Counted from the first letter of the stretch, positions 1 to 64,000 are shown. The stretch: 64,000 bases of DNA from Phaeosaccion multiseriatum (GCA_965112735.1 OZ218962.1:1674001-1738000); one strand, 5' to 3'. Program-made: numbers and translations. Notes: generated by a model from the sequence alone, not told the origin.

Positions 1-2105
1 CTGCCCGTGACAAGGCCGTCTAAAGTCGATGAGGCAGGCTCCCACAGCTCAATATACCACTCATTCTCACGAGCAATATCGTTACACATTTGCAGGAACT
101 CCTGCACATCAATTCGATCCTTTTCATCCGTGCCTAGTCCTAGCTTCAGCATTTCCACACCTCTCGCGTCCTGAAGAGTCCCGAATGACAGAGAGAGAGA
201 CGGCAAGAGCAATTCACGATCAGCGCCAACAAGTCCGGTGCTCCACCCCCCCAAACTGTTACGTGTATAGCCCCCAGTGGACCTACCATGCTATATCCGG
301 CCCCGTTTAGAGCGCTGTGCAGCTGCCCAGCGGCCAAGAAGCCATTGTGGTCGTGGCCAAGAAGCTCCACACGCGCTCGCAAGCTCTTGAGCCCCCCCAA
401 GCCCCCGCTGGCAATCTCCCAGGCCAGCTTCCTTTCGTGCGCCCCGACTACACCACTGCCCCGCAGTTCTTTACGCTGCTGGTGCTGCTGCCGCCGTCGA
501 GGACTCCATCCAGGCGACTGCTTCCCTGCGTCGCGGCCGGGAGACGCAGAGGGCGACTCCCAAGCCTGCGCAAGCCGATCCGCATGCGCCCCCTGCGGGA
601 CGGGCCCACTCTCAGACCGCACCCCCCTCTCCACCGCTCGCTGCGCCACGTCGACGGAGCGGCCCCAAGTCTCCTCCCCCGCCGACGGCAAGACCGCCGC
701 TATAGTGTCACTTGCTGGATGTGGCGAGTCCTTCGTGGGTCCAGTGGCGGCTCGGGCTCTCTTCAGGGAAGAGTAGCTGTGCTTCAAGTCCTCAATCTCG
801 TCGAAGAAGCCCCGGTCAAACGTGGCGAGCTCTGCCCGCAGCCGCTCGTTCTCCTCCAACAGCCCTTTCTTCTTGCCCAGTACATGCTGGTCCACCAACT
901 TGTGCACGTGTTGCGGGGAGGAGCTCTTGCTCGTTTGAGACGAGCCGTTCGTGTCCTCGCGCGAGTGACCTGCCGCACTGTTAGATCCTGTGACGGGCCG
1001 CTCTTCTGCTCCCCCCTCAGGCGCTGCCATGTCGGCCGTGGCTGGTGACGACGACAGAGGCTTCCTGAGCGCCGCCCCACTTTCCCTGGCAGACTTTCCT
1101 CTAGCCACTGCCTGCACCATTCTCGCCGCTGAATAGCGCCTCTCCTCTTGCAGTGACTCGCGTGCTGGTGGTCTGTCTCGCCAGTGGTCTGATGAGAAGC
1201 CATGGCTCTCCTCCTCCTCCTCCTTCTCCTCCCCCCCTTCCTCCTTCTCCATGGACAGAGGTCTAGCTCGCCGTCTCACGGGAGCAACCCCCAAGAGGTC
1301 GTCCAGCATGGCCGAGACATTGATCATGGCGTCTTCGTCGCCGTAGAGAGAAGCGAGCTCCGCGAGTTCGTGATTTGAAAGGTCGAGAAACAGATCCACT
1401 GCGAGCACCTTTTCCACCTCTGACAAGGGTATCGTTCTGGCGGCACTATTCCTGCTGGAGCTCACTTGAGGAAGAAGAAACTCACCCAGCGTTTCTCCGT
1501 CGATACCTGCAGACTCCATAGCTCCCTCCAATTTGGCCGCTATGGACGCCTTGCTAGAGCCAGGCGAAAACGCCACTCTGACGGCCTGGTCCTTGCTACT
1601 GACTACGGGCGACTGGATCCTCTCATGCCCACCATTCCCTCCACAATCATGGTCCGCGCGTGAGTGTCCATACACAAGGCGACTAGGATTGGAGCCGTCG
1701 AGACTGACAGTGTCGAACGCCCTCCCCTGGACGTAAAGGGCTGACCCTTGGACTTCCACTCCATCTGCATCGAGCAACCCTGTGCTTTGGCGGCTCTTGG
1801 GGGGGCTTCTACTCCTGCTGCCACCGCTTCTCGGCTCCAGCCTTGTCACGGTCGTCTGCAAGTCACTCTCCACCTCCTGCGAAATCCGGGGCGCACATGC
1901 TCAGAACATACACGCGTGTGGGAGGGACAAGTACACATCAAGCCCCCAGACTCACCTTGTGCGCATGCTGGAGCCACTCCTTCACCTGCTTGGCCTCCGC
2001 CGCTTTGAGTGTCTCCCTGAGCCTCTTCTCCGTTTGCTGAATTCCTTTCGAGCGCCTTTTGTCGCCGCCCCTGCTGCCGCGGCGGTCACCGCCACCAATC
2101 ACCAT
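1..2105 (-). CDS. Spliced hypothetical protein with EF-hand-like segment, IQ-like motif and CEP290-C-terminus-like motif; 3' end unclear, probably beyond the window start
   Basis: ATG at 2105 (MVIGGGDRR...), GT-AG intron ~1955-1878 joining ORF 146..1873. Motifs AARMVQAVARGKSAR (IQ-like) and ENERLRAELATFDRGFFDEIEDLKHSY. A further donor lies near 286. Confidence 0.6.
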
Positions 2106-2342
2106 GGCGCGTCCAAGGGAGATGGGCCCCTCACCTCTCCTCGCCCGCTGACACCACTTTAACCTAATATCAACTCAACAGGTGTAACCGTGTGTATGTC
2201 AGTGATGAACATCCCAGCCACGGAAACTGGGGGACGATAATCGTGGCTCTCCCCTTTCTCCCCCCCTACACGCCCAACACAAGCAGCAGGAGGAGTGACA
2301 AGAGCCGAGGGACGCCAGAGCGCTTGGCGCTGCAGGGGCAAG

Positions 2343-4239
2343 ATGGATACCCCGAAAAGTGAGATAAGGTGGTACGCAAGAAGAGAAGTCTTTGCACCTC
2401 CTCTCATCGATCTGTCCTGCCTCGTATCCTCCCGGCTCTTCATCTCGCTCCACCACTCAGGCAAGAAGAAGGCAAAGCGAGACAAGGAGAGCTCCTCGTC
2501 GGCACCTGCGGCGAGCACAGAGCATATGATTGTTCCAGAGAAGACCACTCCCAAGCTGGATACGTCCTCGTGGCCGCTCCTCCTCAAGAACTATGACCAG
2601 CTGCACGTGCGCTCTGCGCACTTCACACCCATTCCTTCCGGGTGCTCTCCCCTCAAGCGAGAGCTCAAGGACCACATGGTAAGTGGATGGAGCGCATTCG
2701 AAGGGGAGGAGGAGGAGTGTGCAGGACATGAAGCGGGTACGATGCTCTCGCTCGTCTCAAAACTATCGTGCCTGTTCGTGTCTCGCGCCCTTCTCTTTCT
2801 CCTTCAGACCTCCGGGGTGATCAACTTGGACAAGCCGGCAAACCCTTCCTCGCACGAGGTGGTGGCCTGGGTCAAGAGGATTCTTCGAGTAGAGAAGACG
2901 GGCCACAGTGGCACGCTTGATCCAAAGGTACGCTGCTCCTCTGGTACCCAACCATGCTCTGTATACAGGCTTTACAAAGCCTAGATGTTAGCGACGGAGG
3001 GTTCTCGTTGCCCAACGGAAGATGGGGGGGCATAGGTATCAAATCTCGTGCTCCTCCTCTCGCTCGCGCTCAAGGTCTCTCTTTCTCTCTCCCTCCCTGC
3101 TTGTCATGATGCCTCACCTCGGGCGATCACAGGTTACTGGGTGCTTGATCATATGTATAGACCGAGCCACGCGGCTGGTGAAGGCGCAGCAGGGGGCAGG
3201 GAAGGAGTACGTGGCAGTGGTGCGGCTGCACAGTGCCTTGGATAGCGAGGGAAAGCTGGGGAGAGCCATTGAGACTCTGACGGGTGCTCTGTTCCAAAGA
3301 CCCCCCCTTATCTCTGCGGTCAAGAGGCAGCTGAGAATAAGGACTATTTACAAGAGCAAGCTCATTGAGTACGACAATGCCCGGCACCTGGGCATCTTTT
3401 GGGTCAGCTGCGAGGCAGGGACGTATATTCGAACCCTCTGCGTTCACTTGGGCCTGCTCACCGGCGTGGGGGGGCACATGCAGGAGCTGCGGCGAGTGCG
3501 CTCGGGGGCACTGGACGAGAACAAGCACCTGGTGACAATGCACGACGTGCTGGACGCGCAGCATGTGTACGACAACACCAAGGACGAGACTTACCTCCGG
3601 AGAGTAGTCTTGCCGCTCGAGATTTTGCTGCGCGGCTTCAAGCGGCTGGTCGTCAAGGACAGCGCGGTCAATGCCATTTGCTACGGGGCTAAGTTCATGC
3701 TACCGGGTCTGCTGCGCTTCGCAGACAACATTGAAGTGGGCGAGGAGATTGTCATGATTACTACAAAGGGAGAGGCAATCGCCATGGGTATTGCCCAGAT
3801 GACCACTTCTGTGATGAGTTCGTGCTCACATGGAACTGTTGCAAAGATTAAGCGTTGCGTGATGAGTCGCGAGACATACCCGAGGAGATGGGGCCTCGGC
3901 CCGGTTGCCCAGCGCAAGAAGCAAATGATCAAGGAAGGCAAGCTCGACAAGCACGGAAAGCAGAACTCCAACACCCCGGCAGACTGGAAAAACGGCTACG
4001 TTGATTTTACGCCCAAGAAGAACGGCGAATCTACACCCGCACCAGCAGCAGCGGGAGCAGCAGGAGCTGCAGAGTCACCACCAGCAGCAGCGGCTCCTCC
4101 GGGTGAGGAGAAGAAGGAGAAGAAGCAAAAGAAGGACAAGAAGGACAAGAAGGAGAAGAAAAGAAGCAAGGAGGACGCATCGCCTGAAACGAAATCTGAG
4201 AAGAAGAAGAAGAAGAAGAAGAGTAAGGAGGAGGAGTAG
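2343..4239 (+). CDS. DKC1: Dyskerin / H/ACA snoRNP pseudouridine synthase Cbf5 (4 exons)
   Basis: [46 protein letters not shown] (catalytic Asp), PUA domain and Lys-rich tail. Exons ~2343-2358, 2461-2678, 2809-2927, 3133-4239. Confidence 0.97.
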
Positions 4240-4647
4240 GAGGGGGAAGAGGAGGGCAATAGGCTGGATCGATCGACGACAAGGATATATACGATCGTGA
4301 CGCACCACATTTACGGACCGACTGACTGACTGATTCACTTACTCACTGCTAACATTTGTCGTAAATAATAGATAGCAGGTTCGGAGGGGGCTAAAACCTT
4401 ACAGGACCCCACCGGCAGATCCAATTCGACACTGATATTTGTACCTGTCGTCGGCCCCGATGTGGTTCTACATCGAGGCCAGTATGTCCGTGTGTGTGTC
4501 TGTGTGCGTATGTGTGTTGTGGGTAAGGCCTGCCACATCGTTCATCAGGGGTGATGGTCATAGGTGCTGCGGTGGAGAGAGGAGTGCTTGACAGTGTGGG
4601 CAGTGCTGGGCTTCGGGGGGTTGTTGCAGGGAAATAGGGTAGACCAT

Positions 4648-5122
4648 CCTTCCCTCCCTCCCTCCCTCCCTCCCTCCCTCCCTCCCTCCCTCCCTCCCTC
4701 CCTCCCTCCCTCCCTCCCTCCCTCCCTCCCTCCCTCCCTCCCTCCCTCCCTCCCTCCCTCCCTCCCTCCCTCCCTCCCTCCCTCCCTCCCTCCCTCCCTC
4801 CCTCCCTCCCTCCCTCCCTCCCTCCCTCCCTCCCTCCCTCCCTCCCTCCCTCCCTCCCTCCCTCCCTCCCTCCCTCCCTCCCTCCCTCCCTCCCTCCCTC
4901 CCTCCCTCCCTCCCTCCCTCCCTCCCTCCCTCCCTCCCTCCCTCCCTCCCTCCCTCCCTCCCTCCCTCCCTCCCTCCCTCCCTCCCTCCCTCCCTCCCTC
5001 CCTCCCTCCCTCCCTCCCTCCCTCCCTCCCTCCCTCCCTCCCTCCCTCCCTCCCTCCCTCCCTCCCTCCCTCCCTCCCTCCCTCCCTCCCTCCCTCCCTC
5101 CCTCCCTCCCTTCCTCCCTCCC
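4648..5122. repeat. (TCCC)n / (GGGA)n tetranucleotide microsatellite, ~470 bp
   Basis: Nearly perfect tccc repeat read directly from the sequence. Confidence 0.98.
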
Positions 5123-5127
5123 TGAGG

Positions 5128-5224
5128 TATTGAGCTATCGCTTTTGCCGGCGTCAACCGGCACGCTATCAGCTATTGATGCGTGCCGAGGGGCTGTTAGC
5201 TGAGGTATCGGCGATAGCTCAATA
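5128..5224. repeat. Short inverted repeat (14-bp arms), possible MITE remnant
   Basis: tattgagctatcgc (5128-5141) and gcgatagctcaata (5211-5224). Confidence 0.5.
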
Positions 5225-5522
5225 GGGAGAGGGAGGGGGTGGGGTCCGGACAGGATTATGGTATGCGTTGTCAATAATCACCAATCAGGCCTGGCATCGG
5301 CCATACTCATTAATCAGTGTGGCTGGTGCCGGCCATAATTCCTGCTGGCACGCTACTGGCGGCCGGTCGGTAGCAGGTAGCACGCCAGCTGACGCGTACG
5401 CGTAGCAGGTAGCAGCTAGCTCGCGTGCAGCTGATGGTTCGCCGGCCGGCCGGTCGGCAGGTAGCAGGTCAAGGCCGGCTGACCCCGGCGGTAGCAGGTG
5501 GCATGTTAGCCCTGACTGAGGG

Positions 5523-5723
5523 TCGGCCCCTGACATGCTTCTGAGACAGGCCAGCCCAGAAGCAGAAAGCAGCCTTGCCCTCATCATTGCCTTATTACAT
5601 GGCTTTCCCCCAGAACCTGGAACCTGCCTGGCCGGCTGGCACCGGCCAGAAGCAGGAAGCAGGCCGGCTGGCACCGGCCAGAAGCAGGAAGCAGGGTCGC
5701 CTCAGAACCATGTCAGGGGCCGA
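5523..5723. mobile_element. MITE with 23-bp TIR and 6-bp TSD (tgaggg)
   Basis: TIR tcggcccctgacatgcttctgag / ctcagaaccatgtcaggggccga (1 mismatch); tgaggg at 5517-5522 and 5724-5729; internal ccagaagcaggaagc repeats. Confidence 0.75.
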
Positions 5724-5926
5724 TGAGGGTCGTGAGGTCGTGTGGTCGAGTGTGGTAGTGAGACAGGTCGTGTGGTAGTGAGACAGTAGTGAGACAGAGG
5801 AATATAAATTTCAGCTCGCTTGACCGCGTTTCTTCTTCCCCCCAGCCCTTTTAGACTTCAGAGAAAAAGCTCCCTCTCTCTCCCTTTTGTGTAGCCCCCT
5901 CTTCTTGTTCCTGCGGAGTACCCAAT

Positions 5927-7238
5927 ATGGCGACTGAGAGCAAGGGAGACGATGCTCCGGATGTGGAGATGAAGGGAACGGAGACGGAGCAGGTAAGGAC
6001 GGACCCGCCCCAGCAAAATGAAATGGGGGGAAGTGTCTGAACCGAGTCTTGATGTCTCCTGTGCACTCATGTGGCTGGCTCTTCGCTTCGCCGACTACAG
6101 GCAGGGGCAGCACCAGCAATAGGACAAGGCTCCGGCCCGCCGCGTTTCGAAATCAAGAAGTGGAATGCCGTGGGTAAGTTTGAGGCCTTTGAGCCCGCCC
6201 CCAATTTGCTTCACAGCCTACCAAACGGTTGAAGTGGACACCCCGAAACGCCGTTGACATGCCTGCGCTTGCTGCTGCTGCTGCTGCTGCTGCTGCTTCT
6301 GCCGTGCCCTTGTCTGTGTCGTGTCTCGTAGCGATGTGGTCGTGGGACATTTGCGCGGACACGTGCGCCATTTGCCGGAACTCGTTGAACGAGCCATCGA
6401 TAGAGTACCAGGTACGCGTGTGCAGAGAAGCCTCGACGAGAGCTGCTTGCACTACGCCGATGAGATGGGGATGGATTTATTGATGTGGTGTTGTCTCTCT
6501 GCCGCGCACCTTCACCCTGTGTTACCATGTTTACGTCCCTGTGGTGCCGTCTTGATCTCGTCCAGGCCAACCCTTCTCCAAACAACGAGAACGGACTGTC
6601 AATTGCCTTCGGCTGCTGCGGGCATGTGTTCCACCTGGTAAGTCTTTTGTGATGGTGGCTGTTGTGATGGTGGCTGTTGCTGCCTTCACTGTGTGCTGCC
6701 TAACACTACAGCTGGACTACATCCTCTCGTTGCGCAGGATTGCATTCAGCGGTGGCTCAAGACCCGATCTGTTTGCCCGCTGTGCAACAAGGAATGGGTA
6801 CGTGGCTGCCGTGGACGTGCTCGGGCTGAGTCCTTTGCGATGCTTCTGCTTGGAGCTTTACCTTACGTGCACCCTAGGCAGCGCCGAGGGCGAGGCGTGG
6901 AGGTGCCTACATAAGCCAAGCCCCCCCCTCATTGCTACTTGCGACTCTTGCTCAACAACCCTTCTCTTTCCGTGTCTCTTGCTTCGATGTGCTTGTTGTT
7001 TGTGACCACCCTCTCTTCAGGAATTTGCGAAAATCGAAAGTGAGTGTGCAGGAAAGAGAGAGAGAGAGAGAGACAGAGAGAAGCAGCAACTCGTGGCGTT
7101 GTTGTGCCTCCGTGTAGGACAGCGAGATATTGTTGCACTGCTTCTTGTCTCACCCCGTGAACCTCCGCCCTCCTGTGAACCCGCCCCCACCGCCCGCCCT
7201 TGTCAGGAATTCCGGGCTACGGAAGCTTGGGGGCGTAG
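5927..7238 (+). CDS. RBX1: RING-box protein 1 (SCF/CRL E3 ligase subunit), multi-exon
   Basis: Spliced product RFEIKKWNAV|AMWSWDICADTCAICRNSL...GCCGHVFHL|DCIQRWLKTRSVCPLCNKEW|EFAKIE|RIPGYGSLGA*. Confidence 0.93.
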
Positions 7239-7889
7239 CGCCCGAGTCTCTTTCGCCCAGCGGGACTCCTCCTCGCCACCCCCCGCCCTTGGCCAGCTCA
7301 AGGGCAGCTTGGTGGGGGGGGGCACTCTTTCTTTCCTGCCTTGTAGGGGGCTTGCTCGGCGGCCCTTGAGGAGGATCCTCAGCTCAGGGCTCCGCTTCGA
7401 GAGTGCACAACTTTGTCGTGGCTGTCAGACTGTCACATACTTAGCGCATGTACATAAATAGAGAAAGCATCCATCTATGAACCCGTCTTTATCCATCTCT
7501 GCATGAGGAGGAGGGAAAGTTTCAGTTATGTTTCCTCTTCGACAATGCCATCGCCATCTGTGAAGCACGAATAACCACTCCCCTGAGCAGATTGCTTTCG
7601 CCGTCTCGTCAGCTGCAGCCACCAGATGTTTTGCTTTTTGCTCTCGGAACGAGAGCGAGCCTTCCTGGGTCGGCTCAACCGCGGAGCCGGTCCTGCACTC
7701 CCCCTCCCCGGCCTGGAGGGGGAGTAACCGGCTCGAGCGCCCCGGAGACAGGGCTTCTCCTGGTCGACGTTACTTTTAGACAATCACAGATGGCACTCAA
7801 TGGTGTATAGCCTAAGGAGAAAAGTCCTTTGCTCTTCCCAGTTAAGCGTATCATCCTTCCTCCATCCAGAGGAGCTTTTGGATGTGGCC

Positions 7890-8881
7890 ATGGCGCAAAC
7901 ATTCAGAAGCGTGGCCTTCGCGGACGAGATGTGAGCCGAATATCGAAGATATTTATGTGTTTGTTTATTTCCCCCACATCTTACGTTCCAACGAAAAGCG
8001 ACCTCAACCTGTACGTTCCCTCTACGCATGCTGCAGGAACCCCTCCCGCCGGAACACGATGGAGGATGCCCATCGGATCGTGCCGAACTTCGACAACGAC
8101 CCATCCATGAGCTTCTTCGCCGTTTACGATGGCCATGGAGGTGAGCAGGATGAGGCGGATATTGGGGGGGGGGGCGTGGTCTAGGAGTGCTTATTGAGCG
8201 TGCATGCCCCGAACCACAGGTCGAGGAATTGTGGACTTTTTGGAGACGCGCTTGGAGCAGAACATTGCCACAGAGCTGCGAGTGAACGACAGTGCTAGCG
8301 TGAAAGAGCGATTAGAGAGGGCCTACCTTACCACGGACATTGAGAGCAAGGCCGCGAATCTGGTAACCTCTGGAGCGACCGCTGTCACATGTTTGTTGAG
8401 GCGCGAGGAGTCTGGGCTAGTGCTCCACACCGCGAACCTGGGTGACAGCCGAGCAGTGTTGTGTCAAGGAGGTGCGACCCATCGGCTCACATACGACCAT
8501 AAGGCGGAAGACAAGGCAGAGCAGGCACGGATAGAGGCAGCGGGGGGCTTCATATTGCGCAACCGCGTGCTCGGTATCTTGGCGGTGTCCCGCAGCTTCG
8601 GGGACCATGGCATGAAGGAGTTTGTGTGCGCAGCGCCGTACGTGAGCAGAGTAAGCGTCAACGGGAGTGGGCCCGACCCACCATCGCCCGGAGACTCCCA
8701 ACCTTTTCTCATAATTGCGTGCGATGGAGTGTGGGACGTGCTCTCAGACGAGGAGAGTGCGCAGCTGGTGGCGGAGGAGCAAAGCAAGGGCAACGAGGCC
8801 GAGGCCGCGCAGGCGCTCGTGCAGGAGTCGCTGCGGAGAGGGAGCACAGACAACATCACCGTCATTGTCGTGTACTTATGA
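7890..8881 (+). CDS. Protein phosphatase 2C (PPM family), 3 exons
   Basis: RRNTMEDAH, FFAVYDGHGG, ANLGDSRAVLC, LAVSRSFGD, IIACDGVWD, GSTDNITV motifs. Confidence 0.93.
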
Positions 8882-9049
8882 CACAGAAACCCAATGTGGA
8901 CTTAGGGATCGCGTCGTATGACGACTCCCAGGCTTGACATTTGATAGATATGCGTTTCGCAACGGCAAATGATAGTCCCGAGTCCAAACCACACAAGAAC
9001 AGGGGGCCGCTTGCCAATACATATATGTATTTATATATATATATAACCT

Positions 9050-9928
9050 TCACGTCCTGTCAATGACCGCATAGAGGACGCCGGCCAAAGCAAATGTAAA
9101 GATAATGCACATGGCGTCTACACAAAACTTGTCTGCGGCCCTGACCTTCTTGAGCACCTCCTTCATGCGCTTGTTGGAATTCTGCACGTGCTCTCGAGCC
9201 TCCGTCATATCCTCGTCCAGGACGTCGAGAGCCACCTCCTGCCTCTTTTGCTCTTCGTTCATGGCTCTGGCCTTCGCGCCCATCTTCTCCACCTCATCCT
9301 CGATGATGCTCAGATACTTGTTCTCCATGTCCTGCTGACGCTCTCGGATTGCCTGAATACGAACGTGCTGCTGCTGCGTCAGCTTTGCCGGGCGAGCGTC
9401 CTGATTCGGCCCGGACAGCGCTGGTTGCTCTTGGATCGCGGCTAGAGACACCCCCCCCGCCCCCGCGCCCCCCTGCATGCCATTCACAACCCCTTGCTGA
9501 TGAATTCCCTTGAGTTCGGAGATTTCACTCCGAAGGTCGGTCAGCAGCTGTCTTCGAATCTGCATCTCCTCCTTCGACACCTTGCTCCTCTTCTTTCTTT
9601 GTTCCTTCTGGTGAATGCTGTTCAGCTCCGCCCATTCCGTGTCCAGGCTTCTCAGCTGCGAACGAAGCTCCTGGTTCTTAGCAATAATCGCCTGAGGGTC
9701 TGTGACCGAGGAGAGCATCTTCTTGCCACCCGACTCGTCCATCAAGTTACACGTCTCCGATAACCTTCGCAGAATAGAAGACTTGAGCATTGCGAAGCGC
9801 TCTTCCTTCTTCCCCCCCCTTTTGGACTGCTTGCTCTCATCGCCCTCGTCGCCCTTCACGTCTCTCTGAATCGCTCGCAGCTGGGACAGCAAAATGTCCA
9901 GCTCCCGGTCCTCCTTTGAGGCCGGCAT
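9050..9928 (-). CDS. Qc-type SNARE / syntaxin-like (SYP7-like) tail-anchored protein
   Basis: Helical N-terminal bundle, SNARE-like heptad region with central Q (EEQKRQEVALD), C-terminal TM helix (FCVDAMCIIFTFALAGVLYAVI). Confidence 0.7.
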   Translation of the reverse strand: MPASKEDRELDILLSQLRAIQRDVKGDEGDESKQSKRGGKKEERFAMLKSSILRRLSETCNLMDESGGKKMLSSVTDPQAIIAKNQELRSQLRSLDTEWAELNSIHQKEQRKKRSKVSKEEMQIRRQLLTDLRSEISELKGIHQQGVVNGMQGGAGAGGVSLAAIQEQPALSGPNQDARPAKLTQQQHVRIQAIRERQQDMENKYLSIIEDEVEKMGAKARAMNEEQKRQEVALDVLDEDMTEAREHVQNSNKRMKEVLKKVRAADKFCVDAMCIIFTFALAGVLYAVIDRT

Positions 9929-10069
9929 CTGTCTGCACCTGGGCGCCCTCTGCGGTACGTCCTTTCTTTTCTTGCCCTTGTTTTTCTCTCTCTCTCTCCC
10001 GGGCCTCCGGTCTCATTGACATAAATATTTCCTTAACCGCCCGATTACCATATACAGGCAGGAGAGGGG

Positions 10070-11138
10070 ATGAGTGGGACGCGCGATGCATATGACAGCG
10101 AGGATAGCGAGGCAGAGGAGCATGTCCAGTACAAGGTCATCCTCCTGGGGGATGGGGCCGTTGGGAAAACCTCCATAGCTACCCGTTTTACCCAGGTACG
10201 GAGGAGAGGCAAGAGAGGATGCAAAGCTGAGGCGATTGGTTTACGAGCATGCCTCTTCCTTTCATTGCACAGGACAATTTTTCTTCGAGCTACAAGCAGA
10301 CGATCGGCTTGGACTTTTTCATCAAGCGCGTCGTTCTGCCAGGAGGTGAGAAGAGGCGTTGGAGAAAGAGAAAGGAGGGGAAGATGCTAAAGGCCGCTCT
10401 TCTCTCTTGACACCCTGTGCTTGCGCAGGTCTGCACGTGGCCCTGCAAATCTGGGACATTGGAGGGCAGTCGTTGGGCAGCAAGATGATCACAAACTATA
10501 TTTTCGGTGCGTACCAGCAGGTCTTTCCGGGAACGGGTGTTGCGTGCTCTTGCTCATCGCCCCCTCCCTCCTGTCCCCCTCTCGAAACTTGTGTGTATGT
10601 GTATATACAGGAGCGCACGCGGTGTTGCTGTGCTACGACATTACCAGCTATGAGAGCTTTCAGAATCTGGAGGACTGGTACCGGTTGCTCCGGATCACGT
10701 TCAAAGACAAGGAGGTGCGCGCGTCCTTTTCCACACCCAGTCCGGCAGGCCCCTTGTCAAGGGCCCTCATTGCTCACTACTGCTGGCCCTATCCCTAACC
10801 CAACTCACCATGCACAGCTTCCGCACGTGGCGCTCATTGGCAACAAGTGCGACCTGAGTCATGTTCGAGCCGTCAGCAACGAGAAGGCCCACCAGTTTGG
10901 GGACGAGAATCAGGCTGTTATTTATTTCATGAGCGCGAAATCCGGCGACCAAGTGAATGGCTGCTTTTACAGAATCGCTGCTCACTTAGCGGGGGTTGTT
11001 CTCGCCAAGCCGGAGCTCGAGGTGGCCAACACTGTCGTGGAGGCACATATTGTCAACCACCAGCGCCACGACGAGGGAGTCAACGAGGGAAAGGTCCCCG
11101 AGTACAAGAATGACAGGGGCTCGTGCGCGGTCTCCTGA
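10070..11138 (+). CDS. RAB28: Rab28 small GTPase (cilium-associated), multi-exon
   Basis: GDGAVGKTS, YKQTIGLDFF, WDIGGQ (Rab28 hallmark), GNKCDL, SAKSGD, C-terminal CAVS CaaX box. Confidence 0.9.
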
Positions 11139-12043
11139 TCCTGACACGCCTTGCTTGACTTTCATCCCCAGTGACTGGTCACTGAACAGTACCTCGGGTG
11201 GGGAGAAGGGCGCCTGCAAGCCAGCCGCCATACCAGCCGTCTGGCGTACAGGGCATTTCCTCCACGCAGCATAGCAGGCCCTCTTGTTTGCCTCCTCCCT
11301 TCAGCGGTCTGTTCCGGGCTACCTGGAGCCAAAGGTCCCCTCCCCCCTTCGCTCGTGTGCGTGTCAACTTCAGCGGAGGAGCTAATCTGGGGCTGGCCGG
11401 GCAGAAGGAAGAGTCTGGAGCGGGGCAATAGTGCCACGCGGGCATGTCCTTGCGATCCGCCCGACCCCAGGATGCCAGGCGCCCATCGTGACTTTTGTCT
11501 CCGTGTGCCGGGTGGGCTCTTCTTTGACCTGGTCTGCGCGGCGGGTGGAGAGTAGGGTGAGGTGTGAGGAGGGCGAGGCGAGCCTCTGGATCGCAGCCGA
11601 AAGATGCGGGTGCCAAGCTCCGCCGAGTGAATGTCGCAGCCAACTCAGGAGAGAGCTCAGGCGATCCAACCCACACTCGGCCCCCGTGCACGTCTATTTC
11701 GTGGGTGAGGGGAGAGAGGGAGCCGCCCTCCGTGGATGAGTACTCGCGCCGACATCATCAGTATGCGCCGAACAAGAAGAAGAAATCAGGCCTGGCGACG
11801 GCCATAATTGGGTGCTTGCTCCAAAATAATATTATATACATCTGAAGGCTCAGGAGGATCCGACTGTGCCCTGGCTTCCACTCATTGTTGTGGTGGCATT
11901 GTTGTTTTCATGATTTTCTTTTGTCCGCGAGAAGGGGGGGGGAGGGGGGTTTAGAGTTTAGAGTTTAGAGTTTATTGGCGACGACGCATGGAGTCCCAAC
12001 CCGCCAAGGTGGGCCTTCAACCCACAATTCAACTCACAACACG

Positions 12044-13513
12044 ATGTTTCTCGTGCTCGTGATTACCGCTCTGTTTGCAGCTCTGTTCTTTGGCGATGCA
12101 GGTGCATTCGTCCTTCCTTCCGCTCTCCAGCTGCTGCCATCCAAGCAGGCTTTCTCCGCTGCGCCTCAGGACATGAGGCATCCAAATATGGCCGAACTCG
12201 CCGGGCGGTCCTTTGCTCTGTGGGGAAAGGGCGGCGAGGGTTTCGATGTCGAGAAGAGCACTCCTCCAGAGAAGCAGGAGGAGCTGCAGCAGCAATCGCA
12301 GCAGGCACCTGACTCCACCTTCGAGAGGCAGGAGCTGGCAGTGAGTACACGGGTGGGGGGGCTTGGGAGAGAGCGGAGGAAGAGCGCGGTTTTGTAACCC
12401 ACGTCTCCTTCCCGCCACAGGTCATCTTCGACACGATGGAGAAAAACGACGTCTACTTTGCTGGACTTGGCCCAGACCAAAAGCAGGCCATTCTCGAAGT
12501 AAGTGTGTGTCAGAGAGTACCAATTCCCCTCACAAGTTCCGCATCTCTGACGGCCCTCGTCGTCGCTTGCGTAGTATGTGTCCCTCATCTGCTCTTCAGA
12601 GTCTCCTGTTGCCCCCAACACGCTTGCGAGTGGTGACGCCTTGGTGGGGAGGTGGAGGCTGGAGTTTAGCAACGAGAGTCGCTACGCGGTGAGTGCATCA
12701 GTCAATCAATCTGCCTATGCGTGTGCCGGTACGTTTCCCCCTGCTCAGCACATCTCTCTCGTGACAGTTTTTGCCTCCAGGTGCCGACGTGCTCATTTAT
12801 ATTTACGATGCAGGTAAGAAGTGGTAGATTGGGTCAGGAGGATGGGACCAACCCTTTTCTCAGCACGTCCTTGCGTGTGCGAACTACAGGCAAGACCGGG
12901 CGATTAGACAACATCATTCAGTTTTGGAAGAGCTGGTCCGTCAAGACTCTGCGCACAGTCGCGGACTTCGAGCTGAACCGTGACGGAAAGGCGAGTAAAC
13001 ATTGCAGCGCATGTGGTGCGACAGCAAGGAGTTTCCTAACGACGTCCTTGTGCTGGCGCACCACCCTCCTCCTTCCAGGTGCTCTACACGTTCCGGAAGC
13101 TCACATCAGACTTGTTCGGGCTCAACATACCGTTTCCTGTGCCCAAGGGGCCGGGCAACTTCGTGGACGTCAACTACTTCGATGGCCGCTTCTGGATTGA
13201 ATCGTGCGTGAGCTTTCCATGCTTAGGGAGGGGGCGGTGGGTCTTGATCTTGATTTTTTCTCACCGCTCCTCTCGCTCTCCCTTGGCAGGCTTTACGAAG
13301 GCGAGGGCGAGGCCCAGCGGCAGGTGCGTTCCATGGGGTCTTTACCAAGGCACAGGGCACAGGGCACAGGGGGCTGAGATTCAAGCTACATGATATTGCT
13401 TCTCTTGTCTCTTTCTGTCTCTTACTCCCCCTGCGCAGGCGTACAACGTGTACAGACGGCTAGGAGACATTGACGAGTCGGATAAAAACAAGGTTCGACC
13501 AAGAAACAAGTGA
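12044..13513 (+). CDS. Plastid-targeted PAP/fibrillin-like protein, multi-exon
   Basis: Signal peptide with AGA-FVLP cleavage motif (ASAFAP type); LVGRWRLEFS and NFVDVNYFDGRFWI resemble fibrillin-domain motifs. Confidence 0.6.
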
Positions 13514-13783
13514 AGCAGGGAAGCAGACAGCGTAGATTAACAGACGGCTTCATACCGCCGTGGTTAAGGAGCTGGACCCCTGCCCAGGGAGAGGGAGAGG
13601 TCGGCCCCTGACGTGCTACCATTTAATTCTTCAGTAGCATGCTACAATGTATGGTATTAGAAAGAAAGTGGGGGAGAACTTAAATTCAAATCATAAAGGG
13701 CGCGCCCTTCCCAGTCCAGAGCTGCAGCTGCTGCTGCGTGCCTTTGTGATCTCCTCTTCGTTTTGCAGCGCCACAGTAGCTGT

Positions 13784-16291
13784 ATGTCGGAGCGTGTGCT
13801 GGAGAGGAAGCTGAGAAATGTGCTTGACCTTCGAACGGACTCTCCGGCAATGGTGGACTCCCTGCTTGCCATCAACAACTTGCTCTTGGATCAGCAGCGG
13901 CAGCAGCAGTCCTCTGCCGCCCGGAGTGGCAACAGCAGCGGCAGCAGCAGCGCCATGGAGGCGAGGAGATCTCTCAGGGAAGATTTGGACAAGCAGAACC
14001 ATCGCCTGGCGGCGTCCTTCTTGGCGAGCTACAGCACTCTAAAGGAACGCTTTGACGGACTGGATGCGCATATTTCTGACTTGGAGAAGGGGTGCAAGAG
14101 CATTACGGACCGCTTGTCCGCTGCCGATAGTAACATGAGCACGTTTACCAACCGCGTGGAGACTCTCTCGCAGCGCAGACAGGATTTGAACAGCAAGGGC
14201 GAGCACGTGGCCTTGTTCTTGGACAAGTTTCAGCTTTCGCAGCAGGAGAGGGCCGCCCTCCAGACCCCCATTGGCTCGGAGGGGGGCAAAGCTTTCTTTG
14301 CAGCGCTCCAAAGATTAAAGGCCATCCGGGAAGAGTGTTTGTCTCTGGTGGGGTCGAAGCACCAGGCGGCCGGGTTTGAGCTTCTGGAGGAGCTCTCCCA
14401 GTCTCTGGAGAAGGCCTACGAGGTGCTCTTCGAGTGGGTGCAAGACAAGTGCAAGGCCCTGGAGGAGGAAACACCGGAGGCGGATGCTACTCTACAGGTC
14501 GGTGTAGGTCGGTGTATTGGAGGCTCTTCCTTTCGTTCTTGTTTTGAGCTCGCAACCAATTTCTTAACCCGAGAGTCTCGCCCGTGTCTTGGGAGCAGGT
14601 GGTGATGAGAGCTCTGCGCGATCGACCGCGCTTCTACTCGCACTGCCAAGAGGGTATCGTGTCGCGGAGGAAGAAGCTCGTGGTCCAGCGCTTCATGGTG
14701 CGCGGGCGCGGAGGGGCTTTCCGAAACACCACCACTTTCTTCTCACCGTATGTCTCTTGCTTGTTTATGAACAACAGGTTGCGCTTACTCAAGGCGCAAA
14801 CAACATCAGACCCATTGAGATCCAGGTAGTGCTGGTCCTACTGCTGCTGCAGCAGAGTTGGTGGGGGGCGAGGGGGGTGAGCCACGACCGTATTCCTTTT
14901 TTTGCCATCAAACTTGTCTTGCCCCCACGCACCACCCGCACATCACCTCAACGGACGAAGGGCCGCCCCCCTCCCCCTTATGAATGCCTCTGTAGGCCCA
15001 CGACCCCGTGCGATACGTGGGAGATATGCTCGCGTGGGTGCATCAGGCCGCGGCGGTGGAGAGGGAGGTGCTGGCGGCGGTGTTTGGCGGAGGAGCACCA
15101 GCACCAGCACCACCCGCAAGCTCGGGTGCGATTGAGGAGGAAGGCGCCGCAGCAGAAGCCGAAGCCGCCGCAGCTGCAGAGCTCGTCTCCGCGGGAGACA
15201 TGCTGGGGCAAGTGCTCAAAGGCCTCGCGCCGCTGCTGCAGGGCCGGGTGCTGAGCGTGGTGGAGGAGAGCGGCGACTTCGTGGTGGGCTACACGCTGGT
15301 CAATTACCTGGCCTTCTACGCCAAGACGATTGCCCAGCTATTTCCCGCCGCGGATGCTGCTGATGCTGATGCTGCTGCTGCTGTATCATCAACTGCTGCT
15401 GCTGGTCGAGCGAACGCCTTGATGGAGGCCTTGCAGGCGTGCCACGTCGCGGCTGCGAAGAAGCTGGCGGACAGCATTGCGGCATACGGACAGCGCTTAC
15501 TGCTCTCCCCTGCAGCCTACTCGTCCGACCTGCTGCCTCCAGCGGCGGTGAAGGAGGGATGCAAGAAGCTGTCGGACGTTTTGCGCATTCACGCCGCCTC
15601 TTTCGTCGTGGACGGAGATGAAATAGGCCAAGACGTCAACGCGCTGCTCAAGGCCCTCATCGAGCCCATCCTGGAGAGCTGCTCCCTCAGCGCAGAAGGG
15701 CTGGGCCCGTCCGACTCTGCCGTGTACATGCTGAACAACATTGGCGCTGTACGCAACGCGCTGGCCCCCTTCGCTGGCGCTGGTCAGGGGTGGGCCGAGC
15801 GTCTCAAGGACGGAGACACTGCCGCCTGGGTGCAGAATCTGGTGGAGAACCAAACAGCCAAGATATTGGACAATTGTGGGCTCTCGATTGTGCTGGACGG
15901 CCTCGCAGGGGTGGATGGCGGCCAAGTGGCCAGCCTGGTGCCTGGGCTGGACGCGGAGAGCATCTCCCAAGCCGTCACCTCCTTCTACTCACACATCTTC
16001 TCCCTCTCCATGCCGGAGTTTGAGAGGCTCGTGGACCCAGCTGTCAAGGTGAGAGTGAGTGGGGTGTACGCCTGGAATGGGTCGGTCGTGTGCATGTCAC
16101 GTTGCTCAGCCTTCCTCCCCTCCCCTCTTGTCTCACGGCTGCAGTCCCTGGCGCGAAAAGGGACGGCCATGGCCATTTCGGATGCCCATGCCGCGGTGTA
16201 TAAAGCTGTGTTGGACCCCACCAACGAGTACGGAGACGCTGCCTTCATGCGGCACACCCCCGAGCAGGTAAGCATGCTCGTCGAGGAGTGA
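13784..16291 (+). CDS. COG6: Conserved oligomeric Golgi complex subunit 6, multi-exon
   Basis: ARRSLREDLDK, FLDKFQLS, KAYEVLFEWVQ, RPIEIQ|AHDPVRYVGDMLAWVHQ, HTPEQVSML. Confidence 0.9.
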
Positions 16292-16947
16292 TTTCCGCCA
16301 GGCTCGCTCCCTCTGGGGGCGCTCCTCCGTGGCGGGACCTCGAGGGGCCGACCCACACACACCACACCTGCAAAACCCAAGGTAGATACCGCCCTCGAGA
16401 TGACAGGACGGAATCAGACGGCCTCGGGAGAGGCAGGGCACCCTGCTGCTGCTGCTGCTGCTGCTGCCCCTCCACACAAGGACGAGACGCCCTCAGGGTG
16501 GTTCACCCGTCAGAGTGGAGTGAGTGGGAAATTGTGCGTCTTGAGTCTTTCCCCACGGGAGTCAAAGCATTGGGAGACGAAGCAGATGCTCAGGGTAGCA
16601 GCGAATGGCCCATGCGAAGGGCATGATATGGGGGAGACGATCAGACAACGGCTCGAACACCCCCCCCTCCACGCGCAGTACTTGCTACCCACCACCTGCG
16701 CACGCAGCAGCAGCAACGAGTGCTCCCCCCCCCCGGCGCCCGTGCAGGGCCTGGCCACTCAGTGCCCAGCGGCGAGAGGTTGGGAGAGCAAGGGGGGAGG
16801 ATTGCATGGCTGAGAGGACGCAGGGCATCATGGGCACGCGCATCGGCATGAGTGCTCCAGCCGACGCGCTCCCTCGAATGCAATTCTAGAACGACAGGAC
16901 TCAAATCAAATTAAAACTCCTTTATTTCTGATGGCCTCTAGTAGGCT

Positions 16948-18411
<1,464 letters not shown>

Positions 18412-18641
18412 CGTTAAATTTTTTTTTGCTGAGTGTGTGTGTGTGAGGGGGTGACGGGAGGTTGACGGAGAACTGAAACTGAAACTGGCCTCTTCTCCCC
18501 TCAAACACATACATCAATGATAGATGATATATATAGTGGAGGGATGGAGATGATGTCTCCCTTTTTCCATAGTCTCAGCTGCTCTTGTTTATTTCAAATA
18601 ATAGCGCTATCAACCAACCGTCTGGCGGACGGGGATGGGTA

Positions 18642-21600
18642 TCATAAATCCGCCATGTCGTCTGGTCTGTCGTGTGGGTTGACCAGGCCCGGCACTGCGA
18701 GGCGGGCGGCTCTGGCCTCCTCCAGCTGCTGCACCTGCAACTTCTGCCGCTCCTCCGAGTACAGGTCTGTGTTGTCCTCCCCTGAGAACTCCTTGATGCT
18801 GACGAGGAAGTCCCTTAGATGCTGCTTGTACGTAGGCAGGTCCATGTTGACGTCGAACAGGCTCTGTACAAAGGTCACCACCTGCCCCTTGTTGAGGTTG
18901 GGGAAGGACGTGAGCAGCAGCTTGCACACGTATTCGCCCAGGAACTGCTTGTTGTCCGTGGCCTGCGGGTGCAGCTGCGGGTCGTAGAGGGGGTCCGTGA
19001 CCTTGCCCGTGGCCACGAGGTGGAAGATGAGGCTCAGCAGCGTGGCGTGCATCTTGAAGCCGCTCTTGTGCAAGCGGTCTGTCATGACTGCGAGAATGTC
19101 CTGGATGAGGGCCAGCAAGTACTGCTGGTAGAAGCCCTGCGCCACTGCGGGTGTCCTCCCCACGTTCTCCAACAGCTTGTGCAGAATCTCGAGGCCTGTC
19201 TCTGCAATGTTGCGCTCCGTATGCTTAAAGGCCCACACTACACTGTCCACCACTAGCTGCTGGTGCTCCGCTGGAATATCAAACAGGGCCCCAAAGCAGT
19301 GGTTGTTGACTGCCTTGATGAACTGAAAGAACCTGATTCTGTGCTCGGGAAAGTCCTCAAAGTTGCGAGTAATCATCTGCAGAGTGCACTCGAACACCGC
19401 CGACATGATGCGGGGCACAATAGGCACCACGTGCTCCTTCAGCCGCTCCACTGCCACCGCAAACAAAGTCAGCACCTCTGGGTCCCTCGCCCCTGCGATA
19501 CAGCGCTGATAGTCCCCCAACACCGGGTCCAGCATGGGAGGCACAAATGTCTGTGCCACAATCTCTGGCGGGGCGTCCGGCTCTCCTGACACCTCAATAA
19601 AAACGCTGAGCAGCTTGAGTGCCTCCTTCTTTGCGCCTCGCATAGCTTTGATGTTGGAGTGCCTCGTGGCAATGTCCCCCTGCGCCGCCACGGCTTGGCT
19701 AATGTGCTCGCTGTAAAATCTGTACACCTGCAGCATGTCCAGATACATCCCCCGCAGCTGGTACGTGAACAGACTGCCCACCGCCCCGCAAATGCGGACA
19801 TTGGTGCGCAGGATCTTGGTCACCTCCTTGACAGTGTCTGGCAGGAGGATGGAGTCGGGCTGGTCCTGCGCTCGAGCGAAAATGTCTTTCCATGCGTCGT
19901 TGGGCAGTTGCGTCAGCGTCATTAGCATGGCCACACGGTCCAGCGGTATCGTGTGGCCTCGCTCACTTAGCATACACGCCACTGCCTCATAGAATGTGTG
20001 CACCTGTGGGCGGGCGGGCGGGCGGGTGCCGAGCGTGAGGGTTGCGTTGGGGGGGAGAGTGGGCAGCAAGAGTGGGGAGACCTCTGTATACACACTACAC
20101 AGGTAAAGGGTTCGGTATTGTGCCCCCCCCCCCACGCCCCCCTAACATTCTCGCCTCGCCGCACCTGATGGTTCTCCAGGTCCGAGACAATCGTCGGCAA
20201 CTGTTGCAGCAGCTCTTCGATGAAGGGCCGAGGCTCTTCCTGCTGCACTGTCACAAATTTCCGTTTGCACTTCTGTGCAATCTTGAGAAAGGTGTCGCAA
20301 GCCATGTCCTGCACCCCCGGGTGCAGCTCGTGCATAAACTCAAACAGCTTGTTGACCACAGTGCGCAGGAACTTCCAGTGGGCCCGGAGAAAGCGCGGGT
20401 ACTGCCCCACCACGTACATAATGTTGCTCGCAATAACAGCCTTGTTCTCCTTCCCTCGCTTGTTCTCACACAGATTCAGCAGGTCCTTAATCACTGTCAC
20501 CAGAAACCGCTTCTCCTCCTCCTCGCTCATGGCCCCGCTGATGCTCCCAATCGCCCAGCACAGCGTGTTGAGCTTGTTCCAAGAGAACTCCCTCCCATCT
20601 ACCTGCAGACTCAAGCGCTCGAGCATGATAGACTCTGTGTCCTCATAGTTCAGGTGTGTCAGGTGCACGAGCGTCTCTCGCATCGCCTTATACTGCGCTA
20701 TTGCCTCTGTGTCTTTGGTCGTTTCTCGCACAATTTCGCCTGAGGGGGGGACACAGGCACGAACGAACGTAGCGCGGGGAGGGGTCGCTAGTCAAGGACA
20801 CTATGGCAAACCTTACCCCAGCCCCCCAAAACACACCCTCGCTAGCACAAGCACAGGCACCGTACACTCACTCACCATTGTCGTCCTCCACAATGAGCAC
20901 CTCCTCCGGCTTAGCCATGCGCATGATGAGGACGCCGCGTATCCGGCTCAGCACGCCTTGAAACACGTCCTTCCGCGAGGGCGGCCGCATAAGGTGCCTC
21001 GCCACCGAGGGGCTGTACGACACCTCGCTCTTGTACAGGTCCTGGCTGAGCGTCTGGTAGTACTCCAGACAAATCTTGAACACCTCCTCGTCTGGCACCT
21101 CCGAGATGCGCACCAAGTACGTGAGGCCTATGAGCATGCCATTCTGCTGCTCCGCATTCTCCAGCACCCTGCATGGCCCCGATTTCAACACAACAGAGCA
21201 ACGAGGTGGAGAGGCGTGAGCGGGTGCGGTGCGGTGGGGGCGAGAAGATAAACACACAGCACACACACACCCACCCACACACACAAGATGCAGCACAGCA
21301 CGTGCCTGAGATGGTCCTTGAAGAAAGATGTGAGAAACAGAGCCAGCTTCCTGATGAAGATCTGGTCCGAGTCACACATGTCTTCGTACTGAGAGGCCAG
21401 GTCTGTGTCCGGGGCCACGACGTTGGCCAGCTGCTCCATCAGTGTCACGTACAGCACGCGGAAGTGCTGGTCGTAATCTGGACTGAGCTCACTGAGCGAT
21501 GCAATCTCCGTCAAGCACTCTAGCGCTTGTGTCCGGAAGAGCGGCGCTGGAAAGAACTTGCCCAGCAGAGTCCTAACACACGCAAACACACACGTATAGA

Positions 21601-22549
21601 GTAAGAGCAGGGAACACAAGACAGCGGTGGGGCTGCACAAGACTAAACGTACCGAATGAGGTTGGTCTCGAAGATGTAGCCGAGCGGGATCCAAGTGAGG
21701 AAGCGCTGCAGCGTCTGCAGGGTGACGATGAGAAGGGACGGCCGCTGGCTGTGCTCCAAAATGAACTCACACAGCTGATACACCTTGGCAAACTCCTCGT
21801 TGAGCGACTCCTTCATCGTCTTGATCTTGGCAGTGGTCATTTGGTCCTTGCCATAGTCAAACACCTCCTCACTCAGCAGCTTCAGGATCTGCATGTTGTT
21901 CTCACACAACACCTCGCTCGTCTTGCTGGACCCCACAATGTCAGAGATGAAGGTGGGCCAGTTATGTGGCCACTCCTGCTTCAAAATAGCCACCAGCACC
22001 TGGTTCATCTTGCTCACAAACACCTTCTCCTTCTTGAGCTGCTCCTCGCTAGACGAGATTTGAATGATTTTCGTCACAATATAGTTTTTGATGCCATCCC
22101 GCTGCTTGGCCGTCATAATCTTCCACCGCGTGAGAATAGCATCGTCCAGGATCTGCACAGGTGTCCAGAGGGGAGCCATGTCAGCATTTTGAATTACTTT
22201 TGGGTTGCTCGTCTCCTTCTCTCCTCCATCACCATGCCGTACCGAGAGTGCGAAGAACTTTGTCTGCGTGTGCTCCGACTGCTCCAGGATGGCGTCTACC
22301 CTCGTCCACATCTCAAGGCTCTCCCGCATTTGCATCAGTAGAGTGTTGGCTTCCGCCCTCTGTGTGGGACCGGGGACACCACGATAACAACACAAGAGGC
22401 GAGGTTACTCGAAGAAGAGGGACGTGACCTTCCTTTAGCTCACGTACATTAGGGTGACTGGCATTGTACGCCGTCTCCACCACCTGTTGCAGCAGTGGCA
22501 CATCGAAGGGCAGGTTGAAGTCCTGCAGCTTAGCAGAAGCGGCCTCCAT
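18642..22549 (-). CDS. XPO1: Exportin-1 (CRM1), multi-exon
   Basis: [70 protein letters not shown]. Confidence 0.97.
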
Positions 22550-23289
22550 CTGCCCGGCCTGTGGGCGGAGAGAGTCGACTCTCTCCCCCCCTCCTCGCCC
22601 CCTGCAAATCCTCTGCGCTGCGTTCCTCCTTCGACACGCTGCGGCTGCTGCTAGCAGTCCCTTCTTGCTTCCCTTCTTGCTTTCTTCCCGCACGAAAGTG
22701 TGTGTCCGACAGCAACGCTTACACAGAGGAGGGAGCAAGAGGAAATGGTCAACGGCCGGAGAGCGGCACACGATGCGTGGGACTCGTTGATGGATAACAG
22801 AGCCCCTGATAACTTCTACTTTACGTTTCTCCCTCGCCGCGCCGAAAAGCGGCTCCGGTCTGCTGCAACAGCTGCAAGATTTGAAGGGAAAGAGAGGGAT
22901 AGAAAGGGGAGAAGGAGGTTAAGGAGCCCCCTCGGGGGGGAATTTCTAGTTTCAGCCTTCCGTCGCTCGCTCCCACGCCTTGCGCTCTCCCTTCTGTCCC
23001 TCTGTCCCTACCTCTGCATATGTAATAGGAAGAGGAGCGGGGTAAGCGGCAGCAGCAGCATTGAACCACCCTCCTTCCCTTCCCATCCCTCCCTCCCCCA
23101 AGTGAGTCTAAAAAATAAGTAGGGAGAGAAAAAAAAAAAAAAAATCTCCATCCTCTCCTCCCCTCCCTCACTCTTCCTGATCTATTCTACTGTCTCACCC
23201 CCCCCCCCCCCTTACATTGTACCTCCACGGCGCAGAATGCAGAGTTGCGGCGCAGCCGCGCAGCTGCCAGACTTTGGGAAAGGCTGGTG

Positions 23290-24850
23290 GGCATGGGGAG
23301 CCAAACCCCGTCGCTTCTCTCTGATCCGGGAGCAGTGCTTGGCCCCCAGGGAGCAGTGCATGTGCAAGGCACGAGACAGATGGCAACCGACGGGCCTCTT
23401 TTGATAACTTGGAAGTACAAAGAGGCTGTGCAAAAGGGACAGGAGCCCACCGGCGCTGGAGCAGCTTACGAGGGGGGAAATGTCATGGCATCAGTTCAAA
23501 GAATGGTGCGCTGACAAGGAGCTTGGAGATCGCATCATAACGTAGACAGGCCAGCTGCTTGACTTTCACAGAGACTATCACGTAGGGGCAGAACTTCGGC
23601 TTGCGCATCCGGACAGGGGTGAGCAGAGAATGGTCACTGGTACCTACGATCTGCTGGTCTGCTGGGCGTTCTCCGGGGCAAAGAGTCTGTCTTTAAGGGA
23701 GGGTGGGGCGTCTCGAAGACTTCCAGTGGGTCCGTGTTGACAGCGCTACCCGATTTCAAGGGCTCGGTCTATGCGCCAGGAGTATGTATGACTGGGAGGA
23801 CACGTACGCACAGCAGGGCAATTCCTACTTGCGCTTGGCTTTCATTATGTTTCAACCGCTTCGCAAAGGATGAGAAGAAGGGGGTGGAGAGGGTCGTCCG
23901 CCGTGGAGTGGGCGGGAAGGCCCTCCAGCGGTGACTAACACGCTGACTCGAAAGATTGGGGATAGCGCGAAGGTCCTGTCTTCCCCGACAACCCCCATCC
24001 TCGTTGAGATGGATGTTGAGGAGCTTGAGCAGTGCCTCCGCAAGGATGACAACCTCGAGAAGATGAGTCGCCAGGACACCCCCAACGAGCAGAGCAAGGA
24101 GATGGGATTGGTGGTTACATACAACACAGGGGAGGACCGTACCGCCTTGGTGGCTGAGGCTGCGAGGGGTCACGTTGACTGCTTGAGGGCTGATTCGCTA
24201 GTTGCCAACATTCCCTCAGATCCCGCGGAGGTACGCACACACATGCAAGTCGTCTCTCTGTCCATCTCTCCGTTCTTCTTGCCGGCCCATATGACGGTCT
24301 GTCAGCCTGGGGTGGGTCGGTCGGTCGGTCGGCCGACCGACTGTCTATTCTCTCCATCTTTCTGTCTATCCATGTACCTGATTTATCCATCTATCATGTC
24401 TCTTTATTCCCATCCTATTGCTTAGTACGTAAACGCGCTGAGAACACTGAGGCGATGAGGGCAAAAACTCGTCGGGGGGAAGGAAAGGGGTGCCCTTGCC
24501 CATGGTGGTACTGTAGTACCTCTGGCCTGCCGTACAACCCATCACACCAGAACGAGCAGCAGGCGGGGATGCAGCGGGCCCAAGCCGCAGAGAGATACGT
24601 CACCAGCGTCTGGCAGCTCATCAGGTAACGTTGCAATGATTTCACGGTTACTTTCTAGAGTTTGCTCTTCCAGAAGAGCGGCGGTCACTCGTCCCTCCTC
24701 TTTCTGTGTATGTGTGTGTGCATGGCACTCCCCTCCCCCTTTCCCCTGTCTTAACCCCTACTCCTCCGCCTTCCCTTCCTCCGGTCTGTGTACACAGCGA
24801 CAAACCCAATGAGTGGTAGACTTTCGAGGAGGTGGCGGGGCAGGCGGGGA
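23290..24850 (+). pseudogene. Fragmented coding-like sequence of unknown origin
   Basis: Protein-like segments in shifting frames with stops (e.g. 23245-23514, 23931-24230, 24425-24625) and intron-like microsatellite spacers; no recognisable domain. Confidence 0.3.
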
Positions 24851-25514
24851 GGGCGGTGCCGGCCGCGCTGGTCCCTCTTTCACGACCACCCACTTGATTA
24901 GGGGATTCGCCGACTTCCCCCCCCCCGGCGTCGACCAGGTGTGCGTGTGGGTTGTCTTCGTGATTGTGTGGAGAATGCGTGCCTGTCTGTCTGTGTGGCA
25001 GAGAGGTCCGTGTACTCTGTGTCCCTGTTTGGACGCCAAAGGGAAGAGGGGAAGGGTGTCTCGACGAGTTAACGTCTTAAAATAAATTGACCTCGACTTT
25101 CCCCTCGACTTCCGCTGGCTTAGGAGCAAGCACGGGAGCGGCTGAACACCGCCGCGGCGTTGGCGGAAAAGCGAGGGCGCTGGCGGAAAAGCGGGCGCTG
25201 GTACCAGAGGGGAGGAGGAGGTGGTGGTGGAGGAGAAGGAGGGGGAAGAGGAGAGAAGGGAGGGAGAGGGGGCGGAGGTGAGGAGGAAGAGTCGAAGGGG
25301 GAGGGTGTTTTGTGCTATTGGGTTGGCCTGGCGTGATGCTCCGTGCGGCAAGGCCCCTAATACAGGTGTGAGACTTGGAAGGAGAGAGACCAGCAGCATG
25401 TGCCGCATGCGACATGGCTTTGAATGAAAGAGAAGGAGCCTTCTTGGCGGAGATTTCCGATAGCGACTACCGCTGTCGGCATCATCCCCTTGATCAGAGC
25501 GGTGGCGATCCTCT

Positions 25515-25726
25515 TTCTCCTCCTCCTCCTCCTCCTCCTCCTCCTCCTCCTCCTCTTCCTCTTCCTCCTTTGTCTCCTCCTCCTCTTCCTCCTCCCTCTC
25601 CCCCTCCTCCTCCTCCTCCTGCTCCACCACCACCACCTCCTCCTCCTCCTCCTCCTCCTCTCCTCCTCCTCTCCTGCTCCTCCTCCTCCTCCTCCTCCTC
25701 CTGCTCCTCCTCCTCCTCCTCCTCCT
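25515..25726. repeat. Imperfect (CCT)n trinucleotide tract
   Basis: Read directly from the sequence. Confidence 0.9.
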
Positions 25727-25749
25727 CGAGCCCATACAAGTGTACCACC

Positions 25750-27562
25750 ATAATAGGGTATGCCAGCATATAGTCGCGTGCGAGAGAAATACCTCAGTTC
25801 TTTCTCTCTCCCACGACTACCCTGCCGGGCAAAACTTTCGAACTCAGAGGGGATGGAGAGTGTTGGGTTGGCTGTTATGGCTGAGGTGCTGGGTTGGCAG
25901 CTGTCCCCCAATCAATCGTTGAGTTGGAATTTCCGCTTTGTATTGACAGTTATTTACATTTACACGTTATTTACACGCATGCACGCGCACACATATACCG
26001 AGACACACACACCGAGACACACACACACGCACAGACACTCACACGCATCCTCTCTCACACTTACTACCCTCCTACCCTGGTTGCACCACTGGTTGCACTA
26101 CCCTCCTTCCTCACACACACATACAGAGCCTGACACACACACACACACATACGCACAGACACCCACACACACACACCTACCTCTCACACTCACTACCCTG
26201 CTACCCTGGTCGCACAACTGGTTGCACTACCCTCCTCCCTCTGACCCTCTCAAGCGTCCGCTCCTGAAGCCCCCGAAGCCGCTGCTCCTCTGTCTTCCTC
26301 TTGTCTAACGCCTTCCCACCAATAACAACTCGGAGCCGCTCCTCTGTGAGACCCCCGTAGATGCCAATACAGTCGATGTTGGTGGCTCTGGAGATGGCGC
26401 CACGTAGGTGAGGCCACTCGTCTTCTCCTGTGTGCCCGGAACGAGCACCACCTTTCCCCATGGTTTGACCCTGCGCCTTCCACACCGTCCACGCCCAACT
26501 GAGTCTCAGGGGAAACTCCTTCCGAGTCCTGCTGGCCGATTGGCCACTAGCACTACCTTTCCACTCGGCGACGACTGGAGAGATAGATAGGGCCAGATAC
26601 ACTGATGGGCCCTTTCAGCTTCGTGTGAGCTGCACTGAGCCTGGGTGAGGCTTTGCTGTAACGCGACGCGCCCGTCGTCGTCCCCGTTCCACTGCTGCAG
26701 ACGGAGCGCACGGAAATGGACACGTCTGTTCCACTGCCGCGTGACCCATTCCGCGCTGTCAACATCTGCCCTCGCCTGCGCCAGCAGCTCTTCATACCCC
26801 TTGTCATGCCCGGCTGAGGCTGCCCTCACTTGCGCCAGCAACTCTTCATCCACCTTGTCATCCTCGGCTGAGGCTGCGTTCACTTGCGCCAGCAGCTCTT
26901 CATCCACCTTGTAATCCTCGGCTGATGCGACTGTGCCAACTGCTGGTGCTACTGCTGGTGCTACTGCAAGTGGAAGAGAGTGCTGAGGACATGATGGTCC
27001 CACACGATCTGCTATCAACCAGTCCCCTTCGTCCCCCACGTCATCCTCCTCGTCCTCGTCTCGGCTGGTGTCAGCAGGGTCGACAGGCTGGATGAGCCAC
27101 CCCTCCGATGTGCTCTCCTCCTCACAGCAGGCATACGCTGGTCATGGTCAGTATTGCCGCAGAAGAGCACGGTATGAGAAGAGGTGGAAGTCAGAGACGC
27201 GGGAGCAGCAGCAACCGAGAAGGAAGGAGCCAGACGCACGGGGCTCCACAGGAGTGGCGTATTGGGGATAGCTGTATCTCTTTCTATTGCTATGTGTGGA
27301 TGATTTGGTCGATTTGGTGAATTTCGAAATTTCCCCCCCATGGCCATCAAATTTCTGCCCAAAGTGCTCGGAGCGCTGAGAGCGCAAGACATACCCTTCC
27401 TGAGCGCTCAGGAAAAATTTGGCGGAAAAGTCGATGGCCCAAATTTGGGGCTCGGTACGGGGGGGGGGGGGGGGGGGGGGGAGGGGGGGGGAAATTTGAG
27501 AAATAGAGGAAACATCTCACATACGGTAAGATAGAAAGCGTACTCGCTACGCTCGCACGCGA
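25750..27562 (-). mobile_element. Non-autonomous Helentron/Helitron2-like element, copy A
   Basis: Asymmetric 11-bp inverted repeat tcgcgtgcgag (25774-25784) / ctcgcacgcga (27552-27562); hairpin tatgc-ca-gcata near the 3' end; GCGAGCGTAGCGAG motif at the 5' end; PIF1 helicase remnant. Confidence 0.75.
26201..26590 (-). pseudogene. Frameshifted PIF1-family helicase C-terminal fragment
   Basis: FPLRLSWAWTVWKAQGQTM...AISRATN; degraded relative to the copy at 27916-28930. Confidence 0.8.
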
Positions 27563-27915
27563 ATAATAGGGTATGCCAGCATATAGTCGCGTGCGAGAGA
27601 AATACCTCAGTTCTTTCTCTCTCCCACGACTACCCTGCCGGGCAAAACTTTCGAACTCAGAGGGGATGGAGAGTGTTGGGTTGGCTGCTATGGCTGAGGT
27701 GCTGGGTTGGCAGCTGTCCCCCAATCAATCGTTGGAATTTCCGCTTTGTATTGACAGTTATTTACAACTATTTTACGTTATCTATTTACACGCACGCACA
27801 CACATACACACAGTGACACACACACGCACGGACACTCACACGCAACCTCTCTCACACACCCACACCCACACCCACACCCACACACACACACCTCCCTCTC
27901 ACACTTATTACCCTC

Positions 27916-28930
27916 CTACCCTGGTTGCACTACCCTCCCCCCTCTGACCCTCTGAAGCGTCAGCTCCTGAAGCCTCAGAAGCCGCTGCTCCTCTGCCTTC
28001 CTCTTGTCTAACGCCTTCCCACCAATAACGACTCGGAGCCGCTCCTTTGTGAGACCCCCATAGATGCCAATACAGTCGATGTTGGTGGCTCTGGAGATGG
28101 CCACGTAGGTGAGGCCAGCTGTCTTCTCCTGTGTGCCCGGAACGAGCACCACCTTGCCCCTCATGGTCTGACCCTGCGCCTTCCACACCGTCCACGCCCA
28201 ACTGAGCCTCAGCGGAAACTGCTTCCGACTCCTGCTGACCGCTTGGCCACCAGCACTACCTTGCCACTCGGCGACGGCTGGAGAGATAGGCACCCAATGC
28301 TCCCTCCCTTCGCCCTCAAAGAAAGCCTCGCCTGTGTAAGAGGGAATGTCGACGACGACGTACTTGGCGAGGCATGGAGGAGGCAGCGGAGCACCGTCCG
28401 CGGCCCTGTCGAAGATGATGTCGACAACTGTTCCCGTGGCACCGTTGACAAGCCCAGTGGCAGTTTGCAGATTCCAAGTCAACAAGACCTTCGCCCCACG
28501 GGCCAGATACACCTCATTCTGCAAGCCTCGTGTATCCTCCTTGGACCCCTGCCTAGCTCCTGGACTGTTGTCAGCGTCCATACGCACAATGGGCGTCCCT
28601 AACGCTTTCAGCAGCCGCATGTTGTGCTTGAGAACATCGAGGTTCGTGGTAAACAACCAAGTCACATTGAGGAGCGTGTCGGCAAAGTGACCCGTCCACT
28701 CGTCCGCAGGCATGACCCCCTCGCAACGTGCCTGAATCCAATGCCAGTCGTCGTTGGTGTTGTCCCCATCCCTGAGCCTCAGCTGAAAGTCTCGAAAGCG
28801 CGCCGCCTGCGGGTGGTCATCCAGTCGCTGTATCTCATCAAGGCGCACCACACTTGTGAACATTTGGTACACGCCGAACCCCTCGTTACCCTGAATCGAC
28901 GTTGGCTTGCCCCAGAGACACGTGCTACCG
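27916..28930 (-). pseudogene. PIF1-family (Helitron-type) helicase, C-terminal half only
   Basis: GAKVLLTWNLQTATGLVNGATGTV, QFPLRLSWAWTVWKAQGQTM, YVAISRAT; no Walker A motif or Rep/HUH domain seen. Confidence 0.85.
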
Positions 28931-28941
28931 ACGGGCGGCAG

Positions 28942-29135
28942 CTTCATCCACCTTGTCATCCTCGGCTGAGGCTGCCCTCACTTGCGCCAGCAACTCTTCA
29001 TCCACCTTGTCATCCTCGGCTGAGGCTGCCCTCACTTGCGCCAGCAACTCTTCATCCACCTTGTCATCCTCGGCTGAGGCTGCCCTCACTTGCGCCAGCA
29101 GCGCTTCATCCACCTTGTCATCCTCGGCTGATGCG
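28942..29135 (-). repeat. 54-bp coding tandem repeat (ASAEDDKVDEELLAQVRA), ~3.5 copies; related array at ~26770-26930
   Basis: ORFs 28925..29467 and 26506..27039. Confidence 0.85.
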
Positions 29136-29920
29136 ACTGCTGGTGCTACTGCTGGTGCTACTGCAAGTGGAAGAGAGTGCTGAGGACATGATGGTCCCAC
29201 ACGATCTGCTATCAACCAGTCCCCTTCGTCCCCCACGTCATCCTCCTCGTCCTCGTCTCGGCTGGTGTTAGTGTCGTTCTCAGCAGGGTCGACAGGCTGG
29301 ATGAGCCACCCCTCCGATGTGCTCTCCTCCTTACAGCAGGCATACCCTAATCCAACTGCCATGGTCAGTCCTGCCGCAGGAAGAGCACGATATGAGAAGA
29401 GGTGAAAGTCAGAGACGCGGAAGCAGCAGCAACCGAGAAGGGAAGAGGCAGACGCACGGGGATCCACAGGAGCAGCGCCTTGGGGATAGCTGTATCTCTC
29501 ACCTCACAGCAGGATACGCTAATCCAACTGCCATGGTCAGTCTTCTTGCCGCAGGAAGAGCACGATATGAGAAGAGGTGGAAGTGAGAGACACGGGAGCA
29601 GCAGCAACCGAGAAGGAATAAGCCAGACGCACGGGGCTCCACAGGAGTGGCGCTTTGGGGATAGCTGTATGTCTTTCTATTGCTATGTGTGGATGATTTG
29701 GTCGATTTGGTGAATTTTGAATTCCCCCCCCCATGGCCATGAAATTTCTGCCCAAAGTGCTCGGAGCGCTGAGAGCGCAGAGCAGCGTTTCCTGAGCGCT
29801 CTGGAAAAATTTGGTGGAAAAGTCGATGGCCCAAATTTGGGGTGGGTGGGGCGGGGGGGGAAATTTGAGAAATAGAGGAAACATCTCACATACGGTAAGT
29901 TCTCTGTAGTCCGTATGTCT

Positions 29921-32849
29921 AATAGTACCGTGATGTGGGGCACCTGCCCCACGAAATTATGGTTTTGGATATTTTATGGGCCACAAATGCTCGTTTTTCA
30001 AGTTTTTTATCCAATATTTTTTGGTTGTGGGGCATTCTCCCCCCCCTCCCCACATGGATTTTTATTCATTCACAGCATCAGCATATTTGCACAGGGCAGC
30101 TATGTAAGAGGAGCAGCGGCTGCGCGGACGATACCCGGCTGTAACAGCTGATGCCAGTGGTGGGAGGGGCATCTCCCACGTGAATTTGCAGGAGAACAGA
30201 GCATACCATGGCTGACGTCGCTGTTGCTACGGTTCCGGAAGCACCAGCAGCAGAGGGGGAAGAAGCACCGCTTACTGCAGAGCAGCAGCAGATTCAGAAC
30301 CTCCGAAACAACACCATCGCCCCACGCTCGAGAAGTGGATATGCATGCGCCTCCACCATGCTGATCCGATACCTCTTCCGCAAGCACCCGGAGCTTCTGG
30401 ACCCTGACTTCAGGACAGCATTTGCTCCACCGGAAGGGGAAGAGGAGGAAGACGGGGAAGATGGGGAAGAGGAGGAAGCACAGAGGAGAGCAGCAGCAGC
30501 CGCAGCAGCCGCCGCACCTGGCGGAGCGGGTGGTGCCACTGCAGCGGCACAGCAGACGCCGGCTGAGGTGTCGAGAGCAGCGAAAGCCCAAGCAAAGGCC
30601 AAGAAGAAGGCTGAGGCGCAGTGGACGAAGCGGGTGAAGGCACACTTGATCCAAGCACCTCGGGCGCCGCACCCTTTGCTGTTCCATCTGCTGACAGCCG
30701 ACGCGTTCTTCGGGTGGCTGCTTGAAGTCAAGAAGGGGCCGAAGGGCTTATCCAAGGCCGGTGCACAGTCGAAACGCTCTGCACTCTTCAATCTGTACAG
30801 AGACTACCATCAGGAGGAACAGCACCGCAAATTGCAAAGCGACCTTGCGACGCTCACCAAGGGGCTGAAGAGGACGATCGCAGGAGAGAAGCAGGAGGGA
30901 AATGTCGAAGTCAGAGAAGGGAAGGCTCCCATGCCGTTCGCTCTCTACCGCGCTCTTGCCAAAGGTAAATTCCCAGCTGTGTGGAGTCAGTGGACAGTGG
31001 AAACTAGTGGAGTGGGTGGAGACAAGTGGCTGATGCATTGAATGCCCCCCACTCACTTCCTAGCCCTGACGCCGTCTTTGGTTGCCACTGTTTCCTTCGC
31101 TTGTGTACATCGCAGCAATGCTGAGCTCGGCAGTCTGTGAGAACGGGCACAGACAGGGCGCCTTTGGCCACCCCTTCCTCGTTCTCTCCTGGAATCTGAT
31201 GTGCCGCGCCACCAACTGTGTGGAGATTTGTCTCGATCATCTCGAGTGGAAGGGGGACGCGCTCTGCGTCTATTTTGGGAAGCAAAAGGGCGATCAGCTG
31301 GGAGAGAAGGCCCGACATCCTCGCCACGTCTACGCGAATCCAATCATGCCGGAGATCTGCCCCGTCCTCGCGCTTGGTGTTTACCTCCTGAGCTTTGGTT
31401 TTGAGAAGAACGCGCTGTTCGCTGGCAACAATCAGTACGATAGGTATTGCGGCTTCCTCAGACGTACGGCGGCGGCGAACTCGTCCATTTTGGAAGGCAT
31501 GGGGCTGACTCCAGAGGACCTCGGCACTCATTCTGGGCGCAAGGGCGCTGCCTCGCACGTCACAAGCGGCTCGTCCGCTGCTCCCAACCCAATTGCTGTG
31601 CAACTTCGAATGGGATGGTCTCTTCCCGGCGTGCAGGGCATCTACTTCAACCCCATCAATGCAGCAGATCAGTATGTGGGCCGGGCTGCCTCCGGCGCGA
31701 ACATCTCAGCGAAGGAGTTTGCATTGCTTCCTCCCTTTTTTCAGCGCCTCAAGGTGGACGGCACAGCGAAGGAGGGCATTGAAGACGTGCTCGCGGGAGC
31801 CATTGTGAGCTGCTTCAGGGACGTGCCGCTGAGATTGAGGAAGGTGGCTGAATTCTGTCTTGCCAGTGTGGTGTACCACGCCGGCTTTCTGCGCAGCACT
31901 CTTCAGGAGAATCACCCTCTTTTCACGACACAGCTCTTCCGAGATCAAAGGTTGCTGGCGGACCTTTCAGAGCATGTCGTGCTGAAGTATCCGGACGAGA
32001 CGGACGAGATTTCTGCAACCGGGATTCCTCCCCACGTCGTGCAGCTGAGGCAATTCCAAGTCGTGGCGGACAGCGTGGCCTCTCTAGGCGGCAAGCTTGA
32101 GGTGTTGGGCCAGACGATCAAGGTCGACTTGGAGACGCTGATCCGTGACGTTCTGGAGGAGAATGCACAGGCCTCTGGCACTGTCACCAGTCTGGGTGTG
32201 AGCAGGGCCCTGCAGACGACCCTCGACGCAGCCTTTTCTAAGAGTGGGCTCAGCGACCTTCTCGCGGCTCACCAGGCAGGCACTCTGGGCCTTGGTGAGG
32301 GTTCGAGCAGCGCCCCGCCCTCTTCTTCTTCTTGTGCAGGTGCAGATCAGCCACCTCTGTATCTCTACAACGGCCGGTGGCATACCCTTCCCGAGCACTT
32401 TGAGGTCCCTAGCTTCACTGTGCGCGCTGCTTGGGATGCTTGGATGACAGGCACTCCTCGCCTTCGAGAATTCACGACAGCAGACGTGCAGGGGAGGGCG
32501 GAGAAGCGAAGGATGTCAAAATTTTGCTGTTTGATGGGTGCGATTGAATCCGCGGCGAAAGAAAAGGGGCTCTGGAAGGACAAGCCGACGCTTGAAGAAG
32601 CGCGAAGCATGTTTGACGCAGTCAAAGACGCCTTTGACATCAAGTCTCGTTCTGATTCTCACAAGCGCCGCTTCAATCAGCTGGTGTGGACCACCGTGTA
32701 TAATTTATGGAGCGCGCAGCAGGCGGACGCGAAAAAACGGGCGAAGCGGGCGAGGGCGAAGGAAAGTGGCACTGGTGCAGACGAGTCGAAGGAGGGGGAT
32801 GGAGGTGATAGCGGTGCAGAGGACGACGAGGAGGGAGGTGGCAGCAGCA

Positions 32850-32883
<34 letters not shown>

Positions 32884-33516
32884 AACAGGAGGAGGCGGAG
32901 CCGGAGGAGGACGAGGAGGAAGGGGTGGGGGAAGGGGGGCCCAAAAAAAACAGCGTACTGGTACTGGTACTGCTTCTGATGCTGCTTCTGCTGCTGCCTC
33001 TGATGCGGCCGCTGCGGCCGCTACTGCCGCTGCTGCCGCGTCAGCAGCGCCGTCGTTGGGCGGCTTGAGAGAGGGAGACATGGCCTTCACATGCTCGTAT
33101 GGCTGTACTAAGCCCTCGCAAGTCAAGCTGTTCCTCTGCCCATCCGAAAGAGCGTGTGGAAACCTCGTGCACCACATGTGCACCGTCGAGTTTTGCGACA
33201 GCAAGGGTTTTGCGGAAGGCGATTTTGACTACTACTGTAAGCCATGCATGATTGAGGACGGACACTAAGTGTGTCTGTAAATATGAATACCATTGTTATC
33301 GTGGTAATACCATTAAATCGTCATATCATAGCGTAGTATATTTTGGAGGAGGAGGGGAGAGATACACACACAAAAAAGGAGGGGGGGGGGGAGGGGCGCT
33401 ACTGGTCCATATTGGGTACTGTACTAAAAATACCCACTTTTAAAAAAATTGGGTACTAAAAATACCCACTTTCACCGAGTGGGGCATCTCGCCCCACCAA
33501 AACCGGTCATCAATAG
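29921..33516 (+). mobile_element. Crypton (tyrosine-recombinase DNA transposon)
   Basis: Absent from the equivalent position in copy A; flanked by aatag direct repeats (29921-29925, 33512-33516); gtggggc..gccccac hairpins at both ends; encodes a tyrosine recombinase. Confidence 0.8.
30208..33268 (+). CDS. Crypton tyrosine recombinase with GCR1_C-like region and C-terminal PHD-like Zn finger (~969 aa, 2 exons)
   Basis: In-frame intron 30965-31115. Catalytic-type residues in LMCRATN, KQKGDQ, GTHSGRKG, GWSLPGVQGIY; also HVYANPIMPEICPVLALG, WHTLPEHFEVPSFTVRAAWDAWMTG, and a Cys/His cluster at the C-terminus. Confidence 0.85.
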
Positions 33517-33761
33517 ATAGAAAGCGTACTCGCTACGCGAAAATTGAAAAGATGAATTTCAGTTTCTCAGTTTAATTCCGTTACGGCTTGTCCTTCTCTC
33601 TCTCTTTGGGCAGTCTTTACTGTGCCTGAGGATAGCAGCCGACATCGCCCGTGCTGTAATAGGTACACAAGTCTCTCCTCAAACGCTGCTTCATCCTTTT
33701 TTAGGGGAGGACATGGTCATCAGAAGCAGGGGGAGCCGCGGGGAGGGAGGACTAAACTAGA

Positions 33762-36700
33762 ATGGGCGTCCTTGGTAGTAGGGGGATCGAGTGCCCTCTC
33801 GTCCTGCTGCTGCTAGCGCTGCTGTTGGTGGCCACGGTAAAGGCCCATTGCCCGAACTTTTGTAGTGGGCATGGAGAGTGCGACGCCAACAATGTGTGCA
33901 ATTGTGAGGATCAGTGGGGCTTTGCGCCAGACTGCTCTCTGGCGCAGTGCCCGTCGGCTGCGTCATGGAGCGGCAAAGCCTACGCCGAGAACGAAGGCCA
34001 CTCGGTAATGGAGTGCAGCAACATTGGAACGTGCGATCGCAAAACCGGAGAGTGCGCCTGTCCACCAGGCTTCACGGGGCAGGCTTGTCAGCGCCTCTCT
34101 TGTCCCAACGACTGTTCCGGCAAGGGCTTGTGTGCATCACTAGAGCAGGCAGCCGAATTCTACGGATATGACTCGTCCGGGGTCGGAAACTACGATTACA
34201 CCACCTGGGATGCAGACGTGTCCACCATGTGTATCTGCGATATGGGCTTTGCCGGGGCAGACTGCTCCATTCGGCTTTGTCCCAAGGGAGACGATCCCGT
34301 CACCACCACGCAGGAGTTTAAAACCCTCCAGATGACCACCAATGCCACGGCAGGAGCTATGGAAGGACTCTTCTTGCTCACGTTCCAGGGCGAGAGCTTC
34401 ACCTTCAACGCCAATGCCTCTCTCTTCACTGCCGCCGATTGCGAGGATGCATGGAGAGGGCTGGAGAACGTCGAGGAGGTGACTTGTACCCGAGGGGAGA
34501 TTGACAACTCCACATTCGGAGCGACGTACACCATTGGTAGGTTCCTCTTCTCCTTTTCCCTAGCTGGAACCAAATGCGCAGCTCCCTGAGCCCTTCCCCC
34601 TTCCCGGCCCTTTCCCTCCCTCTTTGCCCTCAATACAACGACTCGCCCCTGCCAACGCTTCGAAAAAGCCATTGAGCAATGGCCGACACTGCCATATCAA
34701 AACAATATCTTCAATCACGACGGAGACCCTCCCCTCAGCTCCCTCGCTTGCGACACGTCGAACGTCACCGGCACCGGCGTGCAGTGCGCCTTTTCGAATG
34801 TGTATGACTCAGGCAACATCCGAGGTGAGTGGGTAAAGTGTCTTGCTTTTGCTTGCATCTCGCCAATCTTCTTCTCCCTGACGATTGACACTTCGTCCCC
34901 CCGATCCCCATCCCCCCTCCCCCCCCTAGAGTACGACTTCTGCTCACGGCGGGGCATTTGCGACTTCGACACAGGCCAGTGCTCCTGCTACCTCGGCTTC
35001 GGAGAAGCCAACTGCGGCACTGCCGAGGACTCCATCTATGGAAACGGTGACGTGGACATCTTACTCCTCGACGCGCAACAGACTGGCTTCACTGGTGCGT
35101 TCCGCTACCGGTGTAGACTGCCCTCCCTCCACCCCGCCCCTGATGAATGCCAATGCCTCTGTACCGCTCCCCCCCAACACACACTCCCTCTCAGGGAATA
35201 TGCTTCACTTCCAGACTACCGCAGAGGCAAGCAATGACTTCAATATCATTAAGGCGCAGTCAAGCGATGAGAACACGCTCATTGTCAAGGGGTCTGGCGA
35301 CATACGAATGCACAAAGGCGGTCTCACGATCGACGAGGGGGGGGAGACGATCACTGCTGGGGGCCTAACCATCACCGCAGGAGGTGAAACAATCACCTCG
35401 GGAGGTCTGACAATCACGGCAGGGGGCGAAACAATCACGACGGACGGCTTGACCATCGTGGGTGGAGGTGCCACGATTGAGAGCGGAGGATTGACCATAG
35501 AGCTCCACGGGGAGACCATTGAGAGCGGCGACTTGGTGCTGGATGCCGGCTCTATCACAGCCGCCAGTGGAGCACTGTATATCGATGGCATCACGAGCAC
35601 GGATCTCGTGGAAGTGACGGCCGGAGGGCTGGATGTCAGAGGGGGCGCCACAATCGAGTCTGGAGGCTTGTACGTCACTGCGGCGGGCCAAACCATCGCT
35701 TCCGGCGACCTCACGTTGGCCTTGGGGGACATTATGCTGACCGAAGGCTCTATCACAGCGAGCGCAGGAGACCTGGTGCTTGTGGCAGGCTCCATCACCG
35801 CCACGGCAGGCAACCTGGTGATGACGGAGGGTGATGTCATGATGACACAAGGCTCCATCACAGCGAGCGCAGGAGACCTGGTGCTTGTGGCAGGCTCCAT
35901 CACCGCCACGGCAGGCAACCTGGTGATGACGGAGGGGGATGTGATTGTGACGGCTGGAGACGTGTCGGTGACGGCTGGAGACGTGTCACTGGCGGCTGGC
36001 AATGTGCTGCTGACCGAAGGCTCTATCACCGCGAGCGCAGGCGACCTGGTGCTTGTGGCCGGCTCCATCACCGCTACGGCAGGCAACCTGGTGATGACGG
36101 AGGGGGATGTGATTGTGACGGCTGGAGACGTGTCGGTGACAGCTGGAGACGTGTCATTGGCGGCTGGCAATGTGCTGCTGACCGAAGGCTCTATCACCGC
36201 GAGCGCAGGCGACCTGGTGCTTGTGGCCGGCTCCATCACCGCTACGGCAGGCAACCTGGTGATGACGGAGGGGGATGTGATTGTGACGGCTGGAGATGTG
36301 TCATTGGCGGCTGGCAATGTGCTGCTGACCGAAGGCTCTATCACAGCGAGCGCAGGAGACCTGGTGCTTGTGGCCGGCTCCATCACCGCCACGGCAGGCA
36401 ACCTGGTTATGACGGAGGGTGATGTGATTGTGACGGCTGGAGATGTGTCACTGGCAACTGGCAATGTGCTGCTGACCGAAGGCTCCATCACCGCGAGCGC
36501 AGGCGACCTGGTGCTTGTGGCCGGCTCCATCACCGCTACAGCAGGCAACCTGGTGATGACGGAGGGGGATGTGATTGTGACGGCTGGAGACGTGTCGGTG
36601 ACAGCTGGAGACGTGTCTCTGGCGGCTGGCAATGTGCTGCTGACCGAAGGCTCCATCACCGCGAGCGCAGGAGACCTGGTGCTCGTGGCCGGCTCCATCA

Positions 36701-39700
36701 CCGCCACAGCAGGCAACCTGGTGATGACGGAGGGTGATGTGATTGTGACGGCTGGAGACGTGTCACTGGCGGCTGGCAATGTGCTGCTGACCGAAGGCTC
36801 TATCACCGCGAGCGCAGGCGACCTGGTGCTGGTGGCCGGCTCCATCACTGCAACAGCAGGCGACCTGATTATGACGGAGGGTGATGTGATTGTGACGGCT
36901 GGAGACGTGTCGGTAACGGCTGGAGACGTGTCTCTGGCGGCTGGCAATGTGCTGCTGACCGAAGGCTCTATCACCGCGAGCGCAGGAGACCTGGTGCTGG
37001 TGGCCGGCTCCATCACCGCTACGGCAGGCAACCTGGTGATGACGGAGGGTGATGTGATTGTGACGGCCGGAGACGTGTCACTGGCGGCTGGCAATGTGCT
37101 GCTGACCGAAGGCTCCATCACCGCGAGTGCAGGCGACCTGGTGCTTGTGGCAGGCTCGATCACCGCCACGGCAGGCAACCTGGTGATGATGGAGGGCGAC
37201 ATCCTTATTGGTGCCGGAGACATTTCTTTAGATGTAGGCAATGTGCTGCTGACCGAAGGCTCTATCACCGCGAGCGCAGGCGACCTGGTACTTGTAGCCG
37301 GCTCGATCACCGCCACAGCAGGCAACCTGGTGATGACGGAGGGTGATGTGATTGTGGCGGCTGGAGACGTGTCGCTGACGGCTGGAGACGTGTCATTGGC
37401 GGCTGGCAATGTGCTGCTGACCGAAGGCTCCATCACCGCGAGCGCAGGAGACCTGGTGCTTGTGGCCGGCTCCATCACCGCCACGGCAGGCAACCTGGTG
37501 ATGACGGAGGGTGATGTGATTGTGACGGCTGGAGACGTGTCACTGGCGGCTGGCAATGTGCTGCTGACCGAAGGCTCTATCACCGCGAGCGCAGGCGACC
37601 TGGTGCTGGTGGCAGGCTCCATCACCGCCACAGCAGGCAACCTGGTGATGACGGAGGGGGATGTGATTGTGACGGCTGGCGACGTGTCGGTGACAGCTGG
37701 AGACGTGTCTCTGGCGGCTGGCAATGTGCTGCTGACCGAAGGCTCTATCACCGCGAGCGCAGGCGACCTGGTGCTGGTGGCCGGCTCCATCACCGCTACA
37801 GCAGGCAACCTGGTGATGACGGAGGGGGATGTGATTGTGACGGCTGGCGACGTGTCGGTGACAGCTGGAGACGTGTCTTTGGCGGCTGGCAATGTGCTGC
37901 TGACCGAAGGCTCTATCACCGCGAGCGCAGGCGACCTGGTGCTCGTGGCCGGCTCCATCACCGCCACGGCTGGCAACCTGGTGATGACGGAGGGTGATGT
38001 GATTGTGACGGCTGGCGACGTGTCACTGGCGGCTGGCAATGTGCTGCTGACCGAAGGCTCCATCACCGCGAGCGCAGGCGACCTGGTGCTTGTGGCAGGC
38101 TCCATCACCGCTACAGCAGGCAACCTGGTGATGACGGAGGGTGATGTGATTGTGACGGCTGGAGACGTGTCACTGGCGGCTGGAGACGTGTCGGTGGCAA
38201 CTGGCAATGTGCTGCTGACCGAAGGCTCTATCACCGCGAGCGCAGGCGACCTGGTGCTGGTGGCCGGCTCCATCACCGCCACGGCAGGCAACCTGGTGAT
38301 GACGGAGGGTGATGTGATTGTGACGGCTGGAGACGTGTCATTGGCGGCTGGCAATGTGCTGCTGACCGAAGGCTCTATCACCGCGAGCGCAGGCGACCTG
38401 GTGCTTGTAGCCGGCTCCATCATCGCCACGGCAGGCAACCTGGTGATGACGGAGGGTGATGTGATTGTGACGGCTGGAGACGTGTCGGTGACAGCTGGAG
38501 ACGTGTCATTGGCGGCTGGCAATGTGCTGCTGACCGAAGGCTCCATCACCGCGAGCGCAGGAGACCTGGTGCTTGTGGCAGGCTCGATCACCGCCACGGC
38601 AGGGAACCTGGTGATGACGGAGGGTGATGTGATTGTGACAGCTGGAGACGTGTCATTGGCGGCTGGCAATGTGCTGCTGACCGAAGGCTCTATCACCGCG
38701 AGCGCAGGCGACCTGGTGCTGGCGGCCGGCTCCATCACTGCTACGGCAGGCAACCTGGTGATGACGGAGGGGGATGTGATTGTGACGGCTGGCGACGTGT
38801 CGGTCACGGCTGGAGACGTGTCTCTGGCGGCTGGCAATGTGCTGCTGACCGAAGGCTCTATCACCGCGAGCGCAGGCGACCTGGTGCTTGTGGCCGGCTC
38901 CATCACCGCCACGGCAGGCAACCTGGTGATGACGGAGGGTGATGTGATTGTGACGGCTGGCGACGTGTCGGTCACGGCTGGAGACGTGTCTCTGGCGGCT
39001 GGCAATGTGCTGCTGACCGAAGGCTCTATCACCGCGAGCGCAGGCGACCTGGTGCTTGTAGCCGGCTCCATCACCGCCACGGCAGGCAACCTGGTGGTGA
39101 CGGAGGGGGATGTGATTGTGACGGCTGGAGACGTGTCGGTGACAGCTGGAGACGTGTCATTGGCGGCTGGCAGTGTGCTGCTGACCGAAGGCTCCATCAC
39201 CGCGAGCGCAGGAGACCTGGTGCTTGTGGCAGGCTCGATCACCGCCACGGCAGGCAACCTGGTGATGACGGAGGGTGATGTGATTGTGACGGCTGGCGAC
39301 GTGTCGGTCACGGCTGGAGACGTGTCTCTGGCGGCTGGCAATGTGCTGCTGACCGAAGGCTCTATCACCGCGAGCGCAGGCGACCTGGTGCTGGCGGCCG
39401 GCTCCATCACTGCTACGGCAGGCAACCTGGTGATGACGGAGGGGGATGTGATTGTGACGGCTGGAGACGTGTCATTGGCGGCTGGCAATGTGCTGCTGAC
39501 CGAAGGCTCTATCACCGCGAGCGCAGGCGACCTGGTGCTTGTGGCAGGCTCTATCACCGCCACGGCAGGCAACCTGGTGATGACGGAGGGTGATGTGATT
39601 GTGACGGCTGGAGACCTGTCGGTAACGGCTGGAGACGTGTCACTGGCGGCTGGCAATGTGCTGCTGACCGAAGGCTCTATCACCGCGAGCGCAGGAGACT

Positions 39701-42700
39701 TGGTGCTTGTGGCCGGCTCCATCACCGCCACAGCAGGCAACCTGGTGATGATGGAGGGCGACATTCTTATTGGTGCCGGAGACGTTTCTTTGGATGTAGG
39801 CAATGTGCTGCTGACCGAAGGCTCTATCACCGCGAGCGCAGGCGACCTGGTGCTTGTGGCCGGCTCCATCACCGCCACGGCAGGCAACCTGGTGATGACG
39901 GAGGGGGATGTGATTGTGACGGCTGGAGACGTGTCACTGGCGGCTGGCAATGTGCTGCTGACCGAAGGCTCTATCACCGCGAGCGCAGGAGACCTGGTGC
40001 TTGTGGCCGGCTCCATCACCGCCACAGCAGGCAACCTGGTGATGACGGAGGGTGATGTGATTGTAACGGCTGGAGACGTGTCACTGGCGGCTGGCAATGT
40101 GCTGCTGACCGAAGGCTCCATCACCGCGAGCGCAGGAGACCTGGTGCTCGTGGCCGGCTCCATCACCGCCACAGCAGGCAACCTGGTGATGACGGAGGGT
40201 GATGTGGTTGTGGCGGCCGGTGATGTGTCGGTGACGGCTGGAGACGTGTCACTGGCGGCTGGCAATGTGCTGCTGACCGAAGGCTCTATCACCTCGAGCG
40301 CAGGAGACCTGGTGCTTGTGGCAGGCTCCATCACCGCCACGGCAGGTGACCTGGTGATGACGGAGGGTGATGTGATTGTGACGGCTGGAGACGTGTCGGT
40401 AACGGCCGGAGACGTGTCACTGGCGGCTGGCAATGTGCTGCTGACCGAAGGCTCTATCACCGCGAGCGCAGGAGACCTGGTGCTTGTGGCCGGCTCCATC
40501 ACCGCCACGGCTGGCAACCTAGTGATGACGGAGGGTGATGTGATTGTGGCTGCCGGCGAAGTGACGGTATCGGCTGGAGACGTGTCACTGGCGGCTGGCA
40601 ATGTGCTGCTGACCGAAGGCTCCATCACCGCGAGCGCAGGCGACCTGGTGCTGGTGGCAGGCTCGATCACTGCTACAGCAGGCAACCTGGTGATGACGGA
40701 GGGTGATGTGATTGTGACGGCTGGAGACGTGTCGGTGACAGCTGGAGACGTGTCATTGGCGGCTGGCAATGTGCTGCTGACCGAAGGCTCTATCACCGCG
40801 AGCGCAGGAGACCTGGTGCTTGTGGCAGGCTCCATCACCGCCACGGCAGGCAACCTGGTGATGACGGAGGGTGATGTGATTGTAACGGCTGGAGATATGT
40901 CACTGGCGGCTGGCAATGTGCTGCTGACCGAAGGCTCTATCACCGCGAGCGCAGGAGACCTGGTGCTTGTGGCCGGCTCCATCACCGCCACAGCAGGCAA
41001 CCTGGTGATGACGGAGGGTAATGTGATTGTGACGGCTGGAGACGTGTCACTGGCGGCTGGCAATGTGCTGCTGACCGAAGGCTCTATCACCGCGAGCGCA
41101 GGAGACCTGGTGCTTGTGGCAGGCTCCATCACCGCCACGGCAGGCAACCTGGTGATGACGGAGGGTGATGTGATTGTAACGGCTGGAGATATGTCATTGG
41201 CGGCTGGCAATGTGCTGCTGACCGAAGGCTCTATCACCGCGAGCGCAGGAGACCTGGTGCTTGTGGCCGGCTCCATCACCGCCACGGCAGGCAACCTGGT
41301 GATGACGGAGGGTGATGTGATTGTGACGGCTGGCGACGTGTCACTGGCGGCTGGCAATGTGCTGCTGACCGAAGGCTCCATCACCGCGAGCGCAGGCGAC
41401 CTGGTACTTGTGGCCGGCTCCATCACCGCTACGGCAGGCAACCTGGTGATGACGGAGGGTGATGTGATTGTGACGGCTGGAGACGTGTCGGTGACAGCTG
41501 GAGACGTGTCATTGGCGGCTGGCAATGTGCTGCTGACCGAAGGCTCCATCACCGCGAGCGCAGGAGACCTGGTGCTTGTGGCCGGCTCCATCACCGCCAC
41601 GGCAGGCAACCTGGTGATGACGGAGGGTGATGTGATTGTGACGGCTGGAGACGTGTCATTGGCGGCTGGCAATGTGCTGCTGACCGAAGGCTCCATCACC
41701 GCGAGCGCAGGAGACCTGGTGCTCGTGGCCGGCTCCATCACTGCTACGGCAGGCAACCTGGTGATGACGGAGGGTGATGTGATTGTGACGGCTGGAGACG
41801 TGTCACTGGCGGCTGGCAATGTGCTGCTGACCGAAGGCTCCATCACCGCGAGCGCAGGCGACCTGGTACTTGTGGCCGGCTCCATCACCGCTACGGCAGG
41901 CAACCTGGTGATGACGGAGGGTGATGTGATTGTGACGGCTGGAGACGTGTCGGTGACAGCTGGAGACGTGTCATTGGCGGCTGGCAATGTGCTGCTGACC
42001 GAAGGCTCCATCACCGCGAGCGCAGGAGACCTGGTGCTTGTGGCCGGCTCCATCACCGCCACGGCAGGCAACCTGGTGATGACGGAGGGTGATGTGATTG
42101 TGACGGCTGGAGACGTGTCATTGGCGGCTGGCAATGTGCTGCTGACCGAAGGCTCTATCACCGCGAGCGCAGGCGACCTGGTGCTGGTGGCAGGCTCGAT
42201 CACTGCTACAGCAGGCAACCTGGTGATGACGGAGGGTAATGTGATTGTGACGGCTGGAGACGTGTCACTGGCAACTGGCAATGTGCTGCTGACCGAAGGC
42301 TCCATCACCGCGAGCGCAGGAGACCTGGTGCTCGTGGCCGGCTCCATCACCGCTACAGCAGGCAACCTGGTGATGACGGAGGGTGATGTGATTGTGACGG
42401 CTGGCGACGTGTCGGTAACGGCTGGAGACGTGTCACTGGCGGCTGGCAATGTGCTGCTGACCGAAGGCTCCATCACCGCGAGCGCAGGAGACCTGGTGCT
42501 TGTGGCAGGCTCCATCACCGCCACGGCAGGCAACCTGGTGATGACGGAGGGTGATGTCATCATGACACAAGGCTCCATCACAGCGAGTGCAGGAGACTTG
42601 GTGCTTGTGGCAGGGTCCATCACTGCCACAGCAGGGGACTTGGTGATGACGGCAGGCTCCATCACTGCATCAGCGGGTGACGTGACGGCAGTGAGCTTCG

Positions 42701-43245
42701 TGACGGCATCGGACCGGCGCCTGAAGGTTGCCGTAGTCCCCTTGGAGGGGACTCTACAGGAGCTGCTGCGGCTCAAAGGCGTCAGCTTCCAGTGGAAACC
42801 CGACACTCCTGGGTACCTGTCCAAGGGCGATGTGACGCAGTTGGGCTTCGTGGCCCAGGAAGTGCTGGAGGTGTTTCCGCTGCTGGTGCAGGAGCCGTCG
42901 ACCCCGGACGGGCACCTGAGCGTGAACTATCCGGGCTTCGTACCGCTGTTAGTGGAGAGCGTCAAGGATTTGCACGCGCTGAGCTGCGCCCGCGACGACG
43001 CTCTATCGGAGGCGCAGGCTCAGGCAGCGGAGCAGGGGCGACAACTAGAGAGGCAGGGGGGCCAATTAGAGAGGCAGGGGGCCCAATTAGAGAGACAGGG
43101 GGCCCAAGTCGAGAGACAGGCGGCCCAGCTCGAAGCCTACGCGGCCCAAGTGGAGCACTTAAAGGCGCAGATGGCGTCGTTGGAGCAGTCCTTGGAGGCT
43201 CTTCTCACCACCGCTGAGCTCCGAAACTCTCGGCCGACACAATAA
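33762..43245 (+). CDS. Giant secreted protein (~3048 aa): Sig1/Ocm1-like EGF head + 7-aa beta-repeat shaft + Peptidase_S74 intramolecular chaperone + coiled coil
   Basis: Exons 33762-34536, 34669-34824, 34930-35094, 35195-43245 splice in frame (all phase 1). Signal peptide, EGF-like modules, and the S74 signature SDRRLK...LGFVAQEV...VNYPGFVPLLVESVKDL. Confidence 0.85.
35725..42690 (+). repeat. Coding tandem array of 21-bp units grouped into 147/168-bp higher-order units
   Basis: GSITASA-GDLVLVA-GSITATA-GNLVMTE-GDVIVTA-(GDVSVTA)-GDVSLAA-GNVLLTE repeated about 40+ times. Confidence 0.97.
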
Positions 43246-43511
43246 TGCTACAATGTAGAGCACTGTAAATTTTGCTACAATGTACTGTAGAAAGGGACTG
43301 AAAAGGTTCTTCCCTTGACGCTTTTGGTAAAGAAAAATGCTAATGAACTGAAACTGGTGCGATTGGCCTGGGAGGCAGCAGGAACGGCGGCAATCAACAC
43401 AACAACAACAACAGCAAATAGCACAAGCATACAGGAGAGGCAGTGAAGCAGCAGCAAATCTCAGGAGCAGCGGATTGTTTGGCCTCTTAACCCTTCTGCG
43501 CCTTTTTTACA

Positions 43512-44634
43512 ATGAGTCGACCACCTCCTCGGGGCCGAGGAGGGGGCTTCCGGTAAGAGGACGATACGGAATGGGAGAGAAGGAAAGGAAGATTTTCTTA
43601 CCCGCCATATATATCATCCCTTGTTCCTTCTCTCTCTCCCTCCCCGTGTCGACCGAGAGCAGGGGCGGCATGCGAGGGGGAAGAGGCGGCAGGGGGGGCA
43701 GAGGAGGAGGGCGCTTCTCAGATGGACCTCCGAGCGAAGTGGTCGGTGAGTGTGACGAGCTATGACGAGTTGATGCAATGCCACAATACTGCAGGTTGTG
43801 CACGTGCTCTTTATTGATGTACGCCTGTTCCAATATCTTCTCGCGTCTCGTCTCATGCAGAGCTCGGTGTCTTCGTTCACTCATGCGAAGGAGAAATGGT
43901 GTGCAAGGTAAGCAAAGCCCCTCAAGAACGTGCGAGAAGCGAATAGAGTTAAGGTGGACGGGAGGGAGTGGGAGCGGAAGACTTGTTTGTTGCATGGCAT
44001 TGCCCACATGTCTAGCATAATGGTGGCTTCCCTCAGTCGACCCATTTTCTCTCCACTCGCCTGCGTACATAGTATCCGAGGTGGTACCTCTCTTGTTCAA
44101 ACTGAAGTCAATGTCTCTTCTCTTGGCCTTGATATTAGTTTCGCATCTCCTCTCCTCCTCACCCACCCCCCCCCCCCCCCGCCCTCCACTCCTGCGCTGC
44201 TGCTGCTCCCCACTCTTCAGTTGACAAATACAATGGTGCCGTACTTCAACGCAGGGACATTTCTGCAAAACAAGACGCAAATAGGCCAGGTTGACGAGAT
44301 TATGGGGCCCATCAATGAGGTGTTCTTCACAGTCAAGCCGAACAATGGGGTCAACCCCACGTCCTTCCAGTCCGGGGATAAAGTGTACATTGGGACTGAC
44401 AAGCTATTACCAATGTCGAGGTTCACCAACCCCGGCAGGGGAGACTCTGGAGGGCGCGGAGGCGGGAGAGGAGGGCGAGGAGACAGAGGAAGAGGCAGGG
44501 GAGGAGGCCGAGGAGGGGGGCGAGGAGGATTTGGGGGAAGAGGAGGGGGGAGGGGAGGCAGAGGAGGCTTTGGCGGCGGGGGGAGGTTCGGAGGGCGCGG
44601 GGGAGGGAGGGGAGGCGGACGGGGCAGGTTTTAG
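43512..44634 (+). CDS. GAR1: H/ACA snoRNP subunit Gar1, multi-exon
   Basis: RGG boxes at both ends; GPPSEVV|ELGVFVHSCEGEMVCK|...VPYFNA...IGQVDEIMGPINEVFFTVK...KLLPMSRF. Confidence 0.95.
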
Positions 44635-44727
44635 GGTAGGTAGTGCAAGGTAAAAAAGAGGGGAAAAAATTGAGCCTTGTTTGATGGCTATAGCCACCCT
44701 TCGGCCCCATGCACGCCTAGCGGTTTT

Positions 44728-44998
44728 GCTCTAGGCCGCTAGGCCGCTCGGCCTTCGGCCGATCTAGGCCTAGGCCGCCACTTTTCAGTCCTAGGCGGCC
44801 TCTACAGTTGTAGCCCGCCTCTAGGCAGCCTCCCAGTGACCGTGGGCGCGTGCGTGGTGCCGCCCAGCCAGTGGGTAGCAGCACACCTGTAGTTAGGCCT
44901 GCACTCCTCGTAGGGCCAGCGAGGCGTCAGAGACAACACGAACCAAGCCTACTCCTCACTTCCAATCCCATGCAATCTGGGCACTCCCACCGTCCGCC
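44728..44998 (-). mobile_element. Dispersed repeat copy 1, Helitron-like 3' end
   Basis: Reverse complement of 56300-56550; tcggcc-ttc-ggccga hairpin a short distance from CTAG-containing ends. Confidence 0.55.
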
Positions 44999-45126
44999 TA
45001 GTTGGCTGGCGTCTGCCCTTGGGTCGCGGGTTGGTGGATGGGTTTTTTTTTTGTGAGACCTAAAATTGAAACGGAAACTGAGGGATTCCCCACGAATTAG
45101 GGAGGAAGGGGAGTAGAAACAGTACG

Positions 45127-46449
45127 ATGCAGAGCCGCAAGAGCCGAGGGCCGGAGAACCCGGAGAAGGTTCTGAGAGCATGCCAACGCAAAGTGGAAAA
45201 CAAGCAGTGCGCAGATTGCCTGGAACGGCTGCCTCAGGTGGGACACACGGGGGAAGAAAATGCCACTTTGTTGATGAACCGAGAACTCAACTTCTCCTCC
45301 TCCTGCTGCTGCTTCTTCTGCTCACACCCACTCCTCAGAACTGTGTTATCAACTTCTCGACGTTTGTGTGTACTACGTGTGCCGGCATTCATCGAGAGTT
45401 CAACCATCGAGTCAAGGTGAGACAGTGAGAATGTTGGTAAGAGGGGAGTGCTCTTCGCTTCCTTCGCCTCAAGGGGTCCCGCGCCTCTTGTACTTATCCT
45501 CTCTCTTTCCCCGTGTCGCAGGGCATTTCGCTCTCGAATTTCACAGAGGATGAGGTGAAGGCGATGAAGAAAGGGGGCAATGCCGCGGCAGAACTGTGCT
45601 TCTTGGCCCGCTATGACGAGCGGCACGACATTGCGAAGCCGGGGGCCAGCGCCAATGCCCGGGAAAGGCGAGATTACATCAGAATGAAGTATGTGGACCG
45701 ACGGTGGTACGGTGATCCAGACGCCCCTTCCACCCCCGGAGGCAGCAGCGGCAGCACGGGTGGTGCGAATAGGAGCAAGGAGGGGGAGAAGGAGCAAAGA
45801 AAGACAAGCAGACGCCGCGCTAACAGCGGCAGTAATGGGGCAGGAGTAGGCTCGAGCTCAAGCTCTGTTAAGCCGCTGGCGAAGGCGAGTCCCAGCCCGC
45901 AGGCCGGAGGGGGTGTAGATCTGCTGGACCTCCTGTCCGGTGGCCCCCCCACCCCCACGCCTGTGCAACCTGTTAATCCTGTCGCTGTCGCGGCAGTAGG
46001 AGGCGGCGGCGTAGACTCCGGCTGGCAAGCTTTTGGTGCCGCTCTCCCCGTCGCACCACAGCCGCAGCAGCTGCAGCAACAACCGCCCCAGCAGCAGCAG
46101 CAGAGCAGTTTTGGCTTGGGACTAGCCCCTCCTCCCCCTCCTCCCAATTACTCACGGCAGCATCAAGCCCATCTGCAGCAGCCACAACAGCAGCCGCAGC
46201 CTGTGGAGCAGCAGCAACAGCTCTTTGGGGGTTTCCAGCAGCACCAGCCTCACTTTCCTCAGCAGCAGCAGCAGCAGCAGCAGCAAGAGCAGCCACAACA
46301 GCAGTCGTTTGGTGCCTTTCAGCAGCACGGACAGCCGCCGCAGCAAGTCCCGCAGCCGCAGCAGCAGTCCTTTGGCGCCTTCCAGCAGCACGGGCAGCCA
46401 CAGCAAACTCCGCAGCCCTTCGCGGCGTTCCAGCAAGTGCCACAACAGC

Positions 46450-46480
<31 letters not shown>

Positions 46481-47138
46481 TCAAATGCAACCGTTTCAGC
46501 AGCCACAGCAACCGCAGCAGAACGGTCAACCGGCCCCCCTATTCGCTGTGGGTGGGCAGCCTCAACAGGTGCCGCACCCTCAACAGCAGCAGCAGCAGCA
46601 ACAGCAGCAGCACCAGCAGCGGGCCTCACATCCCCCGCCCGCGGCTTCAGACCCCTTTGCCGACTTAGCCGAGGCATCGGCCAACAACAGCAACCGTATT
46701 AGTGGTGGGGAGCATCACAGCAGCACTCCTCAGAGCAGCGGCTACACCAAGGGCCAATCGCTGTGGTACCTGGCCAAGGAGGGACCGTCGGCACCATGTC
46801 AGATAATAGGAGTCCATTTCGACGACAACCCCCTCCTGCCGTACTACACCATCAAGCTGACCGACACGGGCGTCGAGAAGCAGACAGATGACGCACACCT
46901 CTCTCTGACTGCGAAAAGGCCGGAGCCGGTGCAGCAGCAGCAGCAGCAGCAGCGGCAGCCCCTTGCGCCGGCAGCACCAGGAGGGGGAGAGGGAGTGGAA
47001 TGGAGTTCTCCCCAGCAGAGCTCGCAGCCTCACAACCCCTTCGGGGCTGAGGATGAAGGCCCGCAACAAGGAGCAGCAGCAGCGGCAGTGGCAGTTACAG
47101 CGGGAGCGGCAGCCTCCAACCCTTTTGATATGTTCTGA
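45127..47138 (+). CDS. ArfGAP-domain protein (AGFG/NIG-like) with polyQ region and NPF/DPF motifs
   Basis: CADC...FSTFVCTTCAGIHREFNHRVK|GISLSNFT...GGN, RDYIRMKYVDRRW; C-terminal NPF motifs. Confidence 0.88.
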
Positions 47139-47514
47139 CACTACCATTTTTTAACACTCGATTTGCGTAAAAATGGCCCAATTCGCGTGAAGTAAACTTT
47201 TTGGACACATGCAGCAAAATGACATTGGGAGAAGGGCTACAGCTCTTCGTGTAGCTCTTTGAGATGCCTATCGATCCATAGTCTTGCACTTTCATCGCTT
47301 ATTCCCTTCCCTACGAGTACTTGTCAGCATTTCTGCAAGAGCCCTCCCCCTTGCCGCCCCATCTCTGTAAAACGGGCATATTATTATTGAAATTGCAAGT
47401 GAGGCGAGGTCAGGCTGAAAGTGGACTAAAGAGGGGTGCTGCGCAGAGCGCGCGCGCCAGACGGAGAGACGGGAGACAAGCAAGTACAAAACAGCGTGCT
47501 CTGTGTTGATCTGT

Positions 47515-49477
47515 TTAACGCTGCTGCACATGGCTGGCGCTGCTGTCTCCAGCCGGCTTCACGGCTCCACGCCGCTGCTGTGTATCCAACTGCTGCTGCT
47601 CATGGCTGCTCTCCAGCGTCTTTTTGACGGCTGCGATGAGTGCCTCTGAGTACCTCTCGAGCACCGCCGACGACAAGGGCGCCTCTTGTCCTTGCCCCTG
47701 CCCATGCCCCTGCCCTCCCGCGCTGCTGCTGAGGGTACCCGACTGCAGGCCGAGGCCAAAGCCAGTGGCCAATCTGCCGCTGTCGCTGGTGCCCGTGCCA
47801 CCGCCGCCCCTCCCGACGTGTCCGGAGAGTGTGAATCCCCCAGTGCCCTCGAGTAAGTCCCCGACCGTTGCGAAGCCCTGCCTGAAGGACTGCAGCAACT
47901 CGTCCGTCTCATTCTCGTCCTCCGCCCCTCTCCCAGTGCTGTTTGTGTCTCCCAGAGTCGCGCTCCCCCCCCCCCCTGCGGTCTCTCCTCCCCTGCTGCC
48001 GGTGGCAAGCTCTTGATAGAGCTCGGCTGCCACTTGCGCTGACTTTCGAAGCTGCGTGAGTGCATCCAAGTACTCCTGAGTCCTCCGCGGGAGTCGCGGT
48101 GATGGGGAGGAGCCAAGGAGAGGCGGTGGTGGCCTCTTACTCTCGCCGTCTTGCCCCTGCCCCCCCTCCTCGCCCTCATTCTCCTCTGTCGCAATTCTGC
48201 CCCCGTAGGCATCTTGCCCTGCCCTGTCTTCCCCCCTTGTCAATGCCTCGTCAACGTCCTCTTGCTCCTCCTCCTGCTCCTGCTCCTCCTTCTCCCCCTC
48301 CTCCGCCTTTCTCTTCTCCTCCTCCTCCTCCTCCTCCTCCTCCTCCTCCTCCTCCTCCTCCTCCTCCTCCTCCTCCTTCTCCTCCACCTCCTCCTCTCCC
48401 TCTCCCTCCCCCTCCTCCTCCTCCTCCTCCTCCTCCTCCTCCTCCTCCTCCTCCTCCTCCTCCTCCTCCTCCTCCTCCTCTCCCTCTCCCTCTCCCTCCT
48501 TCTCCACCCCCCCTCCCCCTACCGCCCTCCTCTCCGAGTCCTCCCTGTCATCGTCTTCTTCTTCTTCGCCCCCCCTCTCCAAGCCCCCTCCGTCGAACGC
48601 ATTCGAGTCTGTCATGCGTGTTTCCGATAGCGCGTTCTTGAGAGAGTCCTGCTTCCTCTCCCCAAGAACGCCACTGCTACTACCGAAGGGCCCCTCCTTA
48701 GCCTCGTCTCCACTCTCCACCCCTGGGGGCGGGGGCAGGGGAGGCATGGCCATAAACACACTGGGGTCGGCCTCCTCGTCCTCCTCTTCCTCCTCTTCCT
48801 CCTCTTCCTCCTCTTGGGTCTCTGCAGTCGCCCGCGGCTCCAAGGGGTCCAACTCGAGATGTTGGTTGTCCAGAAGGGCCTTCCCGTCGCAGCCAAGGTA
48901 CCCCATGGCCTCCAAGTGCTGACGCATGCTGGCCACTGCGTCCTCCGTCTCCCTGTGCTTGTGCTTGAGGTCCTCCCCAGTGTCTCCCCTCTCCCCCTCG
49001 TCCGTCGCTACCATCGCTGCCGTTTCCCTCGAGAGAGGAGGTGGGGGGGGCACGTTAGGGTGGTCTGCGTGCTCCGGGTCGTCCCCTCCCCCCCCCCCCA
49101 CTCGCCCCGCTGTATCTGTTCCATTCATCTCCTCTTTTTCTACATTCGCCTGAGCCCGATGGAAGAAGTTGAAGCTGTGGCTCAGGCGCAGGTCTTGAGA
49201 GTCGAGCGAAGAAGAGGCCATTGAGGCCACTGAGGATGCTTGTCCTGCCTCTGAGTGGGGGCTTACTGTAGCAGGCGGCACCTCTTTCCCAGTCCCCTCC
49301 TCAGCTCTGTCCTCTGGCTCCCCCCTTGGAGAAGACGTCACGTGCGCCTTCCCCTCCTGTTCACCGCTCTCACCACTCTCCGTTGGAGATACACACGTGT
49401 CCTCGACTACAGTATTCTCTGGGGAAGCTGCTTCCGGCGCCAATGTGCAAGTCAAGGCAAGCGCTGGCGTTTCCACG

Positions 49478-49508
<31 letters not shown>

Positions 49509-52440
49509 CGCTTACTCCTCCTTCTTCTCTGCCCCCCCCTCCTTCTGCCCTGTCGCCCTTCCCCACCTTTCCTCTACCAGGCGAGAACGCCGTCCATTTC
49601 CCCCGCTTCCCGCTCTCCTTGCCTGTGGCAGGGCCAGACTCCCCTGCTGCGGCCCCCTCCACCGACCGCACCACCAGGCCCTTGCCCGTCTGCTGTGCCC
49701 ACGCTGGAAGGTTGGACCCAGTAAACTTCAGGCGAAGCTTGGCCTCTTGCGCTGCTGCGTCAGCGCCCCCTCCACCCCCGGAAGACCCTGCGGCTGCCCC
49801 CTTCTCCAGTTGCTGTACCACCAACTGCGGCTGCTGCGCGGTCGCCGCCTCTACTCCTGCGGGGGAGAGTGGTCGCTCCGGATGAAGCTCGTGGAGGCGC
49901 TCTTTCATCGCCTTTTGCAGGTCGGTAGACAGTCTCCAGACGAAGATGCAGCCATCCCCCCCGATGGAGATGAGCCTCTTGCCGTCTCCGCTGAAGCGCA
50001 GGCCCGTCACGAGCTCGCTGTGCCCCGCCACCTTGGCGAGACACCTACCCGAGTAGAAGTCAAACAGACGGATCCACTTATCGAAGCTACAAGTGGCTGC
50101 ATACATGCCTGCCGGGTCCAGATCTACCCTGTACATCTCGGCGGAGGCCCCCTCGGGTCGGTACCCCCTGACGTGCCTGCCGTTGCTCATGTTCCAGATG
50201 TTGAGGCGCTTGTCCTGCCCCGCTGACACCATGTACTTGTTGGTGGGGTCCACGTCCAGCCCGTAGATGGTACCCTGCGGCACGCTGATGGCCTTGTGCC
50301 GGGTCACTTGCTTGCCTCTGACGTGGTTGATAACCAGCATCTTATCGCCCCCCGCGGACAGCAGTCGGCGGCCGTCCTGGCTGAACTTGATGGCGTTGAC
50401 GGAGGAGGAGTGGTTCTCCAGAGTCGCGACAAGGGGGTGGCGGGCGGTGCTGCCTCCTGGCGGTTTGGCTGCGCCTCCGCTGTTCGCCGACGCGTTGAAC
50501 ACGTGCACCAGTCTGTCTCGACTTGCCGACGCGAGCAGAGTCAGGGTCGGTGAGGGGGGCTGCTGCTGGTGCTGCTGCTGCTGCTGGTGGTGGAGAGGCA
50601 CCCATCTGGGCGGCGGCTTCGGCAGCACTCCCTGAGAAGCACTCTCACCACCTTCGCCAGCTGTTGGCGTATCACTAACTACCACAGAGGGTACCGCTGC
50701 TGCCGCCTCCACCATGACGGGCGAGTAGGCCATGCTCAGCACCTCTGCGTCGTGCGCGGCCTGCGTGTGCTGTAGTCGCATACTGGCCAAGTCGTACACG
50801 CGTATATTGCCCTGCTTGTCTCCGCACGCAAGCTGCCCCCCCGCGGGGTGCACTGCCAGACTGCGCAGGACGTTGTGTGGCTTGGGGGACGAGTCTGGGA
50901 TCTCTGTGTCGGGAACCGAAGCGGCCAGAGCGTCGTCGAAGCCGTTCCTGCTGCTTGCGAGCCCGTCCTTCTCCTTCTCATCCGCGTACAGAATCCGCAC
51001 GAGGTGCTTGCAGTACACGTTGGACCAGCGGGCCGCTGCTGCCCCCGCTGCCGAGGAGGAGGAGGAGGAGGAGGAGGATGCTCCATCCAGGGACCCGAGA
51101 TCCCACAGGCGGACCGTATTGTCTGCCGAGCACGTGGCAAACACATTGGAAGGCAGGCCCTTATGGTGCCCCTCTCCCGCCGCTGCAGGTCCCAGTGGGG
51201 GTGTTGGAACTGTCTGCACATCCCAGATGCAGGCCCCGTGGTTGAGGAAGCTGCGGTACCTGCCCACGTTGTGACGGTCCGTAATGTCCCATATGAACAT
51301 GCTGCGGTCGGCGTACACCGCCACCACCTTGGTTCCCGACGGGCTGAGACGCACCCCCAACACGGCGGGGTACCTGGCCTGCTTACCCTCCGGCAAGAGC
51401 CGCTGCTGGGCGAGCTCCTCAAGAGAGGCGACGTTCGCCCCTCCCAGCGGAGGGGGTTTGGGGAGCGTCGACACGTACTCGAGACTCGTGGCGCTGAAGA
51501 GCCGCAGCAAGCCGTCCGAGCAGGCCACTGCCAGCAACTCGTTGTTGTACAAGCTAATCCCGTACGCCGCAGTCGCCTCCAAGTTGACCCACTGAGACAT
51601 TACCCGCGAGGGCGAGAAGACACACAGCACGCCCCCCGAGGTGACGCAGAAGGCGGCCCCCTCCTCCCCGCAGACTACATCCATAAAAGTGCTCCCCCGG
51701 AGACCCTCGAGGATACTCGCTGGCCGCCCGTCCATGCGAATCACGCCGTCCTCCGCCTTTTCCCCCTTCGGGTACCTACTCCTGCGGCTGTCGGCCGGCA
51801 CTTCCTCCCCGTCCTCCTCTTCAAAGTACCAAAACTTGACATGCTTGTCCCCACAAGTCACGAGAAAGGAGCCGTCGCTACTGAACGCGAGAGAGCGTAC
51901 CTTTTGGCTCACCTTCGCGCTGGCCACCCGCCTCGCGCCCGCCGAAGAAGGAGGAGACGGGGGTGATGGCTCCGCCTCTGGCCTTTTCTTCCCCGGGGAG
52001 GCTTTCTCTCTCCCCTCCAGCCCCAAGTCCCACACCTGCAGCATTCGATCGTACTTGAAGCCCGCCGACACGAGCATGTCCCCCCTTGGACCAAAGGTAA
52101 GGCAGCTCACCCCAAAGCGGTGCCCATTCTTCAGCTCTCTCAGCACGGCGCCCGTGGCCAAGCTCCAGACAACCACGTTCGGTTGGTGGCCCCTCTCCCC
52201 CACAGCCAGCATACCTCCATCGCTGCTAAAAGCCAGGCAGGACACCGTCTTGCCCGCGCGGAAATAGCGAAATTGCCGGTTACGACGCGGCTGGTAGATC
52301 ACCACTACGCAGCCGGCTGGGTACGCCACGTCCCCTGTGCAAGGGTTGACAGCGAGGGCCCCGTTGTGCAGACATGTCTGTCCGATCACGCGGTCCAGGG
52401 TGAGCTGCGGAGCCAACGCCGCCGCTCCTCCAGCTGCCAT
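47515..52440 (-). CDS. WD40 protein of the WDR62/MAPKBP1 family (single exon, 1641 aa)
   Basis: VAYPAGCVVVIY, LAVGERGHQP, YADRSMFIWD, TCSADNTVRLW, HDAEVLSMAYS, LASASRDRLVHVF, GHSELVTGLRFS, GDGCIFVWRL. Confidence 0.9.
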
Positions 52441-52703
52441 GGTGGCGTCTTTCTCTCGGACTCCTTAAATCTGGAGCCACGCCTCGCCGCCGCTGGTTGC
52501 TGCTGCCACTGCTGCCACTAGTTCTGCGACTGCCGCTAATAGCAAAAGCAGCTATGGGGAAGAGCTTTCTGCAAGGCCAACATCTTATTGTTACCGTCTC
52601 TCTGATTTCACTTTTGGCGGCTGAACGAAAACTTCCGCGTTGGCGTGATGCTGTAGTTGCACCTCAGTGGTGTGTCCCTTGACTTGACACACAGCATCGT
52701 CGT

Positions 52704-53814
52704 ATGGTGTTCTTCGTGTGTTGTGGATGCAATGAGAGCCTCAAGAAGCAAGCGGTGGAGAAGCATGTCTATAAGTGTGGTAATTGCTGGGCCGTCACTT
52801 GCGTTGACTGCAGCCAGGTGAGGCGAGATTATGGAGAGGGGAGTAGCTGAGCAGCTCTTTAACACACCCTCCCTCCCCCCTTCTTTGGCACTTCAGACTT
52901 TCGAAGGAGAAGACTACAAGGCTCACACCTCGTGCGTGAGTGAAGCGGAGAAGTATGAAGGGTCCCTGTACAAAGGGAAAAAGGTAAGAGATTGTAGCCG
53001 CACGAATAATACACCTGGTGACTGGCGCTCCTTCTCATACCCACCACCACTGCTGCTGCTGCCGCTGCTGCTACAGGTTAAGCTCAATCCTCAGCAGGTG
53101 TGGATGGCCTTGGTGGAGGAGGCAGCGAGGAATTCAGCCAATGCGCCTGCTCCAATACGCTCGTACCTCTCCAGAATGTCGGAGCTTGCTGGTTGTGTGC
53201 CGAGGCAGGAGAAGAAGTTTAGGTACGGAGCTGGGACATCTGCCGAGAGGGAAGGGGTCGTAGCGGGTGCTTAATCCGTTCTGACCAATGTCTCTCCGTT
53301 GCCCCCTGTGTGCTCTCCTGCCTATTTTTTTTTCTTTTTTCCAAGGAACTTCGTGGCGAACAGCCTCAAAATACACAACCAGGTGCTCGTGTCGCAGTTG
53401 TGGACCCATCTGGTCCAACTCAAGCCTGTGAAGGAGGAGAAGAAGAGCGAACCGGAAGAGACCACAGAGAAAGAACCTGTAGCAGCAGCGGCTGCAGCAG
53501 GAGCAGCAGTAGTAGCTGCAGCGGATAGTGTCACAGGGAAGGCCCCGAAAAGGAAGAGGCAAAGACTGGAGAAGGGGGAAGGAGAAGCGGCCGCTCCCAA
53601 CAGCAGCATCAAATGGAAGAAAGTGGTCAAGTCGCTCATGCAGGAGCACGGGAAGCTGTCAATAAAGGAGTTGAGGAGGCACGTGCTCGCCAAGCTGAGG
53701 GCGTCGGGAGTGGGAGAGGAGGAGCTGAGCAAAGAGGTGGTGGCCGAACGCGTCCTCAGCGCTGTGGGGAGTCTTCATTCACAGCTATCGCTCGTGTGGA
53801 ATGAAGGCGCGTGA
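52704..53814 (+). CDS. LYAR: LYAR-type C2HC zinc finger nucleolar protein, multi-exon
   Basis: MVFFVCCGCNESLKK..VEKH...C...TCVDCSQ|TFEGEDYKAHTSCVSEAEKYEG, VPRQEKKF|RNFVANSL, IKWKKVVK. Confidence 0.9.
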
Positions 53815-53851
53815 CTATGAGAAGGTCTCGCTCTGTGGTCGCGTGGTCGCG

Positions 53852-53964
53852 TCAGCATTGGAGAGTCAGACTCGGAGTTCAATCAGGGTATGAACAAATA
53901 CATTTAAAATTAATGTATTTGTTCATACCCTGATTGAACTCCGAGTCTGACTCTCCAATGCTGA
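53852..53964. repeat. Perfect inverted repeat, 53-bp arms, 7-nt loop
   Basis: Arms 53852-53904 and 53912-53964. Confidence 0.95.
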
Positions 53965-54385
53965 GCCAGTCCATGTGATGCACCTCTCCAGGCTTGCTGC
54001 CATGGAGGGTCTCACCAAGGGGGCGGGGTATCTTGTCACCTGCCCTAGAGTCCACGCAGTGAAGGCAGTGCTTGATGAAAGCGCTGAAGTCATCTGCCTT
54101 GCCGTGCCAATATACCAAACGCAGCTGCTCCATGGTTGCTGTCTTTAGCCTATGGCATGCTCCTCCTGCGTGTGCCTCAGTACACAACCGTAGCTGAAGC
54201 TGCTTGTCCGCTGCCGGAACCCACACCTCTCCCGCTGCTGTCTTGTAGAGCTCCATGTCTGCATGCCACACGAGAGCAATATCTGAAACGGGCTCCACAA
54301 TCTTGTCAGTCCCATCTACCCCTTCCCCCTTTTGAGAGAGTGGGGCATGCTCCTGTTGGCTGAACCTGAGAGCATCAAGGGACAC
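53912..54385 (-). pseudogene. Truncated LTR-retrotransposon (Ty3/Gypsy-like) integrase fragment
   Basis: H2C2 finger H-AGGAC-H...CLHC followed by IPRPLGETLHGSKPGEVHHMDW (start of the rve core), then truncated. Confidence 0.8.
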
Positions 54386-54660
54386 GAGAGTGGGACACGC
54401 GGGGGAGGGGGCAAGTACCCGCGACAGCAGCAGGTGCCCATAGCCCGTGTGCAGCCCCTTGTCAGGTGCGCCCTTTGGGCTGTTCCTGTGCGGTTCAGTC
54501 GCTATGTAGAGGAGAGGGGAATGAGGGGTTGGTCAAGCGAGAGCGAGCCACGTAATTGAAATTCACACAGCCGGCTTTTACAGTTTCAAAATCACGAAAA
54601 GAAAACAAAGAAGAAATCCTTTCCCTCACTTCTTCATCATCCTATTGGCCACTGCGAAGT

Positions 54661-55069
54661 ATGGCGACGGCCGCAGAGGGGAAGATCGACGCTGACGAGC
54701 TCTTGTCGGGAGCGAAGCACCTTCGTGCTGCGGCTCCATGCAAAGATGACGGCAAGCATGAGACTGAGGGCCCAACTGCGGAAGAGTTGCGGCCCATCAC
54801 GGACTTGTATGACAGACACAGGGGGGACGTGGCTGCGATCTTCGCCGAGCTCGAGGAGTGAGTATCCGTCATTGTTCTGAGGGAGTCATGCGCCCATGCC
54901 CTGCTTACCTCGCTCATCTCCCGCTGCCGTCAGGAATCCACGGAAGGCCCTCAAGTACCCGCCCCAGAGTGCCGAGGGCTTTGCGAGGCGTTATCTGGAT
55001 GGGGGCTACACATGCGTCGAGGCTGCTGAGGCAAAGGAAGGAGGAAGCGAGTCAGTAAGCCACAAGTGA
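54661..55069 (+). CDS. Small hypothetical protein (2 exons)
   Basis: MATAAEGKIDADELLSGAKHLR...AELEE|NPRKALKYPPQSAEGFARRYLDGGY...; GT-AG intron ~54858-54933. Confidence 0.5.
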
Positions 55070-55758
55070 GCAGAATAGAAACACCTGTGTCGTGTCTGCA
55101 CGGCGGCCCCATGATCGCAAGACACAAGTAGCTAAGAAGCAGACCCCCGCACCCAGTGGCCGCATTGAGCTGATACGATCAAATGCAGTGGGAAGGGATG
55201 GGGGAAAGAGTCGAGACGAGGCATGCGGGGACTACGCCATCGCGACTTGGAGTGGTGAAGGCCAAACTGCCTGCGTCCTTCCTCCACGAGCGGGGGGGGA
55301 TACAATGCCCGCGCTGCCTCATTGGGACTCAACATGGGGCCTCCATAGCGCAGCGGAACGGAGTCGCGCCTTTCACCTTTGGCCATGCCGCTCGTGCCAT
55401 CTCGTGTTGGCATTTCATGTGGATTGATTGCAGGTTTCATCTTACCCCCCCCTTAGGGTGGGGAAACGCAGGCAGACAGATGATCGTTAGGCAATGCTTC
55501 ATTTAGAAAGCAACTTCGAACATCTTGTACATAATCTACGAGCTTCGACGCGTTCGTGGCCCTCTTGGACTTGCCAATTCCAGACAGAGCGGAGACGCTC
55601 TTTGGCCTTGGTATGTATGGTCAAAGGCCCCACGGGACGGAGAGGGGTGATGAGTGATGAGCCCGCAGTTCAATCGCACCTTTTCAAAGCAGAGCCACCA
55701 CGGACCTCGGGCTTCGTGTCCACCTTATAGCCGGGTCTGGACCACGCAGAAGCAGCCA

Positions 55759-56032
55759 TCGGCTCCCCGCAGGGCTTCTCTAGCCCCCCGATAAGCAGAA
55801 GAAGCCTGAGGTGGCCTGCGACCGAAAGCAAGAAGCCCGGGGCTGGTCTGGCTGCGGCCAGAAGCCTGCATAATCTCTCCCCCCCCCCCCACTGAGCCCC
55901 CCCGAGAAGCCTGAAGCCCAGACCGCTGGCCTGCGGCGCAGAAGCCCGCGCTGGCCTGCGGCCAGAAGCCCGAAGCCTGGAGGGGGCTATGGCCCAGAAG
56001 CCCGGAGCCCGAGAAGCCCTGCGGGGAGCCGA
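55759..56032. mobile_element. MITE with perfect 22-bp TIR and 6-bp TSD (cagcca)
   Basis: tcggctccccgcagggcttctc / gagaagccctgcggggagccga; cagcca at 55753-55758 and 56033-56038; internal agaagcc repeats. Confidence 0.8.
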
Positions 56033-56299
56033 CAGCCAGGTCGGCACCGCCCCGCCAGCTCCCTCTCACATGTCATGTTGTGGAGTTGTGGAGCCGCCCG
56101 GCCCAAACGGTGCCAGCATGCGCTGCCGGTCCAGCCTGTGAGGAAGGTGAGAAAGTACCCGCTCGGCGGGACTCTTTGGACGACGAAGGGTCACGGCTGC
56201 GGCCGGGGGGTGGATACCTCCTCAGACTCGTCAAGGTGATGGCGGCTCCTCCCCCACAGATAGACAGAAACCTCGTTGGCCAGGACGTCCAATCCCCCT

Positions 56300-56550
56300 G
56301 GCGGACGGTGGGAGTGCCCAGAGTGCAAAGAGCAAAGTTAAGCAAATGTATTGCATGGGATAGGAAGTGAGGAGTAGACTTGGTTCGTGTTTTCTTCTTT
56401 CCGCCTCGCTGGCCCTACGAGGAGGGCAGGCCTACAGGTGTGCTGCTACCCACTGGCTGGGCGGCACCACGCACGCGCCCACGGTCACTGGGAGGCTGCC
56501 TAGAGGGCGGGCTAGAGGTTGCCTAGGACTGAAAAGTGAGCGGCCTAGAG
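56300..56550 (+). mobile_element. Dispersed repeat copy 2 (inverted relative to copy 1)
   Basis: High identity to the reverse complement of 44770-44998; ends gcggcctagag. Confidence 0.6.
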
Positions 56551-56763
56551 TATATATATAAAAAAGGGAAGATGGACGGAGAGAGAAGGGGGGGGAAAGA
56601 GAAGGAGAGAGGGAGAGGGGAGAGAGAGGAAATGTATCACCAACTGCGATGGCAGTTTCAATTTTTCTGTTTTTCATTTTTCCCCTTTTCCCTTTTCCCC
56701 TTCCTTCCTAATGAAGGCCAAAGCCACAGGCTGAGCAACTCGCCGCCACGTGCGCTGGTCACC

Positions 56764-59700
56764 ATGGCCGCTTCGGGGGCTGCCGTAATGCGGCCGAGCT
56801 TCAGCCTCTCTGGGGGAAACCCAGACCTGTCGCTCCATCCCATTGATGGCTTGGCCCTGGACACGACAGGGCTGTTTGATGGTGACAAGCTGAAGAGCGT
56901 CCTGGACACGGTGTACGGGAGGATTATGCACCTAGAAACCACTATGAAGAAATCGGTGGAGGCCGCTCTTGCAGCTGCCGTTATCGAGCCGCCAGACCCG
57001 GTTGAAGAGGAGGGGCCGAATGTAGATTTCGACGCCTTGTCGGATGCGGACAAATTTCGCGAGCTGCGCTTGGAGACTAGGAGGCTGAAGAGGGAGCAGA
57101 AGCGATTTATGGGCGCCGCTAGGCGGGACGCTGCGAGGGAGGCCGCGGCGAAGCAGATTCAGGCTTTGGAGCTTTCCGCTCTCCTGCTAAAGGTAGAAGA
57201 CAAGGTGGGCAGTCAGGAGCTGGGCTCGGCCCTTGACACTAGAATCGAGGCTGCTCAGGCAGCCATGAGAGAGGAGGTGAAGGCGCATGCAGCCGCTCTG
57301 CATGATAGGCTGGCCCAGGAGGTGCAAGGGGTGCATTCTGCACTGCTGGCAATGCAGGGGCAGGTGGACCAGGTGGCAGCGTCGACAAGTAGTTACGGCA
57401 GCTCGATGGGCCCTCGAATACCTCAAGCCCCCACAAAGTCTGTAGCACGGAAGTCGTTGGAGGGTAAAGAGGAGTCAACTGTGCCCGAGGACGAGGACGG
57501 CGACGAGTTCGAGGACGCGGTGCGGCAAGTGGTGCACAAGACGTTGGAGGAGGCGGGCATGGACGGGCTGTCCAACAAGGCCTTCACCGCAGTGGTGGAC
57601 GAGCTCAACCAGCTCAAGGATGAAGTTGTGGATGACAAAGCCGTCCTGTCTGCGCTGGAGAGTGAGGTGGGGGAGAGACTGGACACCCTGACAGAGCTGA
57701 TACCACAGGTTTCCGTTTTGGACGATGCCCGCCGAGAGGCAGGAGAAGAAGTGGCACAGCTCCGCAAACAAGTCGAGGACGGGAACGACCATCTGCTTTG
57801 CCTTGTGTCCACGGCGGAGGAGGCCAGAAAAGAGGGTTTGGAAGAGAGCAGCAGGGACCACGAGGACCTGCGACGCGAGGTGGATGCGCTGAAAGACAGT
57901 TTCGGGCAGGATTGCGCTGACCTGGTCGCGGAGTCCGCGATGAGGGTGTCAGGCAAGGTGGAGCAAACGCAGGACCGCCTCCTCAAGCTCGTGGATGAAG
58001 TGACGAAGGGCTTCGCGCGGTGCGAAGGCCAGCTGGAGGGGATGGACAAGGCCGCCAAGGCGCAGGGCGAGGCCGTCGGGGGGAGGATACGAGACTTGGA
58101 ATGCCACGCGACGGACCTGCACGCCGCCGACGCAGACACGGCCACGTCTATACTGGGAATGCAGAAGAAGCTGGCCGAGCTGGCGGATGAAACCACGCAG
58201 CAAAAGAGGCAGCTCAAGGGGCAGATGGAAGAGCTGCTTGGCACAAAGGGCCACCTTGGCACGCTGGAGGGAGCTGTGCAGGAGCTGGAGGAGAAGGTAG
58301 ACGTCGGGGTGGGCAGGAGGCTACAGGAGTTCGAGGCAGCTGGACATGCCCTGAGGCAGCAGGTGTGGCAGGAGGTTGAGCAGGGCCGGAGAGAGATGAT
58401 GGACGTCATGGCCGTGGGCTTGAAGTCTTCCTCCTCCTCCTCCTCGTCGTCGTCGTCCAAGTCGCGCAGCTTCGACTCGCTGGACGAGTTGAGAGACGCC
58501 ATGAGGGAGGAGGCGGAGGAGAGGACGTCAGAGATGTCCCGTCTGGTCCGGAGCAACATTGGGACAGTTAGCAGGCTGCGGCAAGTGGAGGGAGGCATGC
58601 ACGCGCTGTGCACGAGAGAGTTGTTCTGGGAGAGGGTGGATGTGAAACTCAAGGCGCACCGCACAGAGCTCAATCGGATCTGCACAAGCATGGAGGCCAA
58701 GAGTGTCGGTTCGCGTCTCACACACGAGGCTCTCACCTTCCTCGCGGGGAATCTGCAGAGAGTCGGCAAGGTGGGGGGGGGAGGGAGGGAGAGAGGGAGG
58801 GAGGGAGGGGGGGGGGGAGAGAGGGGGGAAGGGAGTGAGTGAGTGAGTGAGTGAGTGAGTGAGTGAGTTAGCGCCTGAGTGACTGAGCGAGTGAGTGGAG
58901 TGAGTGATGAGTTAGCGCCTGAGTGACTGAGCGAGTGAGTGAGTGAGTGAGTGAGTCAGTCAGTCAGTAGTGAGTGAGTGTGTGAGTCAGTCAGTAGTGA
59001 GTGAGTGTGTGAGTCAGTAGGTGAATGAGTGAGCCAATCAGTCAGTAGAGGAGGGACTGAGGCCGCCAAAGTGTTCGGCGCGTCCTCATCACGCTTCTCT
59101 GGCCTCTCCCCCCCTCCCCCCCTCCCCCCAGCTCATCGCCCAGAAGGCAGACTACGACATCATGCTGGTGGTGGCGAACAGCAAGAACCCCGCCGAGGAG
59201 GGCAGCGGCTGGGACGACGCCGTAGAGACGCTAAGGCAGGCGTCCGTCAAGAGCTTCCTCACCGCAGCGAGGAGCGAGCAGGAGGCCACCAGCCCTGTGC
59301 CTGCGCAAGATCAGAGGCACACCATTCGACAAGACTTTTACAAGCAGTGCTCGGACGCCATCAGGTAGGGTATCGGGTGTCAGGATAGCTCGCTGCTTAG
59401 TCACTAGGGTCCATTGCCATTTGGCGAGGGGGGGCGGGGGGGCGGGGGGGGCGGCGCAGGCGAAAAGCGGTAGGGGAGGGCGAAGAAGCGTCTACACCCC
59501 AACGTACCATTTCAACCCTCCCCACCCCTCCCCTTCTCGCGTCCCCACTCCTCTCCCGCCTCCCCTGACTAGGGTGGCTGTGTCCAAGTACAGACCCACC
59601 CAACCAGGGAGCACTCTGCTGGGCAAAGTCAAGATGCGGCCCAAGGCGTGCTTGGCATGTGATCGCCCCTTCTCCGATGGCGTCCCTGGCAACGGTGGCG

Positions 59701-60356
59701 GTGGGGGCAGCGGTAGTCCTGCCACCAATGACCGTACTTCCCCCGGCAAGAGGAGAGGGCTGGGTGGGGGTGGGGGTGGGGGTGGGGTTGGGAACCGAGC
59801 TGCGGTTCCGCAAAACGCAGGGACCATCCCGGATGACGGAAGTCACATCACCAAGGACCAGCATATGGGCACACACCGACCCACGACCTCCTCCAGCAAG
59901 ATCCGAGCGTCGGGGGCGGGAGGAGGCCCCCGAGACGGGCAGGGCGAGGCCTTCCAGAGACTCATGGACACCGGGGGAGGGGGCGGCTTTGTGGGTGGGC
60001 CCTACGTGTATCGAGGAGGCTTCAAGCTGCCAAAGCAGACGCAGCGGCCGATGACGGCGGGGGTGGTGGAGGACGAGTTCTCGACAAGTGTGCGCATGTC
60101 TCCCCTCTTGCCTCTGCAGCACGGCATAGGGGGCGACGGGCCTAGTTTCGACGGCAGACACTCTCCCTCCGCTTCACCACCACGGCCCAAGACACAGGGA
60201 GGGGGGGTGAGCTCGTCGAGGGGGGGGGGGGGGTTGGGCTTCCTGCTTGACGACAGTAGCGTCGCGAGTGGCGTGACCATGAGTTCATTTGTGGCCATTA
60301 GCGACCATCCGGGGCAGCTCTCTCCCAGCCAGAAGCAGCCACAGCAACTTGTATAA
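56764..60356 (+). CDS. Long coiled-coil protein with C-terminal CLACDRP motif (DUF4795/QRICH2-like), 3 exons
   Basis: ORF 56536..58842 (probable ATG 56764), exon ~59132-59365, exon ~59573-60356; motifs KACLACDRPF and YVYRGGFKLP. Confidence 0.6.
58835..59046. repeat. Intronic (GAGT/CAGT)n microsatellite
   Basis: Read directly from the sequence. Confidence 0.9.
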
Positions 60357-60448
60357 CAAGAGTTTAGGCAATTAGACGAGTGTGACCACATGAAGTTCAG
60401 TATGTACAGCGTTCACTTTCAAGTACGTACAGGGAAGCTTCCACCTAC

Positions 60449-62159
60449 TCAGCTCCAGGCCGTTGTATTGGAGTGTTGCGACGGGAGGCCCTCCTCCTCC
60501 TCCTCCTCCTCCTCCTCCTGCTCTTCCTCCAGGACCTCCTCACGGCAGTCTTGCAAAGCACTGGGGGGCGGGGGAAGAGGGAAAGAGAGGGGAGCAGAGG
60601 GTTGCAAAGGGAAGAGGAGGCCGAAGGAGGAGCATGAGGCACGTGCAATGACGATGAGACCATTGCCAGGGAGGGGGGGTGGATGTCTCAGAGAACAGAC
60701 CAGATCAGAGCCAAGCAGTCGATCCCCGACCACACCGCACCTGAGCAGGCTCATGCTGTCCTCCTTCGTGCCCATGAGGAGGTCGACGTGCCAGGAGAGG
60801 CTGGACAAGGGGTCGTCAGTCTCCATCCGCCCCACTCGAATGCGAAGCCCGGGCCCGTACACGGGGGTGGACGAGAGAGAAGAAGGCGATTGGGGTGTTG
60901 GGGCGGGGGCGCTGCCGAACACAACCCTCCACCCTCCGGCGCCCGAGTCGTCCACAGCTACCGTCTAGCAGCGAAAGGGGGAGGAGAAGGAGAAGGGAAA
61001 GGGAAAGGGAAAGGGGAGGCCTCAACATTTGTTTACCATTCAATTGTTCTGTGGGGCGGGGCGGGGGGGGGAAACGACAACTTACCACGTCCTTGGTCAG
61101 CTCGTACGTTTTCCCTGGCGTCTTGCTGCGGTCACTGACACCGCAGAGCACCATTTGCCGGAGCTGAGCATTGATGATCACTCGGCAGGAGAGCGCCTTC
61201 AGTGGCCATCGCCGCAGCTGCCGGCAGTTGAGGTAGTGCAAGCGTGTGGACTTGGAGAGGAACAGTCGTGTTTTGCGAATGGCGTGCTGCTGCCGAGCCT
61301 CCGGAGAGGAGGCCCTGACCTCTTCGGGGGGCAGCTCGCGCTGGTCATCGTCAAAGGTCAGGACGCCTTGCTTCTTCACCATACCAATGTACACTGCGAG
61401 CGCGCTGTTATGCATGCCAATAACAGAGGTTGTGTTACAGTTAGTGCCGGCCCCTTCTAGAGGATGAACTCCCACACAAACTTACTTTGCAAGCTCATCT
61501 CTATCCCTGCTCGAGCCCATGAGAATGTCGATCGAAAAGCTCTTGCCTTGCCCCGCTTGGTAGCGACCCTTCAAGGACAGCGCACAGCTCCCGTCCTGTT
61601 GTTGCAGATATCTTGAGGCCTTGGCCCAATTTGCAGACTCCGGATACGAGCCTGCTTTCCCCAGCTCAATCTCTTGAAGGTCGCTCATCAGCCAGTGCCG
61701 AACATCCTTATCGATGACAAGCTGCTTCCTCCTGGCCAAGAAGATCATTCCCGGAATGCTGGACAGCATAAGTCGCCTCCGCTGAGGCCGATGTGGCCAT
61801 TGCGAAGGGAGCTGATGGGGGTACAAGTAAGGATAGCCAGATCAAGTCAAGGGAGGAGACAGGACCCAAGCCGCCATATACCCTACCCGGAGTCACCCAC
61901 CTTCTTGACGAGCAGGCCGCGCTGCAGGATGACCTCGAGCAGGAGGTTACGATGCGGCTGAGATAGAGAAGGAGGAACAGACAGAGACAGAGAGAGGGAG
62001 GGGGGGGGGGGGGGGGGGGGGAGAGAGAGAAAGACGCCTCCTCGTTATCATTTCCGTACTTCCCCCCCCCCTCCCTCCTACTCCATCCCCTACCTTGACG
62101 CCGTCTTGCCCATTGAAGTTCAAGCTCAAGCTCTGACCAGGGGCGCCTCCCAGTATCAT
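60449..62159 (-). CDS. Hypothetical multi-exon protein, possibly PH-like domains, acidic tail
   Basis: ATG 62159; exons bounded by GT-AG sites linking ORFs 61482..61826, 60816..61475 and 60449..60955. Confidence 0.5.
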
Positions 62160-62169
62160 TTTACTCGCT

Positions 62170-62206
<37 letters not shown>

Positions 62207-62459
62207 AAAGAGATTGTACCGGCCGCCGTCGGACCATTCATGGACATATTCTGAAACTGAAAAAACAATACTCCTCGCCACCTCTCCCCTCTCCTCTTCC
62301 TCCTCTCCGGCTCATTTCTCACCAACACCACACCACCTTCCCCCAAATCACTCCATTACACGCCCAATCAAAGGACAGTGCCTATTATATTTTACAAAGC
62401 GGAGAGGAGCCGAGGCGCGAGACAGGCCCACGGGGCCAAGCCCACCTCATTCGGCTCAA

Positions 62460-64000
62460 ATGAGTGCCACTTATAAGCAAAAGATGCTAGTGGAGCATGG
62501 GCCCTTGGAGACGAGGGCACTGAACAGGGAAATGTTCCGACACGATGCCGAGCAACCGGGAGTCAAATGGAATTCTTTCCTCCAGCAGTGCAAGAAGGAG
62601 GAGAAGGCTTTTCAGCGCGCAGAGAATGCCAAGAAGTCTCGCATGAAGCAAAAGTCCCCCACCGTGAGTGCATTCTTGAGGAAGCTGCAGTACGTGCTGA
62701 ACAAGCGCATCAAGACGCAGGGGGGCAGCGCGCTAGGGATCATCCGGGCTCTCTTTCTTCATTGCGACGCCAATGCATCGGGGTCGCTCAGCTTGGACGA
62801 GTTTACACATGGCATGGCGACTTTCGGGGTGCCCGTCACTGCGAGCGAAGTAGACGCTGTTTTCGACCACTACGCGGATCAGAAGAAGGGCCTCGACTAT
62901 CGCCGGCTTATCGAGGAGACAATTAAGGTGTATCCCGACGTGCTTTCGTCAGAGACGGGTCTCACAAAGAGAATTATGGGCAGCGCAACCACCGAGAGAT
63001 CGTTTCTGGGCATCAGAAGAGACACAAAGGTATGGGAAGTGGGCTCGGTCTCTCTCCCTCTCTCCTTCCTGCAGCCACCAACTCTTCTCAATGCCCACCT
63101 GTTTGGTTGTAACTGGGGGATATACGAACACGTACTCAGGAGGAGACCCCCATGATCAAAGCCTTTGTAAAGAAGCTCAAGATGGTGCTCGCCAAACACA
63201 TGCGAGAAGTGGGAGGGACGGAGGCCTCCATCCTGTCCACGCTCTTCATTCGCTGGGACAGGAACCAATCCGGACTCACGGAACTCGAGGTACGTATGTG
63301 GTGTTGCACCGTCTCCGAGAAGGAAGGCGCAAGAGAATAATCTACCCATCTGTATGCCCTCACTCCCCCCCTTCACCTCCACCCACCCTCAGGAGCTGAA
63401 GGGCGCGCTACGGTCTCTAGGTATGGCCATCACTGGGGAACAGGCACAGGAGCTGATTCGCTTCTACTCGAGGGGGGGCGAGGACAGGAAGACGGGCGTG
63501 CATTATAGCGATATTATCAAGCACATCTCCACCGGCGAGGCCACAATCCTCAGCCACGACACGCCCGAGGAGATGGAAAGGCTGCGTACAGACCGCCCCA
63601 CAGCGAGGAGCCATTTAGACGACTACACCTTCACGGCCAGGTGGGTTCGAAGGTTCGCTTCCCCACAAGCCTCACAGCTGCTTGATGTATATACACTTGC
63701 GTTGCGAGCACTCCAAACGCTCTAGACTGTAGACTCTGGCCGGTCAGTCAGTCAGACAGACAGTCAGTCAGTCAGTCAGACAGTCAGTCAGTCACAGTCA
63801 TTCATTCATTCAGTCAGTCAGTCAGCCAGTCTGTGAGTCAGTCAGTCAGTCATTCGTTCATTCAGTCCGTCAGTCAGTCTGTCGGTCAGTCATTCACGCC
63901 CCAACTCTGCCATCATCCCATCCTCTGTCTGGTGCAGGCCCAAAAGGAAGAACAAGTGCAAGGTGGTGGAAGCGTTCAAGATGAGGTGAGTGTGTGTGTG
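62460..64000 (+). CDS. Multi-EF-hand calcium-binding protein (partial, runs off the window)
   Basis: DANASGSLSLDEF, FIRWDRNQSG, ELKGALRSLGM; spliced exons continue to the window end. Confidence 0.75.
63743..63895. repeat. Intronic (CAGT/CATT)n microsatellite
   Basis: Read directly from the sequence. Confidence 0.9.

Follow-up and report, generated by a model that had tools for sequence, protein, structure and literature searches.

The defining feature of the stramenopiles is the tripartite tubular hair, by which flagellar thrust is reversed. For the tube of these hairs, the mastigonemes, a solved structure is available (PDB 9ufe). The hairs also carry finer structures: terminal filaments, 0.3-0.4 µm long in marine heterokonts and without a known role (PMC9310263), and, in Ochromonas, one to three terminal filaments per hair together with lateral filaments of two sizes (PMC2108286). 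No protein assigned to the thin terminal and lateral filaments was found in the literature that we searched. Two further systems bear on what follows. In MyRF, an intramolecular chaperone of the Peptidase_S74 type cuts its own chain on the N-terminal side of its catalytic Ser; cleavage depends on a trimer, whose formation is driven by a coiled coil at the C-terminus (PMC8326128). The phage protein T4 gp5, finally, contains the longest and most regular known helix of its triple-stranded type (PMC4576200).

We analysed a window of 64,000 nucleotides from Phaeosaccion multiseriatum (GCA_965112735.1, OZ218962.1:1674001-1738000) that holds a four-exon gene in which features reminiscent of all three systems are joined in one reading frame (Table 1). 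Its product is very probably a secreted, self-processing trimeric fibre with a head of the type found in the OCM proteins of the mastigoneme tube. On balance we favour a more specific form of this proposal, namely a self-cleaving homotrimeric fibre with a triple-beta-helical shaft, whose OCM-type heads would dock to flagellar hairs and which would there form the terminal or lateral filaments. The spliced coding sequence of 9147 nt yields 3048 aa with one stop, at its end. This is the length that the preliminary description had obtained by joining four exons in frame, and the join stands: the introns are GT-AG, and in an alignment of the spliced protein with 12 relatives all three exon junctions are free of gaps. 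One of these 12 relatives falls in a 90% cluster with a transcript-derived protein. An in-frame TAA lies 9 nt 5' of the ATG. Similar hydrophobic leaders are present at the N-termini of relatives, and the signal-peptide cleavage site given here is a reading by eye. The coding strand was assigned as + because the head and the S74 domain are in frame on it, and all of the homology is carried by this frame. A long antisense ORF over the repeat array was rejected as part of the gene; it is a by-product of a repeat that happens to be free of stops, and neither a head nor an S74 domain is in frame with it. Codon-position bias was set aside as a strand criterion, as the antisense ORF has the same wobble position.

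Table 1. Features of the gene, numbered from the first nucleotide of the window.
Feature	Position	Strand	Remarks
Start codon and signal-peptide-like N-terminus	33762-33845	+	residues 1-28, MGVLGSRGIECPLVLLLLALLLVATVKA
Exon 1	33762-34536	+	signal peptide, four EGF-like Cys modules, first part of next domain
Intron 1	34537-34668	+	132 nt, GT-AG, phase 1
Exon 2	34669-34824	+	remainder of the head's non-EGF domain (IEQWPTLPYQNNIFNHDGDPP...)
Intron 2	34825-34929	+	105 nt, GT-AG, phase 1
Exon 3	34930-35094	+	final head EGF (CSRRGICDFDTGQCSCYLGFGEANC), then start of neck (DVDILLLDAQQTGFTG)
Intron 3	35095-35194	+	100 nt, GT-AG, phase 1
Exon 4	35195-43245	+	neck, shaft, S74 domain, coiled coil, stop codon
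Neck	35016-35316	+	residues about 340-406, spans intron 3
Shaft	35317-42708	+	residues 407-2870, 2464 aa, 352 heptads as assembled
Peptidase_S74/intramolecular chaperone core	42709-42888	+	PF13884
SDRRLK	42709-42726	+	predicted catalytic Ser2871 and Lys2876
C-terminal helix, ~100 residues	42928-43227	+	QLERQGA-type heptad; predicted trimeric coiled coil
21-nt tandem repeat	43032-43127		within the C-terminal helix
Antisense ORF, 2539 aa, over the repeat array	35205-42824	-	by-product

The head is rich in Cys: residues 30-339 contain 28, and the shaft has no Cys at all. The Cys-rich, EGF-like modules that had been noticed by inspection are recognized in exon 1 by Pfam profiles above their cut-offs (EGF_2, 41.7 bits against 22.1; EGF_Teneurin, 38.4 bits against 24.3). 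When the head was used in a sequence search of the PDB, it matched all six chain types of the tubular mastigoneme 9ufe, with E values from 8.7e-40 to 5.2e-27. Exon 3 matches the C-terminal EGF in each of the six, for example residues 335-362 of 366, and the shaft is therefore appended exactly where the shaft-forming OCM proteins end. Exon 2 as the sole query gave no PDB match; in the relative P0033, the 366- and 368-aa chains of 9ufe align from end to end, including the stretch equivalent to exon 2. Judged by these alignments, exons 1 to 3 correspond to one complete OCM-type subunit, the N-terminal 340 residues of the protein. The suggestion of a mastigoneme-type EGF head is in this way borne out, and more strongly than it had been put, since the matches to 9ufe are colinear as far as the C-terminal EGF. 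The link to mastigonemes comes from the PDB sequence search; none of the matches in the head search is literally called 'mastigoneme' or 'Sig1'. The head superfamily returned 4905 matches, the nearest heads being those of Chrysoparadoxa (54%) and Tribonema (53%), and it includes many proteins named 'tenascin-like'. Assignment to the teneurins or tenascins themselves was rejected: EGF_TEN (PF25024) scores 41.5 bits, below its cut-off of 65, and a lamprey tenascin matches by its EGF units only.

In dozens of relatives the head is contiguous with the neck (E down to 1e-45), in which a motif is conserved (DILLL..x..YTGN.L.L.T..A.S.DFN.I.A......L.V.G.GD..M..GGLTI.). The whole plan of head, neck, heptad shaft and S74 domain recurs in at least 30 proteins from oomycetes, chrysophytes, dictyochophytes and metagenome contigs. 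The genera with the full plan are Phytophthora, Pythium, Ochromonas/Chlorochromonas, Dinobryon and Octactis, and some of these sequences are complete transcripts; a fragment from Aphanomyces has head, neck and shaft. Relatives with this plan reach 2235 aa, and no other member seen matches the 3048-aa protein in length or regularity. Together these sequences make up a recurrent and ancient stramenopile family. The preliminary description knew of no earlier account of the architecture. Our literature search found no paper describing a family with head, shaft and S74 domain, and the database entries are unnamed or bear names given automatically, for example 'Peptidase S74 domain-containing protein'; to that extent the statement stands. 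The architecture is not a one-off and is not unique to this alga. In a tree of the heads, those of the fibre type are grouped on one side of a branch with an SH-aLRT value of 99, the other side being occupied by the 700-aa type. Because of this separate branch, and of the appended shaft and S74 domain, we regard the Phaeosaccion protein as belonging to a distinct subfamily within the head superfamily and not as an OCM orthologue. The fibre-type heads themselves form several subclades, which hints at more than one role.

That the fibre is a mastigoneme filament is an assignment that we make tentatively, at little short of an even chance. Its predicted length is about half that of the 0.3-0.4 µm terminal filaments measured in other species. 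Ochromonas danica is probably the source of the solved 9ufe tube, because of the chain names and the near-complete matches, and the S74-type protein of this organism is not among the solved shaft chains. PPTG_14518 of P. parasitica, a probable relative (812 aa, EGF-like, with the GO term 'protein autoprocessing'), was recorded at similar low counts in the cell-body and flagellar membrane fractions of zoospores, and in the same work PnMas1-3 were 3- to 5-fold enriched in the flagellum (PMC12223298). PPTG_14518 provides the only proteomic trace of a probable family relative. The absence of flagellar enrichment would fit a reading in which the same self-processing trimeric fibre is instead placed at the cell surface or in the extracellular matrix of zoospores, gametes, cysts or vegetative cells. 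There it might serve in adhesion, as a coat or in prey capture, and the OCM-type head would be an EGF-rich module of general use in docking or oligomerisation. The huge size of the head superfamily, many 'tenascin-like' proteins included, and the existence of multiple fibre-type paralogue groups point in the same direction, and not all members of so large a superfamily need be mastigoneme parts. We nevertheless consider a surface location rather unlikely. Proteins structurally proven to build the mastigoneme tube are highly similar to the head and colinear with it, and to our knowledge a flagellate stage bearing tripartite hairs occurs in all named organisms that have a family member. Further, mastigonemes are assembled inside the cell body, and a cell-body signal is therefore compatible with a mastigoneme location. 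More tentative than the placement of this one fibre is an extension of it to the family as a whole, which could be a family of proteins of the terminal and/or lateral filaments. Its shafts would then be triple beta-helices of record length, the Phaeosaccion one being about 15 times longer than T4 gp5, and a phage-type chaperone would have been fused to a mastigoneme subunit before the split of oomycetes and ochrophytes. The number of heptad copies would determine how long a filament is and would allow this length to be tuned rapidly.

The C-terminal end of the protein resembles phage and MyRF chaperones. PF13884 is matched with 51.2 bits (gathering score 22; E = 1.5e-13) over profile positions 1-57 of 58, from SDRRLK onward. 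Across 33 aligned sequences SDRRLK never varies at its S, D and K, and the Ser-x4-Lys spacing of the dyad is that of S587/K592 in MyRF and S911/K916 in endoNF (PMC8326128). By analogy, self-cleavage is predicted between Ala2870 and Ser2871. The AF2 model of the C-terminal part has a pLDDT of 84, with values of 80-98 across domain and helix, the helix itself (model residues 197-296) standing at about 98. Foldseek matched this model to the MyRF ICA 7dc3 (prob 1.0, TMt 0.68), to 3gw6 and 3gud, the chaperones of endoNF and GA-1 (0.98), and to 4uw8 (0.82). A Peptidase_S74 domain and a coiled coil following SDRRLK had been proposed beforehand. The domain is upheld by the profile score, the retained dyad and the chaperone fold in AF2 and Foldseek, and the AF2 model places a helix of ~100 residues where the coiled coil was proposed. 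The S74 region has 210 matches at E <= 1e-3 among viral phage fibres. When the C-terminal query was compared with proteins of 1500-4800 aa, the matches were fibres of phage or bacterial type with 25-44% identity, and close kin were absent among the matches of this length-filtered search, as was an entry for the Phaeosaccion protein itself.

Between neck and chaperone, the shaft repeats the heptad G-[DSN]-hydrophobic-x-hydrophobic-x-[AE] in 352 uninterrupted copies with no break in register, a copy number that is given as assembled from a 7.4-kb array of near-identical units. The preliminary description, with ~340, recognized the heptad shaft and missed the exact count. Gly occupies one heptad position in 335 of the 352, and two alternating positions are hydrophobic. 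Most heptads fall into 42 super-repeats, each of them 49 aa (147 nt) or 56 aa (168 nt) long. In the AF2 monomer model the heptads form one beta strand each. We suggest that the shaft is most likely the triple beta-helix of a secreted fibre, with a predicted length of about 150-170 nm; the earlier figure of ~150 nm agrees with the geometry of T4 gp5, in which 187 aa span 100 Å (PMC4576200). A shaft of about 56 nm would result if each chain were to fold alone into a beta-solenoid with three heptads per turn, resembling bactofilins, ice-binding proteins or haemagglutinins, and if the S74 domain were a self-removing propeptide only. Weak Foldseek matches of the monomer shaft to beta-solenoids are consistent with this fold, as is a local, borderline match to Fil_haemagg, which scores 24.4 bits where the cut-off is 21.5. 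A triple helix, however, is beyond the reach of a monomer-only predictor, and membership among the filamentous haemagglutinin/two-partner-secretion beta-helices was rejected on the absence of the TPS secretion domain (13.1 bits against 33.5). Moreover, S74 acts in homotrimers in MyRF and endoNF (PMC8326128) and in T5 pb1 (PMC4690869), the MyRF domain cuts only as a trimer (PMC8326128), and the algal domain is followed, like that of MyRF, by a helix of ~100 residues, which in MyRF drives trimerisation. A single-chain solenoid is on these grounds improbable.

Assembly is difficult for a 7.4-kb array whose copies share about 93% identity, and the repeats might in principle be an assembly expansion of a shorter array, or the entire gene an unexpressed pseudogene. 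We judge this to be very improbable. The open frame extends unbroken for 8.2 kb and is in phase with the conserved S74 domain, the splice sites are all intact, and relatives of up to 2235 aa have the same plan. Chance as the origin of the reading frame is excluded, because the frame runs in phase into a domain that scores above its curated threshold. The 49-aa super-repeats have a mean nucleotide identity of 93.5%, and the codon differences among super-repeats are mostly synonymous (1326, against 414 that are not). The repeats are real coding sequence and not identical collapsed copies. That the gene is a contaminant or a viral fibre gene recently acquired from a giant virus or a polinton-like element, in both of which S74 fibres are known (the former from algae), is hardly credible in view of its three spliceosomal-type introns and stramenopile-specific head, its ordinary nuclear neighbours (genes for dyskerin, PP2C, syntaxin, COG6, exportin-1, Gar1/Naf1, ArfGAP and a WD40 protein), the spread of the family over oomycetes and ochrophytes, and the failure to find a close viral relative, a single scan with the C-terminus having returned one trivial 26-residue match.

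The trimeric fibre docked to flagellar hairs, which we prefer, would be assembled as follows. In the ER, the C-terminal coiled coil and the chaperone domain would bring three chains into register, which would template a triple-stranded beta-helix that zips toward the N-terminus. Once the trimer has formed, the Ser2871-Lys2876 dyad would cut each chain before Ser2871 and free a 19.5-kDa C-terminal piece comprising chaperone and coiled coil. What would remain is a stiff fibre with a length of about 150-170 nm, composed of three chains of 272 kDa each and bearing its three mastigoneme-type heads together at one end. Through these heads it would most likely be attached to, or inserted into, the tubular shaft of the flagellar hairs, the fibre appearing as the fine terminal or lateral filaments.

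With the tube of the hairs already solved, the gene family offers, for the fine filaments, a candidate that is specific, conserved over a wide range and accessible to experiment; it is represented both in Ochromonas danica and in transformable Phytophthora. If the proposal is correct, the intramolecular-chaperone mechanism of phages would have been put to cellular use independently for a second time, after MYRF, and here for its original purpose of building fibres. Should the shaft prove triple-stranded, no regular triple beta-helix known would come near it in length, and it would be of interest for protein engineering. Even if the hair location is wrong, the family would still be an undescribed class of eukaryotic extracellular fibre.

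Among known systems, the head places the protein beside OCM1-6 of Ochromonas (PDB 9ufe), Sig1 of diatoms and brown algae, and PnMas1-3 of Phytophthora, which likewise have a signal peptide and a Cys-rich module. The shared module consists of EGF-like units, a non-EGF domain and a final EGF, and is colinear to the C-termini of these proteins. They stop immediately behind the last EGF or carry a second copy of the module (about 700-750 aa), and the S74 domain is absent from all of the solved 9ufe shaft chains. Unlike them, the algal protein adds a neck, a shaft of 2464 aa and an S74 domain, and at 3048 aa it lies outside the size range of proteins with one or two modules only (about 200-750 aa). 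A likeness to Chlamydomonas MST1, which also forms an extracellular polymer of flagellar hairs, is by analogy only, MST1 being a glycoprotein that is not known to be related in sequence or fold; the Chlamydomonas hairs are described as fibrous glycoprotein polymers.

The repeat resembles that of T4 gp5, which is likewise short, strictly periodic and Gly-containing, its hydrophobic residues alternating and pointing inward and one position forming a polar ladder. In gp5, however, the motif VxGxxxxx has a period of 8 and about 23 repeats, as against a period of 7 and 352 repeats in the assembled algal shaft. Because the period is 7 and the eight-residue VxGxxxxx motif is not used, sequence would make the shaft at most an analogue of gp5 and not a member of its class. 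The best structural match to the C-terminal domain is MYRF/MrfA, which shares the dyad. To the trimer requirement and the coiled-coil-driven trimerisation of MYRF (PMC8326128) corresponds the ~100-residue helix that likewise follows the algal S74 domain. In MYRF, which has a short beta stalk, the domain frees a DNA-binding trimer from the ER membrane, whereas the algal protein has neither a transmembrane segment nor a DNA-binding domain, and the piece predicted to be released is the chaperone itself. The phage fibres (K1F endosialidase, the L-shaped fibre T5 pb1 and the GA-1 gp12 neck appendage) also have an elongated beta shaft that leads into PF13884, and they have in common with the algal protein the Ser-x4-Lys dyad, C-terminal helices and an N-terminus that is the attachment end. 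In contrast to these fibres, the algal protein is cellular, intron-containing and, as predicted, secreted, its anchor resembles a mastigoneme subunit and not a virion adaptor, its chaperone is not preceded by a domain for receptor binding or enzymatic activity, and its shaft is far longer and more regular.

The fibre gene, a four-exon gene on the plus strand of the window, joins two building blocks that are already known, a mastigoneme subunit and the intramolecular chaperone domain Peptidase_S74 (S74, PF13884). By the literature searched, the resulting order of head, neck, shaft and S74 domain is an undescribed architecture and family, of which this gene is the most extreme member. The search returned no paper that treats S74 proteins in stramenopiles or that links S74, intramolecular chaperones or tail fibres to mastigonemes or flagellar hairs; relatives are already in the databases under automatic names. 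The frame opens with an ATG at 33762, with an in-frame TAA 9 nt upstream, and the spliced CDS of 9147 nt encodes 3048 aa, exactly the four-exon in-frame splice proposed in the preliminary description, which had also correctly read SDRRLK and an S74 domain. The alignment of the spliced N-terminus with 12 relatives from other stramenopiles is free of gaps at each of the three junctions, and one of these relatives falls in a 90% cluster that also contains a transcript-derived protein; the exon joins are supported by this homology.

When all PDB chains were searched by sequence with exon 1, six proteins of the solved tubular mastigoneme 9ufe matched (E = 8.7e-40 to 5.2e-27), named 'Tubular mastigoneme protein', OCM3, OCM5 and OCM6; the next-best match was at E = 1e-4. 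The mastigoneme-like EGF pattern of the preliminary description is now a tested homology to a solved structure. The Chrysoparadoxa relative P0033 (54% identical, head and neck contiguous) served as a bridge to 9ufe. The 366- and 368-aa chains align to it as far as their last residues, and in each of the six chain types the EGF of exon 3 matches the C-terminal one (e.g. residues 335-362 of 366), so that exons 1-3 correspond to one whole OCM-type unit. Judged from these alignments, neck, shaft and chaperone start exactly at the end point of the tube-forming proteins. The protein's four N-glycosylation sequons all lie within residues 29-339, together with 28 cysteines; the shaft is free of cysteine. 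Pfam places both EGF_2 and EGF_Teneurin over threshold on exon 1, with a teneurin-region profile under its cut-off.

SDRRLK (Ser2871, Lys2876) directly follows the shaft. The C-terminus matches PF13884 at 51.2 bits (cut-off 22), and the match is followed by a ~100-residue helix that has a heptad of the QLERQGA type. S, D and K of the motif are invariant across 33 aligned C-termini (23 stramenopile and 10 phage- or bacterium-type). An AF2 monomer model of the C-terminal region built from these 33 rows (mean pLDDT 84) consists of a compact domain and a single ~100-residue helix at pLDDT 98. With this model Foldseek retrieved the MyRF ICA domain (7dc3, prob 1.0, TMt 0.68), the endosialidase and GA-1 chaperones (3gw6 and 3gud, both 0.98) and the T5 L-shaped fibre including its chaperone (4uw8, 0.82). 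The 210 proteins of the viral library that match at E <= 1e-3 are almost entirely tail fibres or neck appendages of phages, with some giant-virus proteins. MyRF has a Ser-x4-Lys dyad and is cut N-terminal of the Ser, solely as a trimer whose main driver is the C-terminal coiled coil (PMC8326128). By analogy, cleavage of the fibre protein is expected between Ala2870 and Ser2871, which would free 19.5 kDa and leave a 272-kDa chain.

The architecture is not a one-off and belongs to a family. An exhaustive profile-free search with the head returned 4905 proteins (510 at E <= 1e-30), and these fall into two classes. One, of about 650-750 aa, has two heads, keeps 40-45% identity from diatoms to oomycetes and includes the P. 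parasitica zoospore-membrane protein PPTG_08833. The other has the same neck as the fibre gene and a shaft with Gly at period 7. The S74 domain was found by local search in 30 retrieved neck-and-shaft proteins, at least three further ones carry SDRRLK with insertions, and in 9/9 tested relatives EGF and PF13884 both score above their Pfam thresholds. S74-bearing relatives include Phytophthora pseudosyringae KAG7386686 (1415 aa), P. fragariae KAE9149646 (2235 aa) and proteins of Pythium insidiosum, Ochromonas/Chlorochromonas danica, Dinobryon and Octactis speculum; head-and-neck fragments come from Aphanomyces stellatus (with shaft), Triparma, Tribonema and Chrysoparadoxa. Since two members are MMETSP transcripts marked complete, head and S74 domain lie on one mRNA in relatives. 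In a tree made by quick search from head columns only, all 52 neck-bearing heads lie on the same side of a branch with SH-aLRT 99, and our gene is sister to Chrysoparadoxa. Because oomycete and ochrophyte members are both inside this set, the fusion appears to predate the split of these groups. No other member retrieved is as long as the fibre protein or has so homogenised an array. The 1376-aa relative P0112 shares head, neck and shaft but differs at its C-terminus, with ...PDYVFEPDYPLMPL... and then a coiled coil where SDRRLK/S74 would stand; as in phage fibres, the chaperone end may be open to exchange. In oomycete members such as P. fragariae P0086 (2235 aa) the shaft is not pure heptads, a unit of ~65 aa being repeated that resembles the neck motif (..FTG..L.L......F.LI.A......F.V...G.TTI..GG), so that the neck may be a shaft building block, itself multipliable.

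A tripartite hair bears between one and three terminal filaments, and in Ochromonas there are also lateral filaments in two sizes (PMC2108286); marine heterokont terminal filaments are 0.3-0.4 um long, of unknown function (PMC9310263). There is no S74-type chain in the solved tube 9ufe, and O. danica's own family member matches that tube as a paralogue only. Our preferred reading is therefore a flagellar-hair filament, in which three OCM-type heads at one fibre end would dock naturally onto a lattice of OCM paralogues. The flagellar location is the weak point of this reading. PPTG_14518 (812 aa, EGF-like, GO 'protein autoprocessing'), probably a family member by length and annotation, occurs in P. 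parasitica zoospore membranes with counts that are low and alike in the cell-body and the flagellar fraction, in contrast to PnMas1-3, the Phytophthora mastigoneme proteins (PMC12223298 supplement). A surface or matrix fibre away from the flagellum is therefore the chief rival. That paper gives PPTG_14518 without discussion; its supplementary file 1, part 33, lists it merely as an 'EGF-like domain-containing protein' despite the GO term, and also contains further fibre modules of bacterial or phage style from zoospore membranes.

In the AF2 model each heptad forms one short strand. The shaft of this monomer model gives weak solenoid matches, as would fit a single-chain solenoid ~56 nm long, a reading that conflicts with the S74 literature consulted. 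Gly occupies one heptad position in 335/352, followed by D/S/N, and hydrophobics fill two alternating positions. At the DNA level most heptads are comprised in 42 super-repeats of 147 or 168 nt. The copies have a mean nucleotide identity of 93.5% and differ at the codon level mostly by synonymous changes (1326 vs 414), so the array is neither an identical-copy stack nor decaying; an assembly artefact or pseudogene is unlikely. The long antisense ORF over the array was rejected as a gene, being a by-product of stop-free repeats, and homology is all in the plus frame. Its wobble positions are those of the sense frame, so that codon-position statistics alone do not distinguish the strands.

The window (GC ~58%) is ordinary eukaryotic nuclear DNA, and viral origin or contamination is unlikely. 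It contains one copy of the fibre gene, among genes for a dyskerin-type pseudouridine synthase, PP2C, a syntaxin-6-like SNARE, COG6, exportin-1/CRM1, a Gar1/Naf1 protein, an ArfGAP and a large WD40 protein. Two of these encode H/ACA snoRNP components within 40 kb, the Gar1/Naf1 gene directly downstream of the fibre gene; their closeness is probably coincidence. One 54-nt array lies 1 kb from the weak Pif1-match ORF and the other abuts it; with the 175-nt repeat they may form the remnant of a mobile element or repeat-rich stretch, lying shortly upstream of the fibre-gene neighbourhood.

Features of the fibre gene, its product and the surrounding window
Feature	Position	Strand	Remarks
Fibre gene exons	33762-34536, 34669-34824, 34930-35094, 35195-43245	+	three GT-AG introns (132, 105, 100 nt), all phase 1
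Signal-peptide-like N-terminus	residues 1-28		read by eye
Neck	residues ~340-406		conserved; after last EGF
Shaft	35317-42708	+	2464 aa; exactly 352 heptads, register unbroken
Antisense ORF	35205-42824	-	2539 aa; rejected
Dyskerin/Cbf5-type TruB-PUA protein	3022-4239	+
(TCCC)n microsatellite	4647-5123		~119 units, 99% matches, near-perfect
Overlapping ORFs	4545-5156, 4558-5274	-	artefacts of (TCCC)n
54-nt tandem repeat	26766-26925, 28942-29131		same unit in both arrays
ORF with weak Pif1 helicase 2B-domain match	27916-28959	-	E = 2e-4, under Pfam cut-off
175-nt repeat	29329-29674
Gar1/Naf1-domain protein	43930-44634	+
WD40 protein	47515-52440	-	single ORF, 1641 aa; MABP1/WDR62- or EML-like double beta-propeller
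(TCCTCC)n tract in WD40 ORF	especially 48257-48520		encodes acidic run; causes extreme GC and AT skew of its 2-kb bin
(GAGT)n microsatellite	58833-59033		~51 units
(GTCA)n microsatellite	63743-63896		~39 units

In its domain logic the fibre protein follows phage tail fibres, with a module for attachment at the N-terminus, a shaft of beta structure and a chaperone at the C-terminus. The chaperone would register three chains, let the shaft fold and then remove itself, and each heptad, with its one Gly and two alternating hydrophobics, would form one face of a triangular prism. With 0.43-0.48 nm for each of its 352 repeats, the shaft would be ~150-170 nm long. In T4 gp5, 187 aa with the motif VxGxxxxx span 100 A in a triple-stranded helix described as unequalled in length and regularity (PMC4576200), and the heptad of the fibre protein fits a prism face of this kind.
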